The notes below the pieces were generated by a model. That model saw only the letters and a list, made by a program, of their open reading frames with translations, did not search any database and was not told the DNA's origin. A stretch of DNA of 32,000 bases from the NCBI RefSeq assembly GCF_009727955.1, contig NZ_WOBR01000003.1, positions 86,069-118,068 of the forward strand, given 5' to 3'. The first letter of the stretch is position 1. Each line of letters starts with the position of its first letter. The stretch is from Aliivibrio fischeri (GTDB taxonomy: Bacteria > Pseudomonadota > Gammaproteobacteria > Enterobacterales > Vibrionaceae). Below, piece after piece: positions 1-32,000 of the stretch. The position numbers and the translations under genes were made by a program.

Positions 1-15
1 TCCAAAGAGATCAAA

Positions 16-618
16 ATGATCCAAAGAGGACTGCTTCAATTCTTTATTCAATGCGTCGTTGTTGCCATTGCTTATCTTGTTATTCGTACTGACATTATCA
101 CATTAAAAGATGGGGTAAGTGAGCAATCACTGACTGAATATTACCAACAATTTTTACTTTTAATTGTTATCTTATCATTCAGTTACATAGCAAAAATAAA
201 TCCTAAAGCTCGTTCATTTGCTATCTTAGTCGTCGGTTTTTTCAGTTGCATGTTCATTAGAGAATGTGATGGTGTACTTGATAAAGTTTATCATGGCTTT
301 TGGCTTGTACCTGCACTTGTCGTCACCTTTGTGTGTATCTTCTTTGCTCTAAAAGATAAACAAGGCCTACTCTCTACATCAGCAAAATTCTTTGATAGCC
401 GTTATTTTTACACTATGAGTTGTGCATTGGTTGTAGTTCTCGTTTTTTCTCGCTTAGTTGGTATGAACCACTTATGGCAAACCCTGCTACAAGGGCAGTA
501 CATTCGAACAGTTAAAAATCTTGCTGAAGAAGGGACGGAATTACTCGGATATTCTTTATTAGCATACAGCGCATTAGGTTTTGGGTATCAAGTACGAAAA
601 ATACAAGTATCAGAATAA
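16..618 (+). CDS. Hypothetical multi-pass inner-membrane protein (200 aa)
   Basis: ATG-initiated 200-codon ORF. The translation shows about six hydrophobic helices (e.g. FFIQCVVVAIAYLVI, FLLLIVILSFSYIA, FAILVVGFFSCMFI, WLVPALVVTFVCIFFAL, MSCALVVVLVFSRLV). A strong hairpin follows at 624-660. No family recognised. Confidence 0.6.
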   Translation: MIQRGLLQFFIQCVVVAIAYLVIRTDIITLKDGVSEQSLTEYYQQFLLLIVILSFSYIAKINPKARSFAILVVGFFSCMFIRECDGVLDKVYHGFWLVPALVVTFVCIFFALKDKQGLLSTSAKFFDSRYFYTMSCALVVVLVFSRLVGMNHLWQTLLQGQYIRTVKNLAEEGTELLGYSLLAYSALGFGYQVRKIQVSE

Positions 619-623
619 CAAAA

Positions 624-660
624 AAAAGCTAATTGATAGGGGGAGGTTCAATTAGCTTTT
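624..660. terminator. Rho-independent-type hairpin shared by convergent transcripts
   Basis: Perfect 13-bp stem, AAAAGCTAATTGA (624-636) pairing with TCAATTAGCTTTT (648-660), and an 11-nt loop. A-run on one side and T-run on the other, so it could terminate both strands. Confidence 0.6.
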
Positions 661-669
661 ACTTAAAAT

Positions 670-819
670 TTATTCACTCAAGGCTTCTGTTTTTTTAATA
701 AAATAACTCAACATACGTATGATATCAGCCTTGCTAATATCTTTGGCTACCAATGCTAATTCAAGGTCTTTTTTCATCACTTTCACTAGCACTTGCTTTT
801 CTAAGTCATATTTATTCAT
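670..819 (-). CDS. Candidate small ORF, 49 aa, below the ORF-track threshold (MNKYDLEKQVLVKVMKKDLELALVAKDISKADIIRMLSYFIKKTEALSE)
   Basis: ATG at 819-817 and TAA at 672-670. GAGG lies about 9 nt upstream on the minus strand (ttttGAGGcagtaattgATG). The ORF ends just before the bidirectional hairpin at 624-660. The product looks helical and charged. No homology recognised, so this is a weak call. Confidence 0.3.
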   Translation of the reverse strand: MNKYDLEKQVLVKVMKKDLELALVAKDISKADIIRMLSYFIKKTEALSE

Positions 820-1122
820 CAATTACTGCCTCAAAATTGGTTTAGAACGATTATAAATACCTACTAGAACTGGGGGGATAGCATCTGAAATTTAGTTCAT
901 ATCCTATATGCCTAATTCCCTTCAATTTATAGAACAAACACTTAGTTTGATTATCTCTATCATTTTTTATGAATAACTAACCACTTTTAAAATAAACGCC
1001 AAGCGAATGACATAAAAACGACATAAATTTGAAATACTATATACATTACTAATTGATCTTGAGAATACGCTGGAAATTATTCATCAAGGTGCAATATTAA
1101 TTAAAGTTGTAGTAGAAAAGTC

Positions 1123-1521
1123 ATGAATAGAATAAAAGTCGAAAACGTTATGTCCAATACTTACGTTGTGGTTGATGGATTAATGACAGTCGCCGAAGGG
1201 ATCGTATTAGCTAAACAGAAACAAGTCAAAGAACTCATTATCAAAAAACGACATGATAATGATGAATACGGAATCGTATTATTAAGTGATATTGCCAAAA
1301 AAGTGCTCATGCAAAACCGTTCAACAGAGAGAACCAATATTTATGAAATCATGACAAAACCCGTACTTTCTGTCTCACCCGATATGAACATAAAATATTG
1401 TGCTCAGCTATTTGAGCGTTTTGGAATCAGTCGTGCTCCAGTGCTCAGACACGGAGAAATAGTGGGAGTGGTAAGTTACAACAATATTGTACTAAATGGG
1501 ATGACAGGGTTTGGATATTAA
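1123..1521 (+). CDS. CBS-domain pair protein (132 aa)
   Basis: Two CBS-like units are visible: VENVMSNTYVVVDGLMTVAEGIVLAKQKQVKELII... and IYEIMTKPVLSVSPDMNIKYCAQLFERFGISRAPVLRHGEIVGVVSYNNIV. No other domain is present. Confidence 0.75.
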   Translation: MNRIKVENVMSNTYVVVDGLMTVAEGIVLAKQKQVKELIIKKRHDNDEYGIVLLSDIAKKVLMQNRSTERTNIYEIMTKPVLSVSPDMNIKYCAQLFERFGISRAPVLRHGEIVGVVSYNNIVLNGMTGFGY

Positions 1522-1524
1522 ATA

Positions 1525-1556
1525 AGTGACTTAAAGAACTAAGCCTTTAAGTCACT
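1525..1556. terminator. Bidirectional hairpin between convergent genes
   Basis: Perfect 12-bp stem, AGTGACTTAAAG (1525-1536) pairing with CTTTAAGTCACT (1545-1556), and an 8-nt loop. It sits between the CBS gene stop (1521) and the stop of the minus-strand gene (1574). Confidence 0.55.
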
Positions 1557-1573
1557 CTTATTAAAGTAATATA

Positions 1574-2710
1574 CTATTGAGTTTTTTGAATAATTAACGG
1601 TGCAAAATCTGCAGTTGCGTTGTTTCCAGCGCCTGAGTGTTCCGTGTATTCTGTATCTTTCATAATGGTATAAAATACATCAACAAAATCGTCATCGTTA
1701 ACGAATAAATCATCAGGAAGTAACGCGATAATTGCACTCGTCATTTGAGGAATAATCAAATACGCTTGCGCTTCCTTATCAGGAATTGTAGCTAAAAAAT
1801 CACTAGCAGCTTTTAAGATCGTTTGTGCTAACTGCTTATAATCTGTTTTATCATCTTGTTCCATTAGAATAATATCAGCGGCACCCCAACGGTAGCGATC
1901 CCAAAAAACCATGATCTGATTAGCTGGATATGATTGCTCAGCATAATCCAAGTAAGGCATTTCAATCACATCAATCGTTGGTTCGTCTCTTGAAGGACTG
2001 ACGCCAGATACAATTGCGTATATTTCAGCCTTACCAGAGATCCAAGGTTCATGATCATCTTTTAACTGAATTTTCTTTAAGATGGTGGTATTAATTTCAG
2101 TTGGTTCCGCAGCAGCTCTTAACATCGCATAAGGGGCCGGCTTCGCTTTTTCACTTGGTTCACTAGATTGCAGCGCTTTAAACTCATCACGCATTAATGC
2201 TAAACCAGCTTTCAGCTCTTCACGGTTATTAGTATCAACCACTAATACAGGTTGCTCAGGAACATCGTAAACATCTAAATAATGAAGATTACCATCGATA
2301 TCATAAGCTTCGATGTATTGCCATTCGCTCTCTGCCCCTTCTGGCTCAAAGGCAAATAATGGACTTTGACCGGCTTGCCAACGAGCTAACATACTTGGAT
2401 CAGCTAAGCGCAATTCAAGCAATTCATCAGTATATTTTTCTAAACCACGAGCTTGGATCTCAGTTTTATTGGCTGTTGTCATTGCAGCCATAAAAGTGCG
2501 AACTTGTGGTTGAGGTTTAGTTTGAGTTGATAAATCAGATAATGATGCACTCATTTGATACTGATTAATGGTACTTTTTAAATTGTTTTCTAATTGTGGA
2601 AAAGCACGGCTTAACTCTTGTGCCAAAGCACGCTTAGACACATCATCTTGTGCTGCAGCCATAGCAGGAGTCATCAAGCAAAATACGAGTAGCGCTGTTA
2701 ATTTGTTCAT
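1574..2710 (-). CDS. Secreted protein of unknown function (378 aa from the ATG at 2710)
   Basis: The ORF track starts at 2779, but the internal ATG at 2710 gives a classical signal peptide (MNKLTALLVFCLMTPAMAAAQ). The mature protein is acidic and has no TM segments. I have a vague recollection of a DUF family found in vibrios and shewanellae, which I cannot verify. Confidence 0.7.
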   Translation of the reverse strand: MNKLTALLVFCLMTPAMAAAQDDVSKRALAQELSRAFPQLENNLKSTINQYQMSASLSDLSTQTKPQPQVRTFMAAMTTANKTEIQARGLEKYTDELLELRLADPSMLARWQAGQSPLFAFEPEGAESEWQYIEAYDIDGNLHYLDVYDVPEQPVLVVDTNNREELKAGLALMRDEFKALQSSEPSEKAKPAPYAMLRAAAEPTEINTTILKKIQLKDDHEPWISGKAEIYAIVSGVSPSRDEPTIDVIEMPYLDYAEQSYPANQIMVFWDRYRWGAADIILMEQDDKTDYKQLAQTILKAASDFLATIPDKEAQAYLIIPQMTSAIIALLPDDLFVNDDDFVDVFYTIMKDTEYTEHSGAGNNATADFAPLIIQKTQ

Positions 2711-2959
2711 ACAGCATTCCTTATTTATAGTTATTGTATTGATTTTGAATCCATTCAAATTTGTCCTTATCCCAACCATACCAAAAATGAGACAAAATTA
2801 AAGTCAATACTCTAATTTATCTTTCGAATATCAAAAATCAAAAGTGAGACAGTTTTTCGGTGGAATGAGCTGTTATTGACTACGATTGATATTAACTTGG
2901 CAATTTGTATAAAAGTAGACCAGACTACTTTGTAGATGCAGATAAAATGAGGCGATAAA

Positions 2960-3439
2960 ATGACATTAACTTCGTGGCTAGCTTCCATTTCAAACTGGTA
3001 TCAGACAAAACACGATAAGTCGCTTGATTCACTTGAGCAATTGGTTTATTCGGCACCAACATCTATTTGGGGGCCAGAATTAACCGATGACCGAAGTAAA
3101 GCGATTGCTTGTTGGCTAGATGGATGCCTACGAGTTTTTGAGCACGCTAAGTATCATAATACTGCAAAAGCATTTCAAACATTACAATACATCAGCTCAA
3201 AATTAGAAATGGTCGCTTTTAGCTCTGCAGCAGATATCGAGATCAAAGATTGGTGCATTAAACGACTACAGCACATTACTGTATTAAGTTTAGAGTTCTG
3301 TAACCAGCAACATGATCAACCCACATGGAATATCGAAGCTAACACATTAATTGAAAATCACGTTAAATTAATGGCAAGTGTGGCTTGGAATGAAACACAG
3401 ACTCCTTCAAATATTCACAATTCAAATTCACTGCATTAA
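2960..3439 (+). CDS. Hypothetical cytoplasmic protein (159 aa)
   Basis: ATG with GAGG about 10 nt upstream. No signal peptide or TM segment. The terminator hairpin at 3464-3493 follows. No family recognised. Confidence 0.55.
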   Translation: MTLTSWLASISNWYQTKHDKSLDSLEQLVYSAPTSIWGPELTDDRSKAIACWLDGCLRVFEHAKYHNTAKAFQTLQYISSKLEMVAFSSAADIEIKDWCIKRLQHITVLSLEFCNQQHDQPTWNIEANTLIENHVKLMASVAWNETQTPSNIHNSNSLH

Positions 3440-3463
3440 ACAATATTCATTAATGGTTATAAT

Positions 3464-3493
3464 AAAAAAGCAGCGTTGAACGCTGCTTTTTTT
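3464..3493. terminator. Bidirectional rho-independent terminator
   Basis: AAAAAA-GCAGCG-ttgaa-CGCTGC-TTTTTTT. It lies between the convergent 159-aa gene and the TPR gene that ends the TonB2 operon. Confidence 0.65.
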
Positions 3494-3503
3494 ATTAAGT
3501 GGA

Positions 3504-4685
3504 TTAACCTTTAATCTGCCTCATTTGAGACAAATATTGTATCCACCCTTTTGCTTCATTAGATGGTTTAAACTCATTAGCTCTTTTGGCATTAACAAGC
3601 GCTAATTCCAGTTGATTTAACTTATAGTAAGCGCGAGTTTTAGCTAACGCCACATCATCAGTTTTATTGTAATCCTTTACTTTATCTAAACTTTTTAGCC
3701 CTTGTTGATAATACCCTTCTTGAATCTGAAGCTGAGCAACTTGCCAATAATATTGGCCATCAAATTGTGCTGCTTTTTGCCAAACCGCAATCGCTTTATC
3801 CCACTCTTTTGCGGCCTGCCAGTAAGTTGCTTGTGTAATTATTATGTCTTTATCCGTTTCATAATCCGCTAATTGCGCCATCACTTGCGCCGCTTTTTCA
3901 GGAATGCCACGCTGTGCATATAACTGCGCTAATATTTTCAATTCAGATTGACTTAACACAATGCCTTGACGCTGTGCTAACACCAAGGTATCCAACGCAT
4001 TGCTTGGTTGATTCAATTGCAGTTGAATACTTGATAATTGCTGCCACCACCCTGCTTGCTCAGGTTCTAATTCAATCAGAGCAGTTAATGTTGGTATCGC
4101 TGATTTCCAATACTTACGTTGTAATTGTGCACCAAGCTTTAAAACTAATACTTGTCGTTTATCTTGTTTTTTATCAATTTTCACTACTTTTTGGTGCATA
4201 TTTAATGCAGATAGCACCTTATCCCATTGTGATATTTGATAATGTGTTTGAGCAATTCGAAACCATAAATCCCCTATTTTTTGATTTTCGGGTACGGTTT
4301 TGGTTAATTGGTAATAATGAGGTAATGCCTCTTTAAATCGTTGCTCAGTTAATAGCAGATCTGCCAGCATTCGCTGTGTTACCCACGCTTGTTCATCAAC
4401 TAATTGTTGGCTGCTGACAGCGGTTGAAAGGTATTTTACCGCCGCTTTACTGTTCCCATTTTGCCAATGAAAAACACCTAACATTCGCTGTACATAGGCT
4501 TTATCATAAGCCTGTGATGGCGTTAGTTTAGAAAGAATATCAATAGCATCCACTATTTTATCTTGTTGCTGCAATTGAATTGCGCGCTGTACTTTTGCCG
4601 CATTATATTGAGTTAGTTGTTGCGCTTGAGCAACCCCACTGAACATCAAAATAACACCAAAAAGAGGGGCGATAAATTTCATCAT
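3504..4685 (-). CDS. ttpD: Periplasmic TPR-repeat protein, last gene of the TonB2 operon (TtpD-like)
   Basis: Signal peptide MMKFIAPLFGVILMFSGVAQAQ. TPR-like repeats run throughout (e.g. AWVTQRMLADLLLTEQRFKEALPHYYQL, YWQVAQLQIQEGYYQQGLKSLDKV). Its start overlaps the tonB stop by 4 nt. Both position and architecture match the TPR gene of Vibrio TonB2 clusters. Confidence 0.7.
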   Translation of the reverse strand: MMKFIAPLFGVILMFSGVAQAQQLTQYNAAKVQRAIQLQQQDKIVDAIDILSKLTPSQAYDKAYVQRMLGVFHWQNGNSKAAVKYLSTAVSSQQLVDEQAWVTQRMLADLLLTEQRFKEALPHYYQLTKTVPENQKIGDLWFRIAQTHYQISQWDKVLSALNMHQKVVKIDKKQDKRQVLVLKLGAQLQRKYWKSAIPTLTALIELEPEQAGWWQQLSSIQLQLNQPSNALDTLVLAQRQGIVLSQSELKILAQLYAQRGIPEKAAQVMAQLADYETDKDIIITQATYWQAAKEWDKAIAVWQKAAQFDGQYYWQVAQLQIQEGYYQQGLKSLDKVKDYNKTDDVALAKTRAYYKLNQLELALVNAKRANEFKPSNEAKGWIQYLSQMRQIKG

Positions 4686-5302
4686 TTTGCTAACGTAAAC
4701 TCCAATTTCACGGTTTGTCCGATTTGAGCAATGGTTTTACCATCAATCACTTTTGGCTGATATTTCCATTTTTTCAATGCCTTAACCGCTTCTCTTTCAA
4801 ACATTCTACGAGGTTTTGCGTCCGTTACTTTTACATCTATAGGGCGTCCTTGTTCATCAATCGTAAACGACATCACAACAAAGCCCTCAGCCCCTCTTTT
4901 CATCGCTTTAGAAGGGTAACGAGGTTCAACACGATACAATGGCATCGCTTGCTGATTACCCGTAAAGTCCGAAAAATTTGGCGCACTAATGGCTAAGCCA
5001 GAAATACTTGAATCTAACTCAATCAGTGGCATTGAACTTTGGGGTGTAACCATTGACGTTTGAGTTTGAGCGGCCATTGGGGTCGCTTGTGGCGGAGGTT
5101 CCGGCGTATCTGGCTTTTCTGGCACACGGCGTTGGCGACGCTGTACATCTTGTTCTTGCTCAGCCATCACCATATCAAAACGAACCGTTTCACTGCTTTC
5201 TGGCTTATCTTGAATGCCGTTATCTACCATCCAAGCCATGAATGTGAATATGCCAAACGTCATGGATATTGCGATTGGCATAGCTAAAAATAAACGCCAC
5301 AT
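4682..5302 (-). CDS. tonB: TonB energy transducer (TonB2-type, 206 aa)
   Basis: N-terminal membrane anchor (LFLAMPIAISMTFGIFTFMAWMV), a Pro-rich spacer (PEKPDTPEPPPQATP), and a C-terminal TonB domain (YPSKAMKRGAEGFVVMSFTIDEQGRPIDVKV...AVKALKKWKYQP). It is translationally coupled to exbD and ttpD. Confidence 0.85.
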   Translation of the reverse strand: MWRLFLAMPIAISMTFGIFTFMAWMVDNGIQDKPESSETVRFDMVMAEQEQDVQRRQRRVPEKPDTPEPPPQATPMAAQTQTSMVTPQSSMPLIELDSSISGLAISAPNFSDFTGNQQAMPLYRVEPRYPSKAMKRGAEGFVVMSFTIDEQGRPIDVKVTDAKPRRMFEREAVKALKKWKYQPKVIDGKTIAQIGQTVKLEFTLAK

Positions 5303-5706
5303 TAGCCTTTCTCCGCAGCTAAAGCGATACCTTTAACACCAGCACCTTTCGCTGCATCCATCACTTTAATAACCGTACCGTTATACGCATGTTCATCCGC
5401 TTGAATAACTAATGATGCTTCTGGCTGTTCAAGTAATAAATGCTCTAAAGTTGCTTGCACTCGCTCTGCATCTACCATGCGTTTATCAATAAAAATATCA
5501 TTTGATGCAGTGATAGCCACAAATATACCCGCGTCTTTTTGGCTTGATACATTACTGGCTTGAGGACGATTAACCTCTACGCCAGATTCGCGCACAAATG
5601 AACTCGTTACAATAAAAAAGATCAACATGATAAATACGATATCTAGCATGGATGTTAGATCAATTTGTGCTTCTTCTTGATGTGAAGAACGACGGCCAAG
5701 TCTCAT
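5302..5706 (-). CDS. exbD: ExbD/TolR-family biopolymer transport protein (134 aa)
   Basis: The N-terminus carries the conserved Asp in its TM helix (IDLTSMLDIVFIMLIFFIV), followed by an ExbD-type periplasmic domain. An ATGA overlap joins it to exbB. Confidence 0.9.
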   Translation of the reverse strand: MRLGRRSSHQEEAQIDLTSMLDIVFIMLIFFIVTSSFVRESGVEVNRPQASNVSSQKDAGIFVAITASNDIFIDKRMVDAERVQATLEHLLLEQPEASLVIQADEHAYNGTVIKVMDAAKGAGVKGIALAAEKG

Positions 5707-6212
5707 GACTGACTCCTTAATGCTTTTTCTAATTGGTGTTCTTTACGACGACAAATTTTAGCGAGACGAGCATGAACAAACATCCCCGCCAAGGCTGCAA
5801 CCATTCCAGCCATAGTCGGTAATGTTGCTAATGAAATCCCTGATGCCATTAATTTAGGTTGGCTGCTTCCTTGATTTGCCATTACATCAAATACCGATAT
5901 CATTCCAGTAACCGTACCTAACAAACCTAACATAGGGCATATTGCCACTAACACCTTGATGAAATTCAAATATTGATTTAGTTGTAGATGAGCTTCACTG
6001 ATCCACCCATCTCTAATGGTTTTGGCATACCAAGACTCATGATCACTGCGTTGCTGCCATTGCTCAACCCATCGTTTTCGCTGTATTGGAAAACTAAACG
6101 ATATGAAAAATATTCGCTCGATAACCAACAACCAACACAAGGCAACTACAGCAGCCAACCACCATAAAATGGGGCCGCCTTGAGCCATAAAATGTGAAAG
6201 AAAAGCCGTCAT
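5703..6212 (-). CDS. exbB: ExbB/TolQ/MotA-family proton channel (169 aa, short ExbB2 type)
   Basis: Three TM segments and the family signature CPMLGLLGTVTGMISVF...GISLATLPTMAGMVAAL. Its start overlaps the ttpC stop by 1 nt (TAATG). Confidence 0.85.
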   Translation of the reverse strand: MTAFLSHFMAQGGPILWWLAAVVALCWLLVIERIFFISFSFPIQRKRWVEQWQQRSDHESWYAKTIRDGWISEAHLQLNQYLNFIKVLVAICPMLGLLGTVTGMISVFDVMANQGSSQPKLMASGISLATLPTMAGMVAALAGMFVHARLAKICRRKEHQLEKALRSQS

Positions 6213-7567
6213 TACGCTGCCATATCCATTGCGTTAGGTTGCACTACTTTTTCAGCTTGTTCAGCAACTAACCCTAGCCCTTGTTTTTCAAGAATAGTAC
6301 GAATACTTTCTGCTTGTGAGCTTAAAATATTATGCGTAAGTAATAGTGGCATTGCCGCAACTAAACCTAAAACCGTAGTAACAAGTGCCATCGAAATACC
6401 CCCCGCCATCACTTTTGGATCACCATTACCAAACTGCGTAATCACTTGGAATGTTTCGATCATGCCGGTAACCGTACCTAAAAGCCCTAACATTGGAGCC
6501 AAAGCAGCTAATAGTTTAAGCATAGACAACCCTTTTTCTAGCCCTTGCTGTTCATCAACAATGGTTTCTAATAAACGCAGTTCTAATGCTTCAACTGAAC
6601 GTTGTTTTTCTGCATCGTAAACGGCAAGTACACGGCCTAGTGGGTTTTGACCAAGCTCTTGTGGTTGCTTTAATTGCTTTCTAATTTGTTGGCGAATAAC
6701 AAACAATCTCACGCCATTAAATAATGAAATAATCAATCCAATCAGTAATAAACCAATAATGATTTTACCAACCACACCACCCGCTTGAAGACGCTCTTTC
6801 ATTGTTGGCGTATTAGCTAATTGCTCTAGCATGATGCCACGTGAAGGATCACTTGCCATCATGATGACGTGTTTGTTTGACATCTCAGATAAGATAGTTG
6901 TTGTAGGAATCAGTTTTGGCTGTTGAGCATAGTAAGTCGCTACTTGCTTTTTATTGTCCCATTGCAAAAAACCATCATCACCAACCAATGCCATATTACC
7001 TAAGCGATAAGCATTGATCGATTGGCGATGACCAGAGCCATTAATCATGGTTACCGTCGTTAATTCTAATTCAGAACTTGCATTAATTTGCTGAGCCATG
7101 GTTTGCCATAACCCCGTTAATTGCGTCATAGAAGGCAAAGACTCAGCTGCAACGATATCCGAAATTAACTGACGATGTTCTACATTCGTCGCTCCTGAAA
7201 CCGAGCTTTTTAACTCCGAATCCAAATCTTTTGCTGTCTGTCTTACCACACCAAACAATTCACCTAAGCTGCCTGTTTCTAAATGCAACTGCTGCTCCAA
7301 TGTTGCTAGTGTTTTTTCATTTTTGCTGAAAGTAGCACTTAATTGATCGCTTTCTTTTTGCAGCTTTTTACGCTCTGCAATCAATGCGTTTCTTTGGGCT
7401 TTTAAGCTTTGTTCTGTTTGTTTAAAACCAGACTCTCGTTGTGCATCCTGCTGTTTTTGTACATGACTTGCTTGTTTTGTCTCTTTCAACAACTCTGTGT
7501 TTGCAGTCGCTGTATTCATCGAAAGACCAAGCAGTGAAATAGCTAAAATCAGTGGCTTAATTGTCAT
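6212..7567 (-). CDS. ttpC: TtpC-like protein: ExbB/TolQ-type channel domain with a long N-terminal periplasmic coiled-coil extension (451 aa)
   Basis: Signal peptide, then a Gln/Lys-rich coiled coil (QKQQDAQRESGFKQTEQSLKAQRNALIAERKKLQKESDQL). The C-terminus has an ExbB-like core (APMLGLLGTVTGMIETF...GGISMALVTTVLGLVAAMPLL). This architecture and position are typical of Vibrio TonB2 systems. Confidence 0.8.
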   Translation of the reverse strand: MTIKPLILAISLLGLSMNTATANTELLKETKQASHVQKQQDAQRESGFKQTEQSLKAQRNALIAERKKLQKESDQLSATFSKNEKTLATLEQQLHLETGSLGELFGVVRQTAKDLDSELKSSVSGATNVEHRQLISDIVAAESLPSMTQLTGLWQTMAQQINASSELELTTVTMINGSGHRQSINAYRLGNMALVGDDGFLQWDNKKQVATYYAQQPKLIPTTTILSEMSNKHVIMMASDPSRGIMLEQLANTPTMKERLQAGGVVGKIIIGLLLIGLIISLFNGVRLFVIRQQIRKQLKQPQELGQNPLGRVLAVYDAEKQRSVEALELRLLETIVDEQQGLEKGLSMLKLLAALAPMLGLLGTVTGMIETFQVITQFGNGDPKVMAGGISMALVTTVLGLVAAMPLLLTHNILSSQAESIRTILEKQGLGLVAEQAEKVVQPNAMDMAA

Positions 7568-7568
7568 G

Positions 7569-8336
7569 TTATTTCACCTCTTTTAGTGATAAAGATACAG
7601 GTAGAGTCAATAAGCTTGGGGCAACTTGTTTATAAGCGACTGAATAGGCTTTCGCTAAATCATCATTAAACTCAGAATCCAGAGCCTCCCATTGATTGGT
7701 GTACGTATTCCAACTCCAATATTGAGAAGCATCAAGACGACGAGCGAGTAAAGATACGCGTCCTAAATGCAGCATATCTGCATCTATTTGTTCATTATTT
7801 TCAACAATGATCTGTGTTTGGTATGTACCTAGCTTTGTGCCGTAATCCATTTCGATCTGGTAGGCTTCGAGGAGTCGACGATATTTTTCAGCATCACTTA
7901 CGTCCGCTCTAGTCATCATATGTTCAAGCTTGGCAATGCGATGTAAACGCTCTTCCGTTTTAATTGGCTGATCTTGTTCAACTACTGTCGATAAACCAGA
8001 TAACATCTTATACATTAAAGGAACAACACCTTGTCTGGTCTCTTTAATGGTCTCAATTTGGTCATTTAAACTTACCATCTCTTGCTGCTGACTATTCACT
8101 AAACCTGTTAAATGATCACGATATACTGCCAAGTTTTTTACTTCTTCTTGGAGCTGCTCAATTTCGGCTTTATAAGCTAACGTCGCTTCTGCACTTTTAT
8201 CGATTTTCTTCTGACTTATCGCTGAAGAAGTATTTGATTTATTTTCAATTACTCGTGCTTGATCAAGCGCAGTTGCCTGAGCGGTTGTGATCACGGTTGC
8301 TAATGCAATACCGATACTGATTTTTAGAATATTCAT
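7569..8336 (-). CDS. ttpB: TtpB-like periplasmic coiled-coil protein (DUF3450-type), first gene of the TonB2 operon
   Basis: The track uses a TTG at 8345. The ATG at 8336 gives the signal peptide MNILKISIGIALATVITTAQA, followed by a coiled coil (EIEQLQEEVKNLAVYRDHLTGLVNSQQQEM). The stop is 1 nt from the ttpC start. Confidence 0.7.
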   Translation of the reverse strand: MNILKISIGIALATVITTAQATALDQARVIENKSNTSSAISQKKIDKSAEATLAYKAEIEQLQEEVKNLAVYRDHLTGLVNSQQQEMVSLNDQIETIKETRQGVVPLMYKMLSGLSTVVEQDQPIKTEERLHRIAKLEHMMTRADVSDAEKYRRLLEAYQIEMDYGTKLGTYQTQIIVENNEQIDADMLHLGRVSLLARRLDASQYWSWNTYTNQWEALDSEFNDDLAKAYSVAYKQVAPSLLTLPVSLSLKEVK

Positions 8337-8407
8337 ATTTATCAATTTCTTAACTGTTTATTTTTAAGAACGAGCTCTTAAAAATTTGTATTCAAATAAA
8401 CGCACTA

Positions 8408-8429
8408 AAGGGAGACCGAAGCCTCCCTT
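8408..8429 (-). terminator. Hairpin terminator after the TonB-dependent receptor gene
   Basis: AAGGGAG (8408-8414) pairs with CTCCCTT (8423-8429) around an 8-nt loop, with T-rich sequence on both sides. It lies 18 nt downstream of the receptor stop (8447). Confidence 0.55.
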
Positions 8430-8446
8430 ATTTTTATTACAATAAA

Positions 8447-10549
8447 TTAGTATTTAACTTGCAGTGTCGCCATGTAGTTTCGGCCTTCACCAATAACAAC
8501 ATTCGATGCCCCATCGGTTGCGTAACCATTCTTACCAGTTGAACCACCACCTGCTAAGTAGTCAGTATCAAACAAGTTTTCAACATTAAAACGAGCGACA
8601 AAGGTTAAATCTTGGTCATATTTGATGGTATGAGATAACCCTAAATCGAAACGTGCATAGCCATCTTTTTTAAAGGTATTCGCTGCATCACCGTAACGCT
8701 CACCAACATAAATAGCGCCTAAGTTTGCATCGGTACTATTAGTAAATGCATAGCGAGTCCATACACTTGCAGTATATTCAGGCACATCCGCAGGACGGTT
8801 ACCTTCATACTTTTCATCTTTCGCATATTCAGCATCTAGATATGTCGCTGAACCGCTCATTGATAACTGCTCAGTAATAAAGCCTTGCATCGCTAACTCG
8901 ACACCACGGTGAACACGTTCACCTGATTGTGTTTTCTCTTTCTTACCACCACCTAAATCAACATCAATCGTTGAGTTTTCTTGGGTAATATCAAATACAG
9001 CACCAGATACAAACAGCTGGTTATCCATTAATTCCCATTTAGTACCTAGCTCATACAGCTTGCCACGTAAAGGGTCCAATTTTTGACCGTCATTCACGTA
9101 TTCACTGCCTGATACTTCACCTTGCATTTCAAAGCTTTCAGAATACGTTGCATAGATAGAACCAATGTCCATCGGATGATAAATTACAGCAAACTTAGGT
9201 GATACCGCTTCTTCTGCTAAACCTTCCTCAACTTGGCGATCTAAACGAACACCAACTAATGCTTGCCATTGATCATTAAACGTAATCATATCCTGAGCAT
9301 AAAAACCCCATGTATCGTACTTAGATGTTGTATCTCTAGGGTCTTTATTTGGATTACGCTCTGGAGCGGGAGCTGGCTCGCCAACTTGGCCGACAGAACT
9401 ATTAAATGAATACTCTAAACGGTCATAACGATAACCTAACCAGTTACTACCAAATAGCATTTGATGGCTTACGCCTAACGCATCAAATTCACCGATTAAA
9501 TCAATGCTTGCTGTTTTAAATACCCAGTTATCTTTACGATCACTACCGCCTTGAACGTATTCACCCGTTGCTGGATTATAAGTTTCTTCTTTAGGGAAGC
9601 TCTCTACGTCATGACGATTAAAATCTTGATGATTAAAGCTTGCGTTAATGCGCCATACATCAGTTAAATTTGCAGTAACATCAACACCAATGTTTTCTAC
9701 ATCATTTTCGATTTTTGACCACTGAGCATCCCAAATGTATTTATCATTAACAACCGTTTTGCCATCTTTAATGTAAGCACCAGAATCCACGCTACCTTCA
9801 TCAATTGTACGGTCATAATGGAATGACACAGTGATATCATCATTGATGTCATAATCTAAGAATAAACCACCTACAAAACGCTCTGTAGAAGGCACCGTTC
9901 CATCACTGTATTGACGCCATGAGTTGTAAGTTTGCTTTGATACAATGGCACGACCACGTAATGTTTGGTCATCATTCAATGCACCACTTACATCCGCAGT
10001 TGTTCGAGAATCATTATTTGAGCCTAGATCTTGACTCACACTCACTTGAGTTTCATAGGTCGGTTTTTTAGCAACCATATTAACCAAGCCACCCGGAGCT
10101 GACTGGCCATATAACAGACCTGAAGGACCTTTTAGTATCTCAACACGCTCTAATAATTCAATTGGTTGACGATAATGAGACCAATGTTGTTTTCCATCAC
10201 GTAAGAAACCAGAGCTACTGCTTAGTGAAAAGCCGCGCAATGTAAATTGCTCACGGTTACGTGTAGTTGCACCAGCACCGATACTTGCATCATTCTTTAG
10301 AACTTCACCAAGCGTACTGGCACGTTGTTCATCAATAAGTTGCTCATCAATAACACTCACTTGTCCTGGAGTTTCTAATTGAGTTGCCTCCATTCGCATG
10401 GAGCTTGAATTTGTATCTGCCTTGTAACCATAGTCACGACCAGTAACAACCATGTGCTCATCAGTTGTTGATGCATCTGTTTCAGCGTAAGCAAAAGGCG
10501 TTGATAAAACGGCGCTAATAACAAGAGCTAACTGACTTTTAGAAAACAT
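8447..10549 (-). CDS. TonB-dependent outer-membrane (siderophore-type) receptor, 700 aa
   Basis: Signal peptide (LALVISAVLSTPFAYA), a TonB-box-like DEHMVVTG, plug motifs (VSVIDEQLI, RVEILKGPSGLLYGQSAPGGLVNMV), and a long beta-barrel ending in the aromatic residue ...ATLQVKY. A Fur-box-like site lies upstream. Confidence 0.9.
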   Translation of the reverse strand: MFSKSQLALVISAVLSTPFAYAETDASTTDEHMVVTGRDYGYKADTNSSSMRMEATQLETPGQVSVIDEQLIDEQRASTLGEVLKNDASIGAGATTRNREQFTLRGFSLSSSSGFLRDGKQHWSHYRQPIELLERVEILKGPSGLLYGQSAPGGLVNMVAKKPTYETQVSVSQDLGSNNDSRTTADVSGALNDDQTLRGRAIVSKQTYNSWRQYSDGTVPSTERFVGGLFLDYDINDDITVSFHYDRTIDEGSVDSGAYIKDGKTVVNDKYIWDAQWSKIENDVENIGVDVTANLTDVWRINASFNHQDFNRHDVESFPKEETYNPATGEYVQGGSDRKDNWVFKTASIDLIGEFDALGVSHQMLFGSNWLGYRYDRLEYSFNSSVGQVGEPAPAPERNPNKDPRDTTSKYDTWGFYAQDMITFNDQWQALVGVRLDRQVEEGLAEEAVSPKFAVIYHPMDIGSIYATYSESFEMQGEVSGSEYVNDGQKLDPLRGKLYELGTKWELMDNQLFVSGAVFDITQENSTIDVDLGGGKKEKTQSGERVHRGVELAMQGFITEQLSMSGSATYLDAEYAKDEKYEGNRPADVPEYTASVWTRYAFTNSTDANLGAIYVGERYGDAANTFKKDGYARFDLGLSHTIKYDQDLTFVARFNVENLFDTDYLAGGGSTGKNGYATDGASNVVIGEGRNYMATLQVKY

Positions 10550-10609
10550 ATTCCATTATCTCCAAATCTTTTTATTTATTAAACGGGTGATAAAAATCTG
10601 AGATGGAAT

Positions 10610-10628
10610 ATAAATGATAATTGTTACC
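10610..10628. promoter_or_regulatory. Fur-box-like operator upstream of the receptor gene
   Basis: ATAAATGATAATTGTTACC matches the 19-bp Fur consensus GATAATGATAATCATTATC at 13/19 positions, with the core AATGATAAT exact. It lies 61-79 nt upstream of the receptor start codon. Confidence 0.5.
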
Positions 10629-10730
10629 ATTTGCATTAAATTTACATTCTTTGCATTCGTAAAGAAAGGTAAAGATGGCGTTACGCATAAAAAATATTTT
10701 TCAACAAAATCAAACTGAAGGTTCAACAAT

Positions 10731-10740
10731 TAATGAACAG
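10731..10740 (-). promoter_or_regulatory. Possible TorR-type tor box (weak)
   Basis: The reverse complement of TAATGAACAG is CTGTTCATTA. That matches 8/10 of the E. coli tor-box decamer CTGTTCATAT (recalled from memory). TTCA-containing decamers flank it at 10721 (GTTCAACAAT) and 10743 (TTTCATGAGT). It lies about 180 nt upstream of torC, and its orientation differs from the E. coli direct-repeat arrangement. Confidence 0.2.
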
Positions 10741-10915
10741 ATTTTCATGAGTATGGCAACGAAATATAAAACAGCTTATTAATAGAACTCTCATTTTTGA
10801 GCATTAGATTACATTTTTTGAAATATTTTATTTTTTACTTATATACCGCTAACCCCAAAGTGGTAACATTGCGATTGACCACACATAGAATGTGGCTAAA
10901 TTAAGGATCATTATT

Positions 10916-12007
10916 ATGAACAAACGCTATATCGCTTTAATCGCTGCTATCGGTATTGCCATTGGTTGGTTAACCTTTGGTGGTACACAAGCAGTTCTTC
11001 ACGCCACTTCTAGTACTGAATTTTGTGTTTCATGCCACACGATGGAAAAACCACTGCATGAATATCAAGGCTCCGTTCATTTTAGTAACCAAAAAGGCAT
11101 TCGTGCTGAATGTGCAGACTGTCACATTCCTCAAGAACCAATTGATTACCTAATTACTAAAATCCGTGCCTCTAAAGACATCTATCATGAATTCGTTACG
11201 GGTAAAATTGATACGGATGAAAAATACGAAGAGCATCGTTTAGCTATGGCTGAAACGGTGTGGGAACAAATGCGTGAAAATGATTCAGCGACATGTCGTT
11301 CTTGTCATAGTTTTGATGCAATGGAAACCTATGACCAATCAGTAAGCGCACAGAAAATGCATGTTTATGGACAAGAAAACAACCAAACCTGTATTGACTG
11401 TCACAAAGGTGTTGCTCACTTTGCTCCTCAAGCTAAGTTAGATACGTCTGCATTTGATCATTTATTTGATATGGCGAAAAACACAAAGCTTGATGCTGAA
11501 AAGGTTTACCCTATTGAAAATATTAAGATGTCTGATCTTGCCATCATCAACCCAACGGTTGAACTTACAACAGTAAGCGCAAAAGATGAAACTCGTACAG
11601 TAACAGTTTCAGGCTTCCAAATGAAAGGAGCTGAATCAGTTATTTACATGGGTGAAGGCCAACGTTCAATCATCGCGACGCTAACAGAAAAAGGCATTAA
11701 AGCATTAACTCTAGGTGAAGCAACTACCGATGCTTACGGCAATGAATGGCGCAGCGCCGAGTTAACAGGCACAATCGATGCACCTGTTCTAGCTTCAAAC
11801 CAACCTTTATGGGATTACGCTGAAGAGCTTGATAATGTGTACTGTTCAACATGTCATGCCAAAATTCCAGCAAATCACTTCACAGTGAACTCTTGGGGTC
11901 CTGTGGCTAAAAGTATGGGTGCACGTACTGATATTTCAGCACTGAACCTTGAAATCCTAACTAAATTCTTCCAAAACCACGCTAAAGACGTGGCTAATCA
12001 TAAATAA
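10916..12007 (+). CDS. torC: Pentahaem c-type cytochrome TorC (NapC/NirT family, membrane-anchored)
   Basis: Five CXXCH motifs (CVSCH, CADCH, CRSCH, CIDCH, CSTCH) and an N-terminal anchor (YIALIAAIGIAIGWLTF). The layout is four haems in the N-terminal domain plus one in the C-terminal domain. The gene sits immediately upstream of torA. The preferred start is the ATG at 10916, which has AAGGA 9 nt upstream; the track used a GTG at 10892. Confidence 0.9.
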   Translation: MNKRYIALIAAIGIAIGWLTFGGTQAVLHATSSTEFCVSCHTMEKPLHEYQGSVHFSNQKGIRAECADCHIPQEPIDYLITKIRASKDIYHEFVTGKIDTDEKYEEHRLAMAETVWEQMRENDSATCRSCHSFDAMETYDQSVSAQKMHVYGQENNQTCIDCHKGVAHFAPQAKLDTSAFDHLFDMAKNTKLDAEKVYPIENIKMSDLAIINPTVELTTVSAKDETRTVTVSGFQMKGAESVIYMGEGQRSIIATLTEKGIKALTLGEATTDAYGNEWRSAELTGTIDAPVLASNQPLWDYAEELDNVYCSTCHAKIPANHFTVNSWGPVAKSMGARTDISALNLEILTKFFQNHAKDVANHK

Positions 12008-12019
12008 GAGAGAGTGACT

Positions 12020-14473
12020 ATGACTAACATTTCTCGTCGCGGCTTTTTAAAAGGCGCAGGTGCATCAGCAGGTGCACTAGCGATTACGTCTATCGCTCCT
12101 TTATCTGTTAATGCCGCTACTGCTGGTCGCACAGATTCATTGGTTTTAACTGCTGGTCGTATGGGCCCATTACTTTGTGAGGTAAAGGATGGCGAGCTGC
12201 TATCAACTAAAAGTGGTTTAGCTCAAACCGTACCAAATAGCTTACAACAGACGGGGCCATCACAAGTTTATACAAAAGCTCGTGTAAAATACCCAATGGT
12301 TCGAAAAGGTTACTTAGAAAACCCAAGCGACCCTCAAGGCGTTCGTGGTAATGATGAATTTGTACGTGTTTCATGGGATGACGCATACAAACTAATTCAC
12401 GAACAGCATATGCGTATTCGTAAAGAAAACGGGCCTGAATCTATTTTTGCCGGCTCTTACGGTTGGCGTTCAAGTGGTGTTTTACATAAAGCACAAACGC
12501 TACTGCAACGTTACATGAGTATGTCTGGTGGTTATGCTGGTCACTTAGGCGATTACTCAACAGGTGCAGCTCAAGTTATCATGCCGCACGTTGTTGGCTC
12601 TATCGAAGTGTATGAACAACAAACTACTTATCCTGTTATTTTAGAAAACAGTGAAGTGGTTGTGTTATGGGGTCTAAACCCATTAAACACACTAAAAATT
12701 GCATGGTCTTCAACAGACGGGCAAGGCCTTGAGTTTTTCCATCAACTGAAAAAATCAGGAAAAACCATCATCATTATTGACCCAATGCGTTCAGAAACCG
12801 CTGAATTCTTTGGTGATAATGCACAATGGATTGCTCCTAACCCGCAATCAGATGTGGCAATGATGATGGGTATTGCTCATCAATTAGTCAAAACACAACA
12901 GCACGATACTGAATTCCTTGCTAAATACACAGTAGGCTTTGAACAATTTGAAGCATACCTAATGGGTAAAGAAGATGGTATTGAGAAATCACCACAATGG
13001 GCAGAAGCGATTTGTGGCGTACCAGCAAAACAGATGGAGCTGCTGGCTAAGATCTTCAAAGAAAACCGCACTATGCTTATGGCTGGTTGGGGTATGCAAC
13101 GTCAACAACATGGTGAACAACGCCACTGGATGTTAACCGTTCTTGCTTCTATGCTTGGTCAAGTCGGCCTACCGGGCGGTGGTTTTGGTTACTCATACCA
13201 CTACTCTAATGGCGGTAATCCAACACGTGATGCTGGTGTATTACCAGCAATGTCAGCGTCATTAGGCGGTGGCTCATCGGCAGGCAACGACTGGGCAGTT
13301 CAAGGTTCTGTAACCGCTTTCCCTGTTGCTCGTATTGTTGAATGTTTAGAAAAACCAGGGACACAATATCAACACAATGGTCATACATTAACCTTCCCTG
13401 AGTTAAAAATGATCTGGTGGGCAGGTGGCGCTAACTTTACTCACCACCAAGATACCAACCGTCTGATCAAAGCATGGCAAAAACCTGAACTGATCGTTAT
13501 TTCTGAACCGTACTGGACAGCAGCAGCTAAACACGCGGATATCGTTCTTCCAATCACTACCTCATTCGAGCGTAATGATATGACGATGACTGGTGATTAC
13601 TCTAACCAACATCTTGTTCCAATGAAGCAAGTTGTCGAGCCACAACATGAAGCACGTAATGACTTAGATGTTTTCGCAGATATGGCTGAACATTTAAAAC
13701 CAGGTGGTCGTAATGTGTATATGGAAAACAAAACGGAGATGGAATGGCTTCGTGATTTCTATAAAGCAGCACAACAAGGTGGGCGTAATGCACGTATTCC
13801 TATGATGAACTTTACTAAGTTCTGGGAAGCGAACCAACTTATCGAAATGAAATGGAATGCGAAGAACGCTGAGTTTGTTCGTTTTGGTGACTTCCGTAAA
13901 GATCCAATCATGAACCCACTAGGCACACCAAGTGGTAAAATTGAGATCTTCTCAAAAACCATCGAAGGCTTTAAGTTAGATGATTGCCCTCCACACCCAG
14001 TATGGATGGAGCCAACGGAGTGGATGTTTAACTACACAGATGGCGAACTTCAATTAATGACGTCGCACTCTGCACATCGCTTACATAGTCAATTTAACTA
14101 TGCTGATCTTCGTAAAGAGTATGCAATCCAAGATCGTGAGCCTATTACGATTCACCCAGAAGATGCAAAAGCTCGTGGTATTAAAGATGGTGATTTAGTT
14201 CGCGCTTACAACCAACGTGGTCAAGTTTTGGTTGGTGCACATGTTTCTGATGGTATTAAAAAAGGCAGTGTATGTATCCACGAAGGTGCATGGCCTGATT
14301 TAGACCCGAAAACAGGTATGTGTAAAAACGGTGGTCCAAACGTATTAACAATGGATATTCCAACGTCTCGTTTAGGTAATGGCAACTGCGGTAACTCAGG
14401 TGTAGTGAAAATTGAAAAATTCACAGGTGTTGCACCAACACTTACAGCGTTTACTCCACCAATGAATGGGTAA
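12020..14473 (+). CDS. torA: Periplasmic molybdopterin TMAO reductase TorA (Tat-exported)
   Basis: Twin-arginine signal [17 protein letters not shown]. Blocks typical of the DMSO-reductase family, TorA/TorZ branch, include [49 protein letters not shown] and HSQFNY. It is paired with torC. The preferred start is the ATG at 12020; the track used a GTG at 12014. Confidence 0.9.
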
Positions 14474-14519
14474 TCTTATATAATTCATAGGATGTGATAA
14501 GCATTCATTTCTTATAAAA

Positions 14520-14545
14520 AAAGCGCTCTATATTTAGAGCGCTTT
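14520..14545. terminator. Bidirectional terminator between torA and the motor-like operon
   Basis: Perfect 11-bp stem, AAAGCGCTCTA (14520-14530) pairing with TAGAGCGCTTT (14535-14545), and a 4-nt loop. An A-run lies upstream and T-rich sequence downstream. Confidence 0.75.
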
Positions 14546-14577
14546 ACTTTATTTACAGCTAGCCAGCTATTGTTGTT

Positions 14578-15219
14578 TTAATTTCTTTTAATATAAATCA
14601 CAACACGTCGATTTAATTGACGCTGTTGTTCTATCGGTAACGCTTTGTCCGCTCGAGGTTGTGCATCCGCATACGCCACCGCTCTTAATTGTGATTTATC
14701 CACATTAAATTTGATCAATTGCTTAGTCACTTCTATAGCTCTTGCTCCAGAAAGCTCCCAGTTACTATCAAACTGTTTGGTATGAATAGGTAAATCATCA
14801 CTATGCCCTTCAACGATAATAGAGCGACCGTTCAAATCTACTTCTTTCATTGCTTCTGCGAATTCGGAAATAAGAGCTTTACCTTCAGGCTTTAAAGACG
14901 CAGAGCCTGAGTCGTACAAGTTTTCACTATCAAGATCAATTCGTATACCATCGGTGACAGCAGTCACTACCACAGAATCCAAATTCTTCTGCTCCACTAT
15001 CTCCTGAATATCGGCGGTTAACTCTTGCATAGGCAGATGAGCTGCAGTATCAACCACTTTTCCCCATCCATCTTTTAGCTCTTCTAACTTGCCTTCATTC
15101 ACTTGAGAGACGGCAACAATTAGAACAAAAAAAGCCAATAATAATGTGATAGCGTCACTGTATGTCATCATCCAATCATTGTCGTCTTTCAACTCAACTT
15201 TGGGTCTTGCTCTATTCAT
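14578..15219 (-). CDS. MotB/PomB-like stator subunit with an OmpA-type peptidoglycan-binding domain (213 aa)
   Basis: A single TM helix carries the conserved channel Asp (WMMTYSDAITLLLAFFVLIVA, D22; compare MotB YADFMTAMMAFFLV). The C-terminus has OmpA-like motifs (YDSGSASLKPEG, IIVEGHSDDLP, SNWELSGARA, NRRVVIYI). The start codon directly abuts the motA-like stop (TAAATG). Confidence 0.8.
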   Translation of the reverse strand: MNRARPKVELKDDNDWMMTYSDAITLLLAFFVLIVAVSQVNEGKLEELKDGWGKVVDTAAHLPMQELTADIQEIVEQKNLDSVVVTAVTDGIRIDLDSENLYDSGSASLKPEGKALISEFAEAMKEVDLNGRSIIVEGHSDDLPIHTKQFDSNWELSGARAIEVTKQLIKFNVDKSQLRAVAYADAQPRADKALPIEQQRQLNRRVVIYIKRN

Positions 15220-16002
15220 TTAAGACGCTAACCTTTTCTTAAACGGCAAATGTACATTCATTGAATCTTGTAAGTACAAATCAGGACGTTTTTCTGTCAT
15301 TAACACAAACGCATTAATTTGCATTTCACGATTATCAAAATTGGTATTTACTCGACGACTAATACGAATCGCTGCAGGTTTGAAAAACACCTGAGCCAAT
15401 AAAATCCCATAAAGTGTCGTTAATAAAGCAACAGCTAAACCATTACCTAGAGCAGCCATATCACCATTTAAATTATCAAGCATAATGATCAAACCAATCA
15501 ATGTACCTATCATTCCAAAGCCTGGTGCATAGGTACCCATTGAGTTTAAAACCTCGGCTTGAGTCATTTCTTGTTTATATTGGCTATGATTGCTTTCATC
15601 TAATAATTTTTTAAGCTCTTCACCTTTATAACCAGTACCGATAAGTTCGACACCTAAACGGATAAATGGATCATTTTTTTCATTATCATTCAATGAATTT
15701 TCTAAACCTGACATACCACTAGATCGAAAAATCTGATTCCACTCGACCGTTCTTTTTATTGATGCATGTTTAAACTTCGTCACGTTTTTCTCATCAAGCA
15801 AGTTAACAAGTAAACCTTTAAACGAAGACAAAATAAGTGGGTATGAATAACTGATTAACGCCGCAGTTAATGTTCCACCTAGTACAATAAGAAAACTCGA
15901 TAAACTCACAAATAACATGTATTTATCGGTACTCATTGTTACGGCACCAATTAACACACCAAACGCCATCAACAAGCCGGTAATAGTACTGAATGAGATC
16001 AT
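15220..16002 (-). CDS. MotA/PomA-like stator channel subunit (260 aa)
   Basis: The topology is four TM segments with a large cytoplasmic loop between TM2 and TM3. The C-terminal block GTYAPGFGMIGTLIGLIIMLDNL...GLAVALLTTLYGILLAQVFFKP closely parallels PomA/MotA (APAMGMIGTLVGLVAML...AVALLTTLYGAIL). The length is that of MotA, not ExbB. An ATGA overlap joins it to the upstream gene. Confidence 0.8.
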   Translation of the reverse strand: MISFSTITGLLMAFGVLIGAVTMSTDKYMLFVSLSSFLIVLGGTLTAALISYSYPLILSSFKGLLVNLLDEKNVTKFKHASIKRTVEWNQIFRSSGMSGLENSLNDNEKNDPFIRLGVELIGTGYKGEELKKLLDESNHSQYKQEMTQAEVLNSMGTYAPGFGMIGTLIGLIIMLDNLNGDMAALGNGLAVALLTTLYGILLAQVFFKPAAIRISRRVNTNFDNREMQINAFVLMTEKRPDLYLQDSMNVHLPFKKRLAS

Positions 16003-17735
16003 GCTACAGACTCCAATTCATTCATTGTAAATTGTTTATTTTCAATAGCTTGACGCATTAACATCACAACTTGTTGTTTTGCCGAGTTTTGCTCATCATA
16101 TGATGCATCTTTACAACGAGTCATTTCAGCTTTGATCATTTCAATCATACGTTCAGGGAACCCTGAAAGAATGACTGCGACTTGTTCATCGTCTAAATTA
16201 GTCAACGCTAATGCTAAAATTTCAGGATTCATACTGCGTAATATATTGCTTAAAATGACCGTTGACGTTCTAAGCACGTCATCAAAAATGTAGTACACCT
16301 TACGTAGATTTAAGTACGCTTCTGGTGAAGACACTTTTAGCTGATCTAACAAATCGTTTTGCTGACGTAAATTCATTCCATCAAGTAACGACATCAACAT
16401 TTGATTACCATCGGTTCTTACAGTTTCAAAATCAGGTACCGACTGAGCTTTAGCAGCAAGTGATGAGGCAATCTCACCAAATGTCGCCATTGGCATGGAA
16501 TCAAACTGAACTATCTCTATTGCTATTAATGCTTGCTCTTCAGCCGTAAACGTTGATAAGAACTTAGCTGAGCTTTCTGATGGTAATTGGCTTAAGACTA
16601 ATGCTTTAATGCGCAATGGCTCATCATCTAATACCCAACGAATTTGATTAATACTCAACTTATCTAAAAACGAAAATGGTCGACTGCGATGTTCAAATTG
16701 CTCAGAAGAAACCGCATCAACTAATAAATAATGTAAATCCGTTAGATCTCTCACCAAGCGGTCATAATCAGCAGGGTTCGTTTCTAAATACTTCAAATAC
16801 GCTGGAATATGTTCATTTAACGCAGGAAACATTGAAGTAAATAACGAACGTCCTAGTTCCTGATAACAAGAAGCGAACATAGGGATATTTTGTTCATTCA
16901 AACTTAAACGACGAAGTACCGCATCTACTTTTTGAGGTTCACTCAAACTGTACTTAACCAATTGTTGTCGACACGCTTTCAGTTCGCCTTTTTTCGTATC
17001 TAACAATTGCTCAGGCGTTGGAGGTAATGAACTCACTTCATTAACACCCACTTCTTTTGTAGGTACTTTACGATTACGTGCAAGTAAGTAACCAATAACT
17101 AATAGTAATAATAGAACCAACACCCACCAATATTGTGCGATAAATGATCCCGTTACTTCTGATACAGGAACCATATCCATCCGAATAATCTCAAGACGAT
17201 CCCCTCTCATTGGGTTGTATTCCAACTTCTCAAGTAACAGATTTCGAATAAGCAACTCTGTATCTTTATCCACACTATTATCTAATAATAATGTAGTTGA
17301 TAAAGAACGGATCATTTTCTCCGTTTTAGGTGCTTGTTCATTACCTAACACACCTTCTTGCTGCTCTACTTCCTCACTTGGCGTCGACACTTTTGCAGCA
17401 GTATTCTGATTAAAAGCAGACATACCCGCTAAGCCAGGAAGTTCTGGAGCATCATCAATAATAGCGGTTTTTACTTCTGGTTGTTGTTTAACAACTGTCG
17501 GTTTAGATGTTAAAGCATCAACCTCCTCACGAATAAACTCAGCTTGAATAGAAAGCACATGTATATTCTTACCCGCGATTCGTTCAATGTCGCTGTTAAG
17601 TCGTTGCTCTAACTCCGCAGTAAAAGACATTTGGTCCAACTGCAACGACGTTTGTGCGAATACAATTGAGGTAATAAATAAAAAGCTAATGCATACAAAA
17701 CGAATACACGATTTCATTCTTATTTTTCCAACCAT
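15999..17735 (-). CDS. Bitopic inner-membrane protein: FliF/YscJ-like periplasmic segment, one TM helix, then a full-length FliG-like cytoplasmic domain (578 aa)
   Basis: N-terminal signal or anchor (MKSCIRFVCISFLFITSIVFAQ). The periplasmic part, about aa 28-197, ends in IRSLSTTLLLDNSVDKDTELLIRNLLLEKLEYNPMRGDRLEIIRMDM, which resembles the FliF/YscJ segment preceding the last TM helix. The TM helix is YWWVLVLLLLLVIGYLLA. The roughly 359-aa cytoplasmic part has FliG-like blocks: WVLDDEPLRIKALVLSQLPSESSAKFLSTFTAEEQALIAIEI, KVYYIFDDVLRTSTVILSNILRSMNPEILALAL and FPERMIEMIKAEM. An alternative start is the ATG at 17717. Confidence 0.6.
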   Translation of the reverse strand: MVGKIRMKSCIRFVCISFLFITSIVFAQTSLQLDQMSFTAELEQRLNSDIERIAGKNIHVLSIQAEFIREEVDALTSKPTVVKQQPEVKTAIIDDAPELPGLAGMSAFNQNTAAKVSTPSEEVEQQEGVLGNEQAPKTEKMIRSLSTTLLLDNSVDKDTELLIRNLLLEKLEYNPMRGDRLEIIRMDMVPVSEVTGSFIAQYWWVLVLLLLLVIGYLLARNRKVPTKEVGVNEVSSLPPTPEQLLDTKKGELKACRQQLVKYSLSEPQKVDAVLRRLSLNEQNIPMFASCYQELGRSLFTSMFPALNEHIPAYLKYLETNPADYDRLVRDLTDLHYLLVDAVSSEQFEHRSRPFSFLDKLSINQIRWVLDDEPLRIKALVLSQLPSESSAKFLSTFTAEEQALIAIEIVQFDSMPMATFGEIASSLAAKAQSVPDFETVRTDGNQMLMSLLDGMNLRQQNDLLDQLKVSSPEAYLNLRKVYYIFDDVLRTSTVILSNILRSMNPEILALALTNLDDEQVAVILSGFPERMIEMIKAEMTRCKDASYDEQNSAKQQVVMLMRQAIENKQFTMNELESVA

Positions 17736-18262
17736 TTAATAATGTCAGAGACTTCTGTAAGTGATGGATCAAGTTCTAATGCTTTTTTCCATGACACTAT
17801 CGCCAATTCAACTTGATTCAACTTGTAGTGAACACTGCCTTTCATTGACAGAACTTTTGCAGGGTTTTCTGTTAGCACTTCGGCTTCATTTAATAAAGCA
17901 AGGGCTCCCACAAAATCACCATTAGCCGCTTTCTCTTTTGCTTCTACACGTAAAGCTAATGATTTAGGCTCATTAAATGCCGAAACTTGAGCTTCTTCTG
18001 AATCATTTAATTCAGGTAACAAAGCATCAATGTCTTCCTCAGGAATAAGATCAGTATCAATAGTCAAAATCAAATTTGGATCAGACAAGTCAATTTGAAA
18101 CGCCGAACGATATTGCTCTCCATTCAATCGGATAGATAATTGATTCTTTTCAAAAGGAATATTCTCTACTGTTTGCTGAGATGTAATATCATTAGCCAAT
18201 GCGATTGAAGTCATCATGCATTGAGTAGTAATGGCTGAAACAAATAAGATACGCTTTTTCAT
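17720..18262 (-). CDS. Small periplasmic protein with a C-terminal TPR/SEL1-like repeat region (180 aa)
   Basis: Signal peptide MKKRILFVSAITTQCMMTSIALA. The C-terminal repeats are AANGDFVGALALLNEAEVLTENPAKVLSMKGSVHYKLNQVELAIVSWKKALELDPS. It is packed tightly between the neighbouring genes. Confidence 0.7.
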   Translation of the reverse strand: MKKRILFVSAITTQCMMTSIALANDITSQQTVENIPFEKNQLSIRLNGEQYRSAFQIDLSDPNLILTIDTDLIPEEDIDALLPELNDSEEAQVSAFNEPKSLALRVEAKEKAANGDFVGALALLNEAEVLTENPAKVLSMKGSVHYKLNQVELAIVSWKKALELDPSLTEVSDIIKWLEK

Positions 18263-18271
18263 AACAGCCCC

Positions 18272-19324
18272 TTAGAAACGAAAACCAATAGTAAAATCAA
18301 CAGCTGCACCGCCAAACTTGCCAGTCACAACATCACCTTGGTGCTTACTCTTGTAAGAGTTCTTTTCAATATAAGCAACACCGATATCAAAAAAACCATT
18401 CTTCATATAGGCAAATTCAACACCTGAACGCATAGCGAAACTGTTCTTGCCTTCAACGAATTGAGAACCAGCACTGATATATACACTAGGAGCTGGCCAA
18501 GAAGGAGTTAAGGTGTATAAAACACGCCCTTCAATACCACCACCTTCAACATTGAATAAGTTATTTCTATCAGAATTTTGGAAGTAATTTGCAATAACAG
18601 CAAAATGCAAACGTTCACTAGGTAAATGACGAGTGTAATAACGAAGACTAAAATCAGTTACATTATTAAAAGCATCATGGCTTTCTCCATTAACTTTAGC
18701 ATCACCACTTAAGTCAATATAACTCATCGCAAATCCAAATTGATGTGGGTTTAATTCCTTCTTAATTTCTTCTTCCTTTTTAGTCATTAAATAACCATCA
18801 GCCCAAATCGTTTCGTTATTTTCGACCTGAACTAAAGAAAGGGTAATATTTTGAGAAGAATCACTTAGACCCATTCGCCACATTAAAAATGCATCAGATT
18901 GAATTTCTTTACCTAATAAACGCAACTCTTTATTACTTTCAAGTCCACGTTGATATTTAATGGATGTTTTTGTTAAATGAAGTCGAGTCTTATTACACTC
19001 AAGACAATCACGAACCAATAAACCTGATTCTTGCATCTTCGTGGTTAATAACGCATTGATATCATCAACTTGACTTTGAGTTACGTTATTATCAATCTTT
19101 CCTTGAAAGTAGATAGTTACAGAATTAATGTTTTTCTTCTCTGCAATATCTTTAATTGCAAACCAAGATTCATCACGTTCCAAAAAATCATAAATAGAAG
19201 AAGTTGATAATGAAAGTTCTGATGATGTCTTTATATTAGAAGACGCCACGGCCATATTACAAAAAATAACACCGCACAAAGTAATTAACAATTTTCTAAA
19301 CAAAATTTTACCTAAAATATACAC
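18272..19324 (-). CDS. Outer-membrane protein: N-terminal periplasmic alpha/beta domain plus C-terminal beta-barrel (350 aa)
   Basis: Signal peptide (LLITLCGVIFCNMAVASS). The C-terminal half has alternating beta-strand patterns and ends in a typical OMP terminus, ...AAVDFTIGFRF. The N-terminal domain has a TolB-N/CsgG/LpoB/FlgO-like pattern (NSVTIYFQGKIDNN...LLGKEIQSDAFLMWRMGL...ITLSLVQVENNETIWADGY). The track start is a GTG, so the start codon is uncertain. Confidence 0.65.
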   Translation of the reverse strand: MYILGKILFRKLLITLCGVIFCNMAVASSNIKTSSELSLSTSSIYDFLERDESWFAIKDIAEKKNINSVTIYFQGKIDNNVTQSQVDDINALLTTKMQESGLLVRDCLECNKTRLHLTKTSIKYQRGLESNKELRLLGKEIQSDAFLMWRMGLSDSSQNITLSLVQVENNETIWADGYLMTKKEEEIKKELNPHQFGFAMSYIDLSGDAKVNGESHDAFNNVTDFSLRYYTRHLPSERLHFAVIANYFQNSDRNNLFNVEGGGIEGRVLYTLTPSWPAPSVYISAGSQFVEGKNSFAMRSGVEFAYMKNGFFDIGVAYIEKNSYKSKHQGDVVTGKFGGAAVDFTIGFRF

Positions 19325-19343
19325 TAGCCAAATAATCCGGCGC

Positions 19344-19371
19344 AGTATACATTAAGTTTTAAATGCAACAA
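19344..19371 (-). promoter_or_regulatory. Candidate sigma70-type promoter of the five-gene operon
   Basis: On the minus strand: TTGTTG (19371-19366), a 16-nt spacer, then TATACT (19349-19344). It lies about 20 nt upstream of the annotated start. Identified by eye only. Confidence 0.25.
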
Positions 19372-19474
19372 CTAGCATAATCATCATGAAAACCCTCTTA
19401 CGAAAACAATAACAAAATAATATTAGATATCCGTGAAATATATTTATTTAATATATATTATTGATGGATATTAC

Positions 19475-19516
19475 AAAAAAAGGCCAATTCTGATTTTACA
19501 AAATTGACCTTTTTTA
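19475..19516 (-). terminator. Rho-independent terminator after the CpxA-like kinase gene
   Basis: On the minus strand: GGTCAATT, a 12-nt loop, AATTGGCC (one mismatch), then a run of seven T residues. It separates the two-component operon from the motor-like operon downstream. Confidence 0.5.
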
Positions 19517-19538
19517 TTAATGCTAGAGTCTGTATTTT

Positions 19539-20927
19539 TTAAACAGGAAACAACAACGATACTCTTAAACCGCCTTGTTTACGGTTTTCTGCAACAACTT
19601 GGCCTTTCATTACGGACATCGATTCTTTGACAATGGCTAAACCAAGTCCATACCCACCAGATTGCTTATCTCTGGCGGACTCTAGACGTGTGAATGGTGA
19701 GAATATATTTAAAAGCTGATCTTCTGGTATGCCCGGTCCATTATCTTCAACAATAATTGCAACGTGATTTTTCTCATTGCTCCGATATTCTGTGATAACA
19801 ACTTGAATAAGCGCATTATCGCCAGCGTACTTAATCGCATTTGTGATTAAGTTTTTAACCACTCGAGTTACTAAGCGAGGTTCAGCATGAACAACTGGAG
19901 CTTCTTTAGAGCAGATAAAATCCAAACATTGTGTCGGTCCTAAATCCATGCGGCTTTGAATCACTTGTGCGGAGATACAACTTTCAAGTAATACAAGTTC
20001 TAGCTTGGTGTTATAGCGAGAATTCTCTAATCGACTAAATTCTAAGATTTCTCCAACTAAATCATTCATCTCATTAGATTCATTTTCCAAACGGTTAACT
20101 AAGTGAATATAATCAGGATCAACCTTCTTTTTTAATAAATGAAGCGCAAGATTATGCCGAGCTAATGGGGTTCTTAACTCATGCGAAACATCACGAATAA
20201 GTCGCTGTTGCTTTTCTGCTAGCGAGTGAATTTCATGCGTCATGTTATCAAAATCATGAGCTAATTCACTGAACTCTCGAACCGAATTTCCAATTTCGTC
20301 ACTCACCTTTACGTCAAAATCACCTTGAGCAAGCTTATGACTAACCTCTCTCAACTTATCTAAAGGTCGCTGTAAATATCGTGCAATAACCCAAGAGAAT
20401 AACCCTAATATCAATACAGAAATAACTAGCTTAATAATCCCAAAATAAAGAGGAAAATTATTAGCAGGGTGATATTGATACGGCATTTGAATCACAATAG
20501 TTAATCCGTTTTCTAATGGAATACCAATAATGGGTTGATTAACTTCATTATCCAATTGCGTATTTAAAGGGCGTAAAAATTTCAGTTTAAACTCAAAATG
20601 AGGATGCATATCGCGGTGTGTAATTGGGCGGTTATTTTGGTCCAAAACAAATAAATAGTACTCTTGTGCACTCGCCCAATCCGCTAACTCATCCATATCC
20701 CCTTCTTCGATCAAGATATTTGCCTGCTCGGCCAAATCCAACATCTTAGTCTGAATAGAGCTAGGAATACGGAGCATAGATTTCATCAACGCAATTTCGG
20801 CCAAGCTCTGCAAAGAGATAATTAAAAATAAACTCACAGCAAAAGCACTAAATAGACGAAATGCTAGGCCATTTTTATATTTGCAAATAAAAGAGGGACA
20901 CGACTCAAACCATCGAAGCAACGTCAT
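19539..20927 (-). CDS. cpxA: Sensor histidine kinase, CpxA-like (462 aa)
   Basis: Two TM segments flank a periplasmic domain, followed by a HAMP domain. The H-box QQRLIRDVSHELRTPLARHNLALHLLKK parallels CpxA QQRLLSDISHELRTPLTRLQL. ATPase motifs are NLITNAIKY, DNGPGI and GGYGLGLAIV. A GGCGGA Shine-Dalgarno sequence precedes the ATG. Confidence 0.7.
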   Translation of the reverse strand: MTLLRWFESCPSFICKYKNGLAFRLFSAFAVSLFLIISLQSLAEIALMKSMLRIPSSIQTKMLDLAEQANILIEEGDMDELADWASAQEYYLFVLDQNNRPITHRDMHPHFEFKLKFLRPLNTQLDNEVNQPIIGIPLENGLTIVIQMPYQYHPANNFPLYFGIIKLVISVLILGLFSWVIARYLQRPLDKLREVSHKLAQGDFDVKVSDEIGNSVREFSELAHDFDNMTHEIHSLAEKQQRLIRDVSHELRTPLARHNLALHLLKKKVDPDYIHLVNRLENESNEMNDLVGEILEFSRLENSRYNTKLELVLLESCISAQVIQSRMDLGPTQCLDFICSKEAPVVHAEPRLVTRVVKNLITNAIKYAGDNALIQVVITEYRSNEKNHVAIIVEDNGPGIPEDQLLNIFSPFTRLESARDKQSGGYGLGLAIVKESMSVMKGQVVAENRKQGGLRVSLLFPV

Positions 20928-20932
20928 TCCGC

Positions 20933-21598
20933 CTATCCATTAACCACTTTGATAAAGCTATAACCACGTCCGCGAACCGTTTTAATATGCTGTTTCGATA
21001 AGCCTGATTGCAATAGTTTGCGGCGAATATTGCTGATATGCATATCCAAATTACGATCAAATGGACATAACTCTTTTTTCAAAATATTGGTTTGTAAATC
21101 GGCTTTAGATACGACAACGTCCGTATTTTTAATTAAATATTGCAGTAACTCTGATTCCGTTTCAGTTAAAGGTAAACGTAAGAATTGTTCCGCTAAATCT
21201 TCTGTTGCACCTACATAGCTTTGACGCTGACGTTCAAGTCCTACACGACGTAAAATCGCAGTGATCCTTGCAAGCAACTCTGGCACATTAAAAGGTTTTG
21301 CAATGAAATGATCTGCACCCGCTTGTAATCCATCAAGCATAGACGCTTCATCGCCTAAAGCCGTAAGCATAAGGATAGGGGTAGCAAAACGCTGACATAT
21401 ACGGCGAGCCACTTGGTAACCATCTAGCTTTGGTAACATTACATCAAGCAAAACGAGATCTATGGAGTGCGTTTGAATAAATTCCAGAGCACTTTCGCCA
21501 CAATGTACGCAATCGACATCATAGCCTTCATCTTGTAATACTTCTTGCAACAAATTGCATAACTCAATGTCGTCATCAACAACTAAAATACGGGACAC
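20933..21598 (-). CDS. cpxR: OmpR-family response regulator, CpxR-like (221 aa)
   Basis: Receiver motifs ILVVDDD, LVLLDVMLPKLDG and AKPF. The winged-helix block PFDRNLDMHISNIRRKL...VRGRGYSF closely matches CpxR PFDRAIDMHISNLRRKL...LRGRGY. Apparent GTG start. Confidence 0.7.
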   Translation of the reverse strand: MSRILVVDDDIELCNLLQEVLQDEGYDVDCVHCGESALEFIQTHSIDLVLLDVMLPKLDGYQVARRICQRFATPILMLTALGDEASMLDGLQAGADHFIAKPFNVPELLARITAILRRVGLERQRQSYVGATEDLAEQFLRLPLTETESELLQYLIKNTDVVVSKADLQTNILKKELCPFDRNLDMHISNIRRKLLQSGLSKQHIKTVRGRGYSFIKVVNG

Positions 21599-21697
21599 GT
21601 TTATTTACCATTTAAATGAAAATCGTTCGCATTCTAGTCGTCAGCAATTAAGAGTGCAATAGCGAATTGAATTAAGCGACGGAACACAAAAATAAAG

Positions 21698-21713
21698 ATG
21701 ACAAAAATGTCAT
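21698..21713. promoter_or_regulatory. Perfect 6-4-6 palindrome resembling a CusR/CopR-family box
   Basis: ATGACA-AAAA-TGTCAT, in the context aaagATGACAAAAATGTCATtc. The E. coli CusR box, recalled from memory, is AAAATGACAAnnTTGTCATTTT. The half-sites and spacing are the same. It lies 80-95 nt upstream of the ATG at 21793. Confidence 0.45.
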
Positions 21714-21792
21714 TCAATAGACCCTTTGTTGTCACCATCACTCGATTATGATGAACCTACTTAAACAAGAAAAGCTCATTAAGGAGTCTATT

Positions 21793-22173
21793 ATGAAATC
21801 ATTCAAATCACTTGCTTTAACTACTCTAATTATTGTTGCAAGCTCAAGCGCAATGGCAAATCCAGTAATCACAAGCGGTAATTACATTAGCAAAAGTAAC
21901 AGTACTGTAATTCATACTGATAACCTATCAACAAAACAAGCGGCTTATAATCAAGCATTAACAAAATTGAATCAATTAGATAAAAGTACGCCAAAAGAAC
22001 TGAAAAAAGCCCTAAAAGTCGCATCATTTGAATCAACAACAACGCAAAGCATTAGCTTAGATGATAATAGCTATATTACCGTTCAAGAAACAATGAACAT
22101 GCAAGGGCAAATACAATACACGGGATTAATTCATGCGAGTTATCATTATTTAGAACGTAACTCAAATGACTAA
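21793..22173 (+). CDS. Small secreted protein of unknown function (126 aa from the ATG at 21793)
   Basis: AAGGAG lies 6 nt upstream of the ATG at 21793; the track started at 21748. Signal peptide MKSFKSLALTTLIIVASSSAMA. There is no obvious terminator before the downstream response-regulator gene. Confidence 0.65.
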   Translation: MKSFKSLALTTLIIVASSSAMANPVITSGNYISKSNSTVIHTDNLSTKQAAYNQALTKLNQLDKSTPKELKKALKVASFESTTTQSISLDDNSYITVQETMNMQGQIQYTGLIHASYHYLERNSND

Positions 22174-22277
22174 TTTTTTATGTTATTTTATTTAAATCAA
22201 CGTGTCATCTAAGAACGATACGTCTATATTGTATTGATAACCATTGATTATTCTCCACGCATTAAAGAAGTAAGAAT

Positions 22278-22961
22278 ATGAAACTACTTATTATTGAAGA
22301 TGAAACTAAAACAGGAGAATACCTAAAAAAGGGGTTAACAGAATCAGGCTATACTGTTGACCTATCACAAGATGGTGCTGACGGTCTATATAATGCGACC
22401 ACCAATCAATACGACTTAATCATCTTAGATGTCATGTTACCTAAGCTAAATGGTTGGCAAATTCTACAAACACTACGAAATTGTGAAAATAATACGCCAA
22501 TCATTATGCTAACTGCCAAAGATCAAATTGACGATAGAGTAAAAGGGTTTGAGTTAGGAGCAAATGATTACCTTATTAAACCCTTTGCTTTTGCTGAACT
22601 AAAAGCCCGCATTGAAAATGCCCTTCGCGCAAAATCCGTAACATCACAAGCTTCATTATCAAATCAATTGGTCTTACTTGATTTACAACTGGATCTATTA
22701 AAACGAACCGCAACAAGAAACCAAGACAACATTACCCTTACAGCGAAAGAGTTTTCATTACTCGAACTGTTTATGCGTAAACAAGGGGAAGTATTATCAA
22801 GAACAACAATCGCTTCCCTGATTTGGGACATGAATTTTGATAGTGATACCAATGTCATTGATGTCGCGGTGAAACGACTTAGAGCTAAAATAGATAAGCC
22901 CTACGACACGCCACTAATTCATACTGTTCGCGGTATGGGCTATAAAATGGATGAATGCTAA
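22278..22961 (+). CDS. cusR: Heavy-metal-type OmpR-family response regulator (CusR/CopR/HprR family, 227 aa)
   Basis: The N-terminus MKLLIIEDETKTGEYLKKGLTESGYTVDLSQDG...YDLIILDVMLPKLNGWQIL closely parallels CusR [29 protein letters not shown]...YDLIILDIMLPDVNGWDIV. The C-terminus has LTAKEFSLLELFMRKQGEVLSR...VRGMGY. Confidence 0.8.
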   Translation: MKLLIIEDETKTGEYLKKGLTESGYTVDLSQDGADGLYNATTNQYDLIILDVMLPKLNGWQILQTLRNCENNTPIIMLTAKDQIDDRVKGFELGANDYLIKPFAFAELKARIENALRAKSVTSQASLSNQLVLLDLQLDLLKRTATRNQDNITLTAKEFSLLELFMRKQGEVLSRTTIASLIWDMNFDSDTNVIDVAVKRLRAKIDKPYDTPLIHTVRGMGYKMDEC

Positions 22962-24306
22962 TTATATGAAAAAACATTACTTATCAATGAAACTAAAACT
23001 GACATTAATGTTTTTCTCTACCTCGGTATTTGTCTTTATTGGCTTAGGTTTCGCCATTCAATATCTCGTCCAATCTCATTTTTATGAAGAAGATCTTCGC
23101 TTAATTAACGCCAACCGTACTTCCATTTTTGTTTTATTAGAAAACGAAGGAATCACCAGCAGCGAAATTTTTGCTTCATTAAAAAGTCGTGGCATTAATA
23201 TTTGGATTGCCAATGATAATGGCACATTGACACAAAATACCAATGTGATCCCCAATGACAGTGCGTTTAAACAATCAAAGAAAATCAACGAATGGACTTA
23301 TGCAGGAAGTACATTTAGAACACTCTACTACCCACTAGAAAATGAGAATAATTATACTGGGCTGCTTATTGGAATTAATATTGATCACCACATTGAGTTC
23401 AATAAAAGACTAAAAGGCATTTTAATATGGTCCATTAGTATCGCGAGTCTCCTCTCTTTCATTTACAGCTTTATCATCGTAAATATGGGCTTTAAACCTC
23501 TGCAATATTTACAAGATCGCATCAAGCAAGTGCAACCAAATAAGTTAAGCATTCGGTTATCCGATGAACACTTACCTAATGAGTTAATTGAACTTGCTAA
23601 AATACAAAACCAAATGCTGGACAGGTTAGAGCTTGGATTTGAACGTCTCAGCGATTTTTCATCCGATATTGCTCATGAGTTAAAAACGCCGCTCTCAAAT
23701 ATGATGACTCAAACCCATGTCACCTTATCGCAACCAAGAACACCTTATGAATATCAAGAGATCTTATCTTCAAACTTAGAAGAATTAGAACGCATTAATA
23801 AAACCATTAACGATACCTTGTATCTTGCTAAATCTGAAAATGATTTATTATTAAAAGACAATATGCAATTAGATCTGAAACAGCTCTTCTCCCCTATTAT
23901 CGAGTATTACAGCATTGTCTCTGAAGAGACAGGAGTAACGATTCATCTATCGGGAAATGGCTCTCTTTGGGGCGATAAATCCATGATTCAACGCGTAGCA
24001 AATAACCTACTCTCTAACGCTATACGTCACTCTGCGCCCGATAGCGATATTCAAATTAAGATTGAAGAAAACCAAAATAACATCGTGCTATCTATCTCGA
24101 ATATGGGTGATGAAATTCCTGATAAAGATTTACCTTTTATTTTTGAACGCTTTTATCGAGCAGATAAATCCAGACAACATTCAAGTAGCACTGGAGCTGG
24201 CTTAGGACTAACCATTGTACGCTCAATTGTGAACCTACATAACGGTGATATTTCCGTTCAATCGGAAGGAAAGAAAACCACCTTTTTGCTTACCTTTCCT
24301 TTATAG
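22951..24306 (+). CDS. cusS: Heavy-metal-type sensor histidine kinase (CusS/CopS family, 451 aa)
   Basis: Two TM segments flank a periplasmic domain. The H-box region FSSDIAHELKTPLSNMMTQTHVTLSQPRTPYEYQEILSSNLEELERI parallels CusS FSADIAHEIRTPITNLITQTEIALSQSR...SNLEELTRM. ATPase motifs are NLLSNAIRH and GAGLGLTIV. The start overlaps the response-regulator stop; an alternative ATG is at 22966. Confidence 0.8.
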   Translation: MNANYMKKHYLSMKLKLTLMFFSTSVFVFIGLGFAIQYLVQSHFYEEDLRLINANRTSIFVLLENEGITSSEIFASLKSRGINIWIANDNGTLTQNTNVIPNDSAFKQSKKINEWTYAGSTFRTLYYPLENENNYTGLLIGINIDHHIEFNKRLKGILIWSISIASLLSFIYSFIIVNMGFKPLQYLQDRIKQVQPNKLSIRLSDEHLPNELIELAKIQNQMLDRLELGFERLSDFSSDIAHELKTPLSNMMTQTHVTLSQPRTPYEYQEILSSNLEELERINKTINDTLYLAKSENDLLLKDNMQLDLKQLFSPIIEYYSIVSEETGVTIHLSGNGSLWGDKSMIQRVANNLLSNAIRHSAPDSDIQIKIEENQNNIVLSISNMGDEIPDKDLPFIFERFYRADKSRQHSSSTGAGLGLTIVRSIVNLHNGDISVQSEGKKTTFLLTFPL

Positions 24307-24323
24307 CTCTTAAATCAATATAC

Positions 24324-24797
24324 CTATTTATTTGACTCTAATGCCAATAATTTTTCTTTAATATCAACGCCACCAGCATAGCCAGTTAAGCTACCATTCT
24401 TACCAATCACACGATGGCAGGGAACAATAATGGAGATAGGATTTTTGCCATTAGCACCACCCACCGCTTGAGACGCTTTTGGATTACCTACCGCAATGGC
24501 AAGATCTTTATAACACCACGTTTCACCATAAGGGATTGTAGTTAGTGCTTTCCATACCTTATTTTGAAACTCCGTTCCTTTAGCCGCTAACGGAATAGAA
24601 AATTCACGACGTTCACCACAAAAATATTCTTGTAACTGAAGAACGGTAAGTTTCAGAATAGGATGATCATCTACTTGCGTTCCAAAATCACTTAATTCCA
24701 TCTCATGGCTTTCAAACCAAACACCAAGTAAGCCATCATCATTCGCGTTAGCAGTCACAAGACCTAATGGACTTTCAAATTGAGTATAAACATTCAT
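24324..24797 (-). CDS. ogt: Methylated-DNA-protein-cysteine S-methyltransferase (Ogt/Ada C-terminal type, 157 aa)
   Basis: Active-site motif IIVPCHRVIG, plus the upstream FQNKVWKALTTIPYGETWCYKDLA and ASQAVGGANGKNP blocks typical of the family. Confidence 0.9.
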   Translation of the reverse strand: MNVYTQFESPLGLVTANANDDGLLGVWFESHEMELSDFGTQVDDHPILKLTVLQLQEYFCGERREFSIPLAAKGTEFQNKVWKALTTIPYGETWCYKDLAIAVGNPKASQAVGGANGKNPISIIVPCHRVIGKNGSLTGYAGGVDIKEKLLALESNK

Positions 24798-24821
24798 TTA
24801 ATTATTCCTTTTTTGTATTAA

Positions 24822-25133
24822 CTACTTATTCTCATTAGCATCACTGGCTTCATCAAAACAACATTCATCTTGCAAGAAATCGATTACCGAAGTGAGCTTT
24901 TCATATTCAGCAACACAAAATAAAGTACGACCTTCTCGGCGCTGTGTAATTAATCCAGCAGAGACTAATCCTGATACATGATGTGACAATGTAGAACCTG
25001 GAATATTCAATTTTTCTTGTAATCCACCCACAGCAATTCCTTGATAACCCGCACGTACAACCCCTTTATAAATAGCCAAACGTGTCGGATGTCCTAATTC
25101 TTTCAATGCTTTAGCAACAATTTCGATATCCAT
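24822..25133 (-). CDS. ArsR/SmtB-family metalloregulatory repressor (103 aa)
   Basis: Winged-HTH pattern LKELGHPTRLAIYKGV...GLQEKLNIPGSTLSHHVSGLVSAGLITQRREGRTLF. A vicinal Cys pair sits near the C-terminus (LQDECCFDE). Inverted-repeat operators lie divergent from a permease gene. Confidence 0.85.
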   Translation of the reverse strand: MDIEIVAKALKELGHPTRLAIYKGVVRAGYQGIAVGGLQEKLNIPGSTLSHHVSGLVSAGLITQRREGRTLFCVAEYEKLTSVIDFLQDECCFDEASDANENK

Positions 25134-25153
25134 GATTTATTCCTCATCAAGTT

Positions 25154-25177
25154 TATATTTCGATATTACTAGAAATA
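25154..25177. promoter_or_regulatory. Inverted-repeat operator copy 1 (TATTTC-N10-GAAATA)
   Basis: TATATTTCgatattactaGAAATA, located 21 nt upstream of the arsR-family start codon. It is near-identical to copy 2, 49 nt away. Confidence 0.5.
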
Positions 25178-25202
25178 AGTTGATCACGCTAATTTAAAAG
25201 CG

Positions 25203-25228
25203 TATATTTCGATTATTCCAGAAATATA
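25203..25228. promoter_or_regulatory. Inverted-repeat operator copy 2 (TATATTTC-N10-GAAATATA)
   Basis: Perfect 8-bp arms around a 10-nt spacer, TATATTTCgattattccaGAAATATA. It lies 13 nt upstream of the permease ATG (25241). Confidence 0.5.
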
Positions 25229-25240
25229 GAGATTTGAGTT

Positions 25241-26161
25241 ATGTTCACAATTACACAAGACATGGTGATGGATACCCTAAATATGTTTGCATTTTTAGCA
25301 GCAGAGCTAACCGTGCTTTTTCTTTTAATTAGTTACCTCGTTGGCGTTTTGCAGGAGTACATTCCACCTTCAAAAATCCAAAGTATCTTGAGTGGTAAAA
25401 ATGGCAGAGGTTATTTTGTTGCGGGTTTATTAGGTGCGATTACCCCATTCTGCTCATGCTCAACGATTCCTTTCTTAAAAGGTTTACTTCGAGCAAAAGC
25501 TGGATTTGGTACCATGATGGTATTCTTATTTGCAAGCCCGCTACTTAACCCTATTATTATTGGGTTATTCACCGTTACTTTCGGTATTAAAGTGACCGTT
25601 TTCTACTTTGCTATTGCAATGGGTGTATCAGTCATTGCTGGTTACTTACTAGAAAAACTTGGTTTTGAAAAATACGTAAAAGAAAGTGCCTACATTGCAC
25701 CAGAACCAAAATGTTGTGGTTCAACTTGTGGCGGAGAGAAAAAAGCACCTCAAAGCAAATGGATGAGAATTTGGAACAGTACATGGAGTGATTTCAAAAA
25801 AGTACTGCCTTATTTAATCGGTGGTATTGCTCTTGGTTCGATGATCTACGGTTTTATGCCAACAGAGTTTGTCGCTAAAGTGGCAAGTGAAAATAACCCA
25901 TTTGCTATTCCTGTGGCTGCGGTTATTGGTATTCCACTATACATTCGAGCTGAAGCGGTTATCCCTCTGAGTGCGGCATTAGCAGCAAAAGGGATGAGTC
26001 TTGGGGCGGTTATGGCACTCATTATCGGCAGTGCTGGTGCAAGTTTAACTGAAGTGATTTTATTGAAATCTATCTTCAAAAATCAAATGATTATTGCCTT
26101 CCTAACCGTAATTTTAGGAATGGCAATGGGTGCAGGCTTCTTGTACCAATTTATTTTCTAA
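25241..26161 (+). CDS. Two-domain permease of the DUF318/ArsP-like family (306 aa)
   Basis: About 8 TM segments. A conserved intramembrane motif TPFCSCSTIPF is present. A Cys-rich central cytoplasmic loop (EPKCCGSTCGGEKK) links two homologous halves. The gene is divergent from an ArsR-family repressor. Confidence 0.75.
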   Translation: MFTITQDMVMDTLNMFAFLAAELTVLFLLISYLVGVLQEYIPPSKIQSILSGKNGRGYFVAGLLGAITPFCSCSTIPFLKGLLRAKAGFGTMMVFLFASPLLNPIIIGLFTVTFGIKVTVFYFAIAMGVSVIAGYLLEKLGFEKYVKESAYIAPEPKCCGSTCGGEKKAPQSKWMRIWNSTWSDFKKVLPYLIGGIALGSMIYGFMPTEFVAKVASENNPFAIPVAAVIGIPLYIRAEAVIPLSAALAAKGMSLGAVMALIIGSAGASLTEVILLKSIFKNQMIIAFLTVILGMAMGAGFLYQFIF

Positions 26162-26180
26162 TCACTCTTAAACTTAAACG

Positions 26181-26217
26181 AAAAGCCATATCATAGACTT
26201 TGATATGGCTTTTTTAT
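26181..26217 (+). terminator. Rho-independent terminator after the permease gene
   Basis: Perfect 13-bp stem, AAAAGCCATATCA (26181-26193) pairing with TGATATGGCTTTT (26201-26213), followed by additional T residues. Confidence 0.75.
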
Positions 26218-26310
26218 TCCCCTTAGATAATTACAATGTTGATCTGTATCAATAGCTTTCAAGGTGTGTTTTAATTCACAACAACACCATCGACATCAAT
26301 AAGGAACGAC

Positions 26311-27189
26311 ATGGAAATCACTAACGTTAGTTTTATCGGTTTGGGCGTTATGGGCTACCCAATGGCTCGCCATCTTAAAAATGCAGGTTATTCTACGACG
26401 GTTTACAATCGCACCGAGGCGAAGGCAAAACAATGGGCTACAGAATACAACGGACAATCCGCTCCTACTCCACGTGAAGCCTCTGAAGGCTCAGATATCG
26501 TATTTGTTTGCGTGGGAAATGATAACGATGTTCGTAGCGTAATTTATGGTGACGATGGTGTACTGGCCGGGCTAAAACCTGGTGCCATCTTAGTAGATAA
26601 CACAACAACATCAGCGACACTAGCAATCGAATTAGCAAAAGCCTGTGAAGCACAAGGTAACCAATTTATTGATGCTCCAGTCTCTGGAGGACAAGCTGGT
26701 GCTGAAAATGGTGTATTAACCGTAATGTGCGGTGGTAATGAAGCGGCTTTCAATATCGCAAAACCCGTTATTCAAAGTTTTGCAAAAGCCATTACACTTC
26801 TCGGTGAAAACGGTCAAGGCCAACGCTGTAAAATGGCAAACCAGATCTGTATTGCTGGTGTATTAAAAGGATTAAGTGAAGCATTGATCCTTGCTGAAAA
26901 ATCCAACCTAGATATTGACCTTGTTGTTGAAACATTAAAACACGGTGCAGCAGGCTCTTGGCAGATGGAAAATCGCGCAAGTACCATGGCTCAAGATAAA
27001 TTCGATTTTGGTTTTGCCATTGACTGGATGCGAAAAGATCTTGGTATTTGTCTAGATGAAGCGAAAGCTAATGGTATTTCACTTCCATTAACGGAAGAAG
27101 TAGATAAAGAATACCAAAGCTTACAAGAACAAGGCTTAGGCAGAATGGATACATCAGTATTAATTAAAGCCATTAAAGATAAAATTTAA
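26311..27189 (+). CDS. NAD(P)-dependent beta-hydroxyacid dehydrogenase (3-hydroxyisobutyrate dehydrogenase family, 292 aa)
   Basis: N-terminal Rossmann motif VSFIGLGVMGYPMARHL. Family blocks are FIDAPVSGGQAGAENGVLTVMCGG and CKMANQICIAG. GGAA lies upstream of the ATG. Confidence 0.85.
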   Translation: MEITNVSFIGLGVMGYPMARHLKNAGYSTTVYNRTEAKAKQWATEYNGQSAPTPREASEGSDIVFVCVGNDNDVRSVIYGDDGVLAGLKPGAILVDNTTTSATLAIELAKACEAQGNQFIDAPVSGGQAGAENGVLTVMCGGNEAAFNIAKPVIQSFAKAITLLGENGQGQRCKMANQICIAGVLKGLSEALILAEKSNLDIDLVVETLKHGAAGSWQMENRASTMAQDKFDFGFAIDWMRKDLGICLDEAKANGISLPLTEEVDKEYQSLQEQGLGRMDTSVLIKAIKDKI

Positions 27190-27226
27190 ATCTTAATACC
27201 AAGCAGTGTAAATATAAGAATATAAA

Positions 27227-27250
27227 AAAGGAGATCAAATGATCTCCTTT
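27227..27250. terminator. Bidirectional terminator between the dehydrogenase gene and MCP-1
   Basis: Perfect 10-bp stem, AAAGGAGATC (27227-27236) pairing with GATCTCCTTT (27241-27250), and a 4-nt loop. On the minus strand it is followed by TTTTTATATT. Confidence 0.7.
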
Positions 27251-27275
27251 CTAGTTTCTAGTTTCTAGTTTCTAG
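27248..27275. repeat. Heptanucleotide tandem repeat (TTTCTAG x4)
   Basis: TTTCTAG TTTCTAG TTTCTAG TTTCTAG, four perfect units. The first unit overlaps the 3' arm of the terminator hairpin. Confidence 0.9.
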
Positions 27276-27307
27276 TACAAACTAACTTAATTCAATGACT
27301 CGTCAAA

Positions 27308-28369
27308 TTACACTTTAAAGCGTGATAGAGACTGCTGAAGAGTTGAAGCTAATTGCGCTAACTCAACACTTGATTGAGCCGTTTGCTCTGCACCTAGTGC
27401 AACTTCGCTTGCAGATAGGCTCATGCTTTGAATGTTGCGACCAAGTTCTTCTGTTACTGAATCTTGTTGGCTACATGCACTTGCAATTTGAATACTCGTA
27501 TCCGTTACTTTCATCATGGTTTCTTCAATCATTTGAATTGAGTTACCCGTTTGAACGCTTTGCTCTACACAAACACGGATCTTAGAACAACTTTGATCCG
27601 TTGCATTCTTGGCATGTGCAGCACTTGCTTGTAACTTTTCAATAATTTCAACGATTTCACTTGTTGATGATTGAGTACGACCTGCAAGAGAACGAACTTC
27701 ATCGGCAACAACCGCAAAACCACGACCTTGCTCACCAGCACGTGCCGCTTCAATCGCTGCGTTCAATGCTAATAAGTTAGTTTGGTCAGCAATTCCACGG
27801 ATAACTTCAACAACTACGCTGATGTTATTTGATTCACGTTCTAACTCTTCAACCAACTCACCTGCTTGCTCGATATCACGAGAAACAATCTGAATTTGCT
27901 CAATGTTAGATTGAACGTCTTGGTTACCTTGCTTCGCTTCTTCTGACGCTTCTAGAGCAGACGTTGATGCTGTTTCAGTGTTGTTTGCCACTTCTGCAAC
28001 CGTTGCCTTCATCTCTTCCATTGCAGCGGCAACCATTGTGATGTCTGATTGTTGCTGCTGCATACCACGTGAAGATTGCTCAGAGATCGCGCTCATCTCT
28101 TCAACCGCAGCTGAAAGTTGAGTAACAGCAGAAATCGTATCTTCAATCAAAATACGTAACTGGTGTTGCATTTCAATGTTAGTATCCGCTAGCGCGCCTA
28201 GTTCATCATTACCAATTTCACTACGACGGAGTTCAAACGTTAAATCACCCGCTGCAATCGCTTTAGACTGTTCAACCACCAAGTTTAATGGACGACAAAT
28301 TTGACGAGCTAAGAAGAAAGTAATGAAGATCATAAATGCAATTAATGCACTGAACGATACTTTTGTTGC
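27308..28369 (-). repeat. Near-identical duplicated block (TM2-HAMP-signalling domain), copy A
   Basis: It encodes aa 189-541 of MCP-1. By eye, only about 13 of 353 residues differ from MCP-2. The DNA shows long runs of perfect identity, for example around 27495-27600 versus 29583-29688. Confidence 0.85.
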
Positions 28370-28933
28370 CAACGTTACGTTATTAACACTGCTCATGATT
28401 GATTGGCGATTATTCGTAACAAAACCAAGGTTTGTTTGAACTAATCCATCCATTGCCGCGCCAACTTCCTCAAATTGAGAGAATGAATCCAACAATTCCT
28501 GTTGGGCTAACTTAAGATCTTTATTCGCAACTAAGCCGTTAAATTCTTTTAATTCAGTTAAATACTTATTCCAACCATTTGCAACGCGGTCAAAAACACG
28601 GCGTTCATCAGCACTTGCTACCGTTGCTTCATATGCATCAAGATCAGATTTAATTTGAGCTTCTTGTTTAGACAACGTTGATAATAAGGTTGGTAAATCT
28701 TTTTCTTGATAAGTTAATGCAGCGTATTGGTTACGACGATACGCATTCATTTCATAATATATGTCTTCAACTGACAACACACTTGGAACCGTAGAATCTG
28801 TAAAGTTAATTACTTCTGACTCTACTTTGTTTAATTCTTGTAATAGGAAAAAAGCAAACGCAATCATCACCAAACCAATGGCCGAAAAAACAACTGCAAT
28901 TTTCTTTTGCACTGCTAAATTTTTGTAACTCAT
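27308..28933 (-). CDS. Methyl-accepting chemotaxis protein, paralog 1 (541 aa; four-helix-bundle-type periplasmic sensor, HAMP, long signalling domain)
   Basis: TM1 ([20 protein letters not shown]), a helical periplasmic domain of about 150 aa, TM2, and HAMP ([22 protein letters not shown]). The conserved hairpin tip is [36 protein letters not shown]. Confidence 0.9.
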
Positions 28934-29020
28934 GATATTTTACAACCTTATAAATTATTCTTTTCACTCGTTCCATGAGCATTGCTATTTGAGTCAACGA
29001 ATTAACTCATTCTGCGAACG

Positions 29021-29028
29021 TTATCGGC
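29021..29028 (-). promoter_or_regulatory. Possible sigma28 (FliA) -10 element upstream of MCP-1
   Basis: The minus strand reads GCCGATAA, an exact match to the sigma28 -10 consensus, 88 nt upstream of the MCP-1 start. I found no good TAAAG -35 element at the expected spacing. Confidence 0.3.
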
Positions 29029-29342
29029 AGATGTTCAAGAAAATAAAATAAAATACGTAAAAAGTCACATAGTTTTATAATTGCAATAAAAGTTAAAAAA
29101 ATTAATCAGTTATTAACTTTTACAACAAGCAAACCATTGCGTTAATCAAAAAGAAAGAAAAGTAAGTGAAGTGTTATTGATAAGAATAACAATTTAACCA
29201 CCTTTAATGGAAAAATGTAAAAACACTTTCACTCTGGCTCAAAAGTCAAAATTATACCGTCAACAAACAAAGCGCCAGTGCAATTTTTTTAAAAAAATTT
29301 TTATTCATTCCTTAAATTATTATTGTTCTCCAATGAATTCAT

Positions 29343-29373
29343 AAAAAAAAGTGATGACATTTGCCATCACTTT
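29343..29373 (-). terminator. Rho-independent terminator after MCP-2
   Basis: On the minus strand: AGTGATG, an 8-nt loop, CATCACT, then a run of T residues (TTTTTTTTTAT). It lies 23 nt downstream of the MCP-2 stop. Confidence 0.65.
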
Positions 29374-29395
29374 ACTCTTTAAATTCAATCAAAAA

Positions 29396-30457
29396 TTAAA
29401 CTTTAAAATACGATAAAGAAGTTTGTAATTTATTTGCTAGTTGCGCTAATTCAATACTAGATTGAGCCGTTTGCTCTGCACCTAACGCAACTTCGCTTGC
29501 CGATAAACTCATGCTTTGAATATTACGGCCTAGCTCTTCTGTTACTGAGTCTTGTTGACTACATGCACTTGCAATTTGAATGCTCGTATCCGTTACTTTC
29601 ATCATGGTTTCTTCAATCATTTGAATTGAGTTACCCGTTTGAACGCTTTGCTCTACACAAACACGGATCTTAGAACAACTTTGATCTGTCGCTGATTTAG
29701 CGTGTGCAGCACTTGCTTGTAACTTTTCAATAATCTCAACGATTTCACTTGTTGATGATTGAGTACGACCAGCAAGAGAACGAACTTCATCGGCAACAAC
29801 CGCAAAACCACGACCTTGCTCACCAGCACGAGCCGCTTCAATCGCTGCATTCAGTGCTAATAGGTTAGTTTGATCAGCAATACCACGGATAACTTCAACA
29901 ACTACGCTGATGTTATTTGATTCACGTTCTAGCTCTTCAACCAACTCACCTGCTTGCTCGATATCACGAGAAACAATCTGAATTTGCTCAATGTTAGATT
30001 GAACGTCTTGGTTACCTTGCTTCGCTTCTTCTGACGCTTCTAAAGCAGACGTTGATGCTGTTTCAGTGTTATTTGCTACATCAGCAACCGTTGCCTTCAT
30101 TTCTTCCATTGCAGCGGCAACCATTGTGATGTCTGATTGCTGTTGTTGCATGCCACGTGAAGATTGCTCAGAGATCGCACTCATTTCTTCAACCGCAGCT
30201 GAAAGTTGAGTTACCGCAGAAATCGTATCTTCAATTAAAATACGCAATTGGTTCTGCATCTCAATATTAGTATCAGCCAATGCACCTAATTCATCATTAC
30301 CAATTTCTTCTCGATTAAGTTCAAAAGTTAAATCACCTGATGCTATGGCTTTAGATTGCTCAACCACTAAGTTTAATGGACGACAAATTTGGCGAGCTAA
30401 AAAGAAAGTAACAAAGATCATGAATGCTATTAATGCACTGAATGAAACTTTTGTTGC
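29396..30457 (-). repeat. Near-identical duplicated block (TM2-HAMP-signalling domain), copy B
   Basis: Counterpart of 27308-28369, at a constant offset of 2088 nt with no indels seen in the coding block. Confidence 0.85.
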
Positions 30458-31021
30458 CATTGTTACACTATCAACACTACGCATAATTGAAGAACGGTTG
30501 TTAGCAACAAAACCCAAATTAGTTTCAACCAACGCATCCATCGCATCACCTAATTCAAGAAACTGTGTAATAGATTTAGAAAGCTCTAATTGTGCTTGCT
30601 CAATATCTCTATTTTGAATCAACACAGGGAAGTTTTTTAAAAGATCTTCATACTTTTTCCAATGTGTTAAAACGCGATCAAAAACTCTACGTTCATTATC
30701 ACTACTTACCGTACTTTCATATTTTGCTAACTCTGCATTTATCATACTTTCCTGAGATGCCAATGTCGCAATCAAGTTTGGTAAGTCTTCTTGCTTAAGT
30801 GTTAATCCTGCATATTGATTACGTCGATGCGTATTCATATCAAAATACAAATTTTCAACAGAAATAACACTAGGAACCGTTGAATCAGCAAAATTAACAA
30901 CCCTTTCCTCAACTTTATTTAATTCCTGCAATAAAAAAGTAGCAAATGCTACAATAACTAATGCAATAACTAAAAATACAGCGGCAATTTTATTACGAAC
31001 CGCTAAATTCTTATAACTCAT
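29396..31021 (-). CDS. Methyl-accepting chemotaxis protein, paralog 2 (541 aa)
   Basis: Same length and architecture as paralog 1. The C-terminal roughly 350 aa are almost identical, while the periplasmic sensor domain has clearly diverged. Confidence 0.9.
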
Positions 31022-31341
31022 AATTCACAACCTTTGGTTTAATTTATATTTTTATTGTCATTATTTTTATTAGATATCTGACAAGGGCGCGGAAGGTATA
31101 CGAAATGAGTATAAAAGTACACCACATTATAAATGTGATAAATATCAACAATTAAAGTAAATTAAGTAAAAACATTAATTCAATTGAAATATTGGGGTAG
31201 GTATGTAAAAAAAGTGAACAATTCATCACATCTAATATAATAAATTATTCACTTTAAATAATATAATTGTGAAATTACTTTTTTAAACGTTCAAAAGTCA
31301 AAATAATAACGTCAAATAACATTACATCCATTATTATATAG

Positions 31342-32000
31342 TTACACTTTAAAATAAGATAAAAATGTTTGTAGTGTATTTGCTAATTGAGATAATTTTA
31401 TTCTCGATTGCTCTATGTTTTTATACGTCATATTTTCTTGCAATGATTCTATAAACGTCACTGCTTTTTTCGTTGAGAGTTGAGTATGACTAGCAAGAGC
31501 ATGAGCTTCAGTAACCATCACTTCAAAACGAGTATTCTGCTTATCCAAATTAGAAGCTTCATTCGCAATATTCGTAGCAAATGTATGCGTTGCTTCAGCA
31601 ATATTGTTCATTATTTCAATGATGCTATTTAATTTAATTGACTCTTTTTTAGGCTCATCAATAGCTGTTTTTATATCGTCAATTGCAGCCGCAACAATCG
31701 TAATATCAGCAGGAGTTGTCGTATTAGTAAACGATTTTTCCGAGCTGTCATTCATTTCTTTAACTTCGATGGAAAGTTGAGTTACCGCTGAAATTGTATT
31801 TTCAATTAACGTTCGTAATTGATGTTGCATTTCAATATTTGTATCCGCTAATGCACCTAGCTCATCATTGCCAATTTCTTCACGACGAAGTTCAAAGGTT
31901 AAATCTCCCGCTGCGATCGCTTTAGATTGCTCAACAACCAAATGTAATGGACGGCAAATTTGACGAGCTAAAAAGAAGGTGATAAAAATCATAAATACAA
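31342..32000 (-). CDS. Third MCP paralog, 5' end cut by the window edge; conserved TM2/HAMP but a shortened, degenerate signalling domain
   Basis: The frame stays open to the window edge (codons before the M at 31992 read ...VF, compared with ...AF in MCP-1). The first roughly 75 aa match the MCP-1/2 HAMP region closely. The rest is about 125 aa shorter. The tip motif is degraded to FATNIANEASNLDKQNTRFEVMVTEAHALASHTQ. The C-terminus LSYFKV is retained. Confidence 0.6.
   Translation of the reverse strand, partial: VFMIFITFFLARQICRPLHLVVEQSKAIAAGDLTFELRREEIGNDELGALADTNIEMQHQLRTLIENTISAVTQLSIEVKEMNDSSEKSFTNTTTPADITIVAAAIDDIKTAIDEPKKESIKLNSIIEIMNNIAEATHTFATNIANEASNLDKQNTRFEVMVTEAHALASHTQLSTKKAVTFIESLQENMTYKNIEQSRIKLSQLANTLQTFLSYFKV

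Follow-up and report, generated by a model that had tools for sequence, protein, structure and literature searches.

What kind of machine is encoded by five tightly packed minus-strand genes on chromosome II of Aliivibrio fischeri whose products resemble parts of the flagellar motor, in a unit that encodes no export gate, rod, hook or filament? The genes occupy positions 14578–19324 of the window (the whole 32,000-nt stretch of DNA that was analysed; Table 1) and are flanked by two strong hairpin terminators. The original prediction described five packed minus-strand genes with a terminator on each side, and this layout held: all five open reading frames are present, with junctions in the order 1 to 5 of +9, −16, −4 (ATGA) and 0 (TAAATG) nt, and both hairpins are real. 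Folded with its U-tract (19465–19530), the upstream hairpin has a ΔG of −21.3 kcal/mol (z = −6.0 versus shuffles); the downstream hairpin (folded 14505–14560), with an 11-bp stem containing five G-C pairs and T-runs on both strands, has a ΔG of −18.5 kcal/mol (z = −4.3). A simple terminator scanner caught only the latter, because the loop and G+C content of the former fall outside its rules. Gene 1 had been thought to reach 19371, which an in-frame stop within 19325–19371 rules out; it starts at GTG 19324 or, more likely, at TTG 19303 (343 aa, as annotated by NCBI), and the module promoter region lies between the upstream terminator and the gene 1 start codon. The flanks, previously named as torCA and a Cpx-like system, are indeed a TorC/TorA-like pair and a CpxA/CpxR-like pair, but neither pair reaches the NCBIfam equivalog cut-offs. 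Neither the window nor any of the related loci contains a gene for FliM or FliN. Elsewhere in the window (3504–10549), and separate from the module, lies a genuine TonB2-type system.

Table 1. Features of the five-gene module; positions are window nucleotides, or residues (aa) of the gene 3 protein.
Feature	Position	Strand	Details
Intrinsic terminator of cpxA-like gene	19475–19516	−	17-bp stem, then U7 tract; 5′ boundary
Gene 1, outer-membrane protein	18272–19324	−	350 aa from GTG
Gene 2, periplasmic TPR protein	17720–18262	−	180 aa
Gene 3, natural FliF(C-terminal half)::FliG fusion	15999–17735	−	578 aa
Gene 4, MotA/PomA-type stator A subunit (motA2, VF_A0186)	15220–16002	−	260 aa
Gene 5, MotB/PomB-type stator B subunit (motB2, VF_A0187)	14578–15219	−	213 aa
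Bidirectional intrinsic terminator, common to module and convergent torA-like gene	14520–14545		3′ boundary
Gene 3 signal peptide	aa 1–27		
Gene 3 FliF RBM3-like domain	aa 28–186		
Gene 3 collar-like insertion inside RBM3-like domain	aa 72–137		disordered
Gene 3 LPGL motif	aa 99–102		
Gene 3 RGD motif	aa 177–179		
Gene 3 TM helix	about aa 195–221		
Gene 3 FliF-tail/FliG_N-like linker	aa 222–350		
Gene 3 FliG_M	aa 364–434		
Gene 3 FliG_C	aa 465–569		torque-helix R529 and E537

Gene 3, for which an alternative start is possible at Met7, encodes the ring-forming half of FliF (RBM3, collar region, TM2 and cytoplasmic tail) fused to FliG. The FliG-like cytoplasmic part had been foreseen: the Pfam models FliG_M (66.9 bits, cut-off 25) and FliG_C (63.6 bits, cut-off 23.3) both exceed their gathering scores, and PDB FliG entries are matched with E-values down to 9e-10 by the single sequence and 4e-40 by the family profile. 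The periplasmic end had been likened to a FliF/YscJ ring-building segment; the FliF part of this claim stands, but the domain is specifically RBM3 rather than a generic YscJ-type motif. A sequence profile of the N-domain matches Vibrio and Salmonella FliF (E 4.7e-7) over FliF residues 224–496, the RGD-x-L-x-V motif included, and the best 18 Foldseek matches of the AF2 model (pLDDT 82) are all FliF RBM3/S-ring. In the matched PDB FliF entries, RBM3 is the domain that builds the 33/34-mer S-ring. The collar-like insertion is poorly conserved and disordered in the AF2 model.

The family profile of gene 3 (30–608) is collinear with an engineered Vibrio FliF–FliG fusion (8z4d_1, residues 277–938; E 1e-37), and also with Salmonella FliF 229–552 and Salmonella FliG 12–324. 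Homology to FliF begins at about residue 229 of the Salmonella protein and at 246–277 in the Vibrio chains; FliF TM1, RBM1 and RBM2 are absent, and only the 27-aa signal peptide precedes the homologous region. The alignment runs unbroken along the Vibrio fusion chain, and the natural protein shares its domain order with the engineered full-length fusions (Salmonella; Vibrio PDB 8z4d/8z4g). It differs from them in that RBM3 follows the signal peptide, in being shorter by about 370 residues and in being encoded in a separate operon that includes a stator of its own.

Against the flagellar motor core (FliF, FliG and PomAB/MotAB, as in the Vibrio polar motor), the shared features are RBM3 with the RGD-x-L motif ahead of TM2, the FliG M and C domains with the torque helix, and a stator with the Arg/Glu pair, two prolines, channel Asp, plug and OmpA-like anchor. 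Unlike that core, the module lacks the RBM1/RBM2 region, which houses the export gate, as well as the gate itself, an ATPase, FliM/FliN, rod, LP-ring, hook and filament; FliF and FliG form one polypeptide, and the EHPQR motif is degenerate. The FliG EHPQ position reads DEPL in the A. fischeri protein and is variable across the family, while the MFxF hinge is kept as YYxF. Scores are far below the NCBIfam equivalog cut-offs for gene 3 as for the stator: gene 3 reaches 58.6 bits with the fliG equivalog TIGR00207 (cut-off 226.7). The conserved charged residues of the E. coli FliG torque helix are K264, R281, D288, D289 and R297. Among 142 members of the FliG-like family, 123 have R or K at the R281 equivalent (R529) and 59 have D or E at the D289 equivalent (E537); positions 536, 537 and 539 are often acidic, and the equivalents of K264 and R297 are not conserved.

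Genes 4 and 5 encode a flagellar-type stator of the MotA5B2 class with channel Asp, plug and peptidoglycan anchor, in agreement with their initial assignment as MotA/PomA- and MotB/PomB-type proteins. MotA2 (Pfam MotA_ExbB, 82.6 bits) passes the membership test for a stator A subunit, having four TM helices and a cytoplasmic torque-generating domain, and its best PDB matches are full-length alignments to Clostridium MotA, Bacillus MotA and PomA (E 5e-27 to 6e-21). Residues R93/E101 align with PomA R88/E96, prolines P160 and P209 are present, and the motifs GMIGTL and AVALLTTLYG are held in common with PomA. The Arg/Glu pair is kept in five aligned Vibrionaceae sequences (A. fischeri, A. finisterrensis, V. 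penaeicida, V. agarivorans), is conservatively retained in locus L012 and is substituted in the five other lineages (L011, L013, L014, L016, L017). MotB2 matches MotB_plug (51.2 bits, cut-off 24), OmpA (65.3 bits, cut-off 27.2) and PDB MotB/PomB entries; it contains a channel Asp22, invariant in nine orthologs, a plug and an OmpA-like peptidoglycan-binding domain. The stator equivalog scores of NCBIfam were not reached (PRK09109, 143.9 versus 237; PomA, 126 versus 341; MotD, 156 versus 283). A published motA2 primer matches window positions 15956–15979 with one mismatch, which together with the locus tags (that of motA2 given in PMC10804989) identifies the genes as motA2 and motB2.

Turning to the outer parts of the envelope, the gene 2 protein carries, behind a signal peptide, a small N-domain that is conserved and beta-rich; an acidic, variable linker connects this domain to two TPRs at the C-terminus. 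The protein had been described as TPR/SEL1-like; the TPR assignment is supported by TPR_11, TPR_1 and TPR_2, all above their cut-offs at aa 135–168, but no Sel1 model was matched. The C-terminal TPR is invariant in the ortholog alignment, and a lipobox cysteine found in most orthologs is absent from the A. fischeri protein. MotX, PflA and PflB are TPR or Sel1-like proteins; sequence homology between gene 2 and MotX is undetectable, and the label "T-ring-like" could be applied by analogy only.

In the gene 1 protein, a signal peptide precedes a periplasmic domain of alpha/beta type, in which a CxxC motif occupies aa 107–110, and the C-terminal part is a small beta-barrel ending GFRF. The protein belongs to no Pfam or NCBIfam family. 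The predicted outer-membrane barrel with a periplasmic N-domain is borne out by Foldseek on the AF2 model (pLDDT 73.5): the barrel matches NspA, OmpX, OmpA, Ail and OmpW (best E 1.7e-6), and the N-domain matches LpoB-C (E 7.7e-4) and TolB (TolB-N fold). The further comparison to an H-ring or FlgO-like component found weak support only. Besides the LpoB fold match, Pfam FlgO, CsgG and LpoB match weakly among the orthologs, the FlgO model (PF17680) being sub-threshold in 4 of 11 (best E 2.3e-3) and without a match in the A. fischeri protein; hhalign against V. agarivorans FlgO gave E 0.0086 at 4.7% probability. The module resembles the Vibrio MotX/MotY T-ring and FlgO/FlgP/FlgT H-ring and Campylobacter PflA/PflB in placing a TPR-type and an outer-membrane-associated protein beside a stator, but gene 1 has its own 8–10-strand barrel, and at 211 aa V. 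agarivorans FlgO has no room for one.

Co-conservation of the five genes, a survey named beforehand and then run, was upheld. Of 34 informative loci (those with enough flanking sequence), 31 carry all five genes inside 6 kb, representing 22 lineages at 70% identity; in the remaining three (L001/L002, L015, L056) MotAB is not adjacent to the fusion gene. Gene order is permuted in distant lineages, and the signal-peptide/RGD/TM/FliG architecture is common to at least 140 clusters at 50% identity. Downstream (3′) of the module lie an AsmA-family lipid-bridge gene in V. penaeicida and V. nigripulchritudo and polysaccharide-export genes in L012. If a second flagellar system had been lost and the unit were its decaying, now functionless remnant, this would account for flagellar homologs lacking the rest of the apparatus, and such partial flagellar gene sets are reported in many genomes (PMC12199754). 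However, all five reading frames are intact and under purifying selection (dN/dS 0.05–0.15 for all five genes), 22 divergent lineages have the set in common, conservation includes the catalytic and interface residues, and the fusion architecture extends across those at least 140 clusters; these conservation data effectively refute decay.

Since every recognisable part has flagellar homologs, the unit could instead be an accessory module of the polar flagellum—an alternative stator and rotor-associated set, or else a factor for assembly or regulation that acts in particular situations, for example on surfaces, at high viscosity or inside the host. In V. agarivorans the module directly adjoins flgT/flgO/flgP/flgN/flgM/flgA, and in a V. 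fischeri RscS-overexpression biofilm model motA2 and motB2 were down together with fliA (PMC10804989), so a link to the flagellum is not excluded. On the other hand, the module is not needed for swimming: motA2 and motB2 insertion mutants had wild-type motility, albeit assayed in soft agar only, and the two genes are not FlrA-activated and lie outside the FlrA regulon (PMC3948606). At least 20 other lineages have non-flagellar neighbours, these being unrelated housekeeping genes. Canonical fliF and fliG are located elsewhere in the genome (VF_1852 and VF_1851), and the fusion, with its own ring-building domain and TM but without RBM1/RBM2 and the FliM-binding EHPQR motif, cannot therefore simply replace flagellar FliF or FliG. 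We regard an accessory flagellar role as quite improbable. As motA2 and motB2 had already been named and mutated in V. fischeri (PMC3948606), the genes have not gone unnoticed; a literature search did not find the five-gene system described as a unit.

The expectation that no named system would fit was likewise met, with PADLOC giving generic ZorB/MotB similarity only, no NCBIfam equivalog cut-off reached and no literature description found. Other 5:2 motors (ExbBD-TonB, TolQR-TolA, AglRQS-Glt, GldLM/PorLM, ZorAB) resemble the module in their A subunit, which is of the MotA/ExbB family, in their B subunit, which has a single TM Asp, and in passing energy from the inner membrane toward the outer envelope; in contrast to them, the module lacks a TonB/TolA/GltG-like, GldM-like or ZorC/ZorD partner, and it alone pairs a stator with a FliG homolog outside the flagellum. 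Identity with Tol-Pal or ExbBD-TonB was rejected, as MotA2 matches the NCBIfam tolQ/exbB models only weakly (E 3e-3 to 6e-2) and Pfam finds no TonB_C or TolA domain in the operon. Zorya was rejected as well: MotA2 has no long tail and matches ZorA2 at E 0.13 (NCBIfam) or 1.6e-3 over about 60 residues (PADLOC), neither ZorC/ZorD nor ZorE/F/G accompanies it, and in PADLOC on the five proteins the ZorB-type matches reflect generic MotB homology, the other three proteins having no match.

A mechanism in the Tol-Pal or ExbBD-TonB manner, without a closed rotating ring, is a separate matter. Ion flow through MotA2B2 would drive conformational cycles of the membrane-anchored FliF′–FliG protein, whose periplasmic domain would reach the outer-membrane barrel by way of the TPR protein, with gating, tethering or homeostasis of the outer membrane as the purpose. 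Such a non-rotary force transducer would suit a set of parts that spans inner to outer membrane and encodes no axial load, and is consistent with the TolB-N/LpoB fold of the gene 1 N-domain and with the AsmA-family and polysaccharide-export genes 3′ of the module in the loci named above. However, the periplasmic domain is specifically RBM3, with a known role in ring building; the stator belongs with the torque-generating stators of flagella, with TolQ/ExbB resemblance at only E about 3e-3; the FliG part retains its torque helix and hinge motif; and a TonB- or TolA-like extended periplasmic partner is missing. We consider transduction without rotation possible but unlikely.

Our preferred explanation, to which we assign a probability of roughly 0.5, is that this gene set specifies a rotor–stator machine that is driven by ions, spans the envelope and is complete in itself, independent of the flagellum; its rotation is inferred rather than demonstrated. 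The fusion protein would oligomerise via RBM3 into an inner-membrane ring and, as each subunit brings its own FliG, may form a FliG ring without a FliM/FliN switch beneath. MotA2B2 units would anchor to peptidoglycan and conduct ions, probably Na+ given that the PomA Thr motifs are kept. Ion flow could then push the FliG torque helix, via MotA2 R93/E101 and FliG-like R529/E537, and so turn the ring. The TPR (lipo)protein and the outer-membrane protein, with its LpoB/FlgO-like domain and small barrel, would make up the periplasmic and outer-membrane part, possibly holding the stators, by analogy with MotX/MotY and PflA/PflB in flagella, or else receiving the motion.

Against this rotor–stator explanation, no experiment shows a ring, rotation or a phenotype, and it is not obvious what load a ring without an axial component would drive. 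Of the five classical FliG charged residues, the R281 equivalent alone is well conserved, the Arg/Glu pair is substituted in five lineages, the collar-like insertion is disordered, 3 of 34 loci lack adjacent MotAB, and flg genes adjoin the module in V. agarivorans. In its favour we count the domain identities, the conserved working residues, co-location in 31 of 34 loci, purifying selection and the normal swimming of mutants. With a FliF–FliG fusion, a stator, a TPR protein and an outer-membrane protein, and nothing else flagellar, the module carried by A. fischeri and many mostly uncultured bacteria looks like an undescribed envelope machine.

Five ORFs on the minus strand, with junctions of +9, -16, -4 and 0 nt, encode an outer-membrane protein (350 aa), a TPR protein (180 aa), a FliF–FliG fusion (578 aa), MotA2 (260 aa) and MotB2 (213 aa). 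Terminators consisting of a hairpin and a U-tract lie at both ends of this module, and their folding is far more stable than that of shuffled sequence (z = -6.0 upstream, -4.3 downstream), bearing out the original prediction of a self-contained unit between two terminators. The end coordinate given there, 19371, lies too far out, as 19325-19371 contains an in-frame stop. Gene 1 starts at GTG 19324 or TTG 19303; the TTG is the more likely start and yields a form of 343 aa that occurs in 52 database entries. The module is flanked by a TorC/TorA-like pair and a CpxA/CpxR-like pair. In V. fischeri ES114, the region's counterpart is on chromosome II at ~197-218 kb (retrieved locus L007) and the module comprises VF_A0183-VF_A0187, the stator genes being the published motA2 and motB2 (VF_A0186, VF_A0187; PMC10804989). 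The published motA2 primer site is present with one mismatch, and an Aliivibrio fischeri protein matches the 578-aa product at 100% identity. A TonB2-type cluster occurs on the far side of the torCA-like pair, ~4 kb away from the module, so that the window carries two different systems of the 5:2-motor family.

Coordinates of the module, its sites and nearby or lineage-specific genes
Feature	Sequence	Position	Strand	Context
Five-gene module	window	14578-19324	minus	
motA2 primer site	window	15956-15979		module
CxxC site, aa 107-110	window	18995-19006		gene 1
Sigma-28-promoter-like motif	window	~19334-19362	minus	upstream of gene 1
Whole cluster	window	3504-10549	minus	TonB2-type cluster
TonB-dependent siderophore receptor	window	8447-10549	minus	TonB2-type cluster
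TolQ/ExbB-like protein, 451 aa	window	6212-7567	minus	TonB2-type cluster
169-aa protein	window		minus	TonB2-type cluster
ExbD/TolR-like protein	window	5302-5706	minus	TonB2-type cluster
TonB C-terminal-domain protein	window	4682-5302	minus	TonB2-type cluster
Second OMP-like and TPR-like pair	L016	14185-15676		2 kb downstream of complete module
Module neighbours	L008	6917-8140 and 13442-17434		V. penaeicida
Module neighbour	L010	9641-13564		V. nigripulchritudo
PilZ gene	L015	8456-8797		upstream; deltaproteobacterial locus
Wza/Wzz/Wzy polysaccharide-export genes	L012	within 10614-16819		downstream; gammaproteobacterial MAG

The 578-aa protein contains FliG_M and FliG_C domains well above the Pfam threshold, and its residues 352-568 align with FliG chains in the PDB, while its N-terminal 225 residues have no Pfam match. 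A profile of this N-domain, built from 36 family members, matched the FliF M-ring proteins of Vibrio (8z5s, E 4.7e-7) and Salmonella (6scn, E 5.8e-7) across FliF residues ~224-496, which comprise RBM3, the collar region and TM2; the match includes the motif RGD-x-L-x-V-x(3)-F, common to the fusion and FliF, directly before the TM helix. The AF2 model of the N-domain (pLDDT 82) runs helix, strand, disordered insertion, strand, helix, strand and TM helix, and FliF RBM3/S-ring structures account for all of its best 18 Foldseek matches (E 9e-6 to 3e-4). The full-length family profile aligned in one stretch with residues 277-938 of an engineered Vibrio FliF–FliG fusion (8z4d_1, E 1e-37), and also with Salmonella FliF 229-552 and Salmonella FliG 12-324. 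These alignments identify the protein as a signal peptide followed by the C-terminal half of FliF and then FliG, with a cytoplasmic linker of ~130 residues at the position of the FliF tail and FliG_N, and without FliF TM1, RBM1 and RBM2, the parts around the export gate. Among the FliG residues, the position of R529 (E. coli R281) carries R or K in 123 of 142 members of the family, and E537 (equivalent to D289) and adjacent positions are often acidic; the equivalents of K264 and R297 are not conserved, and the MFxF hinge is present as YYxF. The FliM-binding EHPQ motif is degenerate, consistent with the missing FliM and FliN.

Turning to the stator, MotA2 aligned end to end with Clostridium MotA, Bacillus MotA and PomA (E 5e-27 to 6e-21). 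R93 and E101 correspond to PomA R88 and E96, and P160 and P209 are kept. MotB2 has Asp22, invariant in 9 orthologs, together with a plug and an OmpA-like domain. Its sequence places MotA2B2 among the torque-generating stators of flagellar type. MotA2 also retains the GMIGTL and AVALLTTLYG motifs of PomA, which we take to carry the Na+-site threonines in PomAB structures, making Na+ a reasonable guess for the coupling ion. TolQ, ExbB and ZorA models matched MotA2 only at E 1e-3 or worse, and both a Tol/Exb reading of the stator and a Zorya defence-system reading were rejected on this basis. The module had not been recognized as any characterised 5:2-motor system, and none of Zorya, Tol, Exb, Agl and Gld fits it. 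That these same parts form a non-rotary, Ton/Tol-like transducer is a separate proposal, which we regard as unlikely.

The two outer components are less readily placed. The 180-aa protein has two TPRs at its C-terminus and, in most orthologs, a lipobox. No Pfam or NCBIfam family could be assigned to the 350-aa protein, and its AF2 model, built on 9 sequences, is of only moderate confidence (pLDDT 73.5). In this model, a small C-terminal barrel matches NspA, OmpX, OmpA and OmpW (Foldseek, best E 1.7e-6), and the alpha/beta domain at the N-terminus resembles LpoB-C (E 7.7e-4) and TolB. An analogy to H-ring proteins had been drawn for this product. FlgO Pfam matches occur in 4 of 11 orthologs, all of them sub-threshold, and single orthologs match CsgG or LpoB, whereas hhalign against genuine FlgO gave a probability of only 4.7%; on such weak evidence the analogy is no more than a lead. 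In its periplasmic domain the protein has a CxxC motif (C-L/I-E-C), a possible disulfide or metal site, which is kept in 8 of 11 orthologs (alignment A5), with CAYSC in L017 and non-Cys residues in L013 and L016. Locus L016 also carries a second, divergent pair of OMP-like (68 bits) and TPR-like (58 bits) genes, which suggests that duplication of the outer pair need not involve the rotor and stator.

Word-indexed protein searches with alignments recovered close relatives only, and the family became visible through an exhaustive profile search. This returned 190 cluster representatives of the fusion protein at E < 1e-30, nearly all of 550-730 aa, more than 140 of which share the signal-peptide/RGD/TM/FliG layout; in public metagenome data, several members (P0182, P0029, P0064) bear the JGI label 'flagellar motor switch protein FliG'. 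Named carriers include Vibrionaceae and other Gammaproteobacteria, as well as MAGs of Deltaproteobacteria, Campylobacterales and Elusimicrobia. When 58 retrieved loci (flank up to 10 kb) were scored with HMMs of the five module proteins, the supposed co-conservation was confirmed: of the 34 loci with sufficient flank, 31 had all five genes inside 6 kb (22 clusters at 70% identity). Distant lineages have the genes in other orders, MotA-MotB-OMP-TPR-fusion in L012 and fusion-OMP-TPR-MotA-MotB in L013 and L016, which favors functional linkage over inherited synteny. The exceptions to the five-gene set are L001/L002, L015 and L056. No MotA/MotB was found within the retrievable flank of L001/L002 (MAG GCA_021781555.1, high G+C; fusion, TPR and OMP genes) or L015 (TPR and fusion genes only); in these distant relatives the stator may have its genes at another place in the genome, or the variants may function with no stator at all. 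Decay of the module into a relic or pseudogene is highly improbable and was rejected, as all five genes have a dN/dS of 0.05-0.15 (A. fischeri versus A. finisterrensis).

The module's neighbors are unrelated, among them fumarase, PhoX, tRNA synthetases, formate dehydrogenase and dnaA, and no sixth gene is common across lineages in 18 representative loci. Besides the PilZ and polysaccharide-export genes (Table), a REC-GGDEF diguanylate cyclase is encoded upstream of the module in V. penaeicida, and an AsmA-family protein of ~1300 aa downstream in both V. penaeicida and V. nigripulchritudo. These lineage-specific neighbors, none of them common across lineages, are a hint of a link to the envelope, biofilm or c-di-GMP. 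In V. agarivorans (L004:240-6170), the sole flagellar neighborhood among the lineages examined, the module directly adjoins flgT, flgO, flgP, flgN, flgM, flgA, cheV and cheR.

Brennan et al. (2013) named motA2B2, described it as unique among the Vibrio genomes available at that time, and reported that motA2 and motB2 insertion mutants had normal soft-agar motility and that the genes were not activated by FlrA (PMC3948606). A sigma-28-promoter-like sequence, TAAA-N16-GCCGGATTA, recognized by eye only just upstream of gene 1, is at odds with this absence of FlrA dependence. A role as a flagellum-associated accessory appears quite improbable to us. In a 2023 transcriptome study, RscS overexpression down-regulated motA2 and motB2 (PMC10804989); neither paper mentions the three genes upstream. 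The names VF_A0183, VF_A0184 and VF_A0185, or a non-flagellar FliF–FliG/MotAB unit, were not found in the literature searched, and with most subscription journals outside its scope a prior description is not fully excluded. A stator-evolution study describes as flagellar the clade whose members have a torque-generating interface, a plug and an OmpA-like domain (PMC12505986), and a motility-loss survey pointed out that the occurrence of rotor proteins in non-motile species lacks an explanation (PMC12199754).

The module proteins score below the equivalog level, the fusion lacks RBM1/RBM2 and the EHPQR motif, and, unlike the flagellar motor, the module has no partner genes; given also its dispensability, we conclude that its proteins are not FliG, FliF or PomAB orthologs. 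Beyond the homologies, conserved residues, five-gene linkage and dispensability for swimming, which were established, the mode of action is inferred. As we read it, the module would work like the flagellar motor core: RBM3 would drive ring assembly of the fusion protein, the stator would be anchored and conduct ions, electrostatic drive would turn the FliG ring, and the TPR and outer-membrane proteins may serve as scaffold or output. We give about even odds (roughly 0.5) to the module being an autonomous rotor–stator machine. Only tentatively do we propose a distinct, widespread class of rotary nanomachine, with a minimal FliF-RBM3/FliG ring and flagellar-type stators and without type III export or an axial structure, that is a sister lineage or ancient offshoot of the flagellar motor.

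Flagella are generally viewed as the only place for FliG and for torque-generating MotAB stators of the flagellar type. The module provides a concrete, conserved case of a natural FliF–FliG fusion combined, outside a flagellar context, with a flagellar-type stator and two envelope proteins, in a genetically tractable carrier, ES114, for which motA2 and motB2 mutants already exist. Mislabeling of family members as FliG could inflate flagellar gene counts and mislead genome-based predictions of motility. If the module rotates, the torque-generating mechanism of flagella would be put to a new use in it, with a bearing on models of flagellar origin, namely on whether rotor–stator and secretion modules arose by separate evolution. 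Should it form a distinct class, the rotor–stator pair would be an autonomous, transferable unit, and the module a living 'half a motor' with an envelope function of its own.

Follow-up and report, generated by a model that had tools for sequence, protein, structure and literature searches.

Analysis of a 32,000-nucleotide stretch of Aliivibrio fischeri chromosome II (the window) revealed an intact open reading frame in the ORF list whose 578-aa product is a natural end-to-end join of the C-terminal 60% of FliF with a complete FliG. The gene lies third in a tight operon that encodes, in order, an outer-membrane-type protein, a periplasmic TPR protein, the fusion, MotA2 and MotB2 (Table 1), and the module is probably a stripped-down, non-flagellar rotary motor. 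The junctions between the genes comprise a 16-nt overlap (a 2-nt gap with the M7 start of the fusion), a 4-nt overlap of the MotA2 start with the fusion stop, 0 nt between motA2 and motB2, and 9 nt. The promoter candidate is weak evidence, as sites found by the scan were no more numerous than in shuffled sequence.

The topology put forward in the initial annotation (an N-terminal signal or anchor, about 170 periplasmic residues, one strong TM helix and about 360 cytoplasmic residues) was reproduced by hydropathy. The N-terminal hydrophobic segment (aa 9-27) is followed by a signal-peptidase-like site, VFA/Q, and was found across most members of the fusion family, and the TM helix, with a hydropathy peak of 2.19 at aa 199-217, is matched colinearly to TM2 of E. 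coli FliF by the profile. From N- to C-terminus the protein consists of the signal peptide or anchor, an RBM3 with a shortened collar insert, the TM helix, the FliF C tail and FliG N-M-C. As judged from sequence, translation probably starts at M7 (position 17717), because homologs and the 572/573-aa RefSeq versions start there.

Table 1. Features of the fusion operon in window coordinates; aa numbers are those of the fusion protein unless given as lengths.
Feature	Position	Strand	Basis
Sigma-70-like promoter candidate upstream of the first gene	19493..19520	-	consensus scan, 9/12 matches
Gene 1, 350-aa secreted protein, ends ...GFRF	18272..19324	-	ORF, N-terminal hydrophobic segment
Gene 2, 180-aa periplasmic TPR protein with signal peptide	17720..18262	-	Pfam TPR_11, TPR_1, TPR_2 above cut-off
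Gene 3, FliF(RBM3-TM2-C tail)-FliG(N-M-C) fusion	15999..17735	-	Pfam, HMMER, Foldseek, profile alignments
Signal peptide or N-terminal anchor, aa 7-27 (...SIVFA/QTS)	17655..17717	-	hydropathy
Periplasmic FliF RBM3-like ring-building domain, aa 28-190, alpha-beta-(insert)-beta-alpha-beta	17166..17654	-	AF2, Foldseek, profile, Pfam
Variable, predicted-disordered insert beta1-beta2 at the FliF beta-collar position, aa 72-137	17325..17522	-	pLDDT <50
Near-invariant LPG(L) motif in the insert, aa 99-102	17430-17441	-	131-sequence conservation
RGD motif at the start of the last RBM strand, aa 177-179, equivalent to FliF KRGDSLNVV	17199..17207	-	alignment to FliF
Single TM helix, aa 199-219, FliF TM2 equivalent	17079..17141	-	hydropathy and profile alignment
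FliF C-terminal FliG-binding tail equivalent, aa ~241-283	16887..17015	-	family profile vs E. coli FliF 482-550
FliG N-terminal-domain equivalent, aa ~284-345	16701..16886	-	family profile vs E. coli FliG 5-65, 21.5 bits
FliG middle domain, aa 352-434	16434..16682	-	Pfam FliG_M, E 1.9e-18, 66.9 bits
FliG C-terminal domain, aa 465-569	16029..16343	-	Pfam FliG_C, E 2.3e-17, 63.6 bits
Torque helix FPERMIEMIKAEM, aa 526-538, with R529 and E537	16122-16160	-	alignment to E. coli FliG
Gene 4, MotA2, flagellar-type stator A subunit, 260 aa	15220..16002	-	Pfam MotA_ExbB, E 2.6e-23
Gene 5, MotB2, stator B subunit, 213 aa, with plug, TM Asp22 and OmpA-type peptidoglycan-binding domain	14578..15219	-	Pfam MotB_plug, OmpA
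Bidirectional hairpin terminator closing the operon, between motB2 and a convergent torA-like gene	14520..14545		11-bp stem, T-run on both strands

The N-terminus of the window fusion itself gave no significant Pfam FliF match, so that it is the family profile and the structure model that carry the FliF assignment. Pfam YscJ_FliF_C was matched by 37 of 79 family members (best E 7e-8), and the family N-terminal profile matched E. coli FliF 233-472 with 40.4 bits; a shallow profile matched E. coli FliF only weakly (hhalign E 0.003, probability 9.5%, 37 columns). In the AF2 model the core of the domain exceeded a pLDDT of 90, and the top 18 matches of a Foldseek search of the PDB were all FliF, 17 of them MS-ring, S-ring or RBM3 chains, at modest TM-scores of 0.37-0.50. 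These models are of monomers only, were built from a 9-sequence alignment and leave the collar-position insert unmodelled. The alpha-beta-beta-alpha-beta RBM fold is shared with SctJ/PrgK/EscJ and SpoIIIAG; however, PrgK and EscJ were far weaker structural matches, appearing only at E >= 0.1 as compared with about 1e-4 for FliF RBM3, and the Pfam match is to the FliF-specific YscJ_FliF_C. Thus, the proposed relationship of the periplasmic part to FliF/YscJ, which would have been refuted by the absence of any such relation, is upheld by Pfam, family profile and Foldseek and leads to RBM3. The block before the TM helix, IRSLSTTLLLD...RGDRLEIIRMDM, had likewise been compared with FliF, and by HMMER it indeed aligns with E. 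coli FliF 'VQRLSVAVVVN...KRGDSLNVVNSPF', directly before TM2.

Two motifs stand out in this domain: L99, P100 and G101 of the insert are each kept in at least 90% of 131 sequences and align near E. coli FliF 'YPGGVPGAL', and the RGD motif is conserved at 83% (R), 96% (G) and 98% (D) in a local alignment of 139 sequences. In FliF, the N-terminal part includes TM1 and forms the inner rings, RBM1/RBM2, in which the export gate sits. RBM1, RBM2 and TM1 are missing from the fusion, with the signal peptide or anchor in their place, and the collar insert is shortened, in line with the suggested paring down of the periplasmic rings of FliF. The description of this part as a 'FliF end' was correct as to homology but too narrow, since RBM3, TM2 and the FliG-binding C-terminal tail are all retained.

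At the junction, the fusion tail 'EPQKVDAVLRRLSLNEQN' aligned with E. coli FliF 'NDPRVVALVIRQWINNDHE' at 8.9 bits, which is weak alone, yet colinear. When the family profile was compared with a concatenate of E. coli FliF(231-552) and FliG, one colinear 85-bit domain spanned the junction, in addition to 109 bits for FliG-MC, and the two parts meet end to end, with an insertion here of only about 6 residues over E. coli FliF and FliG. The hard-wired FliF-FliG linkage suggested in the initial annotation is supported.

In the cytoplasmic part, the FliG_M and FliG_C scores both exceed the Pfam gathering scores, and Pfam FliG_N was found at the equivalent position in the relatives P0078, P0020, P0117 and P0033. 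Residues 352-565 align with T. maritima FliG-MC (PDB 1lkv, E 9e-10, HMMER), and the three FliG-like blocks first picked out by eye align by HMMER with this protein and with E. coli FliG. Fold matches of the full-length model were to FliG and FliF only; full-length FliG structures aligned over 311-333 columns, the best being 3hjl with 324, and FliG_C of the model superposed on solved FliG_C at 1.1-1.7 A with target-normalised TM-scores of 0.76-0.89, the MotAB-bound FliG 8ucs_H included. R529 is the counterpart of E. coli FliG R281 (R or K in 116 of 131 family members) and E537 that of D289; the linker Gly is also kept. Equivalents of K264, D288 and R297 were not conserved in the motif analysis, and the FliM-binding EHPQR motif is not kept, E372 being its sole retained residue. 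A full FliG in this place would have been refuted had the region been merely a generic helical repeat or of MgtE type; both were rejected, as MgtE_N reached 18.7 bits and remained below its cut-off, whereas FliG_M and FliG_C were above theirs and FliG_C superposes.

The downstream pair corresponds to the published motA2 (VF_A0186) and motB2 (VF_A0187). MotA2 had its best NCBIfam matches among flagellar MotC/PomA/MotP/MotA (E 1e-42 to 1e-20), with TolQ/ExbB at about 1e-3; the residues corresponding to E. coli R90 (R93), E98 (E101), P173 and P222 are retained in MotA2, and the one corresponding to MotB D32 (D22) in MotB2. In soft agar, swimming is normal in motA2 and motB2 mutants, the two genes are not activated by FlrA and lie outside the flagellar regulon, and the canonical fliF/fliG (VF_1852/VF_1851) are located elsewhere in the genome (PMC3948606).

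The product of the first gene is probably an outer-membrane protein: behind its signal peptide come an N-terminal periplasmic domain that faintly resembles FlgO and a C-terminal half that ends in ...GFRF. It could not be placed in any family with significance; FlgO was weakly matched in two homologs (E 0.2 and 0.04) and OMP_b-brl in the V. nigripulchritudo homolog (E 0.003). Its homologs adjoin the fusion gene in L002, L007, L009, L010, L011-L016 and L018. The second gene has a conserved C-terminal TPR motif, GS..Y......A..W..AL..DP, and a homolog adjoins the fusion gene at every locus with enough sequence, the relatives in L007 and L008 carrying a lipoprotein-type signal.

At least 130 clusters at 50% identity have the fusion architecture, 187 representatives match the family at E <= 1e-30, and the signal peptide-RBM-TM-FliG layout with its LPG and RGD motifs recurs throughout. 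Members occur in Gammaproteobacteria, Bacteroidota, Fibrobacterota and Bdellovibrionota, according to MAG labels and genome records. The five genes are found together in three Aliivibrio species, Shewanellaceae UBA2521, V. nigripulchritudo and Moritella (likewise L007, Fibrobacterota MAG), and at L009 and L010 in a different order and at about 20% identity, where no alignment is obtained for the MotA loop that contains R90/E98. In distant lineages the module forms its own operon with no other flagellar genes beside it. Adjacency to MotAB-like genes, asked of other genomes in the initial annotation, holds at the five-gene loci in several lineages but not at L002, L008 and L019, which have no MotAB beside the fusion in the available sequence; TPR protein and fusion may hence be a core from which the stator can be separated.

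With the canonical FliF and FliG and their MotAB/PomAB stators, the module shares the RBM3 fold, the collar-position insert and the RGD strand before TM2, the order of FliF C tail followed by FliG N, M and C, the equivalents of torque-helix Arg281 and Asp289, and a flagellar-type MotA/MotB with R90, E98 and D32 equivalents, plug and OmpA domain. It differs in that the rotor is one polypeptide and not two, lacks TM1/RBM1/RBM2, has a shorter collar insert and has lost EHPQR, that the operon contains TPR and outer-membrane-type partners and no fliM/fliN, export-gate, rod, hook or filament genes, and that motA2B2 of A. fischeri is dispensable for swimming and not FlrA-regulated. The FliF-FliG fusion of Chlamydiaceae is also natural and outside a complete flagellar gene set; it has about 330 aa with an RBM2-like region, one further RBM and only a FliG-M-like cytoplasmic region, with no MotAB partner described (Bergeron 2016, PMC4768692). 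The A. fischeri family differs in keeping RBM3 and not RBM2 and all three FliG domains including the torque-generating FliG_C, and in being encoded with a dedicated stator. Engineered FliF-FliG fusions with the same end-to-end covalent link have been reported to assemble rings, with Salmonella precedents (noted in the Chlamydiaceae study) and Vibrio alginolyticus (e.g. PMC11481574; PDB 8z4d/8z4g). Since such engineered or spontaneous fusions form MS/S rings, a fusion is compatible with ring assembly, even though those proteins are laboratory constructs with full-length FliF in a complete flagellum, whereas that of A. fischeri is natural, N-terminally truncated and in its own operon.

We favour, with somewhat more confidence than doubt, a self-contained FliFG ring that its own stator drives and that is coupled to the envelope. 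Its rotation and its output are inferences, and no experiment shows a ring, rotation or a phenotype for this operon. By analogy with FliF, an S-ring-like annulus would form from the RBM3 domains at the periplasmic side of the inner membrane, and one covalent FliG per subunit would give a hard-wired 1:1 FliG ring beneath the membrane. MotA2B2 units, anchored to peptidoglycan via the OmpA domain of MotB2, would conduct ions through the Asp22 channel and push the FliG_C torque helix, R529/E537 facing E101/R93 of MotA2, so as to turn the ring. The degenerate FliM-binding motif and the lack of encoded FliM/FliN/CheY partners indicate that the device is probably unidirectional and free of chemotaxis control. 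Its output would probably be delivered in the periplasm, by way of the loop at the collar position, which bears the LPG motif, and on to the TPR and outer-membrane proteins, whose roles are guesses.

To our knowledge, none of ExbBD-TonB, TolQR-TolA-Pal, GldLM, AglRQS and ZorAB has a FliG or FliF partner. These systems nevertheless resemble the module in combining an ion-driven stator-type unit with a non-flagellar envelope task and periplasmic and outer-membrane partners (general knowledge and PMC12505986). An energy transducer without a rotating ring is conceivable, if unlikely: the fusion would act singly or in small arcs, docking MotA2B2, and stator motion would be passed as a pulling or conformational force via the periplasmic domain to the TPR and outer-membrane proteins, as in TonB-ExbBD or TolA-TolQR. 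The layout of inner-membrane energiser, periplasmic adaptor and outer-membrane protein fits this, as do the shortened beta-collar, the loss of RBM1/2, which help to organise the MS ring, and the loci with TPR and fusion but no adjacent MotAB. However, the domain retained is exactly the 33/34-mer S-ring former of FliF (PDB titles), no FliG domain is missing, the stator-facing charges persist, and MotA2B2 groups by score with the flagellar torque-generating stators and not with TolQ/ExbB or ZorA.

Still less probable is an accessory of the ordinary polar flagellum, that is, an alternative rotor/stator set, a stator 'sink' or a regulator acting under conditions untested so far. All parts are flagellar paralogs, and RscS over-expression lowers motA2/motB2 transcripts along with some flagellar genes; against this stand the swimming phenotype and regulation of motA2 and motB2 described above, the missing FliM-binding motif, the absence of RBM1/2, without which the fusion cannot house an export gate, and the separate operons of distant lineages. 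A decaying, now functionless relic of a duplicated flagellar locus would agree with the lack of a known phenotype and the patchy distribution of the operon in Vibrionaceae, but it is strongly disfavoured, as the ORFs are intact, dN/dS of 0.005-0.19 in all five genes indicates purifying selection, the same architecture and motifs persist in all those diverged clusters, and the five-gene set is kept across phyla. A Zorya-like anti-phage system on a MotAB-type motor can hardly be entertained, because the matches of MotB2 to ZorB models (E 1e-19) and, weakly, of MotA2 to ZorA (E 0.002) reflect generic MotAB homology, MotA2 with its 260 aa lacks the long ZorA tail (model lengths 461-590), nothing resembling ZorC/D/E is present, and PADLOC gives no match for the fusion, the TPR protein or the outer-membrane protein.

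The self-contained FliFG ring with its own stator thus remains our preferred reading. A probable rotary motor built from a FliF-FliG fusion with its own MotA/MotB appears to be undescribed so far, and we infer that this family employs a flagellar-type rotor-stator, either co-opted or retained, for some task in the envelope that is not swimming.

The 578 aa ORF of the fusion was confirmed on the minus strand; its product matches A. fischeri database entries at 100% identity, and the locus shares 95% identity with ES114 chromosome II. The start codon was ambiguous (17717–17735): with M1 (17735), where the longest ORF begins, there is a 16 nt overlap with the TPR gene, and initiation at M7 leaves a 2 nt gap. 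As homologues and the 572/573 aa RefSeq versions begin at M7, sequence comparison indicates that this codon (17717) is probably the true start. Hydropathy analysis revealed a hydrophobic N-terminal segment (aa 9–27) followed by VFA|Q, a periplasmic stretch of ∼170 residues, one strong transmembrane (TM) segment (aa 199–217) and ∼360 cytoplasmic residues, reproducing the topology of an N-terminal anchor, a periplasmic region, one TM helix and a cytoplasmic region that the initial annotation had read from the sequence alone.

The cytoplasmic part was recognized by Pfam FliG_M (PF14841; 66.9 bits against a gathering cut-off of 25, aa 364–434), which matched all 79 scanned family members, and by FliG_C (PF01706; 63.6 bits against 23.3, aa 465–569). 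A phmmer search against PDB sequences aligned aa 352–565 with FliG-MC of Thermotoga maritima (1lkv, E 9e-10), pairing ‘kvyyifddvlrtstvilsnilrsmnpeilalal’ with ‘rmfvfedilklddrsiqlvlrevdtrdlalal’ and ‘fpermiemikaem’ with ‘mskraaallkdel’, so that the three FliG-like blocks picked out by eye in the initial annotation aligned where they had been placed. In the structure model, the FliG_C part superposed on 1qc7, 8ucs_H and 4fq0_C at 1.1–1.7 Å (target-normalised TM 0.76–0.89), and Foldseek aligned the full-length fusion model with full-length FliG structures over 311–333 columns. An MgtE-type domain as the identity of this region was rejected, MgtE_N remaining under the Pfam cut-off. Because the score for the NCBIfam fliG equivalog TIGR00207 (58.6 bits) fell short of its cut-off (226.7), the window protein is a FliG homologue and not the orthologous flagellar FliG.

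For the N-terminus, the window protein alone gave no Pfam FliF match at E ≤ 1 and none from NCBIfam, and the family was therefore built for profile tests. Among 1.84 billion representatives, a profile search returned 187 proteins at E ≤ 1e-30, near full-length matches mostly of 550–730 aa; a profile search with the 79-sequence alignment yielded no further homologues. In the members, the N-terminus is hydrophobic and leads into a periplasmic domain bearing the LPG and RGD motifs, after which come one TM helix and FliG, and L99, P100, G101, G178, D179, F354, F356, E372 and G443 are at least 90% conserved in 131 sequences. Pfam YscJ_FliF_C (PF08345) matched 37 of the 79 members (best E 7e-8), and no other periplasmic Pfam family recurred among them. 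The family N-terminal profile aligned with E. coli FliF 233–472 at 40.4 bits, spanning the first helix of RBM3 (RBM, ring-building motif domain), the collar region, the strand–helix–strand ‘LSVAVVVN...KRGDSLNVVNSPF’ and TM2, the last FliF TM helix. An AF2 model of aa 28–200 (core pLDDT > 90) showed the order helix, strand, disordered insert, strand, helix, strand, and its best 18 Foldseek matches in the PDB were all FliF, nearly all of them MS-ring, S-ring or RBM3 chains (E 2e-4 to 2e-3), PrgK and EscJ being matched only at E ≥ 0.1. The AF2 alignments were shallow (9 sequences) and only monomers were modelled, the Foldseek TM-scores for RBM3 were modest (0.37–0.50), and hhalign of the 9-sequence N-terminal alignment with E. 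coli FliF was weak (probability 9.5%) and confined to the RGD region. The relationship of the periplasmic domain to FliF RBM3 is supported by three independent tests; for the window protein itself, it is the family profile and the model that carry the FliF assignment. The insert (aa 72–137) lies at the position of the FliF β-collar, is shorter than the collar and carries the invariant LPG motif. The structure models placed a single RBM in the periplasmic region, and RBM1/RBM2 (Pfam PF01514, YscJ_FliF) were absent from the window fusion and from the Pfam matches of the 79 members.

The profile of window aa 223–352, from the TM helix to FliG_M, aligned as two consecutive parts, the first with the C-terminal 70 residues of FliF from E. 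coli, which form its FliG-binding tail (window ‘EPQKVDAVLRRLSLNEQN’ versus FliF ‘NDPRVVALVIRQWINNDHE’), and the second, directly after it, with E. coli FliG 5–65 (family profile, 21.5 bits), thereby providing a FliG_N equivalent upstream of the middle domain. Pfam FliG_N was correctly placed in four relatives (P0078, P0020, P0117 and P0033); the window fusion's own match (26 bits, aa 378–467) is uninformative because it overlaps the M domain. The tail match (E. coli FliF 482–550, 8.9 bits) is weak alone and colinear, and it was included in a single 85-bit domain once FliF and FliG of E. coli were concatenated in silico and compared with the whole-family profile. This domain extended from FliF 231 through the junction to FliG 65 with only ∼6 concatenate residues unmatched at the join, and a second domain of 109 bits covered FliG 110–322. 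Foldseek searches with the full-length model retrieved two kinds of fold only, full-length FliG (3hjl and Salmonella C-ring chains) and FliF MS-ring chains. The junction profile, the concatenate alignment and the Foldseek matches together identify the protein, as far as profiles and models can, as FliF(RBM3–TM2–tail) joined end to end with FliG(N–M–C). The natural FliF-end/FliG fusion proposed initially is therefore supported in a more literal form than had been suggested; neither of the outcomes that would have refuted that proposal, a C-terminal part scoring only as a generic repeat or MgtE-type domain without FliG_C, or a periplasmic part unrelated to FliF/YscJ, was encountered.

The fusion gene is the third of five genes in an operon (see table), the successive junctions of which measure 9, −16 (+2 if translation starts at M7), −4 and 0 nt. 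MotA2 carries a MotA_ExbB domain (82.6 bits) and MotB2 the MotB_plug (51.2 bits) and OmpA (65.3 bits) domains. No significant family was found for the 350 aa outer membrane (OM)-type protein, only sub-threshold hints of OMP_b-brl and of FlgO (two homologues, E 0.2 and 0.04), and a crude alternating-hydrophobicity scan gave no convincing sign of a β-barrel. FlgO is named after a flagellar protein, and on these sub-threshold matches the 350 aa partner may therefore also be flagellum-derived. A C-x-E-C motif (‘DCLEC’) occurs in this protein and in its counterparts at two related loci (L007, 3360–4526; L002, 3968–5074), and is absent from two others (L009 and L010). Genes for an export gate, rod, hook, filament or switch were found neither in the operon nor among its neighbours, in the window or at related loci.

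Features of the fusion operon and of neighbouring parts of the window
Feature	Position (nt)	Strand	Remarks
Histidine kinase and OmpR-type response regulator	19539–21598	minus	directly upstream of operon
Promoter-like site	19520–19493		upstream of operon
Gene 1, 350 aa secreted protein	18272–19324	minus	ends ...GFRF
Gene 2, 180 aa periplasmic TPR protein	17720–18262	minus	
Gene 3, FliF–FliG fusion	15999..17735	minus	
Gene 4, MotA2	15220–16002	minus	Pfam MotA_ExbB
Gene 5, MotB2	14578–15219	minus	Pfam MotB_plug, OmpA
Perfect 11 bp hairpin, T-runs on both strands	14520–14545		closes operon, between two convergent genes; likely bidirectional terminator
NapC/NirT-type multihaem cytochrome (371 aa), then molybdopterin oxidoreductase (819 aa)	10892–14473	plus	oxidoreductase with twin-arginine signal
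TonB2-type uptake cluster	3504–10549	minus	
TonB-dependent receptor	8447–10549	minus	in TonB2-type cluster
MotA/ExbB-family protein (451 aa)	6212–7567	minus	in TonB2-type cluster
ExbB-, ExbD- and TonB-sized ORFs	4682–6212	minus	in TonB2-type cluster
TPR protein (393 aa)	3504–4685	minus	in TonB2-type cluster
ORF (541 aa)	27308–28933	minus	methyl-accepting chemotaxis protein, 4HB sensor
ORF (541 aa)	29396–31021	minus	

Elsewhere in the window, the TonB2-type cluster is a second, unrelated MotA/ExbB-family energiser. The cytochrome and the oxidoreductase resemble a TorC/TorA pair, and their genes converge on the operon at its motB2 end. The second of the neighbouring 541 aa ORFs may be a tandem paralogue of the first, judging by equal length only.

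The five genes occur in window order in A. logei, A. finisterrensis, A. fischeri ES114, a Shewanellaceae UBA2521 MAG, V. nigripulchritudo and Moritella sp. JT01 (L011–L016). The same order was found in a metagenomic relative of 30% identity (L007), where the contig end cuts MotB. Two relatives of ∼20% identity (L009 and L010) have the order OM protein, TPR, MotA, MotB, fusion, and a Fibrobacterota MAG (L018) has fusion, OM protein, TPR, MotA, MotB, each profile-confirmed. At three further loci (L002, L008 and L019) the TPR gene adjoins the fusion gene. The initial annotation had raised the question of whether homologues always lie beside MotAB-like genes; this held for L007, L009–L016 and L018, and no MotAB was present at L002, L008 and L019 within the available sequence. 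With a narrower alignment, the search for related loci gave only six close genomes. According to the depositors' taxon labels, MAGs carrying family members belong to Bacteroidota (several), Bdellovibrionota, Fibrobacterota and Pseudomonadota. Among Aliivibrio species dN/dS ranged from 0.005 to 0.19 for the five operon genes, which are under purifying selection. The upstream kinase (HK_sensor, HAMP, HisKA, HATPase) and response regulator were rejected as part of the module, since their adjacency was seen only in Aliivibrio (three species) and not in Moritella or Shewanellaceae; the pair may regulate the operon in a lineage-specific manner.

The surroundings of the more distant loci vary. Next after the module, the Bacteroidota-like L009 (8678–15040) and L010 (13163–19704) carry genes for a MerR-type regulator, for a hybrid response-regulator/kinase and for a ∼1865 aa PAS-rich protein, and L010 has a gene with a faint T9SS sorting-domain match (Por_Secre_tail) near the module. 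The neighbours of the fusion gene in L002 (5440–7012) and L019 (3174–3812), where MotAB does not adjoin it, encode small proteins ending …GLQLGF, …AQAQFLF and …GFYFVFQ; with these aromatic ends they look like further outer-membrane barrels, and none matched the profile of the 350 aa family.

In E. coli, torque pairs are formed by MotA R90 with FliG D289 and by MotA E98 with FliG R281. The fusion has R529 at the position of R281 (116 of the 131 family members have R or K here) and E537 at that of D289, and MotA2 retains the equivalents of MotA R90 (R93), E98 (E101), P173 and P222; both partners of both pairs are therefore present. MotB2 keeps the channel aspartate (D22, E. coli D32), and the FliG linker glycine (G443) is kept in 126 of the 131 members. 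Conservation does not extend to FliG K264, D288 and R297, at which positions the window fusion has T512, A536 and S545. From the EHPQR motif for FliM binding only the glutamate remains (E372, 119 of 131 members), H, P, Q and R160 being replaced by P, L, R and E407, and no fliM or fliN is present in the operon; judged from these residues, the fusion lacks the FliM switch interface.

The domain architecture, the synteny, the conserved stator-facing residues and the purifying selection are direct results of the analysis. Ring assembly, rotation and output are all inferred, and we consider it fairly probable that the fusion builds a self-contained ring that is turned by MotA2B2 and delivers its output to envelope partners. 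The RBM3 domains would assemble at the inner membrane into an S-ring-like annulus with a covalent 1:1 FliG ring (perhaps a ∼33–34-mer as in FliF; no multimer model was made), which peptidoglycan-anchored MotA2B2 units would turn through ion flow. Rotation would not be chemotaxis-switched because no FliM/FliN interface exists, nothing would be secreted or polymerised because RBM1/2 and an export gate are missing, and the loop with the LPG motif at the collar position may couple the movement to the TPR and OM proteins. Only tentatively do we extend this to a free-standing, flagellum-independent rotary motor in Gammaproteobacteria, Bacteroidota, Fibrobacterota and Bdellovibrionota, with a fusion ring of ∼30 subunits, its own MotAB and a TPR adaptor to the OM protein, serving a non-swimming envelope process.

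A TonB/Tol-like force transducer without full-ring rotation is an unlikely alternative; the best NCBIfam matches of MotA2 and MotB2 were flagellar stators (MotC/PomA/MotP/MotA and MotD/MotS/MotB), all short of the equivalog cut-offs, with TolQ/ExbB at ∼1e-3. Still harder to sustain is an accessory part of the polar flagellum, against which stand the missing RBM1/2 and the published genetics: in V. fischeri ES114, soft-agar swimming remains normal when motA2 or motB2 carries an insertion, FlrA does not activate motA2B2, and the canonical fliF and fliG (VF_1852/VF_1851) are encoded at another place in the genome (Brennan et al., 2013; PMC3948606). The pair was reported in 2013 as stators unique among the then completely sequenced Vibrio species and without a motility role. 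Expression of motA2 (VF_A0186) and motB2 (VF_A0187) was ∼two-fold lower on RscS over-expression; these are the only operon genes in the published supplementary tables, and from the consecutive numbering we infer that the fusion gene is VF_A0185. A decaying relic is excluded in practice by the dN/dS values and the breadth of the family. Least credible is a Zorya-like anti-phage system, which was rejected on generic MotA/MotB-level matches only, without a long-tailed ZorA, ZorC/D or ZorE and without other PADLOC matches.

The closest natural precedent is the Chlamydiaceae FliF–FliG fusion, a protein of ∼330 aa that combines an RBM2-like region with a FliG-M-like part alone and for which no stator partner is described (Bergeron, 2016; PMC4768692). 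Engineered FliF–FliG fusions of Salmonella and Vibrio are reported to form rings. Apart from the Chlamydia and engineered fusions, no description of the fusion family or operon was found in the full-text literature, subscription-only papers lying outside the search. The parts, flagellar rotor and stator, are thus known, and what is new is their minimal combination with new partners.

If the rotary motor reading is true, the family, widespread over several phyla in 130 or more clusters (50% identity), would be an undescribed one uniting the only two rotor parts needed for torque, a ring-forming module and FliG, with the export gate, rod, hook, filament and switch discarded. The loose end of motA2B2 would be explained by an adjacent gene that supplies a dedicated rotor, and a 1:1 FliF:FliG ring that is hard-wired and free of FliM/FliN would simplify studies of stator–rotor coupling. 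These ideas are testable in a genetically tractable organism with published motA2 and motB2 insertion mutants and a well-developed host-colonisation model. Whether rotor and stator can serve a function in the absence of type III export and of a filament is a long-standing question in the origin of the flagellum, for which the operon would offer a natural minimal system. It would represent a new class of bacterial rotary machine, either related, as a survivor, to the pre-filament rotor–stator core of the flagellum or derived from it by radical reduction.
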